Assembly (NCBI GenBank): GCA_002269645.1 | Contig: NIVC01000045.1 | Coordinates: forward strand, 372,001 to 436,000 | Direction: 5' to 3' | Length of the DNA: 64,000 bases | From: Macrostomum lignano | Lineage: Eukaryota | Shown: positions 1 through 64,000 of the stretch, piece after piece | Layout of the letters: the number at the start of each line of letters is the position of its first letter | How positions within the stretch are numbered: the stretch's first letter is position 1 | Notes under the pieces: generated by a model | Seen by the model: only the letters and a program-made list of their open reading frames with translations | What the model was told of the DNA's origin: nothing | Database searches by the model: none | Position numbers and translations under genes: made by a program

Positions 1-153
1 TGGAGATTGCCGCCTATCGAAAGCTGCTTGACGCTGAGGGCGTAGCCATGGAGAAGGTGGAGAACATCAGCCGACAGGGCAGCTTCCGGACCACCGAAAA
101 ACCCAGTGTGGTCATGGAGCAGCGGGTTGAGCGGCGCACTGAGGTGCACGACG
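1..153 (+). CDS. Intermediate filament protein, partial exon (end of coil 2B plus start of tail)
   Basis: Frame from nt 3 reads EIAAYRKLLDAEGVAMEKVENISRQGSFRTTEKPSVVMEQRVERRTEVHD, matching the IF/lamin rod-end signature EIAxYRKLLxxE. It ends at a phase-1 donor G|GTGAGT at 153/154. Confidence 0.85.
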
Positions 154-794
154 GTGAGTCAAGCTGAGTACTTCTCGCACAGTGGCTGGGAGAAGCATTA
201 TTTATATAATAATCTCAAAATTCCTAGCGGTACCGCAGCGCTCGCAGAGTTTTCGGGTGTTTACTAAATAATTATTCAAATGCAGGGTTTGGCTGTTGAG
301 TGAGTGCTATATTATGCTAATGCGCGATATAAGATCTACTCCCATGAATTATTGATAGGGTGTAAGGTTCTTTCTCCAACATATCGTCAATATTATTTTA
401 CAAAACATCATGAGTCGTCATAGATTTTAGAAATCTCATGATACTACTCTCACACGTTGGACATATAGTAAGCAAGTACGATAATCATGAATTTTATTAG
501 TAACGTTTTTTGTTTAGAAATAGATCAATCCAAACCTAAATAGATTACCTACCGACAGAAAACTCATTCGTACTATAGTGGACTTAGAATGTCTAAGACG
601 TAAGTTAATCTCACGACTAGCTGATGAACGCTACTGTCTAGCAGACGACAATCCTAACAGTTGAATGTTTTGTACCAAATGTCAATTTTTATTCTAATAG
701 GTAAAAAAACAGTATAATGCTTGACAATAGTTACATTTGATACACTGAATCAAAGTCGGTCATTCTGGGCTATCACTCGCCAACCAACACGCAG

Positions 795-1015
795 CATCTC
801 GCGCCAGCAGCGGAGGCGGCAGCGGTGGCAAGCAGCTTGGCTACGGAGGTGGCGGTAGCACCGGCGGCGGTTATGAGCAGCAACAGACGACGACAATTCT
901 GAGACGCGGCGGGGCAACCAGTCAGCTGCAGCAGCCGCAGTCGATGGGTGGTTACAACACCCGCCAGCAGCAGAGCTCATCCGCTGTCACCTATTCTACG
1001 GTTGGCAATATTTGA
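795..1015 (+). CDS. Intermediate filament protein, terminal exon (Gly/Ser/Gln-rich tail)
   Basis: Acceptor CGCAG|C at 794/795 is phase-compatible with the donor at 153. Reads ASRASSGGGSGGKQLGYGGGGSTGGGYEQQQTTT...STVGNI to TGA at 1013-1015. Confidence 0.7.
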
Positions 1016-3059
1016 GCTATACAGTGAAAGATTGAAAAAGAAAGTGACATTGCAGGGTGATATAAGAGACAAAGATTTTTTCGTTCCTCTGATTTTGGGT
1101 TTTTGCTTTATTCAAAAAATGATCGGAGTTTTGCGGTCAGATGCGTGCAGCTATACATGAAGGACAGATTTTATTTTACCTTTGGGTCGCTAAATTACGA
1201 GCTATTATAGATTATCTAAATGAGTCTCAATCACTTTTTAATGAGTTATTGGACAACTTTCAAAAAATCATTATTGATAATTTAGAGTAAATAGTTGAAG
1301 TTCGTCTTTCTTCAACTTTACTAGATATCAGGAAAATTGCCAAGTCTTTTTTTAACATGGATGGTCAACTAAAAAATAATTGTAGCTTTAAGTCTTGCTG
1401 CACACTCCGCGAGTTCAAGTTTCACTTTTCGGCTGTGCCGCATGCTTATTTATTTTTGTTTTTCCATGAATCATTTATAAAAAAATATCTCTTCGGCTAA
1501 GGCGGTATAAGTTATTATAGAAAATTAATTAATGATAAATAGTAGTTTTTATCAAATTCATTTTTAAGTAGTAGTGATGCATGAAATTAAAGTACAGCAT
1601 ATAATATACGAGCCAGAAAGGTGTATCATTATAAAACTAAATTAAACTAGTTTCATCACATTTTCCGCTGGGGTGCATACAGTTTTGCGTTGATATATCT
1701 TCAGCACTACTGGTCAGACTACTGATCAGTCTGATCAGTACAGAAAGCGAAAATTGTACCCAACTTCACTCCATTTTAATTTGCTAATATTTACGAGCGT
1801 AATTTTTACTCATGCATTGGTGGTTGGTTTTTTACGAGTACATTAAAAGAAACAGTTATGTTTGCAGTTTGATATTTCCTAGTATGAAAAACACACTGCG
1901 CCGATCAATTGGTAAACTTTTCTGGAACACATACTCAAAAGCTGCGTCAATAACACTTGCTGAGGTTCTCCGCAGGTAGATCGTTATTTCGAACTTGTTC
2001 ACTTTCATGTTTCAAAGCAGCATGTTCATCAATGTTCATGTTCATTTTTAAATAGCAGACTGGATCTGTAACTGACGATAACTTTAAGTTTGCTGATCAT
2101 TTGAAAATGGGTCAGGTTATTTGTTCTTTTATACTGTATTCTTTAAATAAAATTAAAATAATGCACCACTAATAAATAAAATAAATAGTTAAAGATTACT
2201 AAAAATTAATTTAATTTTCATTGAGATCGGAGATAAGGGATTAAATAAACTTTCGGTAGGATAGGAAAGTACTACGGGTTTATAAAACTCTGCCTGGCAA
2301 GATAAACTTTGAGTGCTTGTTACTATACTGCACTTGGGGTAAAGTGTGGAGTAAAGCACAAGCCGTGTTTTTTTGGTCAGTGTTTTTACACTTAAAATTT
2401 ACACTTAAAATTTGCAATCTTCCTGAAAGCAAACTTATTTTATAAGAGAACATACAGCAATTAAATTCCCTGAAGACTAGCTATACAAAAAATCGTAAAG
2501 AGGGTGTGCTCAGTCGGGATTTAATTTTTAAGCGCACAACACTGATGCAAGGCTCAATGAGATGCAAAGACTGTTCGCTTTAAAATATTGCCAAAATGAT
2601 AGCTAAATATCGATTTAATTTTCATTGGGATCAGAGCTTAGTGCAGGTAAACGACACGACTAACTAGGCTTGTATGGCTATCTTAGACAGACTGCTTGAA
2701 TGTTGTACCGGCGATACTTAAGCCTGGCTGTTTCGGCAGCGACTGGCGACAGCTACCCAGTCTGTCGTTGCTATTTATTATTAGAGGCAGGGGGGTTGTG
2801 TGCACCCTGGCGCACTTTAAGCGACATAGGCACACAACCGGCGAGAGGCATTACTGCCCATTCCGCCGACTCCCCTGAGCAGGCATACAAGCGCGCGGAT
2901 ACGTTACGCAGGCACACACTCACACAGGAGTGTACAGCGGCCCTAACTTTATCAATTGTTAGGCATGTACACTTCACTGCGCCTTGGGGGGTTGGCTCTC
3001 AAGGCCGCTAATTGCACAAGTGAGCCAAGCCAAGATTCCAATCCAGCCCCAAATTAATG

Positions 3060-3132
3060 TGGCTGCACTTGGAATCGAGCCTGGGTCGCGGCACACCAGA
3101 GCAGCTGCGCTACCGCTGGGCTACGGCCCCCC
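3060..3132 (-). mobile_element. tRNA-derived SINE head or tRNA pseudogene
   Basis: Reverse strand has an A-box-like TAGCCCAGCGG and a B-box-like GGCTCGATTCC at tRNA spacing. Acceptor and T stems pair poorly. Confidence 0.4.
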
Positions 3133-4096
3133 TGTCGTTGCTATGTGGTCGTGTAGGTTGAGCCGCGACCACTCCAAGTGGTCGAAAAAATTTGTTGGGG
3201 CGAAGAGTGGCTGATGCCTAGATGACTGTAAAGGAATGGCGACTGGTTGGCGTGGGGCTACCAGTTCGAAAAATGGGTCCATGTCAGATAGCTTAGTTAT
3301 ACGTATGGCTCGTAACTTCACAGTACACTACTGGGGAAACCTGATTCTGGATTCTGGACTGAAAGCTTCGCTTCTCAGTGCGGATGATTGTGAAGAGTGC
3401 TCTGCCTTCGGACTGGGTGACCCCCACGCACCCGGTTCGGCTCGGTGGTTCATTCTTCACCGGAGACCTTAATCCTTGGGCTACGCCCTTGGACCGAGGA
3501 ACCTCTTAGTGCAGTTGAAACATGGAACGGAATCGGACCTGTACCCGTATGGTCGAACTCTATGCTCTATGCTCGAACTCTATTATATTAATTGTCTTCT
3601 TTCTCCGCTCAGGCGGGTCCGAGTTTCGGCTCAGATGTTGATGTTCGCAGGGGAACGACGCAAAGGTGGAGCCGGCTTGTCTAGTTTAGCTGGAGCGCTT
3701 ATCCCTGTCAGATACTTCGGTGCCTCCACGAGGCGAGGGTCGGGCAACGGCGTGTGTGGGGGGTGGGGGCGTTGTTTCTTTTCTTCATCTGGTATCACTG
3801 CCTCGCTCCAATCTTCACTCCTCCCATCCTCACCTTAGTCTACTATTCTGTTTTTTGCCTCACTCTCTTCTTTGCTTCCCTTTTTCTCTGCTCTGCTTTC
3901 CCCTTTTCTTACACAGAACGTATCGGCGCTTCGCGGCTAAATCCAAGTCTATAACCGAGGGGCTTGGGGTCAGCAGCTCTTTGCTATACGGGACTACCTA
4001 TTGCTACATAACGTCAGAATAAAACAGACTCGTCTGCCTCTGCGGATGAGCGAAATAGGTGTCGTGCTAGGGAATCCAGGTCAGGCTGGTAGCGGG

Positions 4097-4491
4097 CATG
4101 AGTGCAGTGAGTGTGGCGGTACATTTAGTACTAGGGCGGGACTGAGTAATCACCAGAGGTAAGCTCATTCAGATTATTACCACAAAATAAAAAATTCTTG
4201 GCTCTGCCGAGCGGCAAAAAAAGATAGTCTGCGGCGTGTTTAATAAAGCTAATTTTCGTTTTAATAAATGATGCAGTTATTAAGGCCAAAATGCTTCCAG
4301 ATAGAACTTTAGATAGTAATAAAGGGGCAAGAAAAACAGAAACGTATAAACTACTACTAGAAAATTATTTAATTAAAATATTTATAAAAATGGCGACAAG
4401 AGTCAGAGAAAGTATAAATAAACTTAGATCAGTTAGGCAGAAACAATTTGAGAGAAGACTAGAGAAGACTAATAAAGCTTATGGTGAATGA
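4097..4491 (+). pseudogene. R2-like non-LTR retroelement N-terminal remnant (C2H2 zinc finger plus Myb-like domain)
   Basis: HECSECGGTFSTRAGLSNHQR*AH at 4097-4168, then LPDRTLDSNKGARKTETYK, which resembles the R2 Myb motif. Homologous to 11280-11560. Confidence 0.6.
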
Positions 4492-5460
4492 GCCTCTCTC
4501 AGCCTGCACTTGAATTTATGGCCCCCTTATTTGTGAGTCATTCTCCCTCGCGTGCTCTATCCATACCAGCCCTGCGTTCGCTTCGTATATCGTTGAAATC
4601 CCTGCCCTTTTACTTTCTCCGTCGCCATTGCATTTGTGCCCCACCACTCTACGAGCGCAGCGCTTGCGCCAGCCTCCCGGCGTCTGATTGGCGGAGGCGG
4701 TCAGAGTGGGCCCCAGTTTTTTGTCTTGTTGTGCTCTCAACCCCTCCCCGGCCTCTGATTGGCTGCGAGTCCTTAGGCTTGTCTGTCTGGTGCCCCTGCT
4801 TGGCTGCCTATTTATATGGGCCTCTGCGGCCCTTGTTTTCTTCGCCTTCGCCCCTCTGCGATCAACGCTTTGTATCTGCAACTTTGCGACTGCGCTTTGT
4901 ACCTGCGACTTCGCGACTGCGAGTATAAATATAGTTGGCGATTTTTGTCCTAGAAAGCCTAGACGATGACCCAACCGGGCCCGGACCGTTCAGCAAGCGA
5001 AACGTAAGCACTTACTGTATTTTTTTTTGGTGTTTTCGTGCTTAGGACTTAGCCAGGATTAAGAGCGTCGTACGCCGATTCCCACCCCAACCAGCTCAGC
5101 GTCGTCCGCTTGGCTGGAGACCATCGTGCGTCGATCGGCCTGATCCCAGCAAACTCTGCGTCGTACGGGAATAGGTTGGACGACCGTAGCACTAAAGGGT
5201 CAGTACACCAACCCGGGTAAGACAGAGAGCCTCTGGATTCTTCCCCCTGCTTCATCACAAGATCTTAACGAAAAGTATAATCCTAGCACAGAAGAGGAGG
5301 TACATATTGAAAACACGAAAAAAACAAATGAGAGAACCTTGAAAACCAAAAAAAAAGATAGTAGTCAAGAGCCAAAGAGAGATGATGATGAGGATAGCTC
5401 GGATAGGAATACTCTCAGTGAAAGTTGTGCCGTGCTGCGGCAGTGAGGGCTCCCCCGGCC

Positions 5461-5465
5461 TCTCT

Positions 5466-5560
<95 letters not shown>
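5461..5560. repeat. (CT)n microsatellite
   Basis: Direct inspection. Confidence 0.95.
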
Positions 5561-5562
<2 letters not shown>

Positions 5563-5569
5563 TTTTCAC

Positions 5570-5611
5570 TTGCCCTGACGAAGAAATATAATAATTTCGA
5601 AATATCAGCAA
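5570..5611 (+). ncRNA. Minimal type-I hammerhead ribozyme, copy 1
   Basis: TTGCC CTGACGAA GAAAT-ataata-ATTTC GAAA TATC AGCAA, with one mismatch in stem I. Confidence 0.65.
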
Positions 5612-5867
5612 TTACTTTTTACTTTTTACTTTTTATTATTCTGTGTTGACTCAGTTCATTTTGTTCTTTATTATTTGTTTTCACTTATTCAACCTTTGAG
5701 GGCCATCTGGGCCCACTGTATTGCGCAATCTCGCTTTAGCCAACCAGTTTTGGAATTTAGAGTCTTGACTCATAGTTGATGTACATACAGTATGCACATG
5801 CGCGATCTCTTCCCCCACTTTTCGCTTATATTTATTTGTCGGCTTCTCACAATAATTATACTCATTT

Positions 5868-5906
5868 TTGCCCTGACGAAGAATTTCGTATTCGAAATAT
5901 CGGCAA
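5868..5906 (+). ncRNA. Minimal type-I hammerhead ribozyme, copy 2
   Basis: TTGCC CTGACGAA GAAT-ttcgt-ATTC GAAA TATC GGCAA. Intact core, stem I and stem II. Confidence 0.75.
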
Positions 5907-6013
5907 CTAACTATTTTTAACTTTTCTTGTTTGTCTTGTTGCTTTGCCGTGTCAGCACCCTCGGGATTGGAGGCTCTCCCCCCTCTCTCTCCCCTCCCTC
6001 TCTCTCTTTTCAC

Positions 6014-6055
6014 TTGCCCTGACGAAGAAATATAATAATTTCGAAATATCGGCAA
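6014..6055 (+). ncRNA. Minimal type-I hammerhead ribozyme, copy 3
   Basis: TTGCC CTGACGAA GAAAT-ataata-ATTTC GAAA TATC GGCAA. Confidence 0.75.
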
Positions 6056-6124
6056 TTCAAATAAACTGACTTTCTTCAGTCCGTTTTTACCGTTACCGTG
6101 TCAGTGCCTGAGATTGGAGTTGCC

Positions 6125-6229
<105 letters not shown>

Positions 6230-6239
6230 CTCTCGGTGC

Positions 6240-8500
6240 TGGTCCTGCCGGACGAGCTGCTCAGCACAGACCACTGGCGAGAGTCGCTCTCTGAGGCTAT
6301 CGATCTACTGAGAACTTTAAACTAGCTGACTGCTGTAGGCCTCCCAAACTGGAAGGCAACATTTTGAATCCACACCCGTCCTTCAAACTCTCCGAGTCTG
6401 AGACGAGGTTGCTAGATAGGGGACTCAATTTTATCCCAACCCAAGCCCTTGATTTCGAGGATCTGAGGAACTGCATGACGGAAGTTCATCGTAAACTTTT
6501 CTGGAAAGAAGTTTTCAAGAGGGGTCTCGCCAAAACCAGCCCGCCCCTCTTCACCGGGAAATCAGTGAAGGAGATTCCCCCAGACTTAGAAGGGATGAGT
6601 GCAACTAGTTTGTGCTTGAGAATCAAAAACTGGTGGAGGATTTGACAACGGTGCGCGTCAAAGGCAACCTAGAGGCACCAGAGACCAGAGCGATTCAGGG
6701 GCTCAAGCGAAACAGCTCCGTCCTAATAAAAAAGGCTGAGTGCAACTAGTTTGTGCTTGAGAATCAAAAACTGGTGGAGGATTTGACAACGGTGCGCGTC
6801 AAAGGCGTCAAAGGCAAAGGCAACCTAGAGGCACCAGAGACCAGAGCGATTCAGAGGCTCAAGCGAACCAGCTCCGTCCTAATAAAAAAGGCGGACAAAG
6901 GTAACGCAGTGGTCATCATGCATCCCAAAGATTACGAATTCGCAGCCTACAACCAATTGCTTGACACTAATGCCTAACAACAGCTGGACCAGCCACTGCA
7001 ACCCGAGACTGCGGGAATTATGGAGGATCTTCCTCGATTTATGTAACAGAAAGTTCATAACTAAGAAACAGTTTTCTTTTCTTTGTCCTGGAGAGAACTT
7101 CCGTCCCCGGCATTTCTACCTGCTCCCAAAAATTCACAAGGACCCGGCCACCTGGCTGATTCCCTTTCGGGTCCCAGCAGGCAGACCTATTGTTAGCGGA
7201 TGCAGTTCTGAAGCAATTGGGGCAGAAAAGTACATAGACTTCTTTCTTAAACCGATTGCCCAAGCGCAACCCACTTTCATTAAGGACTCCTATGACTTCA
7301 AGGCACACCTTATGGATAAAAGCTGCACGGAAGGTTCGACTCTGGCAACTTGTGATGTTTAGAGTCTATACTCTATGATCCCTATAGACCAGGGCATTGC
7401 AGCGATCCAGGAATTCTTCAACCGATACCCGGATCCCATTAGACCGGATGCTGAGTTAATAAAGCTACTGGAACTATGTTTGTACAGGAATGACTTTGAA
7501 TTTGACAAAATGATCTTCCTACAACTTAGACGCATAGCCGCCATGGGGCGCATCTTTGCGCCCAGCTATGCCTGTCTCTTCATGAGCCTCTGGGAGGAAA
7601 CTGCCTTGAGAAATGCTCTTTATAAGCCGAAAATTTATTTTAGATACATAGATGATATCTTTATTCACTGGGACCACCCGGCTGAAGCTTTGACAGAATT
7701 TGTTCGACACCTGAATTCAATCAACCCCAAAATTAAACTCACCGTCAGCTCCTCATCAACTGAGGTCAGTTTCCTTGATATGACCATCAAGAAAGCTGAA
7801 AACCGCTCCACAACACAACTGTTTTCGAAAGAAACAGACACTCATAGATTGTTGCACCGACAGTCCTTCCATCCGTCACACACCTTCAAGGGGGTAGTAA
7901 AATCCCAAGTCCTTCGGTACGCTCGAATCTGTGATGACTACAAGTCTTTCAACGATGCTTTGAATTCTTTAAAATCGGAACTCAAGCAATTAGGCTACTC
8001 GAAGATTTTTCTTAGAAACTGCAAAAAGGAGGTCCTCAAACTTATGAACTAGACTGCAGGACCAACGACCAATCTGGGTCTGCTTCCCAAAGGGTTCCAT
8101 CCCTGTGGGTCATCCCGCTGCAAATGCTGCACCCACTCACCGCATGCTCTCTCCGCCCAGGGGCTGAAACCGGCTTCCGGTTTTTTAATCTCTCAGAGCC
8201 TGTCCTGTGGCTCCAAGAGCATCATCTATGGCATCTCCTGTAACCAGTGCCACCCTGGGAAAATCCTCTATGTAGGTATGACTAGAAGAACAATGAGAGA
8301 TAGAATGAACTAACACAGGCTAAATATTAACAGGAGAATCTTTACTTCGGGGTCAGAGCACTTTCTCACTCTCAATCACTCGATTGCAAACTTTGCCACC
8401 ATTGCCATTGAGCAAGTTCTTGATAACAACAAAATCGAACTAAGGGAAGAAATCTGGATTAAAAACTGGGGACTGACAAACCGCCGGCTACGAACATCAG
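6240..8500 (+). mobile_element. Penelope-like retroelement (RT plus GIY-YIG), disrupted
   Basis: N-terminal LDRGLNFIP; RT motifs FYLLPKIHK, GRPIVSG, AMG..FAPSYA, YFRYIDDIF; linker GFHPCGSSRCKCC; GIY-YIG IIYGISCNQC...LYVGMT...R..*H at 8221-8465. Contains stops, frameshifts and a ~140 bp internal tandem duplication (6596-6891). Confidence 0.9.
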
Positions 8501-9619
8501 GGTTGACAATCATCTTCTCCGATCCATCCCACTGGTCCTTCCTTTTCACCCATCTACAGTCTGGCTCGCCAAGGAGATTGCTAAAAACTTTGATAAACTA
8601 CAAAATAAACCAGGCTCTCGCATACTGCCCGCATTTACACGGCAACGTAATTTACAGAGCCTCCTGGCTCCCAATAAGTTTAAGTCTCAGCCAGGAAACC
8701 ATTGAATCATTTTAACCAATGCGCTCACTTTACCCTATTGAAGTACAATATTTATTCACTTTGTCATTTATTTTATCCAAACTTGATTGTACGCACAAAT
8801 ATCGATTTTTATGCTCCTACCTTTAATGCCGGCATTTTATCTAATAGTATAGTACTTCGAAAAATTTTTTTTATATAATAAATATACTGTCGATTGAAAT
8901 GAATGGTAAAAAAGCCTCTGAGACAAGTTAGAGCTAGGCAAAACAGGGCTTTAAATGTACATCCCTCATATGTACAACTACTCATCAATTTTATCAGACT
9001 TAGAAGAATAATACTTCACCCTCGAAATAAATGCACTAATATTATCCATGAAAAAGCGGCGTATGGCGGGGAAATGGGTCCGGATTGTCCAGGTGTTGAG
9101 TTTCCTTGCTCAGTCAGGTCTGGTTGGTAGCCACCGTCAAGAAACACTTCAATCCAGTACAGTAACATAAAGTAAAAAATTGGCAGAGCCTCTGGTAAAA
9201 AACAAACAATAGGCAGTCAACTGATTCACGCCATGAACAATGAGAGACGGCTGCAGCCCCACTCAGCAGAGGTGAAACGGATGCGCCAGATCGCATATCT
9301 GTACCACTAGCTCAGAGGCGGAGGGCCTCCATGGTCCGACACAAATGACCACGCCTCGTCTTGAGCCGAATACGCTGCAGCCTGGCTCGGACCAATCTAC
9401 TGCACCGAGTTTGTCTATTCTATCCAACCCGGCAGAGGAACCAACGGAGCCACAGCCACAGGCTAGTTCCAGTGCTTCTGTAACCGTGCCAGTGGCTCTG
9501 TAACCGTGCTGGAAGGTGCCGGCCCAGCCGACACCGAAGACTCCAGCGCGGAGTCACCGGCGTTGTCGGCCGACTTGGATGCCGAAAGAGAACAAAATAC
9601 TCGTAGAAAATACGATCTT

Positions 9620-9832
9620 CACTGGCTAAAACCGTCGGCCATACAAAACCATCTCTTAGAGTGTAATAGTTGCTCCAAATGCAAACCCGAAGAGCGCTTT
9701 AAAGTCATTGACCATTGCTCATCTGATTCCAAATTGCAGATAGTTGAAGCGCTGTACATTAAAGCGCATTCCCCCAACCTCAACGCTCAACTCCAACACA
9801 GTAGCGCGGGCCATGTTCTCGGTGTGTTCTAA
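9620..9832 (+). pseudogene. C-terminal GIY-YIG fragment of a second Penelope-like element
   Basis: SAIQNHLLEC...FKVIDHC...LQIVEALYIK...PNLNAQL...LGVF* matches the typical PLE C-terminus. Confidence 0.65.
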
Positions 9833-10261
9833 GGGAGGGGGCACTGGATGTACATTATTTACTGTTAGCTACATCGCTACCAATCCGTCCCTGGACTGTT
9901 GCCTCTCGATTTATGGACTAACTAATATGTAATTAAAATATTGATTAAATTTACACCCCAAAAATGTATTTATTCACTTCCGATCTCTACTCGTTTTTTT
10001 CGCTCAAAATAACCTGAAAAAATGTACAGTATCGTGCGAAATGCGTCGTTTAACTAAATTGTTGTTGATTTTCGCTTTTCTCTTCATCCTACTTGCCAAG
10101 CGAGCAACTTTACCTGAAAAACACGATTTCCAGAGCTATAATCAACAGCCTATCGGCTTTCCCACTAGTCCAAATAAGTCTGACCAAGTAATTCAAACCT
10201 TTTAAGACGTTCGTCCAGAATATTACCTAAAGATGCTAGAAGGCACAGCCGAAGACCTTTA

Positions 10262-10709
10262 CTCAGCAACAGCTAAACCCCCCCCCCAACTCACGCTGTC
10301 ACACGGCCCAAAAGTTTTGTATGCCATCGGTGACTCAGAAATGTGTGAAGGCTGCCGCCGCCAGACGCGAGCGCAAAGTGCGGCATGGGGGATTTGGGGA
10401 GGGGGTGGCGCAACTCAAAGTCTCCAGACATGAACCCCATCGAGCATGTCTGGGACTTTGTAAAGCGAAGAGTTCAGCAGGATGCCCCACAGAATGCTGA
10501 ACAGTTGCGACTGGCGGTCCTGAATGCCTGACAGCAGCTGCCCCAAGAGTTCATCAACCGGCTGGTGATCAGGATGCCACGACGAGTCACGGCACTTTTG
10601 CATGCTCGTGGTTCCTACACACGATACTGAGACTAGAATTAAAGACATTGCTTAACTTTTGTGCCCGTGTGACAGCGTGAGTTGGGGTGGGGGGTTTAGC
10701 TGTTGCTGA
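10262..10709 (+). mobile_element. Internally deleted Tc1/mariner element
   Basis: ~55 bp terminal inverted repeats (CTCAGCAACAGCTAAACC... / ...GGTTTAGCTGTTGCTGAG) flanked by TA. Internal frame 10421-10630 reads SPDMNPIEHVWD...MPRRVTALLHARGSYTRY*. Confidence 0.85.
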
Positions 10710-10725
10710 GTATATATGACCGGCT

Positions 10726-11270
10726 CATCACAGATCTGCTGCAAAAGGCATTCCCGCACAAGCCAACGGAACAGCGTCGCATCATCTGGTTCGGCCCGTA
10801 ATACAGCTATTCGAATGAGCCTCTAGCTGCAACTCACCAGTGGCACCCAGCGGTGGAAGATCTCAGATATTTTCTTGAATTTAACGCCGAGCTTGAAATG
10901 CCAAAGTTTAAAAGCTGCCTGGTAAATTTCTACCAAAATGCCGACGATCGTATTCAATTTCATGCCAATGACGAGCCAGAGCTTGGTACTGACCCGTAAA
11001 TTGCTACGGTGTCGCAAGGGGAAGTGCGCAAGTTTCTGGTGCGGAACAAAGGCGAACGCGAAATTATTGCCATCTTTGACACGACTATTGGTTCAATCAT
11101 CATCATGGCCGGAGCGTGTCGAAGAAAATGTGAGCACAGTGTCCCAGCTGTCGATGTCTAGGAAGGATTCGCTCACCTTCAAGGTGACGCATCTCCCTGA
11201 CGCCAGCACACCGGGGCGCGGAGGCCCCATTCTGACTGCAGCAGCTCGCGACGGTCAAGGGCCTGGCAGT
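10726..11270 (+). pseudogene. Decayed AlkB-like domain from a relative of the AlkB-LINE ORF1
   Basis: QRRIIWFGP*YSYSNEPL...WHPAVEDLR...KSCLVNFYQNADDRIQFHANDEPELG...IATVS...IIIMAGACRRKCEHSVP is colinear with 23106-23645. It has stops and HxD changed to HAN. An ORF1-like VLEGAG...DLDAE segment lies at 9506-9586. Confidence 0.75.
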
Positions 11271-11279
11271 TGTTTGTTG

Positions 11280-11800
11280 GGCTCTGCCGGTCGCCAAAAA
11301 AGATGGCCAGATGAGGAACTTTATATTTTAGCCAGTTTTGAATCAAAGTTTGATCCAATTTTTTTTCCAATTTATGATGCAGCAATTAAAGAAAAAATTC
11401 TTCCAAATAGGACTCTCGATAGTATCAAGGGAGCCAGGCGGACTAAAACTTACAAACTTGTAGAGAAAATTAGAAAAGACAGAATTGATGAAGATGAGAG
11501 TGAGGTAAAAGGCAGAGAAAAAATAAAATTATTGAGAAGAAACTTAGTACTAATTTAACAGAAGAAAGAAAAGAGACTGAAAACCAAATAAAAACGATTA
11601 CAAACTTTGCAGATGAGGTGCTAGCAAGCCTAGACCCAAATATTGCATTTCCGGTAGCTGAGGAGACGGTAAATTCGGCAGCATTTGCTGACGACATGGC
11701 CATCTGCTCGTCCTCTGAAGCTGGCCTAGCTCAGCACCTTAAAATATTTGAAAAAACTCTTAAAGATACTGGACATGAAGTCAATACCGCGAAGAGCGCT
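11280..11800 (+). pseudogene. R2-like retroelement remnant (Myb-like domain and RT FADD segment, internally deleted)
   Basis: WPDEELYILA...LPNRTLDSIKGARRTKTYK, then LDPNIAF...VNSAAFADDMAI...GHEVNTAKS. Confidence 0.7.
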
Positions 11801-12571
11801 ACCCCACGTAACCAAAATCCTCGCTACAATAACGCGGCGATATCGCCCAGCGATTCGCCGAAGCCTCGCCCAATGATCGCCCATTACCGCCAAGCCATCG
11901 CGCATGTCCGCCTGCGCGATATCGCCACGTATCGCCCCGCGATACCGCCGAAGCCTCGCCCAATGATCGCTTGTTACCAGTACACCATCGCGGATTTCCG
12001 CCTGCGCGATATCGCGGGGCATGCAATTAGCGACTTATTTTTTACGTTTCCTTGTGGTACAGTAAAAAAAGTATAAAATAAGTAGAATTTATAATGCAGT
12101 ACACAAAAGTACACAAATTTTTCTTTCCAGTATGCAACTTATTGCAGACAGTCAACGGCAAACTGCCAAAAAATTCGGAAATGTAGAAGTATCTGCTGGC
12201 GGCAGCTTCAGTATATTTTCTTACGAGTTCCAAGGATAATAAATTACAGGCATAAAGCAGGTCCTGCTTTCCTCACTGGTTTGTACTGATTAAAACCACG
12301 GATAGAAGTGCACTTCAATCGAAGAATGGAAATTCCCCTATCAGGATTTTCTTTGTGTTAGCGTTATGCGGTTGCATATTGTGGGAGCAGTCATCGTGCA
12401 CTTGTATGATGAGGGGTTAATTAGTTTTTTTCATCCGTTTTTCTAACGGGGGGTGATTCGATCCAAAGCCCGCGTATATTGGGAATCTAATTATTGTTTA
12501 TAGTCGAATGAAATGTTCTCTAGGGGGGTCAGAGACCAGTTCCATGCTAACGAAGGTGTTCTATTTGACTA

Positions 12572-12925
12572 CTAGGACTTAGGCTTTTCATGCTTTCGCA
12601 GGGGATCAGCCGCGTGCATTAGACAATAAGCAATCGCGTCATCAATGTCTTTGTCGGAACTCTGGCACTGACCTTGGCAAATAGCCTTCACGATTGTCTT
12701 GTGAAGAGCTGTACCCTTCAGGCCTTTCTTCTTGGAGCCGACACCAGTGAAATTAAATTTCATCAGCACCTCCGGCACTATAACACGACGGAGCATTCTT
12801 CGTACAATCTCTCTCGTATCCTTCCTACCCACGTGGGCTAGGTGTCGAGCCTGAAATGGGTTAATTGCAGGTGAATAGTAAAGTACTGCAAGTGAATCAA
12901 AGCACTTGCTTAGTGCAAAGGACAC
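12572..12925 (-). pseudogene. DUF4806-like C-terminal exon of a transposon accessory protein, probably belonging to the CMC/EnSpm element
   Basis: VGRKDTREIVRRMLRRVI...FNFTG...KKKGLKGTAL...IV.AI...IDDAIAYCLMHAAD pattern, recognised from memory. Same strand as the transposase at 18.2-19.3 kb. Confidence 0.5.
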
Positions 12926-13539
12926 TAGTGTATACGTCTAATATTGATATCAAACGGACAAAATTATTGTTTGCTGTTTGAGACAACCCTGTAGACATTA
13001 GAGCAATGAACAGGATAGGAGAAAGTTATCGTTAAAGATCTGCAAATTTATTTGCTTTCTTCGACTAACTCAGGTGTGCTACTATTACAAAGAATTTATG
13101 CTAGCATCACAGACACACGAAAATATTATCCTATATACTAAATCTCTAATCTATGTCCGTGTAAAACGCTCTACAGGTTGAACGCCAAGGATTGTATGGT
13201 TAAAATTTCTTTAATCTGCTTCAATTCTAAAGGTCTTAAATATTCAAAAAACTGTATTTTCCCTACCTAATTAGTGTATTTTTCTCGCAGTTGAGAGCTC
13301 GAAAAATAATAATACGTCTACGGCCATAGACTAAACTTTAATTTCTTGAGCTGATGCTATGAGCTATAAATAATTAAATATTCGCAAGCTTCAGCATATC
13401 CACGAAGGAGAGAAAAATATATTAAATTATTTTTCATTTATTTGTAGCTTGTGCCTGGACTAATCGAACATTTTTTGATTAATAGCAACAATTTTTTTTA
13501 TTAATTAGAAATAATTAGTTTCGAATATTAGTTATCCCA

Positions 13540-15800
13540 TCAATTGTTATTGCCTAGATCTATGAAATCGCTAAAATGCAGACGATGCAAAATCTTCGTT
13601 GCATTGATGTGCAAAAGACTGCCAACATCTATCGAAAATTGATTATATAATGACCCGTACAATGCTGAGTAAATTTCTACATTATTGAAAGGATCATTGC
13701 AGATTCCTGAGAATACTGAGGGGCCAGCAAAGAGGAAAACTAAAGAGGATAAATTAGAATTGTTGTAGACTGCAAATGGAATGACCGCAGGTTGCTGAGG
13801 AGAACTGTAGATTGTCCAAGGGATCATTCATTTAGACTGCAAAGTTGAAAAACGAAAAACTGCTGAGGTATTGTAGTTCCTCCAGACTTATGAGTTTATG
13901 GCTGCAAACTGCCGATGGGATAACTATCTACAGAGTTTAAGTGGATAATAACTGTGAATGATTAAGTGAGAGTTGTTGAGGGGATAAATGCAGACTGCTG
14001 AGTGAATTATTGTAGTTTACTGATGTTAATGAAAGTTGTAGACGGCAAAGTGGATAACTGCAGGCTGTTAATAGTATGACTGCAGTCTGTTTTGCGGGAT
14101 TAGAAGGGATAGCTAATTTCAAGAATTACTGAATTACTGTAGACAAGCAATAACAGGCATAGGCTAAGCAGATGGTCGGCAGTTCGAGTCTGCACTGAAG
14201 TAGCAAATTTATCTTCGTGACCTGTAATAAAAACATTTAAATTTAAAAATACTTTTGCTGGGTCTGCGTTAAGCTTCTAGAGCAGTGCTAATCTTCTGTA
14301 AGTGTTAATTTGCAGAGGGTATTAGTAATTTGGGTGAGCAGTGCTAATCAGTGAGCCGTACAATGCTGAGCAAATTTCTAGATTGATGAAAGGATCATTT
14401 GCAGTTTGCTGAGGATACTGAGGGGCCAGCCGAGAGAATAACTGCAGACTGCTGAGGTTATAAATGAGAGTTATTAAGGAAACACTTGCTGATTGCAAAT
14501 GGATTGACTGCAGACTTCTGAGGGGAACTGCAGATTGTCAAATAGATCGTTCATGCAGACCTTCCAGACTTAAAAGCGTATAGCTGCAAACCATTGAGTG
14601 GATAATTATCTACAGAGTTTTGAGTGAATTGTTGAGGGGATTCCTGCGGACTGCTAAGTGAATTATTGTAGTTTGCTGAGAAGACAATTCTAGGCCACTG
14701 AGTGGATAATTGTTAATCTGCAGGCTGCTAAGAGTTTGACTGTAGTTTGTTTGCAGGATTAGAAGGGATAGCTAATTTCAGGTTGTTGTGGGGATAACTG
14801 CCAATTTCTGGGGGAAGGGTTAACTTCAAACTGCTGAAGTTACTAAACTTCTTGAATAGTATAAGGCTTTTAGTAGAAGGTCGGCAGTTCGAGCAGCATT
14901 GCTAAACTGCTGGTGAACCATTGCTAAACTGCTCGTGAACAAATTGCTAAAGTGGTGGTGAACCATTGTATTGTTAACGAAAGGCTACTTTTAAAGGGAA
15001 GTGCAAGTGCAAGTTAAGTGCAAGTTGTTGCGGGGATTACAGCGGACTGCCAAGTGAATTATTTTAGTTTGCTGAAGGGACAATTCTAGGCCGCTGAGGG
15101 TATAAATGCTTAATGTACTGAAAGTTGTAGACTGCAAAGTGGATAAATGCCGACTGCTAAAAGATGACTGCAGTCTGTTTCGCGCGATTATATGGAGGGA
15201 TGATTTTAGGTTGTTTTAGGGCTAGCTGCCGATTTCTGGGGGTAAGGGGTTAACTTCAAACTGCTGAAGTTACTAAACTTCTTGAATGGTAGCTCGTAGA
15301 AGGTTTATTTCGACCATCTGTCAATAGGCACAATAGCCGCAGTAAGCAGGCAGTAACAGGCATAGACTGAAGGTCGGCAGTTCGAGCCTGGATTGAAGCA
15401 GCGAATTTATTTCTGTGACCTGTGACAATATTTACTGTCTCCTATCTTTAAATTTAAAGATACTTTTGCTGGGGCTGCGTTAATCTTCTAGAGCAGTGCT
15501 ACTCTGATGTAAGTGCTAATTTGCAGAAGGTATTACTAATCTGGGTGGCAGCACTAATCGGGGAGAGCAGTGCTAATCTGACGTACAATAAAGTAATAAA
15601 TATGTAAGAAGATTGCAAATCAATTTCAAATGAAACAATTGCTAAACTGCTGGTGAAGCATTGCTAAAATGCCGGTGAACCATTGCTAAACTGCTGGTGA
15701 AGCATTGCTAAACTGCTGGTGAAGCATTGCTAAACTGCTGGTGAAGCATTGCTAAACTGCTGGTGAACAATTGCTAAAGTTATTAAATTAAAAAAGTCAC
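13540..15800. repeat. Block of diverged internal duplications with 21-bp tandem repeats
   Basis: Paralogous segments (e.g. ~14150-14340 vs ~15345-15560). CATTGCTAAACTGCTGGTGAA is repeated in tandem at ~14897-14970 and ~15637-15780. Confidence 0.8.
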
Positions 15801-15864
15801 TAACGCAAGAAAAAGCGAAAAGGAATCACTACATCAACCATAAAAGAAGAAGCCTGTCGAGCAT

Positions 15865-16030
15865 AAAATAATCATTGGGAATTGCTAAGATGTCAAGGCT
15901 GGTATGGGAAATTGCTTTGATGTCAAGACTCATGGGAGAATTTCTGAGATGTCAATACTTACTAAGGGAATTACTGAGATGCCGAGGTTTACTGGGGAAT
16001 TGCTGAGATGTCAAGGCTCATGGGGGATGG
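15865..16030. repeat. Tandem ~30-bp GAATTGCTGAGATGTCAAGG repeat family
   Basis: About five diverged units; the same motif recurs at 49370-50520. Confidence 0.7.
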
Positions 16031-16856
16031 CTGAATTGTTGAGGGAGGGGTAGATTTCTGGGCGATTGTCAGATAGTTAAGTAGTACGGCTTAAGTTCAA
16101 TAGCTCATTTAATTCAGATAATGAAAAAGTACACGTAAGTGATTCTAAGTTCTGCTAAAAGGAAATAAATGTACCTGCGTATTTATTAAAGGTTTGATTC
16201 TAATAAAAAGGGGTCTAAGGCCGTCAGGGATTGGCATATTGAGCTCCTGCAGACCAGAATATAACTAGGCCAATGACAATACGCACTAAGAGTTTTTGCT
16301 TGAAAGGATAAGCACTATTTGCTAATTGAGAAAGAGAAAGACAAGCGCTAAACTGCTTAAAAGCCACCCGGAGGGGGGATAAATGGCTAGTTATTGACTA
16401 AATGTCTTACCAATAGGTTCTCGTGCTTCTTAACACTAAGCCACTCAGTAAGATTGTCAAAAAGCTCTAATGACTCCACTGGCAGGCTAATAGGAATTTC
16501 AGGCCGTTCCCGTTGACCATTTGAAATAGCTGAAATTTTCCTAGCGTTGTCCTTCACAGTCTGGCGTATAGCCGCGGGCTCTCGTAAAACTTCGAGCTCA
16601 AATGCTGCAATAGATTAGACGTGCTCGAGTTATATTATGCATACGAAGTCTAGTATGATGGCTATCGCTTTTTTACATAAAGGAATATAAAATATTTAAC
16701 TTACGACGTGACACGCTGTTGTTAATACTCGCAGAACTATATGGTGTAAAGTCAAGTGCTTAAGACACATAGGAAAATGTACCGATGCGCTGCATATCCG
16801 CAACTGGTGTTGATGGCGAGACAACCGCTGCTTGTTGAACAGTTAAACTGTTGTCA

Positions 16857-17294
16857 CTACTCCTCGATGCTTGCATGGCTATCGGTAACGGCGTACCGCT
16901 GGTACTGTTGGAGCCGTTTTCGATAAGCGCGCTTAGACCGATGAGCGCTTACGATGGAAAAATGATGAGATTGGTCTGGAATTGCAGGTGACATAGATGC
17001 CTCCAACCCCGAGTTTGAGTCTGAGTCTGAGTCCGACTCTGGCTCCTGTCGGAGACTTGAGTGCTTAGTCCTGGTTGGGGGAGGCTGAGAGTCGTCTGAA
17101 TCTAGGATTCGGCACGTGCGTTTCTGACGGACCGGTTGTGGTTCATCAATAAAGCGCGTTGTACTTCGTCGACGACGTAGCTGTTCGGCATCCGTTGTGA
17201 GTTCTTCCTCACCAGCCACCGCTTTTCTGCACCTTGAACGCGCCGTGACCTCGTTGTCCGCAGTGCAAAAATCGCCACAAAAATTGAAACGCAA
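16857..17294 (-). pseudogene. Low-complexity segment, possibly an upstream exon of the CMC accessory gene
   Basis: Acidic/basic ORF (EEELTTDAEQLRRRRS...DSDSDSDS) on the same strand, between the transposase and the DUF4806-like exon. Confidence 0.3.
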
Positions 17295-18239
17295 TCATGA
17301 CATATCCATAGTTTAATTATATTTTAAGTCTAAACGAACTGGGCTTTAATTAATTAGCAGAGTTTAAGAATAGTACCATTTGGAAAATATTATGTTATAC
17401 TTGATACAAGAGCATCAGCATAATTGTATTTTCTACTTATCTTTTTACATTAATGAACCAATGACGTAGTATGGATTAGTTGATCTAAGAACCAAATACT
17501 ATTGACAGGGGGCGGAACAGGATTTATAAAAATCAAATTTGTTAGAAAGAATGGAATGGATGGGTCTATATAAATCTTAAGTGCTCACCACACTTCGAAA
17601 GAACCAGACATGAATGAGACTCCCAGTCGCTCTCAGAAACCGCTCCTTTACTTCGAAGAATCCTCAGTCGGTCTTTGCCGACGGGGGGCCATCGGCATTT
17701 TGTCAGGCCGACCATCCATGCTTCAGGGGCATATTCCACAAACTGCCCCTCAAATTCCGCAATGAAAAACAGCTGGAAGAGTAAGTTAATTTGGAATTTC
17801 GAGTACTTACGGATATGTGTAGAGTTTTATATTGTTCTAAATAACCTCTGCTCTAATCTAGATATGCAACTGCAATTTTAGCTGAATTAAAGTAAAGACC
17901 TAATCATCTTTGGATAAGGAAGAAAGAAAAGAATAGAGTATATGAAGTAATATTTCTTCAAACTATAAAGTAAGTACTAAGTTAAATAAGAATTTTGTTA
18001 TCATATCAATTAAAACCAGGAATAGGAATAAGATATTACTTATCCTATAATTCAATCAAATAGCAGATTGTCTAGTAAGTACAATATAAAATAATAAAAA
18101 ATGTTAATATTTAAGAACAAGAGCATGATGCGAAGTTATAAAAACATTTCAATAATACATGATGCATACATCTTACATACAAATGGTTATATGGCTTAGC
18201 AAATGGCTGATACAGAGCACATTATACAAAATGATTTAA

Positions 18240-19270
18240 CAATCTAGGCTACCTCCCAACGGTGCAAAAAGTGAAAAGGCATACACGTTTTGGTGGTATG
18301 GTAAAATACATGCTTTCCTATATCTTCTAGAGAGAGGTAAGTAAGCAACTTTGTTGAGAGCTCTGAAATACAATAAATATGAACTTTACAGGACTCAAAA
18401 GGGTATTGATATGCAGAAGAGTTCTTTTTATAGCGCTTACAAACCACTTCATTTGAGTTTCTAGAAGTAAGAAAGTAGCTAACTTTGTAACAGTTGTACT
18501 TATTGTCAAAAAAGTGACAATAATTTATGTTAGAAGAAAAGCAAACATTATTAATAATACAACATGAAAACTTGCTAATTCCAGAAGGCAGGTGATCATT
18601 AACCAATAAAAACTTGAAGACTGTTGCCTCAGTGCAAGCAGCTGCCATATGGAAGGTCTTCAAAGGGGCTTGAGCCATGCCCAATGTGATGAGTTTGGTC
18701 ATGCCTTTCTCTAAAAAATGTATCAGTTAGCAATGTACAATCAAGCTCATCAAATACAACTTGTTGATGGTATTCACCATGAATAGTACATTTGTCACAT
18801 GATGAATAGTCACTGTGTCCTTTGATACACTTAATCAATGCTTTTGCAGGACGGTCTGCAATAACTTTCTCAAGTACCACTTGATCTTTGAGATCATTAA
18901 GCTCAGCTACTAAATCCTTGAGAAATGCACCAACCTCTGGCTTGTCTACACCATAGAAAAGTGCAATAATAAACGGTCTTGAATTTGGAAACAATCCAAG
19001 AATAGGCCAAAACCTTCATTTTTACTTCTAAAGACAGGCAAGCCATCGATTCCAATTAAAAGCTTGAAAGGAGCTAAAAGCTTAGTGTCATTTTGCAAGT
19101 TGCTTTTAATTCCTAAATAGATAAATTCACCTTGTCCAAGCTGAACTGTTGCCGTTTGCCTTGGTATTTGTAGTAGAGTACGTGCAGATAATGGAAGTTG
19201 AGGAGATGTATCATGCAATATTTTGAGCAAGCTATCAATGGCTACTGCAGAAACTTTAAATTTCATAGCC
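18240..19270 (-). mobile_element. CMC/EnSpm-type DNA transposase remnant
   Basis: LLKILH...LPLSARTLL...GEFIYLG...IGIDGLPVFRS...PFIIALFYG..KP...FLKDLV.EL...IADRPAKALIKCIKGH..YSSCDKC. Frameshifted. Confidence 0.8.
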
Positions 19271-19489
19271 CGTTCAGCTAGACAACTAGAAAACTAGAAA
19301 AGTTTAGTCAACTGGAGGCTATCCTTAGTCGTGTGAAAAACACTGTAGTCATCCAGTCCTTGGAAATGCAACATCATTACGATGAAATTAGAGCAGCGTC
19401 CATTCCGATCAATGATCCACGCATAAACTTCTTGTTAGACAGCTAGAACTCACTGTAACGACGGTCAGTCCGAACGGCGTTTGTTACTT

Positions 19490-20475
19490 GTCAAGCGACA
19501 TTTTGAGCGCTGTGAAAACTCACTTGGCAGGCAGGTCAGCTTACCGAGCAGTTAAGCAGTTAGCTAACTTGCCGTCTGTCAAGACGCTTAAGCGGCATAT
19601 GGAACCGATGGCGACTGCCAGGCAGCAGTCAGGGCGCACTTTGAACAGTTTACACCATCTCAACGCTGCTGCTCTATTCTTTTAGACGAAGTGCATGTTC
19701 AGCCGTCGCTGCGCTTCAGTGGCTGTCACACTATTGGTTACTCCGAAGACGCTCTACAGTTACTTGCACGGACTGTGTTTAGCACTAATGGTGAAGCCTT
19801 TCATGGGAGCATCCGCTTCTGTTGCAAGGCTTATCCCTGTGTACAGCTTGCAGTCAGACTTTCTTAAGAATCAAGTGGTGCGTCTGATTGAAATAGTTCA
19901 TCAGAACGGTGGAACCGTTGTATGTCTGATCAGTGACAACCGTTTTATAAATCAGAACTTCTTTCAGTCCATTAGCGATACTGTGTTCCTTGGCGAGCTA
20001 AGAATCCAGCGGATCCTAGTCAGCCATTATTTATTCTATATAACTCAGTACGCCTACTGAAAAAACATCCGCAATAACTGGTTGACACAGCCTAATGGGG
20101 AAATCGATTTCCAACCAGAGGCTGGTGGCCACGTATATCGAGCCAAATGGAGTGACCTTTTTCAAATTGAGGAAGCCTCTCGTGGCCAAATCGTGCGGCT
20201 TACTTCGCTCAATTCAGTCGCCTGTAATCCATTTCTTTTCGAGAGACAGAAGGTGTCTCTTGCTGTAGCGGTTTTAATGATAAGACCACCACTGCCCTAC
20301 GACTGAGCGGCCACACCGACACAGCTGAATTTATTGACTTAGTTGTCAATAATTTCTGGGCGATTGTAAACGTCAAATCTCCGGATCTCACATTCGGCTG
20401 AACGACGCAAGGCGAGTGCTAATCTCGACAGTTAATTCACCGAGTCTTGCGAAGCTGCGCGCTTTCGCTGACATG
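19490..20475 (+). mobile_element. P-element/THAP9-like transposase remnant
   Basis: SAYRAVKQLANLPSVKTL...LDEVHVQPSL...LISDNRFINQNFF...LLKNIRNNW...FERQKVSLA across frameshifts. Confidence 0.7.
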
Positions 20476-20592
20476 TCGGGTGGGAGAGGGTGGGTTTCAT
20501 ACTACTACAGAAAGTAGTTTGTCTTACGAAAACGAAGGCTTCGATTAGGAAAACGCTAAGAAGCTAGAATAGGAAGGGTGCGATTCAACATT

Positions 20593-20609
20593 CCGTAAAG
20601 ACGGTCTCT
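20593..20609 (+). ncRNA. 5' part of a spliced-leader RNA exon, interrupted by the retroelement array
   Basis: CCGTAAAGACGGTCTCT contains the CCGT...ACGG stem typical of flatworm SL 5' ends and matches the Macrostomum SL as I recall it (not verified by search). Confidence 0.65.
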
Positions 20610-21860
20610 AAGCTTGTCTAAGGGTTGTGCGCAATCCGATTGGCTATGCCAATTTCAAAGGGTCCGCCCCGGAGGGGCTGTGCCTGTTCTAAAAATAAAC
20701 CCTATTCTTTTTTCTAATTTCGGCCCTCGGCCTTGGTTTAGGGGGGGTGGTGCCCGGAGTGAGTTGGTTCTCTGGACTGCAGTGTGGCTAGGACGGGACT
20801 GAGCCCCCCGGTCGTACCCGCCCTGCAGGAAAGAAAATGACCAATTCACAAAGGTGTACGGTAGACCCAGTAGCATGCCAGCCCTGAGGCTGAGCACCCG
20901 GGCTGCAGGTCGGCAAGCTGCCTGCTCTAGGGCTATGGTGCTCCTCCCTTCTGCCAATCTTTTTTTCTGGGCTGGCATCCCAGCGCTGTTTTATCCCTAG
21001 CTTTGTGCCTTTGTGGCTTTTTATTCTTTTAATCTTTTATCTGGCCAATAGAAGCCTTCCAATTCTCGGAGTTATGAGCTCTGCCCTTGCCCGGTCCATC
21101 TTGCCCTGTCCTCGGGTCCATCTCCTGGCTCCTGCTGAAGGTCCCTGCTTGCGTGTCTCTGGCTCTCATCCTGACAGTGGATTGGTGTCCTGGGAAGGAT
21201 GTTCGTCCCGAACCGGGGACAACCGGCTGAGTCCGGAGTCCTCTTGCCCTGGGTGCCTCTTCTCCCGACCCCTTGGCCTGGCCCTCAATAATGAGCTGGA
21301 TAGGCGATGCCCTTGGGTTGGTAGCAATAGAGGTGTTGCCATGTCCGCCTAGAGTCTCCCCCTCGGATACAAGCCTTCCAGACTCACTCCAAAATAGAGC
21401 TGGGTAGTGAAAAGCCTTGAGGCTCGAGCCCTACAGTTGTCCAGTGCTGTTTAGGATCGCTCTTGGTAATTAGCTGCCCAGACTCGCTCCAATAGTTTAA
21501 GCCATTTCCGCAGGTTTAGGAGTAACTCCTCACTCGGACCGCTTTTTTCAGTAGTATTTCAAGCATTTCGCTTTCCAATTTTCTGCGCACTCCTAAAGAC
21601 TCGCTTGCTGGGGGGTGGCCTGGGTGGACTCGGTCCTAGCACCGTCCCTGATTCCACTGTTTGGGTTGGCGGTGTCTTGTACCGTAGGCTTGGGTCAACT
21701 CGCCCTTTCCCTAGCTTTAAGCTGGGTCCAATCCCAATGCATCCATGGGGTATCTCGGGCCCTGGACAGCTAATGCCTTGGCCCCTGGTAGTGCCCCTCT
21801 GCGGCAGAGCCCACCCCGGGCTGATCCGCGGGTAGCTAAGCTTCCCCCCCGTTTAACAAC
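20610..21860 (+). mobile_element. Array unit A: non-coding retroelement unit
   Basis: Starts at the SL motif and ends in the shared 3' hairpin module plus GTTTAACAAC. No recognisable protein domain. Confidence 0.6.
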
Positions 21861-21877
21861 AAAGACGGTCTCTTACT

Positions 21878-22182
21878 AGCTTTTCGCTCTCCAATTTTTC
21901 TGCGCACTCCCGAGGACTCGCTGGCTGGGGGGTGGCCTGGGTGGACTCGGTCCTAGCACCGTCCCTGATTCCACTGTTTCGGTTGGCGGTGTCTTGTACC
22001 ATAGGCTTGAAGTCCCTCGCCCTTTCCCTAGCTATAAGCTGGGTCCAATCCCAAGGTATCCATGGGGTATCTCGGGCCCTGGACAGCTAATGCCTTGGCC
22101 CCTGGTAGTGCCCCTCAGCGGCAGAGCCCACCCCGGGCTGATCCGCGGGCAGCTAAGCTTCCCACCCTCGTTTAACAACAAC
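21878..22182 (+). mobile_element. Array unit B: 5'-truncated copy of unit A
   Basis: Near-duplicate of ~21560-21860, bounded on both sides by AAAGACGGTCTCTTACT. Confidence 0.75.
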
Positions 22183-22222
22183 AAAGACGGTCTCTTACTG
22201 CGAAACCCCAATTTATTGCATG
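22183..22222 (+). ncRNA. Nearly complete SL exon sequence at the 5' end of the full-length LINE
   Basis: AAAGACGGTCTCTTACTGCGAAACCCCAATTTATTGCATG ends in ATG like flatworm SL exons, but is followed by ACC rather than a GT donor. Confidence 0.7.
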
Positions 22223-22379
22223 ACCGTCCGCGCGCGCGCAAAAATCTGCAAAGCAAAGAATTCCAAATTGCAACAAGGCCTGTGACTCTAATTGCCCATT
22301 GTTCTGCCTTCCACTAGTTCTTAACTTTGTGACAAGAGCTAATAGTCTTATTTTATAGTTAATAATAATATTAGCAGAA

Positions 22380-25349
22380 ATGAGCAAGCAGATCCCGCCT
22401 ACTAAAATTACGAAACCTTCCGGTCTTCCTGCGGCCAAGCGTGTCGATAACCGCTCATCGGTTGATAAGATGGAGGCCTTTGGCCGAAACCTGCTAGGCC
22501 TAGGCAAGAAACCAACACGGCCACCTGCTGGTCCCTCTGGCGCTGCAACTGCCTCTGGTGCTCCGAGCGCAGTTAGCAAAGAGCCCAATAGCAACAGGGC
22601 CTCCAGGAGTAGCGCAGACAGCATCCCGCCGGATGCCCCGTATAGTCTAGCAGCCATTAGCTGCCCGGCTGGTATGGACTGCGCACCAGCACCGCCATCG
22701 GACACGCCACCATCTCCTAGGGAAAAGGCTGAGGTAACTACGCCAGCTTCAATGCCAAATCCAGCCGAACTACCTGAGGTGCAATATTCTAATGACAACG
22801 CATCTACAAGACCAAAATCTCCGGTGCTTGCGATCCCAGCAGAGCAGCCAAAATCACCAGACGGCGCCATCTCCATATCGTCGGCAAGTAGCTCTGGCTC
22901 TGCGACTGTGTTGGAAGGGGCTGGCCAAGCCGGCTCCAAAGACCCCAACGCAGCCGCAGCAGCATCTGACTCTGTGTCTGAGGCAGACTCCGCGAACGCC
23001 GGCTGTGTTGATCTGGATGCTGAGGACGCAAGCATACCGTATGAAAATCCAATTGGCTTTCCAATAAGCGCGGACAAATCGGCACTTCAAGTCAAGCTGC
23101 CTAGCCAAGACGTACGGCTGGAGTATTACCCGAATATGCTCCGTAGCGTAGCCGCCGACGTCTATGACCGGTTGATCCAAGACCTCCTGCCTATTGCTAT
23201 ACGTCACCGGCCTCAGGAACAGCGACGAGTGGTGTGGTTCGGGCCGGAGTACTCTTACTCTGGAGTCCCGCTCGGCGCTAACAAAAAATGGCACCCGCTA
23301 GTTGAAGACATGAGAGACTACCTCGAGCTCAACGCGGACATTGGTGCATCAAAATTTAATAGCTGCCTCATAAACTTTTATGAAACGGCTGATGACTGCA
23401 TACCTTTCCACGCCGATAATGAACCCGAACTCGGCAGGGACCCTTTTATCGCTACGGTCTCCTTTGGTGCAGTACGCCAATTCCTAATTAAGAACAACGA
23501 GGACCAACGAATAGTAGCGCAATTCGAGACAAAGCCCGGCTCAGTGATAGTAATGTCCGGTGCATGCCAACGCAAATGTAAGCACAGTGTCCCAGGAGTC
23601 GGCGTCCAGGAGGGTGTACGCATTTCTCTCACCTTTAGGGTGACATATCCACCTGGCGTCGGCACGCCGGGACACGGAGGCCCGACTGCGGCAGCAGCAT
23701 TCGTTGGAGACGGGCCTGGCAGTGGCCGGGCGGGCACCAGCCTGGCTGCGCCGGGCTCCCGGACAGCTGCGACCAACGGGCAGCCAGGAGACTGCGGAGC
23801 AGCCGGCGCGTCTGGCTCTGCGGTCCCAGGCGGCCCACGAGCCCAGGGCAACGGCGGCGGCAGCGCCGGCGGTGCGGGGCGGGGCGGCAACCGTCGCTCC
23901 TATGCGACCATGGCGGCAAATCAGCAAAGACCACGACAACCTAATAGCAGTAATGTGGTGCCAGTGGTTTTCAACACAACAGCTGAAGCCAGCCAATTAG
24001 TATTTCTTAAGTGGCTCGCGGCCAACTTTCAAGGGTCGGCCCGAGCCACACTTACCAAATCATTAGCGCACGAATTTGGCTTCCTGGTTTTTCCGGCCAC
24101 GCCACGGGACCATCAAATTTTCCTGCGTGGGCCCCTGCGCGAGCCCCAGTTTGTCGGGGGTCCGGTTACTAGGAGGCTTCCGAAAGCTAGGCATGACCAA
24201 CAAGCGAGGCGGACTGCACCGCAGCGACCGATGACCCAGGAGATCCACTCTTTTGTCGTGCGCGGAGTGCCGCTCAACGTCAGTGCTGAAGACTTCAAGC
24301 GCCACCTGAAAGACAGTGCGGGCCTAAAAATTATCTCGGCTAGCCGCATTATTGCCAAAAGCAAAAATCAACCCACCTACCTGATGCGAGTCTTTGTCCA
24401 AAACAAGCAGACCGTGGACGCCTGTCTGGCAACAGGCATCATCACAGACTTCATAACGTACCAATGCGAGCCAAGCAGAACGGCGACTCCCGCCCGGGCT
24501 CCACAATGCCAAAAATGCCAGAGGTTCGGGCATCACGCCCAACGATGTAGAGCGGCCAAGCGCTGTCAAATCTGTGCGGCCGAGCATCACTGGCGTGAGT
24601 GCGACAGGCAAGATGCTGTCAAGTGCGCGAACTGCGGCGAGTCACACCGCGCTAATTATAGAAACTGCCAGGTAGCGATCGACAGCCACAGTGCGGCCCA
24701 AAGGCGTGCGGCTGCCTACGCAGCGGGCGCTCGTGAAGCCGCGGCTGGGACAGGCCAGTTGACCGCTCCACCATCAATGGCGGCAGCAGCGACAGCAGCA
24801 GCACCAGTATCGGCAGCGGCAGCAGCGGCGCCCCCCGCCCCCGCATTGAGACCAATATCGGCAGCGGCAGCAGCGGCGCCCCCCGCCCCCGCGCCGAGAC
24901 CAACATCGGCAGCAGTCCCGAGTTCGGCCGACGCTGCAGCACGGGCGCCAGCGGCGACAGGAGGCGACGATGACTCGTCCTGGCTCACCGGCCACGCCCT
25001 CCCTAGCCGGAAGCGCCCTGTGCGCGAATCGACCGACTCGGTATTGCAATCCACCGTGCCAAAAGCGACTCAAAACAATAATCCGCCGCCGAGTGTGAAC
25101 TTTGAACCGCTGATCCCAGGACTGGTGAGTGGGCTACTGCCTTGCCTGGTCCAAGCACTCGTAGAGGTGATTACGACGCTCTGGCCGAGTGCTGCCGAAC
25201 GGCCGCTTCCTACTGATGGCTCTGGTGACTCAGTGCCTGAAGTAGTGAGTAGGGTTCTGGCCCGTACACTCCAAGGAGCGTCGCTAAGTCATCAAAGCTC
25301 TGGTCAGCTATCGGGCGCTTTCCAGCGTCAGGCGGATGGCCGGACCTAG
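22380..25349 (+). CDS. LINE ORF1 (989 aa): disordered N-terminus, AlkB/2OG-Fe(II) dioxygenase, RRM-like region and three Cys/His zinc knuckles
   Basis: AlkB at ~23106-23645 with FNSCLINFY...FHAD (His 23409, Asp 23415), KHSVP (His 23583) and RISLTFR. Knuckles CQKCQRFGHHAQRC, CQICAAEHHWREC, CANCGESHRANYRNC. Confidence 0.92.
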   Translation: MSKQIPPTKITKPSGLPAAKRVDNRSSVDKMEAFGRNLLGLGKKPTRPPAGPSGAATASGAPSAVSKEPNSNRASRSSADSIPPDAPYSLAAISCPAGMDCAPAPPSDTPPSPREKAEVTTPASMPNPAELPEVQYSNDNASTRPKSPVLAIPAEQPKSPDGAISISSASSSGSATVLEGAGQAGSKDPNAAAAASDSVSEADSANAGCVDLDAEDASIPYENPIGFPISADKSALQVKLPSQDVRLEYYPNMLRSVAADVYDRLIQDLLPIAIRHRPQEQRRVVWFGPEYSYSGVPLGANKKWHPLVEDMRDYLELNADIGASKFNSCLINFYETADDCIPFHADNEPELGRDPFIATVSFGAVRQFLIKNNEDQRIVAQFETKPGSVIVMSGACQRKCKHSVPGVGVQEGVRISLTFRVTYPPGVGTPGHGGPTAAAAFVGDGPGSGRAGTSLAAPGSRTAATNGQPGDCGAAGASGSAVPGGPRAQGNGGGSAGGAGRGGNRRSYATMAANQQRPRQPNSSNVVPVVFNTTAEASQLVFLKWLAANFQGSARATLTKSLAHEFGFLVFPATPRDHQIFLRGPLREPQFVGGPVTRRLPKARHDQQARRTAPQRPMTQEIHSFVVRGVPLNVSAEDFKRHLKDSAGLKIISASRIIAKSKNQPTYLMRVFVQNKQTVDACLATGIITDFITYQCEPSRTATPARAPQCQKCQRFGHHAQRCRAAKRCQICAAEHHWRECDRQDAVKCANCGESHRANYRNCQVAIDSHSAAQRRAAAYAAGAREAAAGTGQLTAPPSMAAAATAAAPVSAAAAAAPPAPALRPISAAAAAAPPAPAPRPTSAAVPSSADAAARAPAATGGDDDSSWLTGHALPSRKRPVRESTDSVLQSTVPKATQNNNPPPSVNFEPLIPGLVSGLLPCLVQALVEVITTLWPSAAERPLPTDGSGDSVPEVVSRVLARTLQGASLSHQSSGQLSGAFQRQADGRT

Positions 25350-28235
25350 AAAAGTATAAAATAGAAATTTTCGGTAGTAACGGGCATGATGATAGCTCGA
25401 ACCCCACTGCCTCAGGGCTTAGGATCGCCCACCTAAACTGCAGGGGGATTATACCGAAACTAAAAGAACTCAGGCTCTGGGTCTCAGACCAAAAGTTGGA
25501 TATTGCTCTGTTCTCTGAGACCATCCTGAAAAATACCCAAGTATGCACTTTTCCGGGCTATGCTGCAGTGCGGTTTGATCTTCCAAACACGAAGCGTGGA
25601 CTCCTCCTTGTGCACACCCCTCGGGTAAAGGTAGCTGACGTCCAGCTCTCGTACGACAATGTCAACCATGAGGTCCTCACCTGCACAGTCACACCCGTTG
25701 ACGGTGCATGTCCACCTTTCCAACTCTCCCTGGTTTATCGGTCCCCATCGCCGGATAACCTCGACACAGGTCTTTTGACGAGGCTGTCCTCGGCCAAGCA
25801 CTCGCTCATCATGGGAGACCTAAATGCTAGACACAGCTTTTTGGGGGGCGAAAGTCGCAACAACAGAGCAGGACAGCAGCTCCATGATTGGCTCTGTGGC
25901 GATCCATCCCAACGCCCTACCGTTCTCAACCAACCAGGCCAGTTCACCAGAATAGCCCACCGGCAAGGCGCTGTGTCCCGGAATGTGCTTGACCTTGGGT
26001 TAGCCTCCGGTGACCTCGTCTCATATGTCCAAGACTTCAAGGTGGGCTCTGACCTGGACAGTGACCATCTCCCAATCATACTCACACTAGCGAGTAACTC
26101 CCCAGAGTGGCAAGGGCCGGATAAGGCCCGAAATTTTGCTAAAGCTAACTGGGAAGAGTTCCAAAACTCCCTGATGGAAAAGCTGGCAAACGCGTGGCCT
26201 CCAGACCTTAGTACTAGGCAGCAGATTGATGCGGAGGTCGACTTCATCACAAACGCGATCCAGAAAACCATTGAGGATAATGTCCCGGTCAGAAAAGGCC
26301 GTAGAGCACTCCCCCAAAGGATCATTGCCATGATCAAGGAGAGGAGGAAGCTCCGGCGTCTATACCACAGTACCAGGGAAGACAACTTTAGGCTGCTCGC
26401 GAATAGGAAGGCGAAGGAAATTAAAAGCGCTATCCATTCGTTTGAGCAGGGCCAGTTTACCCAATTGTGCGAGAAAATAGTTGAAAAAAGTCAATGCCGG
26501 AATGTCAAGGACTTCTGGCAAGACACAAAAAAATTGATGGGGCGTAAAAAGGGCACCACTATTCCGTCCTTGAACGATGGCGCCTCCCTCGCACATACTG
26601 ACTCGGACAAGGCGGAAATGTTGGCGAGTGCGCTAGATGCCAAAATGCGTCCGATCCCATCTACTGACGAGGATCTGAAGAAGCGGGTTGAGCAGGTCAT
26701 GAAGCTCCCCCTTTTCAGACCTGTCCCTCCGGGCGCCAAACCGCATATGGGCCACCCCCTGGAGGCTCCGTTCTCTGTTACAGACACCCTCTGGGAGCTG
26801 GACCATCTGAAAGTCGACAGTGCTCCGGGCCAAAGTTCCAAACTGCGTCCTTAAGCATGGCCTAGAGCCCATTGCGGTTACCCGCATTACCAAGCTCTTC
26901 AACGACTGTTATCGTACGGGCATCTTCCCATCGCAGTGGAAAAAAGCGGTGGTGACGATGATCCCTAAACCAGACAAACCGCCTGAGTCCCCGGGTTCCT
27001 ATCGGCCCATCAGCCTGACCTCCTGCCTCGGCAAGGTATTCGAGAAGTTATTGGTGAGGAGGCTGATGAAGCATCTTGAGGACCAAGGTATCCTCGGTGC
27101 GGACCAGTGCGCTTACAGGAAGGTCCACTCGACCTACGATAATCTCGTCCGCCTCGTCCAAGACGTCCAGGTGGGCAAAGCTAAACTCAAAAGGATCTTG
27201 GCCATACTCCTTGACGTACAAGCGGCGTTTGACTCGGTGTGGTATGACTACCTGCGTTTCAGGACTTTTGAAGTCAATACACCGGACGCCCTCGTCAGGA
27301 TCTGCTCCGACTATCTGGCAGACAGGCACATGCAGGTGAAGGTGAACGGGGCGCTCAGCCGGCCGTACGAATTGCAGGCAGGCGTCCCCCAGGGTGGCAT
27401 CTTAAGCCCTTTTCCTTTACCTGCTCTTCATCAGCACCATGCCTAGGCCGCAACAACCAAATCTTAAGCGAAGCCAATTCGCCGACGACATGGCGACATG
27501 GCTTCGGCGGACTCTTTTGCTGGCCTCAAAACGCTCCTGCAACCCTACCTCGACCGTGTGTGGAAATGGTGTCGGGGGCAGGGGATCAAAATCAACGCCA
27601 GCAAAAGCCAGGTTATCGCGTTTAACTATAAGCCAACTCAGCGGCTCGATCTTCGCCCCAAGCTGAAACTTGGTGGCACGAGCCTTGAGTACCAGGAAGA
27701 AGTCCGGTTCCTTGGTATGAACCTGGACTACAGGCTGACCCTCAACTCGCATATTGAAAGGGTAGTCAGCCATGGCAGGGCGCTTGCGCTATCCATCAAC
27801 CGCATTGCTAAACTAACCCGGCTAAGCAGCAATACACTAAAAATGCTATACAGGGCTTATGTTGAGAGTGCGCTGACGTACGGTGCCCCGGTGTTGAATA
27901 TTATAGCACCCAGTAATCTCAATAAGCTCCAAAAAATCTAAAACCTAGCCCTCCGGATCTGCTACGGTGCCCCCAGTTACACCCAGGTAGCCTACTTACA
28001 TGAGTTGGCAGCCATGCCGATGATGGCTGACAGGATCCGCGCCCTTTGCGTAGGCTGGCTCACGAAAGTGAAGGCTGCCGGGCACCATAACTTCCATATA
28101 GAACCGGAACTCCCAAGAGCTGCCCGAAACCGTCCCCCAGTGCTGAACCTGCTTTGGGACAGCCTGAAGAGGAGGCAGGTAAATAGACAAGCAGCTGCTA
28201 ATGCGGCAGCCCGTGCGGCCCGCAACCCGCCCTAG
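25322..28235 (+). pseudogene. LINE ORF2: apurinic endonuclease plus reverse transcriptase, with a few frameshifts and one stop
   Basis: LRIAHLNCRG, DIALFSET, IMGDLNARH, SDHLPI (APE); YRPISLTSCLGKVFE, LLDVQAAFDSVW, GVPQGGILSP, FADD (RT). It opens in the -1 frame relative to ORF1 with no nearby in-frame ATG. No RNase H recognised. Confidence 0.9.
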
Positions 28236-28865
28236 ACTTACTAGGTCGGCTACCCCACAGAACCTGGTGCGCCCCCAGACAGCGGCTAGCCCTTCTTTCC
28301 CATCCCATGGACCTGCAGGCTGTCAGTGCATGAATGAATAATTAGACCAAATTACTAAATAGGCGATGAATATTTAGCGGCGAGTGCTGGATCAGGCGGG
28401 GGTGCCTACGACCCAGTAACTAGGCAGTATAAGTAGCGATGCCGAACCGATGTACTGTGATCCGCCACCTACTTTTTCCGTATTCCGCCTTGCTTATATA
28501 ATTTTTCTTACAACCCAACTTTTATTTGCAATGCTGTTTTTACACCTGGCTTTTGCCCTGTTTTTATTTCAAATATTCGCGCTGATCCCCCTAAATAGGT
28601 CAAATTTATCTTTGTGAGGACCTGGCCCAAGCTAAATAGAGCACCCCACTATTAATCAGTTGCGACAAATACTTTTTTATTTATCCCAAAATGTAAATAG
28701 TTCAATATTAAGCGAATCTTTTATTAAATTTATTTTATTCTCTTTCGCTATACCAATATTCGCATTACCTTTTTTAATCAACATATTACATCGGCAGAGC
28801 CCTACCCGGGCTGATCCGAGAGTCCTACTTTGACTCGCTCGTTTAAAAAAAAAAGACGGTCTCTT

Positions 28866-29208
28866 CTAACTAACTAAATTATTTTATCACCTGGCTATAC
28901 TTGCAGTAGTCATTTTCAATTAATGCCAATACTACTCTAAATCTTAATTCAAGAATGCTTGCACTACCCCTTACAGTATGGTCCAGAGCTTTGTGAGGAC
29001 CCCCCCCCTCTATTCAGAAACTCCCCCTATTTTAGTGCAAATTAATCTTAATGAAGCCAAATGTAAATATTTTAAATACCAACTTGAAATTCTATTTTTA
29101 ATGCTTCGCCAACTAAATTCGTATATAAAATTAAAATAAATCGGCAGAGCCCATCTCGGGCTGATCCGAGGGTGCCTAACTTACACCCATTCGTTTAACA
29201 ACAACAAC
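28866..29208 (+). mobile_element. Array unit D: 3'-UTR-only insertion
   Basis: AT-rich ~340 bp ending in the shared hairpin module plus (AAC)4, bounded by AAAGACGGTCTCTT on both sides. Confidence 0.75.
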
Positions 29209-29222
29209 AAAGACGGTCTCTT

Positions 29223-32200
29223 CCGCGGAGCGGCCGGCGCGCCCGGCTCTGCAGTCCCTGGCGGCCCACGAGCCCAGGGCAACGGCGGCGGCAACGTCGG
29301 CGGTGCGGGGCGGGGCGGCTATCGCCGTTCCTACGCTGAAATGGCGGCGAATAACAACCAGGATGCATCACGGCCCCCGAACAATAACCGGGGAAGTAAT
29401 GTGGTACCAGTAGTGTTTAATACTGCGGCAGAAGCTAGTCAAATTGAGTTTCTAAAGTGGCTCGCGGCCAACTTCCAAGGGTCGGCCCGGGCTACACTCA
29501 CCAAAAAGTTGACTTATGAAGTCGGCTTCCTCGTGTTTCCGGCTACTCCGCGAGACCACCAGTTGTTCCTGCGTGGGCCTCTGCGCGAGACCCAGTTTGC
29601 TGGGGGGCCGGTAACGAGGCGTCTACCAAAGGCTCGACCGGACCCACGAGCTAGGCCTGCTGCGCCACAGCGACCCCGATGACCCGAGCGATCCACTCGT
29701 TCGTGGTGCGCGGCGTGCCTCAGGAGGTCGAGGCCAGCGACTTCAAGCGGCACCTGCAAGAGAGCGCGGGTCTTAATATTATATCAGCTAGCCGCATCAC
29801 TGCTAGGCGAGACAACAAGCCTACTAGCCTAATCAGAGTCTTTGTCCGTAACAAACAGACCGTTGATGCCTGTCTAGCCACAGGAATCGTTACGGATTTC
29901 ACAACCTACCAGTGCGAGCCAAACAGGACCGCAGCACCGGCACGAGCACCGCAGTGTCAAAACTGCCAGCGCTTCGGTCACCACGCCCAGAGGTGCAAGG
30001 CGGCCAAGCGTTGTCGGATCTGTGCGGCCGCGCACCACTGGCGAGACTGCGACAACCAAAATGCGGTAAAATGTGCGAACTGCAACGAGCCGCACAGAGC
30101 TAACTACCGCAACTGCCAGGTGGCGGTCGATTGCCACAGCGCGGCCCAAAGGCGTGTGGCTGCCTACGCAGCGGGCGCCCAGGAAGCCGCGGCTGAGATA
30201 GGCCGGTCGACCGCTCCACCACCTATTGCGGCAGTAGCGGCAGCAGTAGCACCAGCATCAGTAGCGGCAGTAGCGGCGTCCCCCGCCCCCGCATCGAGAC
30301 CAGCACCGGCAGCAGTCCCGAGTTCGGCCGACGCCGCAGCACGGGCGCCAACGGCGACAGGAGGCGATGATGACTCGTCCTGGCTCACCGGCCATGTCCT
30401 CCCAAGCCGGAAGCGCCCTGTGCGCGAATCGACCAACTCGGAATCGCAATCTACTGTGCCAAAAGTAACTCAAAATAACAATCCGCCGCCGAGTGTAAAT
30501 TTTGAACCGCTGATCCCAGGACTGGTGAGTGGGCTACTGCCTTGCCTGGTTCAAGCACTCGTAGAGGTGGTCAAGACGCTCTGGCCGAGTGCTGCCGAAC
30601 GCCAAAATGCGCCCGATCCCATCAACTGATGAAGATCTGAAGAAACGGGTTGAGCAGGCTATGAAGCTCCCCCTCTTTAGACCTGTCCCCCCGGGCGCAG
30701 AACCATACATGGGCCACCCCCTGGAGGCTCCTTTCTCTGTCACGGACACCCTCTTGGAGCTGGACCACCTAAAAGTAGACACTGCTCCGGGCCTGGACAA
30801 AGTTCGTAACTGCGTCCTTAAGCATGGCCTAGAGCCCATTGCGGTTACCCGCATTACCAAGCTCTTCAACGACTGTTATCGTACGGGCATCTTCCCATCG
30901 CAGTGGAAAAAAGCGGTGGTGACGATGATCCCTAAACCAGACAAACCGCCTGAGTCCCCGGGTTCCTATCGGCCCATCAGCCTGACCTCCTGCCTCGGCA
31001 AGGTGTTCGAGAAGTTATTGGTGAGGAGGCAGATGAAACATCTTGAGGACCAAGGTATCCTCGGTGCGGACCAGTGCGCCTACAGGAAGGTCCATTCGAC
31101 TTACGACAATCTTGTCCGCCTCGTTCAAGACGTCCAGGTGGGCAAAGCCAAACTAAAAAGATTGCTGGCCATTCTCCTTGACGTACAAGCGGCGTTTGAC
31201 TCGGTGTGGTACGACTACCTGAGGTTCAGGATGTACGAAGTCAACTCACCGGACGCCCTCGTCAGGATCTGCTCTGACTATCTAGCAGACAGGCTAATGC
31301 AGGTGAAGGTTAACGGAGCACTTAGTCAGCCGTACGAGTTGCAGGCGGGTGTCCCACAGGCCTGCAACAGGATGGAGTCGTCAGGATGGAGTCCCATCCC
31401 GAGCCCTTTCCTTTACCTGCTCTTCATCAGCACCATGCCTCGGCCAGGACAACCAAACCTTAAGCGAAGCCAATTCGCCGACGACATGGCCATCTGGGCC
31501 TCGGCGGACTCTTTTGCTGGCCTCAAGACACTCTTGCAACCTTCCTAGATCGCGTGTGGAAATGGTGTGGGGGGCAGGGGATCAAGATCAACGCCGGCAA
31601 GAGTCAGGTCATCGCGTTTAACTACAAGCTTACCCAGCGGCTCGACCTCCGCCCCAAGCTGAAACTTGGTGGCACGAGCTTTGAATACCAAGATGAAGTC
31701 CGGTTCCTTGGTATGAACCTGGACTACAGGCTGACTCTTAACTCGCATGTTGAAAGAGTAGTCAGTCATGGCCGGGCACTTGCGCTTTCCATCAACCGCA
31801 TTGCTAAACTGACCCGACTAAGCAGTAACACCCTAAAAATGCTCTACAGGGCTTATGTTGAGAGTGCGCTGACCTACGGTGCCCCGGTGCTGAATATTAT
31901 TGCACCCAGTAACCTCAATAAGCTCCAAAAAATCCAAAACCTAGCTCTCAGGATCTGCTATGGTGCCCCCAGTTACACCCAGGTAGCCTACTTACATGAG
32001 CTGGCAGCCATGCCTATGATGGCGGATAGGATTCGCGCCCTAGGCGTGGGCTGGCTCACCAAAGTGAAGGCTGCTGGGCACCATGACTTCCACATAGAAC
32101 CGGAACTCCCTAGAGCTGCCCGAAACCGCCCCCAGTGCTGAACCTGCTATGGGACAGCCTGAAGAGAAGGCAAGCAAATAGACAAGCAGCTGCGTATGCG

Positions 32201-33003
32201 GCGGCCCGTGCGGCCCAGAACCCGCCGTAGATCTGCTAGTTCAGCTGTTCCAATATATGGGTGCGCCCCCAAACAGTGGCTTGCCCCTCTTTCTCCTCTG
32301 TGAGGATCAATCCTCTGTCAGCGCACAATCAAACAAACCAAAATATTCAATAGGCGTAGAATAATGCGGCGAGTGCTGGACCAGGTGGGGGTGCCTACGA
32401 CCCAGTAACTATACAGTAAGAATTGCTGTGCCTACCTGTTAGTACTGCTGATGATACTGTGATCCGCCGCAGACCTCTTCCTGACTCCGCCTCTCTTTGC
32501 CTTTTTACAATCGAATTATTTTAAACTGCAAATGCTTCTTTTACACCTGGCTTTTGCCTTGCTTATATTTTTACTCTTCTTTTTATCCTAACCCAAATAT
32601 ACAAATAATGCTTCTTACATAAACTTTTAGTTATATGTGCCAACGAGGCCAATCCAATATATTTCGTGTAGGGGCTGCTACTAGTAGTAGTTCCTGCCGC
32701 ATAGCTATTATATTATTTTTTACTAAATACAAATATTTGAATACTGATTTAAAACCTTCGCGCTGATTCCCCTTTCGGTCCAAAATATCTTTGTGAGGAC
32801 CCGTCCCAATTTCTGTAGAGTTCCCCCTCTATCAGTTGCGACCACTTCTTTATTTTTATTCCTAAATGTAAATAATTAATTTAAATCGAATATTTTAACT
32901 CTCGTATAACCAATACTTAGCAAACTTTTTTTTAATTTAAATATATCGGCAGAGCCCTACCCGGGCTGAACCGAGGTGTCTTCAGCACCACTCGTTTAAC
33001 AAC
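29223..33003 (+). mobile_element. Array unit E: 5'-truncated, internally deleted LINE (ORF1 C-terminal half joined to RT; APE missing)
   Basis: Starts just downstream of AlkB. The junction at 30600/30601 joins unit-C-equivalent 25200 to ~26639. RT, 3' UTR and (AAC) tail are present. Confidence 0.88.
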
Positions 33004-33013
33004 AAAGACGGTC

Positions 33014-36000
33014 CTGCTGTGTTGGAAGGAGCTGGCCAAGCCGGCTCCGAAGACCCCAACGCAGCCGCAGCAGCATCTGAATCTGATTCTGCCTCCGTGG
33101 CGGATTCTGCGCGCGACGTCAACGTTGACCTAGATGCCGAGGACATTAGCTTACCTTACGAGAACCTAATCGCTTTTCCAAGAGGCGCAGACAAGTCCGG
33201 CATGATATCTAAGTTGTCCAGCCAAGACTTCCGCCTGGTCTACTATCCTAATATGCTACGCAGTGTTGCCATCGATGTTTATGACAGGCTAGTTCAAGAC
33301 CTTCTTCCAATTGCTGTGAGACATCGGCCCCAGGAACAGCGTCGAGTTGTGTGGTATTGCCCGGAGTATTCTTATTCCGGTGTCCCGCTTGGCGCTAACC
33401 TGAAGTGGCACCCATTAGTAAAGGTTATGCGAGATTATCTAGAGCTCAATGCAGACATAAACGCACCTAAATTCAATAGCTGCCTCATTAATTTCTACGA
33501 ATCGGCAGATGATTGTATACCATATCATGCCGATAACGAGCCAGAGCTTGGCCAAGACCCCTTCATTGCTACGGTCTCCTTCGGAGCCGTGCGCCAATTC
33601 TTGGTAAAAAATAACGAGGATCAGCGTGTAATTGCCCAATTTGAGACCAACCCCGGCTCGGTGATCGTAATGTCGGGAGCCTGTCAGCGAAGATGTAAGC
33701 ACAGTGTCCCAGGAGTCGGCGTCCAGGAGGGTGTACGCATCTCACTCACCTTTAGGGTGACCCATCCACCTGGCGTCGGCACACCGGGGCACGGAGGCGC
33801 GACAGCGGCAGCAGCACCCGTCGGGGATGGGCCTGGCAGAGGCGGGGCGGCTCCAGTCCTGCTACGTCGGGCCCCCGGACGAGCGTGGCGACCGGGCAAC
33901 CAGGCAGCAGTGGGGCGGCCGGCGCGCCCGGCCCTGCTGCGCTTGGCAGTTCCCGCAACCAAGTCCAAGACCGTAGCAGCAATGTTGGTGCGGGGCGCGG
34001 TGGCGCAGCTCAACGGCCTAACGTCCAAGGGCGCTCATATGCGTCAGCTGCGGGTCAGAATATTAATAATCAAATTAGGAATAATAATAATAATGCTGCA
34101 CCAGGCCGGCAGAATGTAGTGCCGGTCGTCTTTACCTTCGACGGCGACACCGGCGACAGCAGCTTCAGCCAAATTAGCTTCCTCAAATGGTTGGCGTCAA
34201 ACTTCCAGGGCAACGCCCGAGCTACGCTGATCATCAGATCTTCCTCCGAGGGCCGCTGAGGGAGCCGCACATAAATGGTGTACCAGTTAACCGTAGACTG
34301 CCTAATGCCAGAACAACGTATAACAGACCCGCTGACCGGCAACCTCCAGTCCAATCGGTGCACTCGGTAGTAGTCCGGGGAGTGCCGGTCGAGATTGAGA
34401 TGCCGGCGTTCATTCAGCACCTGCGGGAGGACGTGGGCTTGAAGATCATCTCCGCGAGCCGCATCACGTCACGAGCGCGCAACTAGCCGACTCACCTCGT
34501 CCGCCTATTTCTACCAAATAAAGCCACTGCGGATGCTTGCCTGGCGACAGGCATCGTATCGCAGTTCACGAGGTATGCCTGCGAACAAAGCAAGACGGCT
34601 GCTCCGGCTAGGGCGCTCCAGTGCCATAAGTGCCAGCGTTTCGGCCACAGCGCGAATCTGTGTCGTGCTGCTCCGCGCTGCAACATCTGTGCGGCGGCGC
34701 ACCGCTGGCAGAAGTGCCCGAACCCGGACGCGGCCAAATGTGCGAACTGTGGCGAGGCCCATCGAGCCAATCACAGGAACTGCCCTGTAGCTGCTTAGAA
34801 ACACAGCCAGGCGGCCCGGCGCGCTGCAGCCTACCAAGCCGGCGCCCGGGAAGCCATGGCAGCAGGGCAAGCAGCAGCTTTGCCACCAGTATCAGCAGCA
34901 GCAGTGATTGAGCGAGCTGCACCAATAGCAGCGCAGGCGACGGCAGCAGCAGCAGCGCCACCCGCCCCCGCACCAAGACCAGCTTCGGCGACTGCGCCTA
35001 GACCAACTGAGACCGCTGCACGGGCGCCAACGGCTACGGGGGTCACCGACGATGACTCGACCTGGCTTACAGGCCGTGGCCTCCCTAGTCGAAAGCGCCC
35101 TGTGCGCGACTCGGTTGACTCTGCGACCCAGACGCAGCCGCCAAGTGACCAGCCGCCTAGTATGCTCGCTGCCATGGAAGCTACGGTAAGTGGGCTCTTC
35201 CCCAAGCTGGTACAAGCACTCGTAGAGGTGCTTACGATCCTCTCACCGAGCCTAGTCGAACGGCCGCCTGCTACTGAAGGTACCGGTCAAACGGTGCCAG
35301 ATGTAGTAGGTAGGGTTCTGACCTGGGTCCTCGCGGGGGGATCGGAAAGTCACCAAGGCTCTGGTCAGCTGCTTGGCGCCCCCCTGGCGGCAGGCGGATA
35401 ACCAGACCTAGAATATAAAGTGAATAATAATCTTCGGTGATAATGAGCAAGATAGTTCCAACCCCACTGTCTTAGGGCTTAGGATCGCCCACCTAAACTG
35501 CAGGGGGATTATACCGAAGCTAAAAGAACTTAGGCTCTGGGTCTCAGAAAACAGCGCCACATCTAACTTTTGGTCTGAGACCATTCTGAAAAATACCCAA
35601 GTATGTAAATTTCCGGGCTATGCTGCAGTGCGGTTTGACCTTCCGAATACGAAGCGCGGACTCCTCCTTGTTCACTCCCCACGGGTTAAGGTAGCTGACG
35701 TCCAAGCTCTCGTATGACAACATCAACCATGAAGTTCTTACCTGCACGGTCACGCCTCTTGACGGAGCTTGCCCTGCATTTCATCTGGCCTTGATTTATC
35801 GGTCCCCATCGCCGGACAACCTTGATGTCGGTCTGATGACTCGGCTGTCTTCGGTCAAGTACTCTCTTATAATGGGTGACCTCAACGCCAGGCTCAGCTT
35901 TTTGGGGGGCGAGAGTCGCAACAACAGGGCTGGTCAACAGCTTCACGATTGGCTCTGCGGCGACCCCATCCATCGTCCCACCGTCCTTAACCAACCAGGT

Positions 36001-36436
36001 CAGTTCACCAGGATTGCCCACAAGAATGGTACGGTCTCTCGGAATGTGCTGGACCTTGGTCTGGCCTCCGGTGACCTAGTCCCCTTTATCCAGGACTTCA
36101 AAGTGGGTGACGACCTAAATAGCGACCACCTTCCAATTGTTCTCACTCTGGCGAACAACTCCCAGATTGGCAAGGGCCGGAGAAGGCTCGCAACTTTGCC
36201 AAAGCCAACTGGGAGGAGTTCCAGAACTCGCTAATGGAAAAACTGATTGACGCGTGGCCTCCCGACCTCAACACTAGGCAGCAAATTGACGCGGAGGTCG
36301 ACATTATTACAGGCGCCATCCAGGAAACTGTTGAGCAAAATTTCCCGGTCAGAAAAGGCCGTAGAGCCCTCCCCCAGAGGATCATTGCTATGATCAAGGA
36401 GAGGAGGAGGCTCCGGCGACTGTACCACAGTACCAG
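33014..36436 (+). mobile_element. Array unit F: 5'-truncated sister LINE with AlkB, zinc knuckles and APE, cut off by Gypsy sequence
   Basis: AlkB at ~33220-33760 with HAD at 33526-33534, KHSVP and RISLTFR intact. Knuckles at ~34620-34790; APE at ~35480-36200. Homology to unit C stops at 36436. Confidence 0.88.
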
Positions 36437-39400
36437 CGTTCCGACTAACCAGCGTTGCACAGATATAAGGTCTCGAAGTTCTGGCCTTATATCTGTGCAA
36501 CTGGCACGTGGCAAAGAATCGAATCATGGAGTGCCAGCAGTGGTTGAACCACTTAGATCTGCACTCTGCGCTGGGCTTTCACAGGTCCCCGCATCTCCAG
36601 CATTGGTAACGATGCAGGCAGGCAAAGGCTGCATGGAAGTTGTTAACCCTAACAACTTTCCAGTTAATATAGCCAAAGGAGCCTTAGTGGGCCTTGACAC
36701 ACCGCTTTGAACGCAAGACCTCGAGTACTATCCAGAGCTGAAAGCAACACCTGTGCGTAAGTTGCACCTAGACGATAATGTCAACTCAGCCAGTGACGAT
36801 TGGATCAATGAGATAGAGATAGGCGATTCGATCACGGAGGACCAGAAGTCCCAGGTTCGTGAGCTGATCAGAGAGTCTCGCAATTCGTTCTCCACGCACA
36901 CCCTTGATCACGGTCTGACTCACCTGGTGACCCATCAGATCATCATGCGAGACGAGACTCCAGTTAGGATCCCAGCTCGCAGGGTCCCCCCGCACCTACA
37001 AGATCAGGTTAATCAGCTGCTAGATGAGATGCTAGAGAAGGGCTTGATCAGACCATCTTATTCAAGCTACAGCTCTCCCATCTTAGTAGTGCCTAAGAAG
37101 GATAAATCAGTCCGCATAGTCCACGACTATCGCGAGCTGAATGAGCGATGCGAATACCGTCCATATCCGTTACCATCTATCCAGGAGACGTTTGCATGTC
37201 TCCGAGGATCTCAATGGTTCAGCAGCTTGGATCTTGCCCAAGGATTTTATCAGATTCCGTTGCGTGAAGAGGATCGTTTCCGCACAGCCTTCTCAGTGAT
37301 CAATCGAGGCCAGTTTGAGTTTAACGTCTTGCCTATGGGACTTCGCGATCCCGGAGCCTTCCAGCGATGCATCAGTATCCTGCTAGACGGTATCACTAAG
37401 TTCGCCTTAGGATACATGGATGACATTGTCATTCACAGTATTGCCTTCGAGGAGCACCTCGAACATCTTCGCGAAATGTTCAGGCGGCTCATCGAAGCCA
37501 ATCTTAAGCTAAAGCCACGCAAATGCCATCTGTTTAAGACAGAGTTGCACTATCTCGGACATGTAGTCGATAGACGAGGCATTAGGACTAATGAGGACAA
37601 GGTACAGCAGATCCTAGACTGGCCGCGTCCTCAGACAGTCAAGCAGCTGCAGAGCTTTCTAGGTCTCTATAACTACTACGCCAAATTCGTCAAGAATTAC
37701 GCCGAAATTGCTGCCCCGTTGCATCAATTGACTCGGAAGAACCTTGTTGGGTTCAAAGTGCTATGGACAGAGCAACACTCGAAAGCCTTCGATGAGCTCA
37801 AGAAGAAACTGTGCTCTACAGAGGTCCTCGGGTACCCAGAGTACAACACAGACCCAGACACAGTCTTCGTCCTGGATTGTGATGCCTCAGGTTTCCGAAT
37901 CGGCGCCTGTTTAGGTCAGCGCCAATCCGTTGGTGCGGAGCGGCCTGTTGCCTACTTTAGTCGGAAATTGCGCGAGCCTGAAACGAGGTACAACAACACC
38001 AAGCGTGAGCTTTTGGCCGTTGTTGACTCGATGAGGCATTTTCGATATTGCTTAATCGGCAAGAGATTTGAGGTCAGAACAGACCACAGGGCTCTTCTTT
38101 GGCTCATTCGCCAGACTGAAGCCGAAGGAATCCTGGGTCGTTGGGTTGAACGGCTAAGTGAATTCGACTTTGTTTTCATTCACCGGAAGAGAAGTTTGCA
38201 CCAGAACGCAGACAGCTTATCAAGAAAGCCAGACGGTCCGGAGTTCGATGACGGTCGTCCTGGAGCACGGATGCCCAACTAGACAGACAATGAGGCCACT
38301 GTACCCTCAGCCCTCAGATTGGTCGAAGACACCAACCAAGTAACATCCAGCAGTTCTGCCTCGCAGGAATCTCGTATTGCCGTTGCCGGCTCATCATGTT
38401 GTCCCTCAGTGGACCGATGTCCGACACCCGTTTTTGCGGCCGTTTCTGCCGACTCAACATGTTGTTCCTCAGTGAACCGTTCGGCTGGAGCGTCCGAGGC
38501 TGTCTGCCAGACTGATGCGACATGTTGTCCCTCAGTGGACCGCCGCTCGGAATAGGCAGCCAAGGTTGTTAGCTGTGGACTTTGCCCCAGTTGGACGCCA
38601 CACTACCGCACCTACGGCCATAGAAGCTGTTCGCCTTCGTGTCTCAGGTGACCTGACCGCAGAGATCCAGACCGACGACGCAGCAGGGCCACTATCTGCT
38701 TCAATAACGGAATCAGCGAACCGTAGCGTTAGTGAGGATGTTCCTCCACGCTGTCTTGTTCTGCTTAGTGATTTTCTGTCCGAACCTCTGAAGCGAGACC
38801 GACTGCTCCTCGAGCAGAAGGACCCGGACATTGAGTTCGTCAGAAACCTTTTAGCGACTAGTTCGCCTAAGCCGTCCTTTGACGCCCGACTACGTCTTAA
38901 TAGGGATACGCGCAACCTACTAGGCTACTTTGAGATGTTGCGGTTAGTAGACAACCTGCTCGTCTACGATGAAGACATAGCAGACCGTCCACCGCGCATT
39001 GTGCTACCGAAGAGTCTAGACGACCAGGTGTTCAAGGAGCTCCATGACGCCCCTTTGAGTGGACACCTCGGAGAAACTAAGACTTATCTTCGGGTTAGAC
39101 AGAGGTTTTGGAGGCCGTCTTTGAGTAAAGCGGTTAAGGCCTACGTGGCCCGATGTCGAGTCTGCCTGGAGAGCAAGACTCGCCGTCGCGAAGCTGTACC
39201 CGTGCAGAGCTTCCCAGTCTGTGAAGTGATGGGACGGCTAAACTGTGACGTTGTCGGCCCTATCTCGCAGCCTTCGCGAGCTGGCCACCGCTACATTCTG
39301 ACATTATGCGATGCTACTTCAAAATACCCTTTTGCGTTCCCGATGCGGAACCAGAAGACCAAGACCGTAGTCAAGATTCTTCAGGAAAGATTATTTCCGG

Positions 39401-39970
39401 AGTATGGTGTACCAGCGTGGCTGCACACTGACCAAGGAACGAATTTCACTGGAAAAGACTTTAAGAAGTTTTGTGAGCTGTACGGCATTAGGCACACGAC
39501 CACAACGCCTTATAATCCTAGTTCGAATGGCCAGGTGGAAAATCTCAACAAGACAATCAAGAGTGTACTCACGTGCCTGCTGGAGAAGAATCTTTAAGAT
39601 TGGGACACCTTCCTCCCAGCATGCATGATCGCCTTGCGATCTCGCGTTCACCCAGTTACAGGGTTTACGCCCTACTTCTTGGTCTTTGGAAGAGAATTCC
39701 GGATGCCCATGGATAATGAGCTTCGGGTCCCACCTGAGTATCCGGACTTGCCAACGTACGTCCAAGACTTCCAGAAGAGACTGGAGGAGGCTAACAAGTT
39801 AGCTCAGGACCGAGTAAAGCTGCATCAGGAACTTCGCGATGAGCATTATGAGAATCGCCCGAAGGCCAAACAACTTTCGCCTGGAGACTTAGTCTTCTTG
39901 AACAACCCAGTCTTAGATCAGTCTTGGGAAGCGCAGAAATTTCACAGGCTGTGTATGAAGTAGTAGAGCG
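36437..39970 (+). mobile_element. Ty3/Gypsy pol region (RT, RNase H, integrase), element 1, 5'-truncated
   Basis: YSSPILVVPKKD, LDLAQGFYQI, YMDDIVI, VLDCDASG, RTDHRAL; integrase H...H...C..C, CDVVGP, HTDQGTNF, GQVENLN. Confidence 0.92.
38390..38550 (+). repeat. Three ~60-bp tandem repeats encoding SCC/TCC-x-SVxR between RNase H and integrase
   Basis: CATGTTGT(C/T)CCTCAGTG(G/A)ACCG occurs three times. Confidence 0.75.
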
Positions 39971-40283
39971 CAAAGGAGAAGTAGTTTACAAGATCAGACC
40001 TCGCCTCCAGAACCCTAGGGCTCGTCGAGAGGAGTTGATGGTGCACCGTCGCAATATGCTACCGGTTCCGCAAGCTGACTATCCAGAGCCAGCTGGCCGG
40101 GTAGCTGAGCACCGTGTTGGGCCGCCGCGTAAGCGTCGCGTTGCCGTAGAAACCACCGCCTCTTAGAATACCGGCGAAGCCGCCGATGACAAGCTCGATG
40201 ACGATGATGATGACTGGGCTCCGCGCTACTTTCTGCATCCGGCCGCAGCGCTAGCAGCGATCCCAGAAGTCGTCGAACCTGAA

Positions 40284-41252
40284 ATGAATGAGAATGGGGA
40301 AGCTGTTCATGAGCAACCTGAAATACCTAGGGACATAGAACAGCCAGAAGCGGTGCCCCCGGACTCTCAGCCTGCTGCTGAGCGCCCGCAGAGAGACCGC
40401 CGAGCCCCAGAGAGACTAGTAATGAATCCTAGAGCTAAATCTTATGTTGCTAGGATCAGAGACACGTTCGCCTCTACACTAAGACGTCTCTTTCCGCATT
40501 CCAGCGCTATCATGAGCGACTCGGATATGCCCTTAGAGCAGCAACTGTCGCTGTCTGCCTCTAATGACTCGTTCGAACCAACGGACGCCTCGTCACCGCG
40601 CCCTGATGCAGGGCGGGTAGTTACAAAACCGGCGCCGGTATCATCGGGCCCGCCGGTCACGGCGCCCATTGGGATCACCAGACGCACGTTGCTACAGGTG
40701 GACACGAATGTCCAGACCTCAGCAGGACCGCGGACGGAGCCCCCGCTAAGGAAGACTGCTCTGCTAGACCACCCTCCAACCCGAGGTCGAGGTCGCTCCG
40801 TGGCAGGCGGCTCCCGAAGCCGCTCGAACCAACGAGCAGCAAACTGGCGGTCCACGGAGCGCCCCTCGGTGCAAAAGAGATTGGGAAGACGCAGTCGCTC
40901 TCCCCCCCGGGAGACGGCGCCGGCCAGCAGCGGGATTGCCTGCGACAGCCAGACAAGTAGGAAACCGCTGGAAAACATGCTGGTCGCTGTACTGCTGAAA
41001 GCGGCCTACACGGGAGAGATAACGGCCTGGCCTATGCCGCAGGTTATCTCCCTAAAGGCCATGTCGGAGATCGAGCGCCGAGCGCTGATTAATGAAGCTT
41101 TCGGCCGGAAACCCACCTTCTTGCTGCCCTATCGCCACCATGCGGTAGCCTTGGAGGCTGCGGTGCGTCGGGCCGCGCAGGATCTGGGAAGAATGCCAGT
41201 ACTGTCAAACGAGACTCTGGCTCTGCTCAACCCGGCGCGGCCAGGACACTGA
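40284..41252 (+). CDS. Unassigned 322-aa ORF downstream of the Gypsy integrase
   Basis: Uninterrupted ORF between integrase and LTR; Pro/Arg/Ser-rich, with a helical-looking C-terminus. Confidence 0.45.
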   Translation: MNENGEAVHEQPEIPRDIEQPEAVPPDSQPAAERPQRDRRAPERLVMNPRAKSYVARIRDTFASTLRRLFPHSSAIMSDSDMPLEQQLSLSASNDSFEPTDASSPRPDAGRVVTKPAPVSSGPPVTAPIGITRRTLLQVDTNVQTSAGPRTEPPLRKTALLDHPPTRGRGRSVAGGSRSRSNQRAANWRSTERPSVQKRLGRRSRSPPRETAPASSGIACDSQTSRKPLENMLVAVLLKAAYTGEITAWPMPQVISLKAMSEIERRALINEAFGRKPTFLLPYRHHAVALEAAVRRAAQDLGRMPVLSNETLALLNPARPGH

Positions 41253-41359
41253 TACGAATTGTAGTAGGGCATTATTTTAGGAACGGGAATTATTGTGGGT
41301 TCAAATATGCTTTTTGCCTACTATCGGTAGTTTCAACCCGGGGAAATAATTAGAGCGGG

Positions 41360-41798
41360 GGTAAATCACTAGTTTTGGGGTTTCTCTAGAACTACAGAGC
41401 AGTTGGGCTCTTGGGAATCTTCTTCTCCTGTCCTCGAACATTTATACTTGGAAAATTCACGAAAGGAAGTGGTAAGAAAAGGAAAATATAAGGGTTAAGA
41501 TTGCACTAGAGGAGTCTTGCCTCTAATATTGGGAGTCTTGCCCAACGCACAAACGTGAATAAAATAAGAACTAATGTAAAATAACCTTTTGTACGCATTT
41601 TTTTTGTTAATTTTCCAAAACTGTTAACTATAATCTTTGGTGTCCTGGCTCACTTCTTTAATCTAAAGTACTAGAATTAGGGAAAGCAGGAAAACTGGTG
41701 GCAGCTAACTACCAAAATTTCAAATCAGTACAGCAGATAATAATTCACTCGTAATCCTTAGCAAATAAGAAAACCAGTAGCTTAGCCGCGAGGTTACA
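41360..41798 (+). repeat. Putative LTR shared by two Gypsy elements
   Basis: Preceded by the purine tract AGAGCGGGG, begins (G)GTAA, ends GGTTACA, contains AATAAA, and is followed by a PBS. No second copy in the window. Confidence 0.5.
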
Positions 41799-41811
41799 CG
41801 CCCATTCCAAT

Positions 41812-41835
41812 TGGTGGCAGCTTAGAGGATTCGAA
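41812..41835 (+). promoter_or_regulatory. Primer-binding site, tRNA-Leu-like
   Basis: TGGTGGCAGC...GGATTCGAA is complementary to a tRNA 3' end of the type TTCGAATCC...GCTGCCACCA. Confidence 0.6.
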
Positions 41836-42255
41836 TACCCTAGAAGCGCATATACTAGACTGGAGCATAGTCAGGATTAGTGGATTAGTAAAGGATTAAC
41901 AGATTAACTCCTATGTGCTGAAACGTAAGGTAAAAAGTGATTAAAATTTAACAATCAAGTTCAAATTAGAAATTTAATGTACATAGTCAGTTGGTCTAAG
42001 ATTGTCTAATCTCAGATTAACGGATTAGGAACGGATTAACGCTCCTGAAAAGTATTTTAGCTTAGTTCTTCACTAGAAGATTAGCAAGGTCTCAAGTAAG
42101 GCGGAAGTAATAAAACTAGAGTCACTGCTGTTTTATTAACTAAAATCTCACCATTAGGCAAAGTAGCAGCTAAATTTGGAGTCTTGCCAAGTTACTGACC
42201 AAAATTATTAAACCAGAAGCGTTAATTCTAAAATCAAACCTAAAATTAAACTAAT

Positions 42256-43246
42256 ATGGAAGCTAATGACGTAGTAGAAGCACTGGCTGAAGGCATTAGA
42301 GACAGGCTAGACATTAGGAAACATATTAGGATCCAAAAGTACACGCCTAATCAGGATATAGACGTGTGGATTCAAGCTTTTGAGCAGAGGTGTATCGCAG
42401 ATGAGATACCCCCAGCTGAGTGGAAGAATGAGTTGCTGTCTAACCTGGATGTCCAGTCAGCGTTTGCTATAGTAACAAGGCTAAATTTAGACCCTAATCT
42501 TGCATACGCAGAATTTACGAGAACGGAAGAGTTCCGTAGTAGGTTCTAGTGCAAAACTGAAAGCACTGATGACTACGCTGAGAAGCTAACAGAGCTATTC
42601 ATAGCATGCAGGGCGTTTCCCCATCTAACCAATGATCAGAGACAGGAAGAGGTGGTGGAACAATTTATCAGAGGTGTTAGGGTTGCCCCAGAGACTAGGG
42701 AAAAGCTACTGCTAGCTCAGGTAAACTCGCTTTAAGAGACACGTCGAGTCTTGCGACGTATCGAAATGGCGTACGCTGTCTCGCCGAGGTAGAGACCCGC
42801 AGCAGTGTAAGGCAACTGGAGGAGAAGAAGCTGAGAATAGCTTGAAGGAATTAGTCCGCAAACAGGGTGAGGCGCTAGAAAACCAGCAGAAGGTGCTTCA
42901 GGAGTTACTCCGACACCACCAGAGTGTTGAACAGAAGGTCAAGCAGCAGCAGCAGCCGTCAGGTCAGCCGCAGCAAGGCCAGAATCAGCAGAGGCGTCCC
43001 CCAGTAAAGTGTAACAGGTGTGGCAAGCTAGGTCACGTAGCTAAGAATTGCAGACAGCCACATCCGCAGAACCAGCTTAGGTACCCGGCTCAGCAGCAGA
43101 TGCAGTATCAGCAGCCGCAGTATCAGCAGCCGATGTACTCACAGCAGCAAATGCAGCCGCAGTATCCGCAGCCGCATTACCCTCAGCAGCAGAATTCGGG
43201 AAACGGAATAGACGGAAGCGTCGGAGGCAGCGCTTTCCAGCAGTAG
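42256..43246 (+). pseudogene. Gypsy gag, element 2
   Basis: KYTPNQDIDVWIQAFE..., EQFIRG, and the CCHC knuckle CNRCGKLGHVAKNC. Interrupted by stops. Confidence 0.8.
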
Positions 43247-43479
43247 ATCCCTCACAGTCTGTAGCCTCACAACCTGTAAATAGCAGCGATTAATTTTTCT
43301 GTAAATAGTGAATTGAATTCGTCAGTGTATAACAGTAGGCATTCGCAAACATTTAATCAATCACTTAATCAGCCAAACATTTATTCTCAGCACTTTTCAA
43401 ACGCACCACAACAGCAACCTTATTCTAGTGAGCAGCAGCTAAAACAACCAAAAATAAATGAACAAACTAAAAAGCAAAG

Positions 43480-45915
43480 TTAGGATCGGTACATCACTGG
43501 CAGCATTTTAAATAAGGAAATAGTTTATCTATTAGACACTGGCAGCAATAGAAATATTTTAGGGCGCGAAACCTGGAAGCATCTTTTCACTGGCAAGAAT
43601 AAGCATCTAATTAAACATTGGGACAATAGAATTGTTTCCTTTATGGAAGAGCCTATTTTAATGAAGGATTTCGTAGTTATTAAGGTAACATATGGCGATT
43701 TTGAAGAAGAAGTTGAGTTTCTCTTATGTGACGCAGATGTAGACAATGTAATAGGTGTGACGTTTGTCCAAAAATATTGTACTACTATTGACTTCGATGC
43801 AGGAATGCTAACCATGAAACAAGGAACTAGAATTCCGCTTCGATCAACCAGAGCTAAGCCTCAGGTTAGGAGAATTTGTGTCGCAGAAAAGACGACAGTT
43901 CCAGCCAATAGTTCAGGATTAGTCAAGGTCAGATTAGCAGCAGGTAGTGAAACTAATTTTGGAGTGCCATCAGTTGTTGAGCCACTCAGATTAGGATTAA
44001 AGACTAGAGCAGAGAAAGTAACCGTAGTGCCAAGTTTAGTAACTCTAAGACAAGAGAAAGCTTATTTAGAAGTAATTAACACCAGTTCACAGGAAGCTAG
44101 AGTACCAGCATCAGCATTAGTTGGGATGGCTAAACCGCTCTTAGCTAGCGAGTTAAACTATCTCAAGGAACAGCCAGTAGAAGAGCAGAATAGGAACACG
44201 CAGTCTTGCGGAAGCAGAGAAAAGATCAGTCATTAGTGAGATTAGTGAGATTAGTGACATTAACATAGGAACTGAACTGACTCAGGAACAGAGACAAAAG
44301 GTGATCGAGGTCGTCAAGGAACATTCAGCAGCTTTCTCGCAGCACGAGTTAGACTTAGGCAAAACGCATTTAGTCACTCATGAGATTATCTTGAAGGACA
44401 ACAACCCAGTTCAGATACCAGCTAGGAAGATTCCACCTCATTGGATCAAGGAGGTAGATGAACAGTTAGATCTCATGTTGGCTAGAGGCATCATTAGGCC
44501 TAGTTACTCGCAGTAATCGACTCCATTAGTCATAGTACCTAAGAAAGACGGTTCGCTGAGATAAGTTAACGACAATCGAGCACTAAACAATAAATAGGAG
44601 TACTTTCCGTATCCAATAACTAATATCAATGAAACATTTTCATGTCTCAATGGAGCCAGTCAATTTTCTACGTTAGATCTATTTTCGGGATATTATCAGA
44701 TAGCTCTTAGGGAAGAAGATAAGTGCAAGACTAGCTTTCCAAATTTACATCGAGGCTCGTTTGAGTACGAAGTGTTGCCAATGGGATTGCAAGGAGCCCC
44801 AGGAACTTTTCAAAAGTGCATGAACTTAGTTCTTAAGGACATTGCACAAAAGTTCGCCATAGCTTACTTAGATGACGTAATAGTTTATAGTACAGACTTT
44901 GAATCGCATTTAGAACACCTGAAAGAAGTGCTCAAGAGACTAATCCAAGCTAACACGAAACTAAAAGCTAAGAAATGTCACCTTTTCAAATCAGAGCTAC
45001 AATATCTAGGACACGTCATAGGCAAAACAGGAATTAAGAGAGATGCGTCGAAACTAGAAGCAATTAGAAACTGGCCGAAACCTAAATCTGTGACAAAGCT
45101 TCGATGTTTTCTCGGACTCTGTAATTACTATCGAAAATTTGTTAGAGATTTTGCCGAGGTAGCAGCACCACTCTGTGAGTTAACTAAGAAGAACATCAAG
45201 TGTATCCAGGACAAATGGACCAGGATTCATGATGAATGCTTCGATTTGTTGAAGGAACGGATGTGTTCCGAAGAAGTGCTTGCTTACCCAGAGTTTAATA
45301 CAGACTCCCAAGTTTATTTTGTGTTAGACACTGATGCATCAGATGTCAGAATTGGGGCAGTCTTAAATCAAGTTCAGAGCGACGGCATAGAAAGGCCGAT
45401 CGCGTATTATAGTCGGAAGATGAGGCAGTCAGAAACTAGATATCCGATTACGAGGAAGGAGCTTCTAGCGATTGTTGACGCGCTGAAGTACTTTAGATTT
45501 TATCTCGTGGGAAAACATTTTAAGGTGCGCACTGATCACATGCCCTAACCTGGTTGCTTCGCCAAACCGAACAGACAGGCATTTTAGGTCGTTGGATCGA
45601 AAGACTTTCCGAATTTGATTTTGAGATAGAACATAGAAGTGGCCCTAAACATGTGAATGCTGACGCTCTATCCAGGATCCCTGATCCTCAACCGGAAGAG
45701 ATGTCCCCACATGCCAGGTCGCTAAGCTGTAGGGCAACTGTGAATACAGACCCGGCATCAGCTTTTACTGTCAGCTCAGGCAATTCCGCGTTAGCTGAAA
45801 CCTGTAGCTCGAGCAGTGGAGTTCCGTCATGCTGTTCATCACGAGACACTGTCACGAACCAACACAATACTTCGATCTTTAGTAGCAGTAGGCTAGACAA
45901 TAGAGTAGAATGCAT
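43480..45915 (+). mobile_element. Gypsy pol, element 2 (protease, RT, RNase H; integrase missing)
   Basis: LLDTGS at ~43529-43546; LDLFSGYYQI, YLDDVIV, VLDTDASD, RTDH. Truncated at the Polinton boundary. Confidence 0.9.
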
Positions 45916-45944
45916 GAGGGGGCTTCTGGGACAAAATTTTTCAC

Positions 45945-46332
45945 GTCCTCCATAATCCCATTTAATCCATCGATATTATCCCCGACAGAATCAGAAAAAA
46001 GGGGGGTCGCACTTACTCCAAAAACTTCGAACATAATCCCATTAAATCCATCCATATTATCCCTGAAGGAATCAGAAAAAAGAGGGAGTCGCACTCGCTC
46101 ACAAAACGTCCTCCATAATCCCATTAAATCCATCCGTATTATCCCCGACAGAATCAGAGCATAACAGGTGTCCTATTTGTTCCGAAAACTTCGAACATAA
46201 TCCCATTATAATCCACTGACATCCACCCATAGCATATTCGAAACAATCAGAAAAGAATCTGCATTCTTCTCCCCACAATCAATTTGCAACGCGAAACCAA
46301 ATCCCTAAGACTTTAAATTATCAGCGCAGGGT
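45945..46332 (+). repeat. Left terminal inverted repeat with ~90-bp subrepeats
   Basis: 46146-46332 is the reverse complement of 62396-62551 apart from one gap. CATAATCCCATTAAATCCATCC units are repeated. Confidence 0.75.
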
Positions 46333-46367
46333 CCTTACCCTTTGAAAAAATTAAATTCCTAATAAAA

Positions 46368-46610
46368 ATGTTTCCAATTGTCTCTCCAGGTTCCTATTAT
46401 ACTCAGCCTCATCCATTGTACAAATCCAAGTACCAATGCAAACTAGAATGCAGCGAGTACATGAGAAAATATTGGCCCGGTGTTGATATCAATGTCCCTA
46501 ATATTAATCTAGCTCTCCAAAGACACTGGTTTCATAAGTATGGAGTAACCTATGTAAAAGATTACGACAGCTACTATAACTTTGCAGAAATCATTAAGCA
46601 ATTGCGTTAA
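46368..46610 (+). CDS. Polinton hypothetical 80-aa protein
   Basis: Clean ATG-to-stop ORF just inside the TIR; Tyr-rich, no recognised motif. Confidence 0.35.
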   Translation: MFPIVSPGSYYTQPHPLYKSKYQCKLECSEYMRKYWPGVDINVPNINLALQRHWFHKYGVTYVKDYDSYYNFAEIIKQLR

Positions 46611-46840
46611 AAATCTCAAACCGAAACTCAGTAGTTGTCAGTAGTGGCAATACTTACTTACAACCACTCATCTAAGGGGGATAACATCAGTCTACCACCC
46701 CTCCCCTCCCTAGGACAGCAAAAAAATCAGCATAATCTAAGGGTGAAAAGTAGCGGTATTCTCACTTAAGTTACAGGACTTATAATTAATAGTATGCGGC
46801 CAAAAAACTGATAAAAAAACAACTGATTTTCATCGGTTGA

Positions 46841-46996
46841 ATTCTGGCCTTCACTCGAGGCCAAAATCGTTTGCATTCTGGCCTTCACTAGAGGCCAAAA
46901 TCGTTTGCATTCTGGCCTTCACTCGAGGCCAAAATCGTTTGCATTCTGGCCTTGCGCGAGGCCGAAATCCTTTGCATTCTGGCCTTCCCTCGAGAT
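46841..46996. repeat. 34-bp tandem repeat with an internal palindrome (~4.5 copies)
   Basis: ATTCTGGCCTTCACTCGAGGCCAAAATCGTTTGC; GGCCT...AGGCC stem in each unit. Confidence 0.9.
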
Positions 46997-47209
46997 GGAA
47001 TTCTTCCCCGGCTGGGCTCAGTTAAAGTGAAAATCTCTCTCCCCCCACGCGCGCTGCACCCACACACATACACTCCCCTCTCTCCCACGCACGCGACGCC
47101 CGCGCCCACAACCTCTGAGAATGGGGTAAGAGATTTTGAGTACACATGCGCGCATTTTTTCATACCACTCTATTCTCGGTAAGCATACTTAAAAGGGGAA
47201 CGCATTTTC

Positions 47210-47990
47210 TCACATTCTTTCAATGATCAACGTCAATACAAATTCTTCACCGTTGAAATCAACACCCAACCGATCTTCAGTCTCAAACTGTAGCACAATC
47301 TCGTGAATCTCCTTATTACTCAATACAACTCTTTTCACTGGATTTGGTTTCTCTACCAGCATCTGTCCTCCAGCAACAGAGTTGGAGATGTTGTACAAAA
47401 TATTCGTTCGCTTTCCCTTAAATACCCAATCAAGACTGAGATTACTTCTGATTAGAATATTCAAACCCTTTACAATGTCTGCAATATTGGGTGCTAAGAA
47501 CAAACCGCTTACATTTTCCCGGGCCATGCTAACGGCCCCTGACGCTTGAGTGGTGGTCCGCGCTGTGGATTCTGCCTTATAAACTTTCTTTACGAATCCC
47601 AATTCCCTATACCAAGTGTCATCTTTAAACTCAACCTCCGCATCTTTGTGAACTTGCATGACCACTCTCATTACAGTGAGATCATAGGCTAGTTTGACAG
47701 GGAAGTTTTTTCTCTGGCTTACTCATATCAGGTGTCTCAAAATGGCCTCTTTTAGTAAAGACGTTTTCTAGAAAGTAATTGTAGGTATCCACACTTTGCG
47801 TGCTCACAGGGAATACCACAGGTTCTGCTGCTGCACCTTTCCATTTGTAATAAAACTTATTATTTGCTGCCGTCACATTGGGAACGTTTGACCAACCAGT
47901 GAAGTCGTTAAGATAGACATGGTAATTAGCACCTGGATCCAGGCTAATCGCCTGCTCTAATTTTTTTAACAAATATCCCGTTTGAGTCAT
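47210..47990 (-). pseudogene. Polinton minor capsid (penton) protein, frameshifted
   Basis: LDPGANYHVYL...PNVTAANNKFYY at the N-terminus and GQMLVEKP...LGVDFNGEEFVLTLII at the C-terminus. Confidence 0.7.
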
Positions 47991-48083
47991 TAATTCGCCC
48001 AGTTATTGTAACAGGAATGCTCTCCTTAGAGTGAGAAACAATATTATTTAGCAATCGCTTCCATTTTTTCACCCACAAAAAAT

Positions 48084-48350
48084 TTAAACTTTACTGGATG
48101 AATTGTTGATCATGTTAAGCTTCACCTTCCTCTCAAATTCATAGATAATGTACAAGTCCACGGGTGTTGCGGTTGTCCTCTCAATGTTAGTCTCGATATT
48201 CACAGGGCTGTTATCAGTAGGCATTTGTCTGGCAGACACATCAGCGCCAAACATCGGATATAGAGTTCCATATTGAAGAGCAGTGATAGCAATTCCATTG
48301 TTCTCTTTCACAGCCAAGTCGACCAAATCGTTGTAAAATTTACAACTTCT
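48084..48350 (-). pseudogene. C-terminal fragment of the Polinton major capsid protein
   Basis: LYPMFGADVS...PVNIE...LYIIYEFER pattern, directly upstream of the minor capsid gene. The rest of the gene is replaced by a minisatellite. Confidence 0.55.
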
Positions 48351-48351
48351 A

Positions 48352-49305
48352 TGAAAAATCATAGAAGCGTCATGTAAAAATCATAGTAGCGTCATGTAAA
48401 AAATCATAGAAGCGTCGTATAAACAATCATAGAAGCGTCATGTAAAAAATCATTGAAGCGTCATTTACAAATCATAGAAGCGTTATTTAAAAAAATCATA
48501 AAAGCGTCATGTAAACAATCATAGAAGTGTCATGTAAACAATCATAGAAGCGTCATGTAAACAATCATAGAAGCGTCATATAAAAATCATAGAAGCGTCA
48601 TGAAAAAAATCATAAAAGCGTCATGTAAAAAGCATAGAAGCGTCATGTAAACAATCATAGAAGCGTCATGTAAAAAAATCATAAAAGCGTTATGTAAAAA
48701 GCATAGAAGCGTCATATAAACAATCATTGAAGCGTCATATAAAAAAAATCATAGAAGCGTCATGTAAACAATCAAAGAAGCGTCATGTAAAAATCATAAA
48801 AGCGTCGTATAAACAATCATAGAAGCGTCATATAAACAATCATAGAAGCTTCATGTAAACAATCATAGAAGCGTCATGTACACAATCATAGAAGCGTCAT
48901 ATAAACAATCATAGAAGCGTCATATAAAAAAATCATAGAAGCGTCATGTAAAAATCATAGAAGTATCATGTAAAAATCATTGAAGCGTCCTGCAGAAATC
49001 GTAGAAGCGTCATGAAATAATCATAGAAGCGTCATGTAAAAAATCATAAAAGCGTCATGCAAAAAGCATAGAGCGTCATGTAAACAATCATAGAAGCGTC
49101 ATGTAAACAATCATGGAAGCGTTATGTAAAAAATCATAGAAGCGTCATGTAAAAAGCATAGAAGCGTCATATAAACAATCATAGAAGCGTCATATAAAAA
49201 ATCATAGAAGAATCATGTAAAAATCATAGAAGCGTCATGAAAAAATCATAGGAGCCTCATTTAAAAACTAATGAAAGTGTCATTTAAAAAATCAAGAAGC
49301 ATCAT
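48352..49305. repeat. 21-23-bp minisatellite, about 40 copies
   Basis: AATCATAGAAGCGTCATGTAAA(A/C) in tandem. Confidence 0.95.
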
Positions 49306-50251
49306 GGTAGGATAAAAGAAGCGACATGTCAGACATGAAGTGTGTCATGTAAAAATTAAATGCAGCTATAATGCTGTGCTGGGGAGAAAAACTGAGACGT
49401 AAAGGCTCTCAGAGAATAACTGAGATTACGGGGGGGGTTCTGAGATGTCAAAGCAAAAGTCAGAAGCTGAGATTACGGGGGGGAGGTTCTGAGATGTCAA
49501 AGCAAGTCAGAAGCTACTTCAAAGTTCATGTACTTTACTCAATTTTTTATTGCATTATTTGTTGGCTCGCCACGGGGGGCGCTGATAGAAGAAGAGTCAT
49601 GTAAAAATAAAAGTAGCACTATGTATACATAAAATAAAAGTCATGTCAAAGTTAAAAGATTCATTTATGAATTGCAACGATGTCAAAGCTTGGTGGAAAT
49701 CGTTATAGTGCTGTGATTCTTAAAGAAGGAATCACTAAAATGTCAAGGCTTAGGGGAGAAGAATTGCTGAGATTTCAAGGCTTTAGGTTGGGTTAAAGTT
49801 AGGTTTAGGTCAGGTGTGGGTTGAGGGTTATATTTTATCGGGTTTCAAGGTTAACAGGGGATTTTTTAGATTTCAAGGTTTATGGGGGCCATCGCTGACA
49901 TGTCAAGGCTTACGGGGGGAATAGCTGAGATCTCAAGGCTCACGGGGGTATAAATGAGATTTCAAGGCTAAAGTCAGAAGCTACATGTAGTTTATTGAAA
50001 ACTTTTTATTACATTATTTGATATGTAACATTATTTGACAATGTTTTTATTACATTATTTGATGCCTCCTCAGGGGAGGGATCGCGGATAAAAAAAGCGT
50101 AATGTAAAAAATAAAAGAAGCTCCATGTCGAAGTTAAGAGATTTTTTAAGAAATTTGGGAATCCCTACGATGTCGAGGCTTGCAGGGAATCGCTATAATG
50201 CTGTAGTAGTGCTATAATTACTCTTAGAGAGAATTACTGAAATTTCAATGC

Positions 50252-50374
50252 TTTAGGGTTGGGTTAGGGTTGGGTTAGGGTTAGGGTTAGGGTTAGGGTT
50301 GGGGTTAGGGTCAGGGTTAGGGTTAGGGTTAGGCTATAGGGTTAGGGTTAGGGTTAGGCTAGCGTTAGGGTTAG
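50252..50374 (+). repeat. Interstitial (TTAGGG)n telomeric-type tract
   Basis: About 20 perfect or degenerate TTAGGG units; a more degenerate tract lies at ~49780-49830. Confidence 0.9.
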
Positions 50375-50599
50375 AAGGCTGACAGATATTTTTATATTTC
50401 CAAGGCTTATTGGGGGCATTGCTGAGATGTCAAGGGGGGAAGTTGATATGTTAAAGCTTGTGGGGGGGATTACTGACATGTCAAGGCTTACAAGATTTGA
50501 CAGGAGATTTTTTAAGATTTCAAGGATACATGTAGCTTATTAAAAAAACGTGCATTGCATTTCTTTGGCTCCCCAACGGGGGGCGTAGATTGCTAGTAC

Positions 50600-51409
50600 A
50601 TGACTAAAAATCTAGAGAAAACGTCTGAAAAGCTGCTCAAAAATTACAAAGATCTTGTTACCTTTGCTCTCGATAGGGACGTAGATATGCTCAAGAACAA
50701 CGGTGTTTTGAAAATTTTACATGAAAACGGGATTGTCTTGAACAGGTTTAGAAAATACAAATACTTTAAACAATGGTTTGGTTTGCCGGATCAAGAAGAG
50801 GTCATAAGACAACAACCAAAACCACAACAACAACCACAGCAGCAACCACAACAACAGCAACAACAACCACAACCACAGCAACAACATTTTACAGAAGTAC
50901 TCAGGCAACTGGAAAATGCAGATCCGGCTCAAGTAGCTAAATATAAAAATGATCACCCAGATGCCTGGCAACAACTAGAAAATATCTCCCCAGATCGAAT
51001 GAATAGAATCAATCAAAGAGTTTTCACACCTCAACAAAGACAGGCACCACATGACAGTTCCATCTCTGAAAGTGAGCAGTCTTTTGCATCACCTCCCCAG
51101 CAGCTACAAGCCCAACCAACTCCACAACCCCAAGACCAACCGCCCTCAACTGGAAAAGGAATTTCTGAAATCTACAAGCGAGTAGCGGTTCTTCTAGGAG
51201 CGGCAAAGACTGGAATGAAAGACGAGAATAGAAAAGAATTTGTCAACATCCTGGACAAAATGCTTAAGAGAAAATACATCGATAAGAGGGCGAGAGAGCT
51301 TCTGCTTTCGCGGTTCAACAAAAAACAATTTATTTCAAGTAAAAAATGCCACTTATTTTCGAAAAAGACATTGACAAATACTATGACAAAGAGGAACTTA
51401 ATCTCATGA
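50600..51409 (+). CDS. Polinton hypothetical protein, Gln/Pro-rich
   Basis: 269-aa ORF whose C-terminus LAVLLGAAKTG...EFVNILDKMLKRKYID resembles small Polinton proteins. Confidence 0.5.
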   Translation: MTKNLEKTSEKLLKNYKDLVTFALDRDVDMLKNNGVLKILHENGIVLNRFRKYKYFKQWFGLPDQEEVIRQQPKPQQQPQQQPQQQQQQPQPQQQHFTEVLRQLENADPAQVAKYKNDHPDAWQQLENISPDRMNRINQRVFTPQQRQAPHDSSISESEQSFASPPQQLQAQPTPQPQDQPPSTGKGISEIYKRVAVLLGAAKTGMKDENRKEFVNILDKMLKRKYIDKRARELLLSRFNKKQFISSKKCHLFSKKTLTNTMTKRNLIS

Positions 51410-51735
51410 AACGCGGATCTGGACTTTTCCCTGCAGGCCACTATCCAAGAAAAGAACGCTCTGGGAATGGCCTTGCCGATTTGATCGCTCAGGGGGCCAA
51501 GATTTTTAAGGCCATTGGAGAGAACAAAGAGAACATCAAGAACGTTGCCGAAGCGGCTGGCAGTGTAGCCACAGCAGCCAAAAAAATAAAGGATACTGTA
51601 ACACCTAAACAAGAGATTCAACCTGCACTGGCCCCGCTGGCTTCGCTGGCCTCAAATCCAGACAGTGTGGACCTTGCAGTCTATGAGAAGATGAGAGCTA
51701 GCATTAAAAAAGGAAGTGGTTTTAAATTTGACTAA
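51406..51735 (+). CDS. Putative Polinton virion core protein with GSG motifs
   Basis: MKRGSGLFP...RSGNGLADL...KKGSGFKFD; Gly motifs of the kind cleaved by adenain-type proteases (inference). Confidence 0.45.
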   Translation: MKRGSGLFPAGHYPRKERSGNGLADLIAQGAKIFKAIGENKENIKNVAEAAGSVATAAKKIKDTVTPKQEIQPALAPLASLASNPDSVDLAVYEKMRASIKKGSGFKFD

Positions 51736-51905
51736 AGGTACCGGTACTTTCCGAGGGTAGAAGAAATGTAAAGGTACAAGACTAGTCCCAAAATGACACA
51801 TCCAAGTCCCAAAATGACACATCTAAGTCCCAAAATGACACATCCAAGTCCCAAAACGACACATCTAAATGATTTATTATTTAAAAAAATTTTTTATCAT
51901 AAAAA

Positions 51906-52706
51906 ATGGACTTTTCAAACGACTTCAATCCTCACTGGACGCGTAATCAGATTAAGTTTTCTCATCATGAGTCAATCCCGAGTCACTTCAGATGCATTGT
52001 TGTTGGTTCATCAGGTTCAGGTAAAACATTCAAAGTCTTTAACATGCTTCTTAGACCTGGCTTTATCGACTATGACACTCTGCACATCTACTCTCCCACA
52101 CTGTATCAAGATGAGTATAAAATGCTGATTTCTGGATTGCAAAACAAACTGCATAAAGTGGACATTATTGCATGTTTTAATAACCAACAAAACCTTCCCA
52201 GTAACCCAGAAATTGTAGCTGCTGAATATGCAAAGCACCTCAAAGACAATGAAAAATGGCAGAACATTAAGGTGTTCACCTATGGAGATCCACAGGCTGA
52301 TCCAAAGACCAAACTTCTACCCCAACCAGATGAGGTAGAAAAGGGGAGAAAACATTTGATCGTCTTTGATGATTGTATGACAGGCCCACAGAAGCAGATA
52401 GAAAACTATTTTACAAGAGGACGACATAACAATTGTAATGTAATTTACATTGCACATAATTGGTTCGAGCTCCCAAACAAAACAATTCGTGGGAACTGCA
52501 ATCTGATTCTCCTGTTTCCAACCATTCCACAGGACAGGTTAAAAAGATTTTAGAATGAGGTCATTGCGCCTGCCTATTTTATAAATCCAACAAAAAACTC
52601 AAACAGAAAGATTTCACAGGAGGAATTCGTTAATCTTTGCTATGACAAGTGGAATCAACCTTACCAGTTTGTGATTATCAGCAAAGAAAAAAGAACTGTA
52701 ATTTAA
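51906..52706 (+). pseudogene. A32-like DNA packaging ATPase
   Basis: Walker A VVGSSGSGKT, Walker B LIVFDD, TRGRH, and IRGNC. In-frame TAG at 52551-52553. Confidence 0.9.
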
Positions 52707-52722
52707 AATTTGCTATTAAAAG

Positions 52723-53229
52723 ATGTCTATCAGTTTTGCAGGTGAATCCATTTCTGGCAACAACGCTCTTACATCAGCTCAAATATCCATCCTAGACAGG
52801 CGATATATCAACAGCGACGAAGAGATCCCAGAGATCAAACTGAATAAAAACAGACTGAAACCATTAGAGCGCTCCATGCACCAGCTACAGATAAACATAG
52901 AAGATCTCCGCATAAAAGTAGCCAGGCAGAAGTTTGAAAGTGATAAGCTTTATGTACAGGTTGTACATACAACTAATGAACTTAGGTCAGAAATAACTTC
53001 GGCGGTCTCGCAAATCTACGGGTTGACATCGAAAATTAATCTTCTGAGAAACTCCATTGATAGGCGGATGCGCATTCTTGAAGAAGGAGTTTTCACAAAC
53101 ACAGTTAAAGTGAGGAATTTAGAAGAGTTCATGACTCAGTCAACAGCGTTGCATGATCAAATCAAAGTAAGAATTACTGCAAATAAAGTCTTTGTAGACT
53201 TAATTTTACCGAATGGCAGAAATCGGTGA
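52723..53229 (+). CDS. Polinton hypothetical coiled-coil protein
   Basis: 168-aa ORF with heptad-like leucine periodicity. Confidence 0.4.
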   Translation: MSISFAGESISGNNALTSAQISILDRRYINSDEEIPEIKLNKNRLKPLERSMHQLQINIEDLRIKVARQKFESDKLYVQVVHTTNELRSEITSAVSQIYGLTSKINLLRNSIDRRMRILEEGVFTNTVKVRNLEEFMTQSTALHDQIKVRITANKVFVDLILPNGRNR

Positions 53230-53477
53230 GAAGAATCGGTCGTCTTGAGCGCTTGCATAATCTCAAAAACATTGACGCTGAAGAGGCACCACAGACCACA
53301 AGGGAAACAAGTGATCCAACCGACTTGTTTGAGATCAGACGTAGAATGGAGCTCACAGACAATGAATAGGCAGATTCGAATAAACCCGTTGCCGTCACTG
53401 CAGACAAAGCAACCAAACGTAAAACAAATCTAACCACCACCAACTAGTTGTCGATTTTTTTTAAAAATTTCCTAAAA

Positions 53478-54154
53478 ATGGATGCTCAAAATTCTCTTTA
53501 TGATCCGAACGCTCCCACAACACCCACAGCTCGCACAGCACCTAGTGCACCCCAATATGAGCAGCAAAAACTCTACCCCGTCATCACATGTAACTCTCAG
53601 CAGTTTAGACTGGTGGAGATTCAAAAAATGCGCGATGATCTTGAAAAAATACTTTCCACAACACAAAGAAAATTAAGCGCTATAATAGCCACTGTAATTT
53701 TTTCGACTACAGCAATATGATTCTAGGATCTGTGTCTGTTCTAACTGGGTCTGCTGCAGCTGTCTCAGTGTTGCCAGCCATCACAGTCCCAATCGCAATT
53801 CCACTTGGTTCAGTAGGTGCTGCATGTGGACTTATTTCAGCAATTACTGGAGCAGTAGCGCGAAACAGGCGAAAAAAACTAAAGCAGCTACAGGAGAAGC
53901 AAGTAAAAGAGAAAGGGGTGCACACTTCAATCATAGGGTACATTTCAAGGGCAATCGAGGATAAGTCCATTTCAGAGGATGAGTTCAAAACCATTCAGGA
54001 TCTTTATGAACAATCAATTCGAATGAATTTGAACATGGTCGGTACTGATGACATGAGTCAGCTGAGAAATGAACTCGATAACTTTCTTCAACATTATGTG
54101 GAAAGAAAGTCGGCAAGAAATTCGGCAAGAAGGACGACGAGAAATGCACAATGA
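53478..54154 (+). pseudogene. Conserved Polinton hydrophobic (membrane-associated) protein, frameshifted
   Basis: QQFRLVEIQKMR..., a long hydrophobic hairpin GSAAAVSVLPAITVPIAIPLG..., then ISRAIEDKSISEDEF. Confidence 0.6.
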
Positions 54155-54158
54155 ACCC

Positions 54159-54560
54159 CTATGAAACACAACCAAGAATAATTTCCTTGTAGGTCTTTCG
54201 TGTTTTGGTCATTGCATACAAAACAGTCATGCACAGCTCACCGCAAATATCACTGCTAAGACCTTGGAGAATAAAGTCGGAGTGATAAATTTTTTTATTA
54301 TTTTTTCCCTTCATATAATTTCTTAGCTCTTCTGGTACTGCCGTCCCATAGCTATCGAAGTAATAACACTTGTGCTTGCGATCGGGATCAATCACCCAGC
54401 AAACCCAATGAGATCCTGGCTTATCGGTGGTGTCAAAGTTCATGATGCCGCATTCTTTTCATAGAGGAAAATCAGGCAGAGTGTCCCTCATAAATATTCC
54501 TCTAAAGTTTGGGATTTCCAGTTCGTTAGCCAAATCTTCGAGAAAGTTATTTGTCGTCAT
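54159..54560 (-). pseudogene. Adenain-like cysteine protease
   Basis: FRGIFMRDTLP...GSHWVC...YFDSYG...LQGLSSDICGELC. In-frame TGA at 54459-54461. Confidence 0.88.
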
Positions 54561-54619
54561 TTTTTATGAGGTTTATTAAACTTTCTCTTAAACCTAAACC
54601 CAATATCCACCTCCTAAAC

Positions 54620-57600
54620 CTAACCTCCTAAGCCTAATCTCCAATGCCCGAACGGTAGACTGTTGATATTGTCATCAAAAATGAATCTCTTGTTATCTGC
54701 ACCTGACAGTCCAATCTTCTTTTGCTGAATTGTGTGAATAATATGGTTTTTAGATTGTAGCTTTGAGAACTCATGTGATGTCTTTTTGTTGCAATTCAAG
54801 GCGTCTCTGTATTCAGCTTCATTAATTTCCTTCCTAACCACGCGTTTCGGAATTCCCTTTGATTTTTTAATTGGGTCTGACGACTCACATTTTACAAAAT
54901 AGGACTTTGCTCTCAACCCAATGAATTCAGTGATTATGTCACCAGCAATCTCGTCCTTCATTTTCCCAATCACTTTCTTGTTAGTGGCGTCAAACACTTG
55001 ATCGCCATTCAGCGTCCTGCAAGATTCATCATACTCAGACAAGTCAAACAAATCTTTTTGCTGCAGCATGTCCTGATAAATGTCTTCTGTTTGAATGTCC
55101 ATAATAAAACTGTCTGTGTCAGTGTACAAGAGTTTCATTTTATCATTGTACCGCTGCTTCATGCCATAGAAGAACTGGTACATCAGACGTTTTGATTCGT
55201 CGAGTACAGTGACACCTGTATAGATCGGCTTGCGCAGCGTCACCTTGGTTTTGTAAAATATGATCACACCTAAGTAGCTATTAAAGATGTGGAGTTCTTT
55301 GAATGTTGGCTTTGACATATTTGCTTGAATAACAGCAGGCTCTGATGAGGTAACAAGTTTCAGGTTTGTTCTTTTCCGCTCATTCTCAAGAGTCTTGCCA
55401 TAGACAGAGTTGTTGGCTAACTTAAAGAGGTTCTTGTCAAAGTCGTTGGTTGCTTTGGTCCTAAACTGGGTATTCTTATCAATGTAGGGTTTCATCCACG
55501 CTTCCTCTGTAAATTTAAGAGCCCTGTGAACTTTGGTGACCCTACAACCAAGTGAGATAAAATACTGAAGCAGTTTGTAATGGATTTTGTAACGTGTCTT
55601 GTTGTTTAGATTTGTGTTAGTTTCTCTGTATGTTCTTTTCTGTTCCTGACAGGTGCCAAGTTCCATTATTATCATTGGGAGTTTCGATTATTTTCGGGCA
55701 CTTGATGTTCTCTGGGAAGGGTGGAAAGTCAGAGAAATAGTCGTGAAGCTCTGGTGGAATGTAAACATCAACCTCATAAATGGCAGCCAATGGAAAATCC
55801 CACTTTAGTTCTGATGAGGGTAGCCATCGAAAATCTCTAACTGGAAGATCTTGACTCATCGCCCAACCGTAGAGATTATTAGCGTCCAAGTAAGTAATGT
55901 AGTTTGAGGGCTGCTCCTTATTGTAAGATTCAATGTAGGGATTGTTTGCTTTTGCATACCTGTTAACACCAATTGAGATTCCCCCTCGCTTTGACGATTC
56001 GACAAAATTGTACATGTCAATGTCTGTAAGAAGTTCAATGTACCAATCTGGATCTTGATCCCATTTCATTTTAAGCAAAGATTCCCAGCTAGTGGCAGGC
56101 AGAGACACATAATGTGCTGGATCGAGGCCATATGCTGTGTACCAGGTGTATCTGAAGGTTTCAAACACATCGGCCAGCAGAAACACATCTGTGTAGAGGT
56201 AAAGCAGGTGATACTGGAAGAAGTTTTGAAAATTAAAGTAATTATAGACATGCTTCGCGTGCTCATAGTCTTTGTCAGAGATTCCAGAGTCTGTTAGCTT
56301 TGAAAAGAACTTCTCCTGTGGTGGTAAACCTTCTTCAAATACATGATACCCAGTAATATTTTCATAGGGGTAGAAGCCTTTGGTTCTCAGGAGTTTAAAT
56401 GATTCATCACTGTTGTTAATTTTACTTGCAAACATCTTTGTATATGTACATTGTTCAGCTTTTAGATTCTTGCTTAGTTCGTCTAGACTGGCAGCTAGAA
56501 ATTGATATGAATCCTTCAGTCTTATTTTACCTGCACCCGAACCTTCACCTTTACCCGAATTATCCTGTTTAATATCAACACACTTAAACTTCTCCTTGTT
56601 CTCTGCGATGCAGTCAAGGTGTATGTCTGGAATCATGCCGATTTTTTTCAACTATTAAATGCATGTCATAGTTCTTTGCGTTGTGACAAAATATTGTTAG
56701 ATCATGAATGTTCGATTTTAGCTTTAAATTACAGGTGTTATGCGCTGCGCCTCTAAATTTCCCAGTATAGTGGCAGTGGTCTCTAACGGTCAGGTTTTTA
56801 ATATCAGTGCAAGTTAAATGTTTCCTGCAGATGTGGCAATGAGTTGCTGATAGGAAATTGCTTTCATCCTCCTCAGTCATCATTATTGGAACAGGTTGAA
56901 GGGTGCTAATCACTTTTTGCAACTCTAACATTCTGGCAATAAACTGCTCCACACACTGCTCTCCAAAGAAATAATTATACTCAACAAGTCCTTTTGTATT
57001 AATAAAGGCATATGCTACTGAATTGGGGACATGTTTTTGAGTTTGAGTTTGTTTTTGAGTTTCTGGCATGATTGAGCATTATAAATCAGCATATACAACA
57101 AATGGGAGCTTCTCCATCTTGTGATAGTTCTTAAACCGGAGATACTTCTCTTCAGCTGAAGGAAGAGAGCAGTTGGTTGGGTGATCATCACATGATAATT
57201 CATGCTCTGCTAGTTTTTCAAAGCGCTCAGGTCCACTGTAATGCTTAAGGCACAAGCGGCAGATGGCAACAGCCTCGTGATGATTATTCAACTGCTTGTG
57301 AATGAGTCTTGAAAGATTTTTAATCCAAACATAGTGAGCCTCCTCTAGTAAATTACCAATCACTAGAAGATCCACTTCAGTCCGCCTTTTCCCCTCGGGA
57401 TCTAAAACGTCTTTGCTACATCTGACCGGTTGAACTTTCTCAGTTTTTTCACTCCACTCAAAGACTGTGATTCTAATTTTGTTATTAAACACTTCTTCTA
57501 GCTTAGGGATCTGAGAAATCGCCAAGCCTGCTTTGTCAAACCTGATTCCCTTCTTTTCGCATTCAATGAGATAGTAGTTGAAATAATTTTGATAATTTGA

Positions 57601-58541
57601 GGTTCTTTCGGGGTGGTGAGGGACACTATCATGAAGAAGTGCAGAAAGAACTGCCCATAGAGCACAGCAATTGTCTTTATTTTTAACATTTATGCAAGCT
57701 TTTTGCCGGCTAGCTTTTGCGGGAGCTCTATATAAGAGGAGGCTTTAAGTGGGTCATAATTCATGACCATGACAGTCGCTCTTTGAATCCCTCCCACGAC
57801 CCATCCGGAACCTCTGGATGTAAACGCTTCAATTTTCTTAGTGACATCTTGAAAGAAAGGATCCAGTGTGTCTGTAGGGGTGAATGGCTTTGCCTTTGTT
57901 GTCATGTAATACTCGAGATGCTCAGTAGGTTTTGCAGGCATATAAAACGCAATCTTGAATGATATCTGTAGTTTAAAGGTCTTGCGTGTTTTGAGTGTGT
58001 GATCAACAACTGATTGGATGATGTCTTTATAGTCGTAGATGTTTGCAGTGGTGCCGTTGGTGTCGTTAACTTGGTTGGTGCCGTTGGTGTTGTTAATCGG
58101 GATTGTGTACTCTATGTAATGTTCTGTAAACTTCCTCTGTGCAAAATTAATCTCTTCAATGGCAAGCTCCGACTCTTTTAAATGGATTAATTGCTCTAAT
58201 TTCTCTTGTTCCTGCTTATTTTGTGGGTACTTTGCTTTTTCACCAGTGAGAGTTTCGCATTTGTTAACTAAGTTGCGACTCCTCTCTTGGTGTTCCTTTG
58301 CAGGATTTTTTATAGGCGCATACTGATTGGATTCTGATTAATTGATGATTTCCAACTGTTTTTCATAGCTTCCCAGGTGACCATGGTCGGTGTTAAACTT
58401 TTGTTTACATGCTTTTCTTAGTAAATAACTTTTGTCTTGAAAGGAGACGCCTTTTGAAAAATATTTGTTGACTAAATCTTTTGTTGGATTGGCTTTGGGC
58501 ATTTTTTCTCTAAAATATAAAAAAAATTTTGAGGGTGACAA
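54620..58541 (-). pseudogene. Protein-primed DNA polymerase B, multiply frameshifted
   Basis: YLDANNLYGWAM, KLANNSVYGKT, YTDTDS, LRAKSY; exonuclease YADL and LKDSYQFL; CHIC...RDHCHYTG..RGAAHNTCNL. Confidence 0.93.
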
Positions 58542-58626
58542 TCCTGATAGAAAAGTTGAACTGTTTCTACATCCTATAAGTAGCGTTAGGTTTATGAAGC
58601 TGGATAAAATGGGATTTTAAACCTCA

Positions 58627-59073
58627 TCACATGCGCATTATTGTAAACCCAGCATTGTGCAGTGTCATGATTGCTTTGACAATGTCAGACTTGCTTACAG
58701 AATTTTCATGCTCACAATCATCACAATCAGGGCAACCATCTCCTGCCTTAATTGTTATACCTTTGTCTCTTGCAATCTTTTGCAATTCTAGCTGGTGAGC
58801 TCTATCATTCCCAGCTTTAACAGCAGTTGCTACACCTCCAGCTACACCACCTGCGGCACTTACAGCGCCTGCAATGATTGGGATAAGAGCTGCTAATGGT
58901 AGGATTCCTTCTGACTTTTCATCTGTGATGCTGTGTTTTTGCTCATTATATTGAACTATTTGCTGTATGGGATCGATTTTTACTTTGGCACCTTTAATTG
59001 ATATAAGACCTGGTTTCTTTGATTCAATGATTTTATTGAGTTTATTGATGGTTCTGGTTTCAATCTTTGTCAT
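58627..59073 (-). CDS. Putative Polinton virion/membrane-active protein
   Basis: EGILPLAALIPIIAGAVSAAGGVAGGVATAV amphipathic Gly/Ala segment. Confidence 0.5.
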   Translation of the reverse strand: MTKIETRTINKLNKIIESKKPGLISIKGAKVKIDPIQQIVQYNEQKHSITDEKSEGILPLAALIPIIAGAVSAAGGVAGGVATAVKAGNDRAHQLELQKIARDKGITIKAGDGCPDCDDCEHENSVSKSDIVKAIMTLHNAGFTIMRM

Positions 59074-59089
59074 TTCTTATTTTAATATT

Positions 59090-60073
59090 TTAATTAATTT
59101 CTGTGTCAGCTGGTATCACTAGGAGTTCAGCTCTAGTGAATGACCGCGTGGGGGATTTAGGGTTAAAGGCCTGAGATAAAAAGTAATACTCTCCAGAGTT
59201 GGAGGTAAAATGTCTGTCTATTTTATGTACATCAAGGCTGAAGTATGGATCTGTAGCTCTTCTTTTGGTGTCTTTCTCTAGCTCTCCAGGTAGATATAAA
59301 AAGCGTAAAAACTCTGAGTTTGTCAGTATGTATGGTGATTCAACTCCTGGAAGCTTAGGGTAGTTCGAGGTGTCTGTTCTATGAGATGCCTTAAGTTCAA
59401 CAGTGTCTTGTTTAATTGCATGGGACGGTTTCAATGCAGTCATGCGTGTGACTTCATTGTTCAGTTGCTCTATAACAGTGGGGAGGCGGTCTGTCCACTT
59501 GGTATAGTATTGGCCACTTTTTAGTTTCAGCTCCTCTGCTGTCTGCTTAGTGAATAGTCTCTTGGCTAGAGTTAGATTGAATCTTTCCACGTATGCTTGG
59601 TCTCTGTGGAGCTCAGTTCTTCCGTAGCGAATTTTTGTGTCATACTTATGTAGAAGTGATTTCAGAATTCTTTATCCGGGTCGGTCATAAAGATTTCAGG
59701 GTAACTTAGAAGTGAGTTTTTATAAATATCTTGGAGGGCGGCTGCAACTGCTTCTGACTTCTTTGTCTTAAGCGGTCTCGCTTCTTTATATCTGGAGGCA
59801 ATGTCTATAACTGTGAGAGCATACTTGTAGCCTGAGTCATTGGGGAGAAACAGAAGATCTGCTTGGTGCGCCTCATTAGGTTTATAGATGCTAAAGTGAG
59901 GTCTTGTAAATTGAACAGGTGGGAAATAGACTTGGTAGTCTGCTTGCTTAGAGAGCCACTTTTCTACTGTAGCTTTTGATTCATTACTTAGTTCTGCGAG
60001 TTTGGCGACTGCATTTTTTCCTACAAAGAATCCTTTGTCACTATAGTAGAGCTTTTGAAGTTTCTGATGTCAT
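59090..60073 (-). pseudogene. Retroviral-like (RVE) integrase of the Polinton
   Basis: HQADLLFLP..GYKYALTVIDIASRY...MTDPDKEF...AYVERFNLTL. Frameshifted. Confidence 0.88.
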
Positions 60074-60100
60074 TTTTTTAAAATAAAATTTTTAAATAAA

Positions 60101-60553
60101 ATAACGCAACGCTCTGGTGGTAAAATAGATTCACATGGACTGATAGAAAAGCTTTCTCATCCAAACAAAGGCTGGACGATTCCCGGCTACAAATATTGTG
60201 GGCCTTTGAATCCACTTGAAATACAGTTAGATAAAAACAATAATCCAAATCCTGGGCATGAGCCTGTGAACGAGCTAGACTCTGTCTGCATGTGGCACGA
60301 CGTTAAATATAGAGATTTTACTGAGGAGAAGAATCGATGGGACAAAGAAATGCTTAGGAGACTAGACAATATGGGGACTTCAAGCGGGTGGAAGGAATCG
60401 ATCGCTCGGAAGCTAGTTAAAGCTGTTATTTTTGGTAAGACAAAGTTGGAGTTGGGGGTTGGCGGCGAGGGTTGGGTGGGTTTTGCATTGCACGCGCCAA
60501 GTAAAGAACTAGGAAGACTGCTGAAAGAGTTGGGGGTTGAGAGAGCAGAATGA
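60101..60553 (+). pseudogene. Parvovirus-VP1-type phospholipase A2 domain protein
   Basis: PGYKYCGPLNPL...PVNELDSVCMWHDVKY (Ca-loop YxGP and catalytic HD). The frame is open from an ATA at 60101, suggesting a lost ATG. Confidence 0.8.
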
Positions 60554-60819
60554 TTCAAGCAAGAAATTCAAGAGAAACTTTTCAAGAAAATAAGAGCAAA
60601 AGAAAAATAAATGAATGACATGATACTTTTGAGCAGCAGTTAGTTTTTCAAATTTGGTACTCACACAGGGTGCCACTCGAAGGCCGCTGCTACAGCCCGC
60701 GCATCTTTAAAAGAAGAAAAAAGTAATTTGATATTAGCAATCTTCTTACTTTCTTTTTCCTTTTAAAGATGGAACATTTTTTGACTTGTCTGAAACAAGA
60801 AGGAGAAGATTTAGAGAAG

Positions 60820-60900
60820 AAGAGAAAAGAAGAGTGGAGAAGAAGAAGAAGAAGAAGAAGAAGAAGAAGAAGAAGAAGAAAAAGAAGAAGAAGATTCAGA
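60820..60900. repeat. (GAA)n microsatellite
   Basis: Direct inspection. Confidence 0.95.
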
Positions 60901-61115
60901 GAAGAGAAGATGAGAATGAAAGCGAATGCGAAAATTATTAAGAAGATAAAGAAAATAAAAGAAAAGTTGTATTTATTTACTATATTTACTATTTTCATTT
61001 ACTATTCTTTTTATTTTAATGACATCCATGCTCCAATAGGTTTTATATTAAAGCGAACACATTAACATGTCTTCAATATCATTTTTTAAGGTGTAAAGTT
61101 CCTCAAATGTTATAT

Positions 61116-61565
61116 TTAGCTTAAAAAACGAGGATAATCATGTAATGCTTTACTAAGAGACAGAATTTTTCTAATGGTGCTTTTAGCATATGTTATCCCA
61201 TGTCGTTGCAAAAACTCCAAAACCTGATCATCACAACTTTTACATTTAATAGTTTCTTCAGGATTTTCTATTCTATGTTTCGCTGCGTTGTGGTTAAGCC
61301 ACACACCACAGATGTATGTGGCAATGAGCATACGATTATTACATCTTTTTAAATTTGTTACTGCCGTCTGTAGTTGTTCTTCTACAGATAACGGCATATT
61401 CGTATCAACAATAGAATAGGGGTGATTAAATTCATCGACCCCTTCAAATTCAAATACTTTTGCACAAAGATATTGATGAAGCGTCTCACCAGTTGGCCGT
61501 AGTTTTTGCTTCTTTACTTTTACTTTCTTTCTCGCCGGTTGATCTTGATCCTCATCTACATCCAT
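61116..61565 (-). CDS. Polinton hypothetical protein
   Basis: 149-aa ORF with an NLS-like PARKKVKVKK and CKSC; no family recognised. Confidence 0.4.
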   Translation of the reverse strand: MDVDEDQDQPARKKVKVKKQKLRPTGETLHQYLCAKVFEFEGVDEFNHPYSIVDTNMPLSVEEQLQTAVTNLKRCNNRMLIATYICGVWLNHNAAKHRIENPEETIKCKSCDDQVLEFLQRHGITYAKSTIRKILSLSKALHDYPRFLS

Positions 61566-62395
61566 GCTCTCTTCATTTAATTTTTTAAATCGATCTTCGA
61601 AATTGCCACGACTAAGGTATTGACGGGTTATCTAATGTAACTTTTAAATGAATTAAATCATCTTCAGATAAGAGTAGTTCGGGTTTATTGTTATCTTTTG
61701 CTAACTGATTTAGCTGTAAAATTTTAGAGAAGAGAGATAGGTCTGGTGTGACAGACAAGTGAGACATTTTTAACCGAGTAGCTCTTCAAAAGTAGTTGTA
61801 TAAATAAGCTTTCTTCCTTAAACACACGTAGCATATGTATGCCATACGTATGACATACGTAGCATACCCATACATGCCGCGGGATTGACTGTACGTAGAG
61901 AAGTGGAAAGAGAGAGAGCTTGGAAAGGGAACTTACTATGTAGAAATAAATGCTCGCGGCGAGGAGAAGCTTGTGCATAGGAAGAGAAGTTCTCTCTGTA
62001 TACGGGGTCTGCGTACTCTGAGTTAGTGAGGGCATGAAGCTTCTGCATGGGGAAAGAGAAATTTGCTCTGTACATGTTCCTCAGCCGAACATTTGTTGGG
62101 CTGAGGAACAAATGTTCGGCTGAGGAACATTTGTTCGGCGACAACATTTGTTCGGCTGAGGAACATTTGTAGCTGGCTCTGTAGCTGGTGCCCTAGAGGG
62201 TAGTTTTACATTTTTCCCTTAGATAAACAGTTGCAAGCGGTTGATTTTAGATGTAAGCGCATTGTGTATGAATATATCTTAGTAGACATTAACAAGCTTG
62301 GCAGAACTGTTCAGCGTGAGTTACTATAATAAGAACCCGGGGAGACAACTGGAAGCATTTTTATTGAGAATTCAGATTTTTTTCGGAGGATGAGC

Positions 62396-62551
62396 ACCCT
62401 GTGCTGATGATTTAAAGCCTTAGGGATCTGGTAGTACGTTGCGGATTAAATGTGGGGAGAAGAATGCAGATTATTTTCTGATTGTTTCGAATATGCTATG
62501 GGTGGATGTCAGTGGATTATGTAGGACACCTGCTATGCTCTGATTCTGTCG
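62396..62551 (-). repeat. Right terminal inverted repeat of the Polinton
   Basis: Reverse complement of 46146-46332. Confidence 0.75.
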
Positions 62552-62901
62552 TGTCGCTTCCTCATCGGCCGGCCGGTCTCGCGCGAATTGCTCGTAAAGC
62601 GCCAGGCCACTTGCACTTCAGGCACCTGTGCACCAGGATAGTTTAAGGACTTATCTTGTATTTAGTCTACTTTGACCTACTATCGGTAGTATTTTTTAAG
62701 TTTTATAAGTTTTATTATTAATAGTTTTATATTCTAAGGATTTTTTTCTTGTAAAATAGGCCACTGTTTTATTAAGGCCAATGAACGTTGATTGTAACAG
62801 CAAACGCAGTGCCCGCGACACGGACTCACCTCCGATTGCGAACTCAAAAAGCCAATCACCGAGACTCAGCTGGTCCAAGCCGAAGATCCGAATCTAAGAC
62901 C

Positions 62902-64000
62902 ATGCTGTCTCCATCAAACGCGCCGCTGCCCGAGACGCCTCCGCAAACCGGCGCATCCAAAGGTGAGCGGGCTGAGCCTTCGCCTCCCCCTAAAAGTGAC
63001 AGTTTAGAGGTTAGAAAAGAACATGGTAAAACAACTATAATACGAATTCCAATAGCTGACAAGACTGATGGGAAAACTGTCACATTGCCAAACAACAGCA
63101 ACATCTGCTACTACCCGGTTGCTTTTAAGAGCTCTGAAAATCAAATACTCAAAATACTAACTGACGAAATCCAGGCCAAAGCCTTTCACTATCTCACAAA
63201 TGGCCGTCCTGAAGCCCGCAAAATTGTATGGTTCGGGCCAGAATATAGCTACGGGGGAACTAAGATTCCGGCCAATGACGACTGGCACCCATTGGTTACT
63301 AGTCTTGCTACTTGGCTGAGTGCTGAGTTTGGTCTACCCGTCTTTAACTCATGCCTCGTAAATTATTACAAAGATGGGTCGGTGCACATTCCTTGGCACT
63401 CAGACGATGAAGACGAACTAGGGGCTAATCCGACCATAGCCTTTATCTCTATTGGTGCCGCACGTGACTTCCACTTACGAACCAAAGGTTCCACCAACAT
63501 CGCTTGGTCCCAAAAACTCGCAAGCGGTTCTCTGCTGGTAATGGGGGGTGCGACACAGGCCCACTTCCAGCACGCCGTCCTTAAGGACCTGAAAGTCAAA
63601 GAGGCAAGAGTAAATCTAACATTCAGGCTAACGTATGATAGCAGAATCCCACCTGAACCTGCTCCTGCTTCTGCTCTCGCTAACCCTTGCGTGCAGCCTC
63701 TTGACAACGATATCACCTGCGATCTGGACGACGAAAATTCGATTCGTCGCAGAGCAGAGCAAGAAGCCGAAAACCTGAAAAAGATCAGATCTCGATCGAA
63801 CAGCTGCACTTCGGGGCACAAATCAAGCACTCAGCAACCTCAAACAGCTAACCAGCACACTGGCACTCAGCAGTCAGCCACTCAGTCTAGCACTCAGAAA
63901 CATTCAACGAACACTCAGCAGGCACAGTCTGTCAATCAGCCATCAGGCACACAACAGTCAGCCACTCAGTCTTGCACTCAGCCGATGCACTCAGCAACTC
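62902..64000 (+). CDS. Partial ORF with an intact AlkB/2OG-Fe(II) dioxygenase, probably ORF1 of another retroelement; runs off the window
   Basis: Open from ATG 62902 to the end: RKIVWFGPEYSYGG...FNSCLVNYY...WHSD (63397-63405)...QHAV...RVNLTFR, then T/Q/S-rich repeats. Absent from the supplied ORF track because it has no stop. Confidence 0.88.
   Translation, partial: MLSPSNAPLPETPPQTGASKGERAEPSPPPKSDSLEVRKEHGKTTIIRIPIADKTDGKTVTLPNNSNICYYPVAFKSSENQILKILTDEIQAKAFHYLTNGRPEARKIVWFGPEYSYGGTKIPANDDWHPLVTSLATWLSAEFGLPVFNSCLVNYYKDGSVHIPWHSDDEDELGANPTIAFISIGAARDFHLRTKGSTNIAWSQKLASGSLLVMGGATQAHFQHAVLKDLKVKEARVNLTFRLTYDSRIPPEPAPASALANPCVQPLDNDITCDLDDENSIRRRAEQEAENLKKIRSRSNSCTSGHKSSTQQPQTANQHTGTQQSATQSSTQKHSTNTQQAQSVNQPSGTQQSATQSCTQPMHSAT

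What the first reader, a model, noticed from the sequence alone, without database searches (positions are those of the whole stretch)
20593..36436. Head-to-tail array of six LINE units inserted sequence-specifically into a spliced-leader exon
Seen: every junction carries the same target: 20597-20609 (preceded by CCGT), 21861-21877, 22183-22222, 28852-28865, 29209-29222 and 33004-33013. Each completed unit ends ...GTTT(AAC)n or An immediately before AAAGACGGTC. Each next unit starts after a variable length of the target, at different 5' truncation points. This is the pattern expected from repeated target-primed reverse transcription at one site with target duplication. Knowledge: the motif matches the flatworm SL exon (Macrostomum SL recalled from memory). 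The SL-targeting elements I know (NeSL, CRE/SLACS/CZAR) use a restriction-like endonuclease, while APE-type site specificity is known from the R1 and Tx1 clades. Inference: an SL-specific APE-type LINE with I/Jockey-like ORF1 would be an independent origin of SL targeting. I cannot confirm it is undescribed.
Basis: partly seen in the sequence, partly recalled or inferred. Interest (0 to 1): 0.92.

Follow-up and report, generated by a model that had tools for sequence, protein, structure and literature searches.

The report
Flatworm LINE array in spliced-leader gene
Six dead copies of a jumping gene (a LINE retrotransposon) from different subfamilies have landed one after another at exactly the same base of a flatworm spliced-leader RNA gene. 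A sister family in Macrostomum lignano does the same in U5 snRNA genes, so this looks like an apparently undescribed group of LINEs that home to small-RNA genes and carry an unusual AlkB repair or demethylase domain.

Summary
AAAGACGGTC occurs exactly six times, all on the + strand at the stated coordinates. Five follow a LINE 3' end (conserved double hairpin, CGTTTAAC(AAC)n or A11). The first follows CCGT and non-LINE DNA. CCGT plus the 40-nt piece at 22183-22222 matches the published M. lignano spliced leader at 41 of 44 bases. A promoter box found upstream of M. lignano U5 genes lies about 70 bp upstream.

The six units differ in 5' truncation point and subfamily (74-93% identity), so they are separate insertions, not duplications. 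ORF2 is an apurinic-type endonuclease plus reverse transcriptase, with no RNase H or restriction-like nuclease.

A sister family in M. lignano (ORF2 about 60% identical) forms the same arrays in U5 genes at two loci, at ACT^AAAGA. The SL site is CGT^AAAGA. There, the U5 piece ahead of full-length copies is carried by the element RNA. The 40-nt SL piece ahead of the only full-length unit, ending exactly at the exon end, is therefore probably RNA-borne too.

Not resolved: RT clade, genome-wide census, origin of the leader. All copies here are dead. Verdict: a new variant of site-specific APE LINEs; interest 0.72.

The parts
20522..20541 (+). PSE-like promoter box (CTTACGAAAACGAAGGCTTC) about 70 bp upstream of the SL start
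   Evidence: The same box YTTAYGAAAACGAAKGYTT lies at about -75 of two M. lignano U5 genes. It is the only GAAAACGAA in the window.
20593..20609 (+). SL exon nt 1-17 (CCGT + AAAGACGGTCTCT): resident start of the SL RNA gene, broken after nt 17 by unit A
   Evidence: SL consensus from PMC5173321.
20610..21860 (+). Unit A: 1251 nt, non-coding. Either the 3' part of a divergent subfamily or a non-autonomous partner. Ends in the double hairpin + CGTTTAACAAC.
   Evidence: Only the last ~60 nt match units C/D. 93% identical to unit B.
21861..21877 (+). Target copy, SL nt 5-21 (17 nt)
21878..22182 (+). Unit B: 305-nt 3' fragment of the A subfamily, tail (AAC)3
22183..22222 (+). SL nt 5-44, running to the last base of the exon (..TTTATTGCATG). 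It is the leader ahead of the only full-length unit.
   Evidence: By analogy with the RNA-borne U5 leader in M. lignano.
22223..28851 (+). Unit C: full-length LINE. 5'UTR 22223-22379, ORF1, ORF2, 3'UTR 28236-28840, A11 tail.
22380..25349 (+). ORF1 of unit C, 989 aa, intact
23214..23639 (+). AlkB-type 2OG-Fe(II) dioxygenase domain within ORF1. The HxD, H, NxY and RxxLTFR motifs are kept.
   Evidence: Pfam PF13532, E=2e-22. Alignment with bacterial AlkB. Motif coordinates.
24507..24668 (+). CCHC triad CX2CX4HX4C / CX2CX3HX4C / CX2CX3HX6C within ORF1
   Evidence: The pattern is as in Jockey-clade helena (PMC2330053) and locust elements (PMC3391268). Also present in units E and F.
25340..28235 (+). 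ORF2 of unit C (APE + RT), disrupted. Frameshifts near 26840, 27415 and 27500; stop at 27939-27941. Overlaps the ORF1 end in the -1 frame, with no in-frame ATG nearby.
28792..28851 (+). 3' terminal RNA module of unit C: invariant hairpin 1, variable hairpin 2, CGTTT + A-rich tail. Equivalent modules lie at 21802-21860, 22119-22182, 29142-29208 and 32947-33003.
28852..28865 (+). Target copy, SL nt 5-18 (14 nt)
28866..29208 (+). Unit D: 343-nt 3'UTR fragment of another subfamily, tail (AAC)5
29209..29222 (+). Target copy, SL nt 5-18 (14 nt)
29223..33003 (+). Unit E: starts in mid ORF1 (matching 23794 of C). It has an internal deletion matching C 25201-26625, so the ORF1 end, the APE and part of the linker are lost. 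Tail (AAC)2.
33004..33013 (+). Target copy, SL nt 5-14 (10 nt)
33014..36436 (+). Unit F: starts in ORF1 (matching 22906 of C), 74-77% identical to C, many frameshifts. Cut off inside ORF2 at 36436.
36437..41252 (+). Boundary, not part of the array: Ty3/gypsy pol fragment (RT-RNaseH-integrase) that replaces the rest of unit F and the rest of the SL gene

Best explanation
The region is a disrupted spliced-leader RNA gene of a Macrostomum-type flatworm. It has been hit at least six separate times, at the same phosphodiester bond, by members of one family of APE-type LINEs.

Inferred mechanism: the element's apurinic-type endonuclease nicks the bottom strand opposite T4^A5 of the SL exon. On the top strand this reads CCGT^AAAGACGG; on the bottom strand 5'-..GTCTTT^ACGG. 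The T-rich 3' end that is released pairs with the A-rich end of the LINE RNA (..CGUUUAAC(AAC)n or An). The reverse transcriptase, which recognises the conserved double hairpin just upstream of the tail, copies the RNA. A second nick 10-17 bp downstream gives a short duplication of SL nt 5-14 to 5-21 ahead of 5'-truncated copies. The copy of the target that follows each tail is still a good substrate even though AAC now precedes it instead of CCGT, so later elements insert again and a head-to-tail array grows.

Full-length RNAs carry SL nt 5-44 as a 5' leader. That leader lets the end of the cDNA anneal to the target and rebuilds a complete SL exon in front of the element. A copy inserted in a virgin SL gene would therefore be transcribed from the SL promoter as an mRNA that already starts with the spliced leader.

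Shown: same-site insertion, short variable duplications, independent subfamilies, the APE+RT architecture, the conserved 3' structure, the sister family in U5 genes, and that the U5 leader is RNA-borne. Inferred: the exact nick, the priming by pairing, the RNA-borne nature and the use of the SL leader.
For: Six exact target copies lie at the stated sites. The SL identity is 41/44 to the published M. lignano SL. A PSE-like box is shared with M. lignano U5 genes at matching distance.

The units differ in truncation point and subfamily: A/B 93%, C/E 78-85%, C/F 74-77%, and D is unrelated apart from the last ~70 nt. All five 3' ends of the family in the window abut the target. E's 14-nt target copy cannot derive from F's 10-nt copy, so at least one insertion used a site preceded by a LINE tail (inference).

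ORF2 is PF14529 APE + RVT_1 and nothing else, including in intact relatives. The 3' double hairpin is kept in five units and in two other families with compensatory changes: AGCCC/GGGCU, AGUUC/GAACU, AGCCCC/GGGGCU. Hairpin 2 is different in every subfamily but always paired.

In M. lignano, six 3' junctions at two loci are all CGTTTTAAC(AAC)n|AAAGATTTCC, inside U5 loop I (Rfam U5, 83.8 bits). In L117 the U5 3' half ahead of each LINE is a different variant from the resident U5 3' half after the last tail, so the leader travels with the element.
Against: The right end of the array and the SL intron and Sm site are missing. There is only one full-length copy, so the 40-nt leader could still be a long duplication that happens to end at the exon boundary. 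CRE-type elements do make duplications (PMC3636483). The bases shared by the SL and U5 sites (T^AAAGA) are too few to explain the specificity. The SL here differs from the M. lignano SL at nt 27-30 and its use in trans-splicing in this species is not shown. All copies are dead, so activity is historical.
Confidence: 0.8

Rival explanations
1. The array arose by tandem duplication or unequal crossing-over of a single LINE-plus-target unit, without any site-specific insertion.
For: The arrangement is head-to-tail with the same short sequence at every junction.
Against: The units have six different 5' ends, four or more subfamilies at 74-93% identity, unrelated 3'UTR bodies and different tail lengths. 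Duplicated units would share their ends and their sequence.
Confidence: 0.02
2. The SL pieces are not a target. They are relics of trans-spliced LINE mRNAs that were reverse transcribed, as in the recycled cDNAs with leader relics known from dinoflagellates, so the element has no SL specificity.
For: TE transcripts can be trans-spliced: about 30% of Hydra TE Iso-Seq reads carry an SL (PMC12220107). The piece ahead of the full-length unit ends exactly at the exon end.
Against: Truncated units keep the 5' part of the leader (nt 5-14 to 5-21), not the 3' part that would adjoin a splice acceptor. Their start points lie inside ORF1 or the 3'UTR. The first copy is continuous with CCGT and a promoter box in non-LINE DNA. 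The U5 sister family cannot be explained by trans-splicing.
Confidence: 0.05
3. The array comes from one or a few insertion events in which the reverse transcriptase jumped end-to-end between several LINE RNAs. Each RNA was a read-through transcript ending in a variable stretch of SL sequence, so the array did not grow by repeated visits to the site.
For: End-to-end template jumping is known for the R2 RT (cited in PMC4494074). It would also give tail + a variable piece of target + a truncated next unit.
Against: It needs several different subfamily RNAs, all with read-through ends, in one particle. Target pieces of 10-17 nt are the usual size of APE-LINE duplications. The M. lignano arrays consist of full-length units, which fits repeated insertion more simply.
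Confidence: 0.08
4. The endonuclease has only a loose L1-like preference (TCTTT^A). This locus is a chance hotspot or TE graveyard rather than a specific target.
For: The SL and U5 sites share only T^AAAGA. The window is full of other TEs.
Against: TAAAGA occurs 48 times in the window, yet all five 3' ends of the family sit at the one site that continues as SL. All six M. lignano 3' junctions sit at one U5 position at two loci.
Confidence: 0.05

Closest known systems
NeSL-1 (nematodes) and CRE1/CRE2, SLACS, CZAR (trypanosomatids)
   Same: They are site-specific LINEs that insert inside the spliced-leader exon of SL RNA genes. CRE-type elements also make target duplications (PMC3636483, PMC4640811).
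   Different: They have a single ORF with a restriction-like PD-(D/E)XK endonuclease after the RT and belong to the early-branching R2 group. The element here has an N-terminal APE, two ORFs and no RLE. Their hosts are nematodes and kinetoplastids, not flatworms. From memory, not checked here: SLACS and CRE insert at nt 11/12 of the exon with a 49-bp duplication.
Tx1-clade target-specific LINEs (Keno in U2 snRNA genes; Tx1 families in U5 snRNA and 5S rRNA genes)
   Same: They are APE-type LINEs that home to small-RNA genes, including U5 (PMC4494074).
   Different: From general knowledge, Tx1 is an L1-group clade with a long ORF2 and a C-terminal zinc-finger region. The ORF2 here is about 945 aa, ends about 160 aa after the RT, and gives no zf-RVT or other C-terminal hit. 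The ORF1 triad is of Jockey/I type. No SL-specific Tx1 family came up in the literature I could search.
R1 clade (R1, R6, R7, TRAS, SART, Waldo, Mino)
   Same: They are APE-type, strictly site-specific, have two ORFs with ORF1 CCHC knuckles, and rely on a 3' RNA structure and on pairing of the RNA end with the nicked target.
   Different: Their targets are rDNA, telomeric repeats and microsatellites. From general knowledge, the R1-clade ORF2 has a Cys-His motif after the RT, which is absent here. The APE profile scores lower on TRAS1 EN (25.8 bits) than on L1 EN (40 bits) and does not reach R1Bm EN.
Jockey-clade LINEs (e.g. helena, jockey)
   Same: The ORF1 CCHC triad is identical in pattern. 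ORF2 is of about 900-950 aa with APE + RT only and overlaps the end of ORF1. The tail is A-rich (PMC2330053).
   Different: From general knowledge, Jockey-clade elements are described from arthropods, are not site-specific, and have no AlkB domain. The RT phylogeny was not done.
AlkB domains in other selfish elements (orchid Ty3/gypsy; plant Flexiviridae replicases)
   Same: A 2OG-Fe(II) AlkB-type domain has been captured by an RNA-based replicator. The orchid domain was shown to bind RNA and demethylate m6A (PMC9289625).
   Different: Here the domain sits in the ORF1 (RNA-coating) protein of a LINE in an animal. Its nearest relatives outside flatworms are bacterial AlkB at about 40% identity.
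R2/R1 co-transcripts and U6-L1 chimeras
   Same: Host RNA sequence at the 5' end of the retrotransposon RNA or cDNA ends up at the 5' junction. In R2 it helps join the 5' end by homology. In L1 it arises by template switching to snRNA (PMC4494074, PMC3636483).
   Different: Here the leader seems to be a stable, inherited part of the element: the same U5 variant is present in all M. lignano copies at two loci. For the SL family it would re-create a functional-looking spliced leader.

Membership tests
APE-type non-LTR retrotransposon (LINE) | Apurinic/apyrimidinic-type endonuclease N-terminal to a reverse transcriptase in ORF2 | tested here: met
   PF14529 (45 bits) and PF03372 followed by RVT_1 in unit C. 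The same order is seen in intact ORF2s of M. lignano and L107.
APE-type non-LTR retrotransposon (LINE) | Hallmarks of target-primed reverse transcription: variable 5' truncation, short target duplication, A-rich or simple-repeat tail | tested here: met
   Six different 5' ends, 10-17 nt target copies, (AAC)n or A11 tails.
Site-specific LINE | Most or all copies in a genome lie at one sequence | tested here: inconclusive
   In the window, 5 of 5 3' ends are at the SL site. In M. lignano, 6 of 6 are at the U5 site. No genome-wide census was possible. One old related ORF1 fragment at 9346-11290 has no SL next to it.
NeSL / CRE (RLE-type SL-specific LINEs) | Restriction-like PD-(D/E)XK endonuclease C-terminal to the RT, single ORF, no APE | tested here: not met
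   ORF2 begins with an APE and ends about 160 aa after the RT with no further domain. There are two ORFs.
R1 clade | RT groups with R1/TRAS/SART in a phylogeny | not testable with these tools
   No reference LINE RT set was available. The PDB holds only the TRAS1 and R1Bm EN domains.
R1 clade | Endonuclease close to TRAS1/R1Bm EN; Cys-His motif after the RT | tested here: not met
   TRAS1 EN 25.8 bits against L1 EN 40 bits; R1Bm EN is not hit. There is no Cys-His motif in the ORF2 C-terminus. The motif as a clade feature is taken from general knowledge.
Tx1 clade | L1-group ORF2 with a C-terminal zinc-finger region; RT groups with Tx1 | tested here: not met
   No zf-RVT or other C-terminal hit; ORF2 is only about 945 aa. 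The RT phylogeny was not done.
Jockey clade / I-Jockey group | ORF1 with the triad CX2CX4HX4C, CX2CX3HX4C, CX2CX3HX6C | tested here: met
   Found at 24507-24668 and in units E and F. The pattern is as described in PMC2330053 and PMC3391268.
Jockey clade / I-Jockey group | RT groups with the Jockey clade in a phylogeny | not testable with these tools
   No reference set was available. The architecture (APE+RT only, about 945 aa) is compatible.
AlkB family 2OG-Fe(II) dioxygenase | Profile match above the curated cut-off, with the iron ligands HxD...H and the 2OG-binding NxY and RxxxxxR | tested here: met
   PF13532, 80.8 bits against a cut-off of 31.2. H344/D346, H402, N/Y 332-334 and R414...R420 are invariant with bacterial AlkB. 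Enzyme activity was not tested.
Flatworm spliced-leader RNA gene | Exon matching the leader found on trans-spliced mRNAs | tested here: met
   41/44 identical to the M. lignano SL consensus, differing at nt 27-30. Use of this exact variant in the source species was not tested.
Flatworm spliced-leader RNA gene | snRNA-type promoter upstream; splice donor and Sm site downstream | tested here: inconclusive
   A promoter box is shared with U5 genes at about -70. The donor, intron and Sm site are absent because the gene is interrupted and its 3' part is not in the window.

The most novel reading that the evidence does not exclude
Macrostomid flatworms harbour an undescribed lineage of APE-type LINEs with three linked features. 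Their ORF1 has captured a bacterial-type AlkB dioxygenase. Their families each specialise on a different Pol II small-RNA gene (SL RNA, U5 snRNA, perhaps a third). Their specificity and expression depend on an RNA-borne leader copied from the target. Under this reading the endonuclease only needs TCTTT^A. The leader, and the AAAGA-compatible 3' end, guide or lock the particle onto the matching gene, so a family can switch target by swapping leader. Insertion 4 nt after the SL start rebuilds a promoter-driven LINE mRNA that begins with a genuine spliced leader.
Probability: 0.25. Interest if true: 0.9.

Novelty: new variant of a known kind. Interest (0 to 1): 0.72.

Why it matters
Spliced-leader genes were known as LINE targets only for restriction-like-endonuclease elements of nematodes and trypanosomatids. 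An APE-type family doing the same in flatworms is a clean case of convergent homing to a safe, multicopy, highly transcribed gene.

The pair of sister families (SL here, U5 in M. lignano; ORF2 about 60% identical; same T^AAAGA core) offers a natural experiment on how an APE LINE changes target. It also allows a test of whether host-RNA leaders carried by the element take part in targeting, 5' joining and expression.

The AlkB domain in ORF1 suggests that repair or demethylation of the element's own RNA matters for a LINE, as proposed for plant viruses and shown for an orchid LTR element.

On the practical side, M. lignano is a transgenic model. A site-specific retrotransposon with a defined small target could be of use as an integration tool.

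Tried and rejected
**Searches that failed or found nothing**
Only the AlkB segment search worked. As a result there was no named RT relative and no census.
- An exact look-up of ORF1 found nothing. P0002, the closest relative at 68-72% identity, and P0169 are not on record.
- The metagenome scan for the 3' hairpin gave 105 loci, all chance bacterial matches with no LINE tail.
- Rfam found no SL RNA, ribozyme or snRNA in the window at gathering or relaxed thresholds. It found nothing in the Logan contigs either.
- The literature search found no paper on an SL-specific APE LINE, on Macrostomum LINEs, or on AlkB in a LINE ORF1. This is absence in an open-access subset only. No supplement was held for the Tx1 paper. 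The SRA run numbers were not found in papers.

**Tests that were inconclusive**
- The PDB sequence search with the APE piece alone gave nothing. A three-sequence profile hit L1 ORF2p, R2, L1 EN and TRAS1 EN, but this does not resolve the clade.
- Pfam at relaxed E-values found no RRM or other domain in the rest of ORF1.

**Ideas rejected**
- That 22223 onward is SL intron: it does not start with GT, and it continues into ORF1.
- That the window is M. lignano itself: shared repeats are only 72-85% identical, and the best M. lignano ORF1 hit is 50%.
- That the end of the L118 array is clearly the founder U5 gene: its U5 variant pairs less well with the 5' half than the resident variant in L117, so this stays open.

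Full report
**1. The observation**

A search for AAAGACGGTC finds exact matches at 20597, 21861, 22183, 28852, 29209 and 33004, all on the + strand. None of 100 dinucleotide-preserving shuffles reaches the observed number of hits. I read the junctions directly and measured them against the longest copy.

| Junction | Preceded by | Target kept | Followed by |
|---|---|---|---|
| 20597 | CCGT | 13 nt | unit A |
| 21861 | CGTTTAACAAC | 17 nt | unit B |
| 22183 | CGTTTAAC(AAC)2 | 40 nt | unit C |
| 28852 | CGTTT + A11 | 14 nt | unit D |
| 29209 | CGTTTAAC(AAC)4 | 14 nt | unit E |
| 33004 | CGTTTAACAAC | 10 nt | unit F |

BLAST against unit C gives the unit map.

| Unit | Coordinates | Content |
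|---|---|---|
| A | 20610-21860 | 3' part only |
| B | 21878-22182 | 3' part only |
| C | 22223-28851 | full length |
| D | 28866-29208 | 3'UTR only |
| E | 29223-33003 | starts in mid ORF1; internal deletion |
| F | 33014-36436 | starts in ORF1 at the position matching 22906 |

At 36436 unit F stops against a Ty3/gypsy pol fragment (RT, RNase H, integrase). Neither the rest of F nor any further SL sequence is found downstream.

**2. The target is a spliced-leader gene**

The published M. lignano leader is CCGTAAAGACGGTCTCTTACTGCGAAGACTCAATTTATTGCATG (PMC5173321). CCGT at 20593-20596 plus the 40-nt copy at 22183-22222 gives CCGTAAAGACGGTCTCTTACTGCGAAACCCCAATTTATTGCATG. That is 41 of 44 identical, with the differences confined to nt 27-30. 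The insertion site lies between nt 4 and 5 of the exon.

About 70 bp upstream of CCGT lies CTTACGAAAACGAAGGCTTC (20522-20541). Nearly the same box sits about 75 bp upstream of two M. lignano U5 snRNA genes. GAAAACGAA occurs nowhere else in the window. So this is an snRNA-type gene with its promoter in place and CCGT at or next to +1.

The first target copy is continuous with this non-LINE DNA.

Repeats shared between the window and the M. lignano loci are only 72-85% identical. The best M. lignano match to ORF1 is 50%. The source is therefore probably another Macrostomum species.

**3. The element**

- **ORF1 of unit C** (22380-25349, 989 aa) is intact.
- **ORF2** is open from 25340 in the -1 frame. 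It is broken by frameshifts near 26840, 27415 and 27500 and by a stop at 27939-27941.
- **ORF2 domains:** Pfam gives an APE (PF14529 and PF03372) followed by RVT_1. Intact relatives (944 aa in M. lignano, 950 aa in Logan contig L107) show the same two domains and nothing else. There is no RNase H, no C-terminal zinc finger and no restriction-like nuclease.
- **ORF1 zinc knuckles:** ORF1 holds the triad CX2CX4HX4C, CX2CX3HX4C, CX2CX3HX6C at 24507-24668, also kept in units E and F. This is the pattern described for Jockey-clade helena and for locust I/Nimb/Jockey-type elements.
- **AlkB domain:** The iron ligands (HxD, H) and the 2OG-binding residues (NxY, RxxLTFR) are all conserved with bacterial AlkB.
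- **Clade:** not resolved. A profile of three ORF2s scores best on human L1 ORF2p, the only APE LINE with a full structure. On the endonuclease-only entries it scores 40 bits on L1 EN and 25.8 bits on TRAS1 EN, and it does not reach R1Bm EN. By architecture the element is Jockey-like, but I had no reference RT set for a phylogeny.

**4. Separate insertions, not duplication**

| Pair | Identity |
|---|---|
| A and B | 93% over 303 nt |
| C and E | 78% in ORF1, 85% in ORF2 (97% in one 300-nt stretch) |
| C and F | 74-77% |
| D and the others | only the last ~70 nt match |
| A/B and C/D/E | only the last ~60 nt match |

With six different 5' ends and different tail lengths, the units must come from at least four subfamilies and from separate events.

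E is preceded by 14 nt of target and F by 10 nt. E's 14 nt therefore cannot come from the copy made when F inserted. At least one insertion used a target copy preceded by a LINE tail rather than by CCGT, so recognition lies mainly 3' of the nick (inference).

**5. A conserved 3' RNA module**

All five complete 3' ends share CGGCAGAGCCC-N5-GGGCTGAWCCG. It folds as a hairpin with an internal loop. A second hairpin follows whose sequence differs in each subfamily but always pairs: GGG.AGC/GCU.CCC, GAGUC/GACUC, GGGUG/CACCC, GGUGU/GCACC. Then come CGTTT and the tail.

The M. lignano family and the L107 family fold the same way, with compensatory changes in the inner stem (AGUUC/GAACU and AGCCCC/GGGGCU) and in the outer stem. 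This is what one expects of the structure recognised by a stringent-type LINE RT. The motif occurs five times in the window, always next to the SL target. TAAAGA occurs 48 times.

**6. The sister family in M. lignano**

The AlkB segment of ORF1 led to the M. lignano protein BOX15_Mlig027759g7 and from there to three stretches of the M. lignano assembly. These hold head-to-tail arrays of a LINE with the same ORF1 and ORF2 make-up. ORF2 is 55-62% identical and the ORF1 parts 43-50%.

Rfam identifies a complete U5 snRNA gene immediately ahead of the first copy (83.8 bits). All six 3' junctions, at two loci, read CGTTTTAAC(AAC)n|AAAGATTTCCGTGG. This places the insertion in U5 loop I at CGCCTTTTACT^AAAGATTTCC.

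The SL and U5 sites share T^AAAGA. On the bottom strand that is TCTTT^A, an L1-like nick that leaves a T-rich primer for the A-rich RNA end.

Every full-length copy is preceded by U5 from AAAG to its 3' end, always as the same variant (..GGAGGGATACTCTTAGGAG..). In locus L117, however, the array ends in a different and better-pairing variant (..GGAGAGGAACATTCAATGAG..). The U5 piece ahead of the copies is therefore not a duplication of the local target. It travels with the element RNA.

**7. The 40-nt SL piece**

The only full-length unit in the window is preceded by SL nt 5-44, ending exactly at the last base of the exon. The next bases (ACCGTCC..) are not a splice donor and continue as the 5'UTR into ORF1.

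By analogy with the U5 family, I read this as an RNA-borne leader. The exact stop at the exon end also points that way. Its origin is open. It could be trans-splicing of an ancestral LINE transcript (TE transcripts are trans-spliced in Hydra). It could be template switching. It could be a founder duplication inherited through transcription from the SL promoter.

A leader of this kind would let the 3' end of a full-length cDNA anneal to the target top strand and prime second-strand synthesis. After insertion 4 nt behind the SL start it would yield a transcript that begins with a complete spliced leader. These last steps are inference.

**8. Rivals**

- **Tandem duplication** is contradicted by section 4.
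- **Leader relics from trans-spliced mRNAs without SL specificity** is contradicted in three ways. The truncated units keep the 5' and not the 3' part of the leader. The first copy is continuous with the promoter. The U5 family cannot be explained this way.
- **A single event with serial template jumps** between read-through RNAs cannot be excluded, but it needs more assumptions.
- **A loose TCTTT^A preference with a chance hotspot** is contradicted by 5 of 5 and 6 of 6 junctions at one site.

**9. Comparison with what is known**

SL-specific LINEs are known from the CRE and NeSL clades. Both are RLE-type and early branching. APE-type site specificity is known from the R1 and Tx1 clades, and Tx1 families that target U2, U5 and 5S genes exist.

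The element here works like those. It fails the architectural tests I could apply for Tx1 and R1, and it matches Jockey-type architecture. I found no report of an APE-type SL-specific LINE or of AlkB in a LINE ORF1. AlkB is known in an orchid Ty3/gypsy lineage. I could not consult Repbase or Dfam, so the family may already be deposited there.

**10. Limits**

A metagenome scan gave only chance hits. There is no census of the source genome, no transcript evidence and no RT phylogeny. All six copies in the window are dead. The M. lignano family has intact ORF2s and may be active.

**Verdict**

It is a new variant of a known kind (site-specific APE LINEs) with three additions: an AlkB domain, a sister family in U5 genes, and an RNA-borne target-derived leader. 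Interest 0.72.

Noticed in passing
window 23214-23639 (unit C), 33154-33810 (unit F); L001, L117, L118, L107-L116: LINE ORF1 proteins carry an AlkB-type 2OG-Fe(II) dioxygenase domain with all catalytic residues kept. Its nearest non-flatworm relatives are bacterial AlkB at about 40% identity. Only about half a dozen 50%-identity clusters among 1.8 billion proteins combine AlkB with the ORF1 RRM/CCHC region.
   Followed up: partly
window 62902-64000 (+), runs off the window end: A third, intact-looking AlkB-domain ORF (38% aa identity to unit C; Pfam E=2.7e-28) belongs to a different element. Its upstream region shares a palindromic motif (CCTACTATCGGTAG) with the tail of the gypsy fragment at 41313, so it may not be a LINE.
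   Followed up: partly
window 9346-11290 (+): A degenerate ORF1 fragment of a related LINE (60% aa identity in the AlkB part). It is interrupted by a Tc1/mariner-like piece with inverted ends (about 10262-10700) and a GIY-YIG-like piece (about 9590-9830). No SL sequence lies next to it.
   Followed up: partly
L001 9666-9781; L117 1122-1240 and 12115-12185; L118 16046-16153: M. lignano U5 snRNA genes are occupied by arrays of the sister LINE. There are two U5 variants, one carried by the element and one resident. The L118 array ends in the element-type U5 3' half plus 25 nt of 'LINE 5'UTR', then unrelated DNA. This could be a founder locus or a deletion.
   Followed up: partly
L113 1-44 and L107 1-30 (Logan contigs, SRR31628403 / SRR31628392, organism unknown): Two different AlkB-LINE families begin with the same sequence ..AC|AAAGTTGATAAAACACCTTTTTTTGCAATTTTGACTCT and then diverge. 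This may be a third small-RNA target that also starts with AAAG. Rfam and the literature search did not identify it.
   Followed up: partly
window 36437-41252 and 42258-44700+: A Ty3/gypsy pol fragment (RT, RNase H, integrase, then a 322-aa ORF with no Pfam hit) is followed by the gag-protease-RT of a second LTR retroelement. No LTR pair was found in the window.
   Followed up: partly
window 19695-20400 (+): The reading frames look like a P-element/THAP9-type transposase remnant directly upstream of the SL promoter region. This is judged by eye only.
   Followed up: no
window 25340-25420 and 35380-35470: ORF2 overlaps the ORF1 end in the -1 frame and has no in-frame ATG near its start in units C and F. 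The nearby ATGs are out of frame. This suggests frameshifting or coupled re-initiation.
   Followed up: no
window 48297-49291; 14876-15791; 5442-6228: There are satellite arrays with units of about 23 nt and 22 nt, and long (CT)n tracts. The 13.4-16.3 kb repeats have 72-85% relatives in M. lignano locus L117.
   Followed up: no

What the first reader, a model, noticed from the sequence alone, without database searches (positions are those of the whole stretch)
22183..22285. Full-length LINE begins with a complete SL exon that is not followed by a splice donor
Seen: only the full-length unit carries the whole exon to ...TTGCATG, followed by ACC instead of GT. The SL ATG opens a 21-codon uORF (22220-22285) out of frame with ORF1. 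Inference: the element RNA may be SL trans-spliced, or template-switched onto SL RNA, with the leader reverse transcribed. That would give a cap and 5' homology to the target, and would regenerate a target for the next insertion.
Basis: partly seen in the sequence, partly recalled or inferred. Interest (0 to 1): 0.72.

Follow-up and report, generated by a model that had tools for sequence, protein, structure and literature searches.

The report
Spliced-leader-gene LINE with built-in leader
A flatworm jumping gene inserts repeatedly at one spot in the spliced-leader RNA gene, and its only full-length copy starts with the rest of that leader, cut exactly where splicing cuts it, which points to a leader that travels on the element's own RNA.

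Summary
Window 22185-22222 is the Macrostomum spliced-leader (SL) exon from AGACGG to ...TTGCATG, with 3 clustered mismatches. ACCGTCC follows it, not the donor GTAAG. The 21-codon uORF is real.

The context changes the reading. Window 20.5-36.4 kb is one SL RNA gene, with a promoter motif and the exon start at 20523-20609. Six retroelement units have inserted into it at the same exon position (GCCGTAA^AGACGG). They are an APE-type LINE with an AlkB domain in ORF1 and a non-autonomous partner. The five non-full-length units keep only 8-15 nt of exon. The full-length copy keeps 38 nt, ending exactly at the splice donor.

A sister LINE in M. lignano (RT about 68% identical) behaves the same way in U5 snRNA genes. 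All six full-length copies start with U5 from the insertion site to the snRNA 3' end, and a truncated copy keeps 12 nt. In one array this leader differs from the native U5 flank, so it is not a local duplication.

Best reading: the leader is carried on the element's RNA. It supplies 5' homology and rebuilds the target and promoter context. The SL/LINE joint was made by splicing at some point. Fresh trans-splicing in every cycle is unproven. Template switching onto SL RNA is unlikely.

The parts
20523..20541 (+). snRNA-type proximal promoter motif (CTTACGAAAACGAAGGCTTC) of the SL RNA gene that hosts the array
   Evidence: ACGAAAACGAAGG occurs once in the window, 67 nt before the exon remnant. 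Nearly the same motif lies 72-74 nt before three M. lignano U5 genes.
20593..20609 (+). Left boundary of the array: SL exon nt 2-18 (CCGTAAAGACGGTCTCT), including the part upstream of the insertion site
   Evidence: It matches the 45-nt SL of M. cliftonense and the SL gene in L003.
20610..21862 (+). Unit A: non-autonomous element that shares only the ~65-nt 3' module with the LINE
21863..21877 (+). SL exon piece, 15 nt (AGACGGTCTCTTACT)
21878..22184 (+). Unit B: 5'-truncated copy of unit A (93% identity)
22185..22222 (+). SL leader of the full-length LINE: exon from the insertion site to the splice donor (38 nt, GACTC->ACCCC variant)
22220..22285 (+). uORF of 21 codons opened by the SL ATG, out of frame with ORF1
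22223..28853 (+). Full-length APE-type LINE: 5' UTR, ORF1, ORF2 remnants, 3' UTR and tail
22380..25349 (+). ORF1, 989 aa, intact. It has an AlkB-type 2OG-Fe(II) oxygenase domain (aa 279-420) and CCHC-like knuckles near the C-terminus.
   Evidence: Pfam PF13532, E=2e-22; translation
25355..28235 (+). ORF2 (APE endonuclease + reverse transcriptase), broken into at least 4 pieces by frameshifts and stops
   Evidence: Pfam PF14529 and PF00078
28792..28853 (+). Conserved 3' module: CGGCAGAGCCC..CCGGGCTGATCCG hairpin, then CTCGTTTAA plus an A/CAA run
   Evidence: Alignment A2. The M. lignano sister element has the same module.
28854..28865 (+). SL exon piece, 12 nt
28866..29210 (+). Short unit consisting only of a LINE 3' UTR and tail
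29211..29222 (+). SL exon piece, 12 nt
29223..33005 (+). LINE copy 2, 5'-truncated. It starts at position 1612 of the full-length copy and carries an internal deletion.
33006..33013 (+). SL exon piece, 8 nt (AGACGGTC)
33014..36436 (+). LINE copy 3, 5'-truncated (starts near position 724). A Gypsy-type LTR element fragment cuts it at 36437.

Best explanation
The region is a spliced-leader RNA gene that an SL-exon-specific LINE lineage and its non-autonomous partner have hit repeatedly. The LINE has an APE endonuclease, a reverse transcriptase and an ORF1 carrying an AlkB domain. The endonuclease nicks the bottom strand at GCCGTAA^AGACGG and the top strand about 12 nt downstream. Incomplete cDNAs are therefore joined after only 8-15 nt of duplicated exon. 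A full-length RNA of this lineage carries the target gene's own RNA sequence at its 5' end as a leader. Here that leader is the SL exon up to the splice donor. When reverse transcription reaches the 5' end, the cDNA end is complementary to the SL exon and anneals to the short top-strand overhang of the target. The 5' junction then forms by homology, and a complete SL exon is rebuilt in front of the element. If the target is an intact SL gene, the rebuilt arrangement is promoter, complete leader, then LINE. That arrangement can be transcribed from the SL promoter into the same leader-bearing RNA. The rebuilt exon also contains the insertion site again, so arrays grow. The leader stops exactly at the donor (GCATG|), which is best explained by the spliceosome once joining the SL donor to an acceptor at the element's 5' UTR. 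That could have been trans-splicing, or cis-splicing of an SL-gene co-transcript. The spliced form was then inherited. Shown: the site specificity, the leader-length rule, the exact donor boundary, and the element-borne leader in the sister family. Inferred: homology-directed 5' joining, transcription from the SL promoter, and the splicing origin of the joint.
For: 1. Site specificity. Six 3' junctions are identical (tail|AGACGG), all units share one orientation, and the left boundary keeps exon nt 2-18 behind a promoter motif. 2. Leader rule. The five other units keep 11, 15, 12, 12 and 8 nt of exon, while the full-length copy keeps 38 nt. 3. Donor boundary. The 38 nt end exactly where the SL ends in trans-spliced mRNAs L001 and L002, and where the SL gene L003 continues with GTAAG. 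There is no SL intron similarity after the joint or anywhere else in the window. 4. Sister family in M. lignano. Its APE is 56% and its RT 68% identical at the amino-acid level, and it has the same 3' module. It sits in U5 snRNA genes at TACTAA^AGATTTCC (Rfam U5, 83.8 bits). All six full-length copies begin with U5 from the insertion site to the snRNA 3' end and share one constant U5/LINE joint. The one truncated copy keeps 12 nt. 5. In array L016 the native U5 3' half at the right boundary is a different variant from the leader, about 65% identical after nt 14. The leader therefore travels with the element and is not a local duplication. 6. The three mismatches in the window's leader lie beyond nt 15, in the part predicted to come from the RNA. 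7. By hand: pooling both species, 7 of 7 full-length copies have the long leader and 0 of 6 other units do. That split arises by chance in 1 of 1716 arrangements.
Against: Only one SL-type full-length copy could be examined, so its true 5' end, and whether the SL leader is inherited in this family, rest on analogy with the U5-specific sister. The copy is not next to the promoter now, because units A and B lie between them. No transcript data are available. The U5 leader ends at an RNA 3' end rather than a splice site. The two families may therefore have acquired their leaders by different routes, which is less economical than a single mechanism. The three clustered mismatches could also be later mutations in an old copy, since ORF2 carries frameshifts. 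The right end of the array is missing (cut at 36437), so the native SL sequence of this gene cannot be compared with the leader.
Confidence: 0.6

Rival explanations
1. Fresh trans-splicing in every cycle. Source copies would carry an outron and an AG acceptor just before ACCGTCC. Their pre-mRNA would receive the SL by ordinary trans-splicing, and the spliced RNA would be reverse transcribed. SL-bearing copies would then be dead-end products.
For: The joint lies exactly at the SL donor and looks like the trans-spliced mRNAs L001 and L002. About 20-30% of Macrostomum genes are trans-spliced (PMC8629364 and PMC10468722). Calvelo et al. 2025 proposed the same origin for partial SLs next to LTR and LINE elements in parasitic flatworms (PMC12582326).
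Against: No copy with an outron or AG acceptor was seen. The leader differs from the otherwise invariant SL at 3 clustered positions. The sister family builds the same architecture from U5, which is never trans-spliced, with a constant inherited joint in 6 of 6 copies. This idea alone does not explain why the element also targets the SL gene.
Confidence: 0.2
2. Plain target duplication or target rearrangement. For this one insertion the top strand would have been cut, or the 5' end joined, 38 nt downstream, or in a neighbouring SL gene copy. The coincidence with the exon end would then be chance.
For: Long duplications are known for some site-specific elements, for example the 126-bp duplication of rotifer R9 and the 49-bp one I recall for SLACS. 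Both come from my own knowledge and were not checked here. The sample size in the window is 1.
Against: Five other junctions cluster at 8-15 nt. The 38-nt piece ends exactly at the donor, roughly a 1 in 40-60 coincidence. In the sister family the long leader is not a copy of the local target.
Confidence: 0.1
3. Chimeric retrocopy by template switching. After copying the LINE RNA, the reverse transcriptase would jump onto another RNA. That RNA would be SL RNA, a free SL exon, or the 5' end of a trans-spliced host mRNA. In the last case part of 22223-22379 would be host 5' UTR rather than LINE.
For: Template switching onto small nuclear RNAs is well known, for example U6-L1 chimeras. It was proposed for the snRNA-derived heads of SINEU (PMC4494074). 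The stretch 22223-22905 is present only once in the window, so the LINE's own 5' end is not independently defined.
Against: Switching onto SL RNA would copy the intron half first, and that half is absent. The free exon is a transient spliceosomal intermediate. In the sister family the joint is constant across 6 copies, so whatever made it happened once and was then inherited.
Confidence: 0.07

Closest known systems
CRE-clade elements of trypanosomatids (SLACS, CZAR, CRE1, CRE2) and NeSL-1 of nematodes
   Same: They insert at one fixed position inside the spliced-leader exon of SL RNA genes, in one orientation (PMC12278014; PMC4640811). From my own knowledge, SLACS is transcribed from the SL gene promoter.
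   Different: Those elements use a restriction-enzyme-like endonuclease placed after the RT. This element has an APE-type endonuclease before the RT, two ORFs and an AlkB domain. Its full-length copy carries the exon only up to the splice donor.
Tx1-clade APE LINEs that target small RNA genes (Keno in U2 snRNA genes; Tx1 families listed for U5 snRNA and 5S rRNA)
   Same: They have an APE endonuclease plus RT. They target pol II/III small RNA genes precisely with short duplications, form tandem insertions and switch targets often (PMC4494074; PMC4640811). The M. lignano sister family targets U5 snRNA genes.
   Different: Clade membership was not tested. In the papers I could read, no SL-gene target, no AlkB ORF1 and no target-derived leader ending at the RNA's natural boundary are described for that clade.
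R2 elements co-transcribed with 28S rRNA
   Same: From my own knowledge (work of the Eickbush laboratory): the element has no promoter of its own and is transcribed with its target gene. In many species the processed RNA keeps upstream 28S nucleotides, so the cDNA end can anneal to the target for 5' joining.
   Different: R2 uses a self-cleaving ribozyme and an RLE endonuclease. Here the leader is the part of the target downstream of the insertion site, and the joint looks spliceosomal.
Partial SL sequences next to LTR/LINE elements in parasitic flatworms (Calvelo et al. 2025)
   Same: SL sequence fused to retroelements in flatworm genomes, interpreted as integration of trans-spliced retrotransposon RNA (PMC12582326).
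   Different: That study reports this as a by-product of SL gene filtering. It describes no site specificity for the SL gene, no arrays and no rule separating full-length from truncated copies.
snRNA-headed SINEs (SINEU) and U6-L1 chimeric retrocopies
   Same: A retroelement whose 5' part is a piece of a spliceosomal small RNA, acquired through RNA and then inherited (PMC4494074).
   Different: Those heads are not the element's own insertion target and do not rebuild a promoter context.

Membership tests
SL-exon-specific non-LTR retrotransposons (CRE clade / NeSL-1) | Insertion at one fixed site of the SL exon, in a constant orientation | tested here: met
   Six identical 3' junctions (tail|AGACGG) and a left boundary with exon nt 2-18
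SL-exon-specific non-LTR retrotransposons (CRE clade / NeSL-1) | Restriction-enzyme-like endonuclease C-terminal to the RT, with no APE domain | tested here: not met
   Pfam Exo_endo_phos_2 (APE type) lies upstream of RVT_1, with the N-terminal APE motif LRIAHLNCRG
Tx1- or R1-clade APE-type target-specific LINEs | APE endonuclease plus RT in ORF2 | tested here: met
Tx1- or R1-clade APE-type target-specific LINEs | Precise insertion into a multicopy RNA gene with a short target duplication | tested here: met
   Duplications of 8-15 nt, most often 12 nt, in the window. The U5-specific sister has 12-14 nt.
Tx1- or R1-clade APE-type target-specific LINEs | Placement of the RT inside the clade by phylogeny | not tested
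   No reference LINE set was available. PDB comparisons were uninformative.
Tx1- or R1-clade APE-type target-specific LINEs | ORF1 with nucleic-acid-binding CCHC knuckles | tested here: inconclusive
   Three CCHC-like motifs are visible in the translation (CQKCQRFGHHAQRC, CQICAAEHHWREC, CANCGESHRANYRNC). Pfam reported only the AlkB domain at E<=0.01.
Retrocopy of an SL-spliced RNA | The SL ends exactly at the donor and is followed by non-intron sequence | tested here: met
Retrocopy of an SL-spliced RNA | The leader is identical to the functional SL | tested here: not met
   Three mismatches (GACTC->ACCCC) against an SL that is identical in three Macrostomum species and three metagenome contigs
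Retrocopy of an SL-spliced RNA | A source locus with an outron and an AG acceptor, and SL-bearing transcripts | not testable with these tools
   There is only one full-length copy in the window. No genome or transcriptome of the source species could be reached.
Elements with a target-derived 5' leader (co-transcript strategy, as in R2 and SLACS) | Full-length copies carry target sequence well beyond the duplication seen in truncated copies | tested here: met
   Window: 38 nt against 8-15 nt. M. lignano: about 66 nt in 6 of 6 full-length copies against 12 nt in the truncated copy.
Elements with a target-derived 5' leader (co-transcript strategy, as in R2 and SLACS) | The leader is brought by the element and not copied from the local target | tested here: inconclusive
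   Met in sister array L016, where leader variant A differs from flank variant B. It cannot be tested in the window because the right end of the array is missing.
Elements with a target-derived 5' leader (co-transcript strategy, as in R2 and SLACS) | Transcription starts at the target gene's promoter | not testable with these tools
   A promoter motif is present at the array's left end, but there are no transcript data.

The most novel reading that the evidence does not exclude
A Macrostomum LINE lineage homes into pol II small-RNA genes: the SL RNA gene in this species and U5 snRNA genes in M. lignano. It carries the downstream part of that gene's RNA as its own 5' leader. Every full-length insertion therefore rebuilds promoter plus complete leader in front of itself, which amounts to promoter capture by homology. 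In the SL-specific branch the leader was fixed by splicing. The retrotransposon RNA would then be indistinguishable at its 5' end from a trans-spliced host mRNA, and it might share that mRNA's cap and translation route.
Probability: 0.4. Interest if true: 0.8.

Novelty: new variant of a known kind. Interest (0 to 1): 0.62.

Why it matters
How LINEs without an internal promoter obtain a defined, capped 5' end and a precise 5' junction is an old question. Known answers are ribozymes (R2), internal promoters (L1, jockey) and co-transcription (SLACS). Here two sister families point to another answer. The element keeps a piece of its target's RNA as a leader, and that leader both guides 5' joining and restores a promoter-plus-leader context. 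The SL-specific branch also links retrotransposition to spliced-leader splicing. The target switch between U5 and SL genes, at RT identity of about 68%, offers a natural pair for studying how an APE endonuclease changes its target. It also matters in practice: SL-like sequences next to LINEs can be mistaken for SL genes or for trans-spliced genes during annotation.

Tried and rejected
- SL pseudogene with a mutated donor: rejected. The sequence after GCATG has no similarity to the SL intron (27-28% of shuffles score as well), and the intron half is nowhere in the window.
- Other SL exons in the window: none. Two weak TTGCATG matches are chance.
- Rfam: no family hit in the window or on the SL gene L003.
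- More SL-type copies: the protein word searches and exact look-ups found nothing close. Two viral-contig scans were empty.
- The single metagenome scan returned one SL gene and two trans-spliced mRNAs, which served as references, but no LINE.
- Comparing the array's left flank with the L003 promoter gave nothing significant. The promoter motif appeared only when compared with M. lignano U5 genes.
- More distant Logan relatives (33-38% ORF1 identity; L004, L007-L015) showed no SL or snRNA sequence next to them.
- PDB searches did not help assign a LINE clade.
- A 7-bp stem (GACGGUC with G|ACCGUC) closes the SL in the fused RNA, but the fold as a whole is no better than shuffles (z = +0.6). I do not build on it.

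Full report
**Observation.** Window 22185-22222 reads AGACGGTCTCTTACTGCGAAACCCCAATTTATTGCATG and is followed by ACCGTCCGCGCGC.
- The spliced leader (SL) of Macrostomum lignano is CGGTCTCTTACTGCGAAGACTCAATTTATTGCATG (PMC8629364).
- The longer leaders assembled from RNA reads of M. cliftonense and M. hystrix start GCCGTAAAGACGG (PMC10468722 supplement).
- The window sequence is therefore the SL exon from its nt 8-9 to its last base, with three clustered mismatches (GACTC->ACCCC).
- It is the only such sequence in the 64 kb, with none expected by chance.
- A scan of metagenome contigs gave useful yardsticks. L003 is a real SL RNA gene in which the exon continues GCATG|GTAAGACACC and folds into three hairpins. 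L001 and L002 are trans-spliced mRNAs in which GCATG is followed by unrelated sequence.
- In alignment A1 the window copy looks like the mRNAs, not like the gene.
- The sequence after the joint shows no similarity to the SL intron, and the intron half is nowhere in the window.
- The uORF (22220-22285, MTVRARAKICKAKNSKLQQGL*) is real and out of frame with ORF1 at 22380.

The SL piece is one of six.
- AGACGGTCTC.. occurs at 20599, 21863, 22185, 28854, 29211 and 33006. At every site except the first it directly follows the same retroelement tail, a conserved hairpin CGGCAGAGCCC..CCGGGCTGATCCG and then CTCGTTTAA(CAA)n.
- At the left end (20593-20609) the exon also keeps the bases upstream of this site (CCGTAA|AGACGGTCTCT).
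- Sixty-seven nt further upstream lies ACGAAAACGAAGG. This motif occurs once in the window. Almost the same motif stands 72-74 nt before three U5 snRNA genes of M. lignano.
- So 20.5-36.4 kb is one SL RNA gene with its snRNA-type promoter, and six units in the same orientation have inserted at one exon position (GCCGTAA^AGACGG).
- The units, in order:
  - unit A (20610-21862), a non-autonomous element, and its truncated copy B (21878-22184). They share only the 65-nt 3' module with the LINE;
  - the full-length LINE (22223-28853);
  - a 345-bp 3' fragment (28866-29210);
  - two 5'-truncated LINE copies (29223-33005 and 33014-36436).
- A Gypsy-type element fragment cuts the last copy. The right end of the array is therefore not in the window.
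- The LINE has an intact 989-aa ORF1 with an AlkB-type 2OG-Fe(II) oxygenase domain, and an ORF2 with APE endonuclease and RT that is broken by frameshifts.

**The key contrast.** The five units that are not full-length LINEs keep 11, 15, 12, 12 and 8 nt of exon at their 5' junctions, the size of an ordinary target duplication. The full-length copy keeps 38 nt, and these end exactly at the splice donor. If the top strand were cut 38 nt downstream and truncated copies simply lost part of the duplication, their lengths should scatter between 0 and 38. They do not; they cluster at about 12. The extra 23 or more nt of the full-length copy therefore most likely came with its RNA template.

**Comparative test.** No close relative of ORF1 was found by word-based searches or exact look-ups. 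An exhaustive HMMER search did find M. lignano proteins and Logan contigs, and their loci could be fetched.
- Three M. lignano loci (L005, L006, L016) hold arrays of a sister LINE. ORF1 is about 46-50% identical, APE 56% and RT 68%, and the 3' module is the same.
- These arrays sit in U5 snRNA genes (Rfam RF00020, full-length hits of 83.8 and 83.5 bits).
- The insertion site is CGCCTTTTACTAA^AGATTTCCGTGG, the same TAA^AGA step as in the SL exon.
- All six full-length copies start with U5 from the insertion site to the end of the snRNA. The LINE 5' UTR follows at one constant joint.
- The one 5'-truncated copy keeps 12 nt.
- Array L016 also shows its right boundary. After the last tail comes AGATTTCCGTGGAG and then a U5 3' half of a different variant, only about 65% identical to the leader, with its own Sm-like site and terminal hairpin.
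- The leader of the full-length copies is therefore not a duplication of the local target. It travels with the element.
- Pooling both species, 7 of 7 full-length copies have the long leader and 0 of 6 other units do. By my own count that split arises in 1 of 1716 arrangements.

**Mechanism.**
- What is shown:
  - the lineage targets one site in pol II small-RNA genes;
  - the ordinary duplication is about 12 nt;
  - full-length copies carry the rest of the target RNA as a leader;
  - in the sister family this leader is element-borne and inherited;
  - in the window the leader stops exactly at the SL donor.
- What I infer:
  - The full-length RNA starts with the leader.
  - The end of the cDNA is then complementary to the target, anneals to the short top-strand overhang and primes second-strand synthesis. 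This gives a precise 5' junction and a rebuilt exon.
  - In an intact gene the result is promoter, complete leader, then LINE, which can be transcribed into the same RNA again.
  - The rebuilt leader contains the insertion site, which explains the arrays. For example, unit B and then unit A may have inserted into the leader of the full-length copy. The opposite order of events is equally compatible with the data.
- The three mismatches of the window's leader lie beyond nt 15, in the part predicted to come from the RNA. This fits a leader that is inherited and drifts, although later mutation of an old copy is also possible.
- An exon cut exactly at its donor is the signature of the spliceosome. 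I therefore infer that the SL/LINE joint arose by trans-splicing, or by cis-splicing of an SL-gene co-transcript onto an acceptor in the 5' UTR, and that the spliced form then became the heritable one. Losing the donor would also stop the leader from being spliced away from the element.
- In the U5 family the leader ends at the snRNA 3' end, which removes the downstream 3'-end signal. How that joint arose (template switch or selection among junctions) is open.

The leader is RNA-borne, gives homology and regenerates a target. Fresh trans-splicing in every cycle is not shown and is not required. Template switching onto SL RNA is unlikely because the intron half is absent. The proposed refutation, a long duplication from an SL pseudogene lacking GT, is not supported.

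**What is known.**
- SL-exon-specific LINEs exist (the CRE clade and NeSL-1), but they use a restriction-like endonuclease, so this element is not a member.
- APE-type Tx1-clade LINEs target U2, U5 and 5S genes. Membership of that clade was not tested.
- Calvelo et al. 2025 noted partial SLs next to LTR and LINE elements in parasitic flatworms and suggested integration of trans-spliced retrotransposon RNA.
- In the searched library I found none of the following: an APE-type SL-gene-specific LINE, the rule separating full-length from truncated copies with a leader ending at the RNA's natural boundary, or an AlkB domain in a LINE ORF1.
- I rate the finding a new variant of a known kind.

**Limits.** There is one SL-type full-length copy, no transcript data, no access to the rest of the source genome, and the source species is not identified beyond Macrostomum-like. 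The composite explanation gets 0.6. The site-specific array itself is close to certain, an RNA-borne leader is about 0.8, and a spliceosomal origin of the joint is about 0.6.

Noticed in passing
window 23214-23639 (ORF1 aa 279-420); also window 10143-11288 and 63040-63636; L004-L016: The LINE's ORF1 carries an AlkB-type 2OG-Fe(II) oxygenase domain (Pfam PF13532, E=2e-22). Related AlkB-bearing ORF1s occur in M. lignano and in Logan contigs. Two database proteins, P0002 and P0003, look from their sequences as if they pair an AlkB domain with an esterase-like tail; this was not checked with a domain search. The paper search found AlkB only in orchid Gypsy elements and in no LINE.
   Followed up: partly
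L005 9666-21146; L006 9058-21533; L016 1123-12200 (M. lignano GCA_002269645.1): Arrays of a U5 snRNA gene-specific sister LINE. Full-length copies carry the U5 3' half as a leader. In L016 the leader is a different U5 variant from the native 3' half at the right boundary.
   Followed up: yes
window 20610-21862 and 21878-22184: A non-coding element (units A and B, 93% alike) shares only the ~65-nt 3' hairpin and tail module with the LINE and inserts at the same SL site. It is probably a non-autonomous partner mobilised through 3'-end recognition.
   Followed up: partly
window 20526-20538; L005 9592-9606; L006 8982-8996; L016 1047-1061: A shared upstream motif (TTAYGAAAACGAAKG-like) lies about 67-74 nt before an SL RNA gene and three U5 snRNA genes. 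It is likely the Macrostomum proximal sequence element of pol II snRNA-type promoters.
   Followed up: partly
window 22186-22228: In the fused RNA, GACGGUC near the SL 5' end pairs with G|ACCGUC across the SL/LINE joint (7 bp). This closes the leader much as stem I does in native SL RNA. The fold as a whole is not better than shuffles.
   Followed up: partly
window 36437-39597: A fragment of a Gypsy-type LTR retrotransposon (RT, RNase H and integrase ORFs) interrupts LINE copy 3. No LTR pair was found nearby.
   Followed up: partly
window 10143-12076: A degraded copy of another AlkB-ORF1 LINE family: 60% aa identity to ORF1 in the AlkB region, followed by an RT fragment.
   Followed up: no
window 48297-49291: A tandem repeat array with a period of about 23 nt, roughly 1 kb long.
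   Followed up: no
L016 about 12260-12330: Downstream of the native U5 3' half lies a degenerate older tail followed by a U5-like remnant (..CCTCATTTTAACAATAA|TTTCCATGGTGAG..). This suggests older rounds of insertion at the same locus.
   Followed up: no
L005 1-9100: About 9 kb of assorted micro- and minisatellite arrays (periods 9, 16, 19, 21 and 26 nt) lie upstream of the M. lignano U5 gene.
   Followed up: no

What the first reader, a model, noticed from the sequence alone, without database searches (positions are those of the whole stretch)
22380..25349. Catalytically intact AlkB dioxygenase fused into a LINE ORF1 (gag-like) protein
Seen: an ALKBH2/3-like domain with the HxD...H iron triad and RxxLTFR 2OG-binding motif, in the same uninterrupted ORF as the RRM-like region and zinc knuckles. 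It is conserved in sister unit F despite many synonymous-looking changes. Established: AlkB enzymes oxidatively demethylate m1A/m3C in single-stranded nucleic acids, and some plant RNA viruses carry AlkB in their replicase. Inference: ORF1p would deliver a demethylase onto the element RNP, repairing RT-blocking methyl lesions or countering methylation-based host marking. I cannot say whether this fusion is already catalogued.
Basis: partly seen in the sequence, partly recalled or inferred. Interest (0 to 1): 0.88.

Follow-up and report, generated by a model that had tools for sequence, protein, structure and literature searches.

The report
LINE gag protein carrying AlkB demethylase
A flatworm (Macrostomum) LINE retrotransposon has an ALKBH3-type methyl-lesion-removing enzyme built into its RNA-packaging ORF1 protein, kept under strong selection across a whole lineage of elements, which suggests base methylation limits reverse transcription and that the element carries its own eraser.

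Summary
Window 22380-25349 (+) is one uninterrupted 989-codon ORF. It encodes a disordered N-terminus, an ALKBH3-like Fe(II)/2OG dioxygenase (Pfam E=2e-22; Foldseek TM 0.84 to human ALKBH3), a ~100-aa disordered linker, two RRMs and three CCHC knuckles. An APE-endonuclease/RT ORF2 follows, so it is a LINE ORF1. N332/Y334, H344/D346, H402 and R414/R420 are present.

dN/dS for the AlkB core between units C and F is 0.03-0.045, as low as or lower than EN and RT.

The fusion is not a one-off. Exhaustive HMMER found 757-962-aa AlkB+RRM+knuckle proteins at 33-39% identity, including a contig with intact ORF1 and ORF2 (L001) and several unnamed Macrostomum lignano proteins. Catalytic residues are invariant in all 13 aligned proteins, and the LINE-borne AlkBs form one clade (93% bootstrap).

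The most likely function, which is inferred and not tested, is cis-acting removal of RT-blocking m1A/m3C-type lesions from the element's RNA or ssDNA intermediates.

I found no paper describing AlkB in a LINE. The nearest precedents are AlkB in plant RNA viruses and an ALKBH5-like ORF in orchid Gypsy elements.

Side finding: the units lie head-to-tail, and unit C starts with a spliced-leader-like 35-mer.

The parts
21562..22199 (+). Two tandem ~320-bp units (21562-21877 and 21878-22199, 93% identical). They share only the ~80-nt 3'-terminal motif with the LINE, so they are probably SINE-like partners or tail-sharing short elements.
22188..22222 (+). Spliced-leader-like 35-mer CGGTCTCTTACTGCGAAACCCCAATTTATTGCATG, 32/35 identical to the published M. 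lignano SL. It is followed by ACCG, not the GTAAG donor. Its first 9-12 nt overlap the tail of the upstream unit.
22223..22379 (+). 5'UTR of unit C, between the SL-like leader and the ORF1 ATG.
22380..25349 (+). ORF1 of unit C, 989 aa, uninterrupted (AlkB-ORF1p).
22380..23120 (+). N-terminal Ala/Gly/Pro/Ser-rich region (aa 1-247, 51% A+G+P+S), presumed disordered. aa 1-224 were not modelled and aa 225-247 were modelled confidently. No significant homology was found; there is only a weak collinear EAFGRNLLGL motif shared with M. lignano P0169.
23121..23654 (+). ALKBH3-like Fe(II)/2-oxoglutarate dioxygenase domain (aa 248-425) with N332/Y334, H344/D346, H402 and R414/R420.
23655..23951 (+). Disordered Gly/Ala/Arg-rich linker (aa 426-524; pLDDT <35; omega ~0.5).
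23964..24473 (+). Two RRM domains (aa 529-599 and 623-698).
24507..24668 (+). Three CCHC zinc knuckles (aa 710-723, 729-741, 749-763).
24690..25346 (+). C-terminal Ala/Pro-rich tract followed by a conserved helical tail (aa 771-989).
25385..28233 (+). ORF2 of unit C: APE-type endonuclease (~25385-26080) and RT (~26960-27725). It is broken: no in-frame ATG, a frameshift between 26725 and 26835, disruption at 27395-27500 (stops at ~27444 and ~27462, or two local frameshifts), and a stop at 27939.
28234..28866 (+). 3'UTR of unit C, ending in the conserved terminal motif (28791-28866): CGGCAGAGCCC-N4-GGGCTGATCCGAG ... CGTTTAA-A10-GACGGTCTCTT.
28867..29222 (+). Unit X: a heavily 5'-truncated copy consisting of 3'UTR and terminal motif only.
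29223..33016 (+). Unit E: 5'-truncated at the position equivalent to 23794 (inside the linker, so it has no AlkB). It also has an internal deletion of the EN region (equivalent to 25202-26621) and ends in the same terminal motif.
33017..36436 (+). Unit F: 5'-truncated at the position equivalent to 22906 (aa 176). Its AlkB domain is intact inside ORF 33019-34119, the rest of ORF1 is frameshifted, and ORF2 is cut off by a Gypsy insertion at about 36.7 kb.
10712..11288 (+). Decayed AlkB fragment of a related subfamily (60% aa identity), with 3 stop codons and HxD changed to HxN.
63040..63744 (+). AlkB domain of a third subfamily (38% identical to unit C, 79% to M. lignano A0A1I8GKP7). It is open, with catalytic residues intact.

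Best explanation
Shown: the ORF is the ORF1 (gag-like) gene of an APE-type non-LTR retrotransposon from a Macrostomum flatworm. Its RNA-binding core is the standard Type I layout (two RRMs, then three CCHC knuckles). An ALKBH3-type Fe(II)/2-oxoglutarate dioxygenase sits N-terminal to that core on a ~100-residue flexible linker. The domain appears to have been captured once by an ancestor of this LINE lineage. It has since diversified together with the rest of ORF1p under purifying selection as strong as that on the endonuclease and reverse transcriptase.

Inferred mechanism: ORF1p coats the element's own RNA in cis, so many tethered demethylase domains are held against the single-stranded template. 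There they would oxidatively remove N-methyl adducts on the Watson-Crick face (1-methyladenine, 3-methylcytosine and similar), which are the canonical ALKBH3 substrates in ssRNA and ssDNA and which stall reverse transcriptases. The same activity could also work on the single-stranded DNA exposed during target-primed reverse transcription. Either way it would raise the yield of full-length cDNA. Whether the methyl groups come from chemical damage or from host enzymes is open.

My confidence by step: the fusion is real and selected, ~0.95; the domain is catalytically active, ~0.8; the main substrate is m1A/m3C-type lesions on the element's own RNA or ssDNA, ~0.45.
For: Identity and architecture. 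Downstream EN/RT ORF2. Selection: the AlkB core has omega 0.03-0.045 between units C and F (81 identical, 77 synonymous-only, 20 replacement codons), compared with EN 0.06-0.10 and RT 0.13-0.16. Neutral decay after insertion can only inflate omega, so the estimate is conservative. Recurrence: P0017-P0020 (757-962 aa) align across AlkB, RRMs and knuckles at 33-39% identity. L001 has an intact 843-aa AlkB-ORF1 and an intact 948-aa EN+RT ORF2. L005 in the M. lignano reference genome has two head-to-tail copies. NxY, HxD, the distal H and RxxLTFR are invariant in all 13 aligned proteins at 24% mean column identity. The LINE AlkBs are monophyletic at 93% bootstrap. AlkB and RRM/knuckle identities give the same sister pairs. 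ALKBH3-type assignment: 85 bits to ALKBH3 against 46 bits to ALKBH2; Foldseek ranks ALKBH3 (TM 0.84) above ALKBH2, with E. coli AlkB, ALKBH5 and ALKBH6 far behind. Established knowledge: ALKBH3 acts on m1A/m3C in ssDNA and RNA; these lesions block RT; plant-virus AlkB domains demethylate RNA in vitro (as summarised in PMC9289625).
Against: No activity, substrate or expression data exist. The ALKBH3 beta-hairpin region (the IREDITYQQPR stretch in the alignment) is shorter and different here (IRHRPQEQRR), so strand and substrate preference cannot be read off by homology. Unit C itself is a dead element because its ORF2 is broken, so this particular copy is not evidence of current activity. Its fully open 989-codon ORF1 next to a broken ORF2 is unexplained: it may be chance, use of ORF1p in trans, or co-option. 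The CpG observed/expected ratio of the LINE units (0.74-0.95) gives no sign of heavy DNA methylation of these copies. The donor of the domain is unresolved.
Confidence: 0.6

Rival explanations
1. The domain is an m6A eraser. It strips N6-methyladenosine from the element's RNA, or from host mRNAs, to change RNA stability, localisation or translation. This is what was proposed for the orchid Gypsy ALKBH5-like protein, and it fits the literature on m6A control of L1.
For: An LTR retrotransposon lineage carries a biochemically verified m6A demethylase (PMC9289625). m6A affects L1 activity in mammals (PMC7873242, listed).
Against: The domain belongs to the ALKBH2/3 clade, not ALKBH5, FTO or ALKBH9/10. 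ALKBH5 structures match far worse (Foldseek E ~4e-8, TM ~0.55, against 5e-17 and 0.84 for ALKBH3). ALKBH5 does not appear among the sequence hits at E<0.01.
Confidence: 0.12
2. The target is DNA. The domain would repair 3-methylcytosine or 1-methyladenine in the single-stranded target DNA or first-strand cDNA during TPRT. The lesions might include 3mC made as an off-target product of host DNMTs, which Macrostomum retains.
For: ALKBH3 acts on ssDNA, and the best structural matches are ALKBH3-ssDNA complexes. DNMT1 and DNMT3 introduce 3mC and co-evolve with ALKB2, and M. lignano is reported to retain DNMT1, DNMT3 and ALKB2 (PMC9246332).
Against: The domain is fused to the RNA-packaging protein, not to ORF2p, which works at the DNA. 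CpG observed/expected of the units is near 0.8-0.95, with no signature of heavy methylation. This rival overlaps with the best explanation and may be a second substrate rather than an alternative.
Confidence: 0.18
3. The AlkB fold serves only as an extra single-strand nucleic-acid-binding or chaperone module and catalysis is irrelevant.
For: ORF1p accessory domains are often binding modules, such as PHD, CTD and CCHC (PMC4120745).
Against: All metal and 2OG ligands (NxY, HxD, H, RxxLTFR) are invariant across proteins that share only 24% mean identity. They are lost only in a copy that also has stop codons. A pure binding role would not preserve them.
Confidence: 0.05
4. The ORF at 22380-25349 is not a working transposon gene. 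It would be a co-opted host gene, or a chance-open relic, given that it lies in a dead element.
For: ORF2 of the same unit has at least four disabling lesions in ~2.85 kb, while the 2.97-kb ORF1 has none. At equal lesion rates, the chance of an intact ORF1 is roughly 1% (my estimate).
Against: The unit sits in a head-to-tail array of truncated copies of the same element inside a TE-rich region. There is no evidence of a single-copy orthologous gene. Intact two-ORF relatives exist. Some of the frameshifts could be assembly errors.
Confidence: 0.05

Closest known systems
Type I LINE ORF1p, subtypes IB and IC (Khazina & Weichenrieder classification as extended by Metcalfe & Casane 2014, PMC4120745)
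   Same: The core is two RRMs immediately upstream of three gag-like CCHC knuckles, encoded upstream of an APE+RT ORF2. Subtype IC already shows that an accessory domain (PHD) can sit N-terminal to this core.
   Different: The accessory domain here is an enzyme, an ALKBH3-type dioxygenase. The only other enzymatic ORF1 domain catalogued in that paper is the esterase of Type IV. AlkB is not among the domains it lists (CC, RRM, CTD, CCHC, PHD, esterase, zf/lz).
Orchid (Phalaenopsis) Ty3/Gypsy elements with an ALKBH5-like ORF (PMC9289625)
   Same: A retrotransposon lineage captured an AlkB-family 2OG dioxygenase, kept its cofactor-binding residues and diversified into subfamilies afterwards. It was proposed to act on the element's own RNA.
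   Different: That case is an LTR element and not a LINE. The domain sits in a separate ORF2, not fused to the RNA-packaging protein. It belongs to the ALKBH5/9B (m6A eraser) clade, not ALKBH2/3. The host is a plant. Its activity was demonstrated, whereas here it was not.
AlkB domains in plant RNA virus replicases (Alpha-/Betaflexiviridae, Closteroviridae; cited in PMC9289625)
   Same: An AlkB domain is embedded in a replication-associated polyprotein of an RNA-templated genetic element. The proposed role is removing methyl lesions from the single-stranded RNA genome.
   Different: Those are viruses that replicate with an RdRp, and the domain is in the replicase. Here the element is reverse-transcribing and the domain is in the nucleic-acid-coating protein.
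Human ALKBH3 (PDB 2iuw, 8jnk, 8jnr)
   Same: Best sequence and fold match. It has the same NxY, HxD...H and RxxLTFR constellation and a single-strand-type enzyme architecture.
   Different: Identity is about 28-30%. The beta-hairpin and one loop are shorter. The domain is fused to RRMs and knuckles rather than free-standing. It falls in a separate clade from animal ALKBH3 in the NJ tree.
Retrotransposons that captured other methylation machinery (DNMT-carrying and MBD-carrying retrotransposons, de Mendoza et al.; the MBD paper appears in the reference list of PMC9246332, the DNMT case is from my own knowledge)
   Same: A mobile element acquires a host-type enzyme or reader that deals with nucleic-acid methylation.
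   Different: Those are writers or readers of 5mC in LTR or DIRS-type elements. This one is an eraser or repair enzyme in a LINE.

Membership tests
AlkB family, ALKBH2/3 subgroup of Fe(II)/2OG dioxygenases | Double-stranded beta-helix (jelly-roll) fold with the AlkB nucleotide-recognition extension | tested here: met
   The AF2 model has pLDDT ~85-95 over the domain. Foldseek: ALKBH3 E=5e-17, TM 0.84; ALKBH2 TM ~0.78.
AlkB family, ALKBH2/3 subgroup of Fe(II)/2OG dioxygenases | HxD...H iron-binding triad | tested here: met
   H344, D346 and H402 are present and invariant in 13 family members.
AlkB family, ALKBH2/3 subgroup of Fe(II)/2OG dioxygenases | 2-oxoglutarate ligands (NxY and RxxxxxR) | tested here: met
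   N332/Y334 and R414/R420 (RISLTFR) are present and invariant.
AlkB family, ALKBH2/3 subgroup of Fe(II)/2OG dioxygenases | ALKBH3-type rather than ALKBH2-type strand-selection hairpin | tested here: inconclusive
   The hairpin region aligns but is shorter (IRHRPQEQRR against IREDITYQQPR). Overall scores favour ALKBH3: 85 bits against 46 bits.
AlkB family, ALKBH2/3 subgroup of Fe(II)/2OG dioxygenases | Oxidative demethylase activity on m1A/m3C | not testable with these tools
   This needs a biochemical assay.
APE-type non-LTR retrotransposon (LINE) | ORF2 with an APE-like endonuclease followed by a reverse transcriptase, on the same strand downstream of ORF1 | tested here: met
   Exo_endo_phos_2 and RVT_1 are found in unit C. 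An intact version exists in L001.
APE-type non-LTR retrotransposon (LINE) | 5'-truncated copies sharing a common 3' end | tested here: met
   Units X, E and F start at different internal positions. C, X and E end at the same terminal motif.
APE-type non-LTR retrotransposon (LINE) | Target-site duplications flanking insertions | tested here: inconclusive
   The units abut one another head-to-tail, so flanks cannot be separated from neighbouring copies.
Type I ORF1p (RRM immediately upstream of CCHC knuckles) | At least one RRM directly followed by CCHC zinc knuckle(s) | tested here: met
   Two RRMs (model pLDDT 90; tandem-RRM Foldseek hits) are followed by three CCHC motifs. The definition is taken from PMC4120745.
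Jockey clade/lineage (by RT phylogeny) | Placement of APE+RT within the Jockey lineage in a reference RT tree (for example with RTclass1) | not tested
   No reference LINE set was available. ORF2 homologues carry no informative names. The only hint is that pseudoscorpion proteins with PRE_C2HC, EN and RT hit the knuckle region.
LTR-retrotransposon AlkB capture (orchid Gypsy type) | LTR element with a separate ALKBH5-like ORF | tested here: not met
   This element has an APE+RT ORF2 and no LTR, integrase or protease. AlkB is fused in ORF1 and is ALKBH3-like.
Spliced-leader-gene-specific LINEs (NeSL/CRE/SLACS/CZAR type; from my own knowledge) | Restriction-like endonuclease and insertion at a fixed position in SL RNA genes | tested here: not met
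   The endonuclease is APE-type. The SL-like 35-mer is not followed by the SL gene donor GTAAG, and no SL RNA gene body was found. Whether SL genes are a natural target remains open.

The most novel reading that the evidence does not exclude
Retroelements of flatworms and probably other invertebrates have repeatedly kept or exchanged an ALKBH3-type eraser because Watson-Crick-face base methylation, whether damage or a host-installed mark, is a real barrier to reverse transcription in vivo. That would make this the first LINE-encoded nucleic-acid repair or anti-restriction enzyme. Two further observations would extend this if confirmed. First, an AlkB ORF of the same clade sits directly upstream of a Penelope-like RT/GIY-YIG ORF (L004). 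Second, unit C begins with a spliced-leader-like sequence whose first 14 nt are repeated at the element's own 3' terminus. This is a terminal redundancy that could let the element pass as a trans-spliced mRNA, or build head-to-tail arrays.
Probability: 0.25. Interest if true: 0.85.

Novelty: new variant of a known kind. Interest (0 to 1): 0.72.

Why it matters
LINE ORF1 proteins are regarded as RNA-binding chaperones. Per PMC4120745, the only enzymatic accessory domain catalogued in them is an esterase. A conserved, apparently active ALKBH3-type demethylase in ORF1p says that base methylation on the template is costly enough to a retrotransposon to pay for about 180 extra codons. That cost has been paid across subfamilies sharing only ~35% identity.

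This makes an open question directly testable: do m1A/m3C-type modifications, whether damage or host-installed, restrict reverse transcription in vivo? The test is to mutate H344/D346 in an intact family member. M. lignano has transgenesis and RNAi, so it is a tractable host.

There is also a practical warning. These TE-borne copies are annotated as ordinary 'Fe2OG dioxygenase' genes and could distort ALKBH presence/absence or copy-number calls in flatworm genomes. Such calls have been used to argue for DNMT-ALKB2 co-evolution.

Tried and rejected
1. The full-length ORF1p as a word-indexed homology query returned nothing, probably because its low-complexity tracts filled the candidate list. 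The AlkB domain alone and the exhaustive HMMER search both worked.
2. An exact look-up of the 989-aa product found no called gene, so the source record was not identified. Assignment to Macrostomum rests on 73-79% protein matches to M. lignano entries and on the SL-like 35-mer.
3. I first read unit E as an AlkB-less or internally deleted variant. I rejected this: the '5'UTR match' is the terminal motif of the preceding truncated copy X, so E is simply 5'-truncated.
4. Rfam found nothing in 20500-37000 at E<=1, so the ~80-nt terminal motif is not a known ribozyme or RNA family.
5. No SL-like sequence or terminal motif occurs in L001-L005, so this feature is not family-wide.
6. ORF2 homologue names were uninformative for clade assignment.
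7. The N-terminal 247 aa against M. lignano P0169 gave E=0.66, which is not significant.
8. CpG observed/expected was uninformative about methylation.
9. An NJ tree could not resolve whether the donor was a host ALKBH3, a bacterium or something else.
10. PDB and NCBIfam searches with the L004 RT/GIY-YIG protein gave nothing decisive.


Full report
**Observation.** The window holds an uninterrupted 989-codon ORF at 22380-25349 on the + strand. Pfam finds a single significant domain, 2OG-FeII_Oxy_2, at aa 279-420 (E=2e-22, 80.8 bits against a cut-off of 31.2). By sequence, the closest solved structures are human ALKBH3 (E~3e-23) and then ALKBH2 (E~3e-11). Three CCHC knuckles follow at aa 710-723, 729-741 and 749-763. 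The ORF pieces immediately downstream carry Exo_endo_phos_2 and RVT_1, so this is the ORF1 of an APE-type LINE.

**Structure.**
- An AlphaFold2 model built on 13 homologues gives a confident AlkB jelly-roll (pLDDT ~85-95), then a disordered linker of about 100 residues, then folded domains.
- Foldseek against the PDB ranks ALKBH3 first (E=5e-17, TM 0.84) and ALKBH2 next. E. coli AlkB, ALKBH5 and ALKBH6 are far behind.
- A second model of aa 525-770 (pLDDT 90) shows two beta-alpha-beta-beta-alpha-beta domains. These hit tandem-RRM proteins such as NONO, HuR, U2AF65, Sxl and PABP RRM1-2.
- ORF1p is therefore: presumed-disordered N-terminus, AlkB, linker, RRM, RRM, 3 x CCHC, Ala-rich C-terminal tail.
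- In the published classification (PMC4120745), the RRM/knuckle core is Type I, subtype IB. Subtype IC shows that an N-terminal accessory domain (PHD) can precede this core. AlkB is not among the ORF1 domains listed there.

**Selection.** Unit F (33017-36436) shares the AlkB domain with unit C.
- Over the 178-codon core, 81 codons are identical, 77 differ only synonymously and 20 change the amino acid. Omega is 0.03-0.045 by three methods, and dS is near saturation.
- In the same comparisons the endonuclease gives 0.06-0.10, the RT 0.13-0.16 and the RRM/knuckle region 0.05-0.22. The linker and C-terminal tail give about 0.5-0.9.
- Neutral decay after insertion can only push omega upward, so the constraint on AlkB in the active lineage was at least as strong as on the core enzymes.
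- Of the four AlkB copies in the window, three (C, F and the one at 63 kb) keep all catalytic residues. The fourth, at 10.7 kb, has three stop codons and HxD changed to HxN.

**The fusion recurs in other elements and samples.**
- An exhaustive phmmer search of 1.8 billion representative proteins with aa 225-770 found proteins that align across both halves: P0017 (757 aa, 39%), P0018 (962 aa, 35%), P0019 (892 aa) and P0020 (843 aa). It also found several M. lignano proteins.
- All of these carry PF13532.
- The named ones are 'Fe2OG dioxygenase domain-containing' or hypothetical proteins of Macrostomum lignano.
- P0020 lies on a 9-kb contig (L001) with an intact 843-aa AlkB-ORF1 and an intact 948-aa EN+RT ORF2. 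P0018 is also followed directly by an ORF2.
- In the M. lignano reference genome, L005 holds two head-to-tail copies.
- Across 13 aligned proteins with 24% mean column identity, the NxY, HxD, distal His and RxxLTFR residues are invariant.
- In an NJ tree, the LINE-borne AlkBs form one clade (93% bootstrap). This clade is separate from an animal ALKBH3 clade (93%) and from bacterial AlkBs. Deeper nodes are unresolved, so the donor is unknown.
- Pairwise AlkB identity and RRM/knuckle identity give the same sister pairs. That fits one capture followed by co-divergence.
- ORF1 relatives of ordinary length without AlkB exist (P0033 and P0054, ~375 aa), so the AlkB state is derived.

**State of the copies in the window.**
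- Unit C has a complete ORF1 but a broken ORF2. There is no in-frame ATG, a frameshift between 26725 and 26835, disruption at 27395-27500 and a stop at 27939.
- Unit E is 5'-truncated inside the linker and has also lost the EN region.
- Unit F is 5'-truncated at aa 176, frameshifted after AlkB, and interrupted by a Gypsy element.
- The contrast in unit C between an open 2.97-kb ORF1 and a multiply broken ORF2 is noteworthy. At equal lesion rates the chance is roughly 1% (my estimate). It remains unexplained.

**Mechanism (inferred).** ALKBH3 is a single-strand-specific demethylase for 1-methyladenine and 3-methylcytosine in RNA and ssDNA, and these lesions block reverse transcriptases (established knowledge). 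ORF1p binds the element's RNA in many copies. A demethylase on a flexible tether would therefore sweep the template, and perhaps the single-stranded DNA at the integration site, and so increase full-length cDNA synthesis.
- The m6A-eraser alternative is disfavoured by the clade assignment.
- A DNA-directed role is a live second possibility. It might be linked to DNMT-generated 3mC in a host that keeps DNMT1, DNMT3 and ALKB2 (PMC9246332).
- A purely structural role is unlikely given the invariant ligands.

**Comparison with what is known.** Ten full-text searches found no description of an AlkB domain in a non-LTR retrotransposon. The closest precedents are the AlkB domains of plant RNA viruses and a Phalaenopsis Ty3/Gypsy lineage. 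The Gypsy lineage has a separate ALKBH5-like ORF with demonstrated m6A demethylase activity (PMC9289625). The present case differs in element class, in being fused to the RNA-coating protein, and in AlkB subfamily. Repbase could not be consulted. I rate it a new variant of a known kind.

**Side observations.**
- Units rep1, rep2, C, X, E and F lie head-to-tail with no spacer. C, X and E all end in the same ~80-nt motif, which has a small invariant hairpin and ends ...CGTTTAA(CAA)n/A10-GACGGTCTCTT.
- The last 14 nt of that motif equal the 5' end of the Macrostomum spliced leader as assembled from RNA.
- Unit C continues straight into the rest of an SL-like 35-mer (32/35 identical to the M. lignano SL). 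That 35-mer is joined to the 5'UTR rather than to the SL-gene splice donor.
- So the template RNA of unit C probably carried an SL-like leader, and the element has short terminal redundancy. How this relates to array formation or transcription is unresolved.
- Separately, an AlkB ORF of the same clade (P0171) sits about 100 bp upstream of an ORF with a YIDD RT box and a GIY...YVG motif (L004). That is a tentative Penelope-like element.

Noticed in passing
window 22188-22222: A 35-mer is 32/35 identical to the published M. lignano spliced leader. It sits directly at the 5' end of LINE unit C and is joined to the 5'UTR instead of the SL-gene donor GTAAG. This suggests the template RNA carried an SL, either by trans-splicing or by mimicry.
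   Followed up: partly
window 21802-21880, 22119-22199, 28791-28866, 29142-29222, 32946-33016: A conserved ~80-nt motif (invariant hairpin GAGCCC-N4/5-GGGCT, then CGTTTAA, a CAA or A run, and GACGGTCTCTT) forms the 3' terminus of the LINE copies and of two ~320-bp SINE-like units. Its last 14 nt equal the 5' end of the Macrostomum SL. Every LINE unit starts immediately after it, giving a spacer-less head-to-tail array. There is no Rfam match.
   Followed up: partly
L004 2120-5158 and 5266-7398: An AlkB protein of the same clade as the LINE AlkBs (P0171, 1012 aa, no RRM/knuckle part) lies ~100 bp upstream of an ORF with a YIDD RT box and a GIY-YIG-type motif (weak Pfam hits, E~0.002 each). This may be a Penelope-like element that also carries AlkB.
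   Followed up: partly
window 23794-25201 vs 29225-30601, and 26622-28429 vs 30582-32418: Divergence between units C and E is mosaic: dS is ~0.9-1.8 over the linker/RRM/knuckle part but ~0.14-0.4 over the C-terminal tail and RT. This suggests recombination between subfamilies.
   Followed up: no
window 22380-25349 vs 25385-28233: In unit C, ORF1 is fully open over 989 codons while ORF2 has several frameshifts and stops. This could be chance, assembly error, or selection on ORF1 alone.
   Followed up: partly
P0035 / P0173 (M. lignano BOX15_Mlig032459): A 263-aa M. lignano protein with a full-length AlkB domain (121 bits) groups loosely with animal ALKBH3. It is a candidate for the host's own gene. 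The many TE-borne AlkB copies annotated as ordinary genes could confound ALKBH presence or copy-number calls in flatworms.
   Followed up: no
P0026 (M. lignano A0A1I8G3B4, 572 aa): This ORF1 relative (45% identical over the linker/RRM part) is named 'HTH La-type RNA-binding domain-containing protein' by UniProt and lacks AlkB. It may be another N-terminal accessory domain in a sister LINE. Pfam found nothing.
   Followed up: no
window 36753-41252: A Ty3/Gypsy-type element (RT, RNase H, integrase) is inserted into LINE unit F. A second RT/RNase H fragment lies at 44772-45548.
   Followed up: no
window 50600-57069: There are Maverick/Polinton-like genes on both strands: A32-type packaging ATPase, protein-primed type B DNA polymerase and an endonuclease VII-like domain.
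   Followed up: no
window 48350-49356: A tandem repeat array of about 1 kb, with copies ~85% identical and a short period of roughly 23 bp judging from the self-alignment offsets.
   Followed up: no
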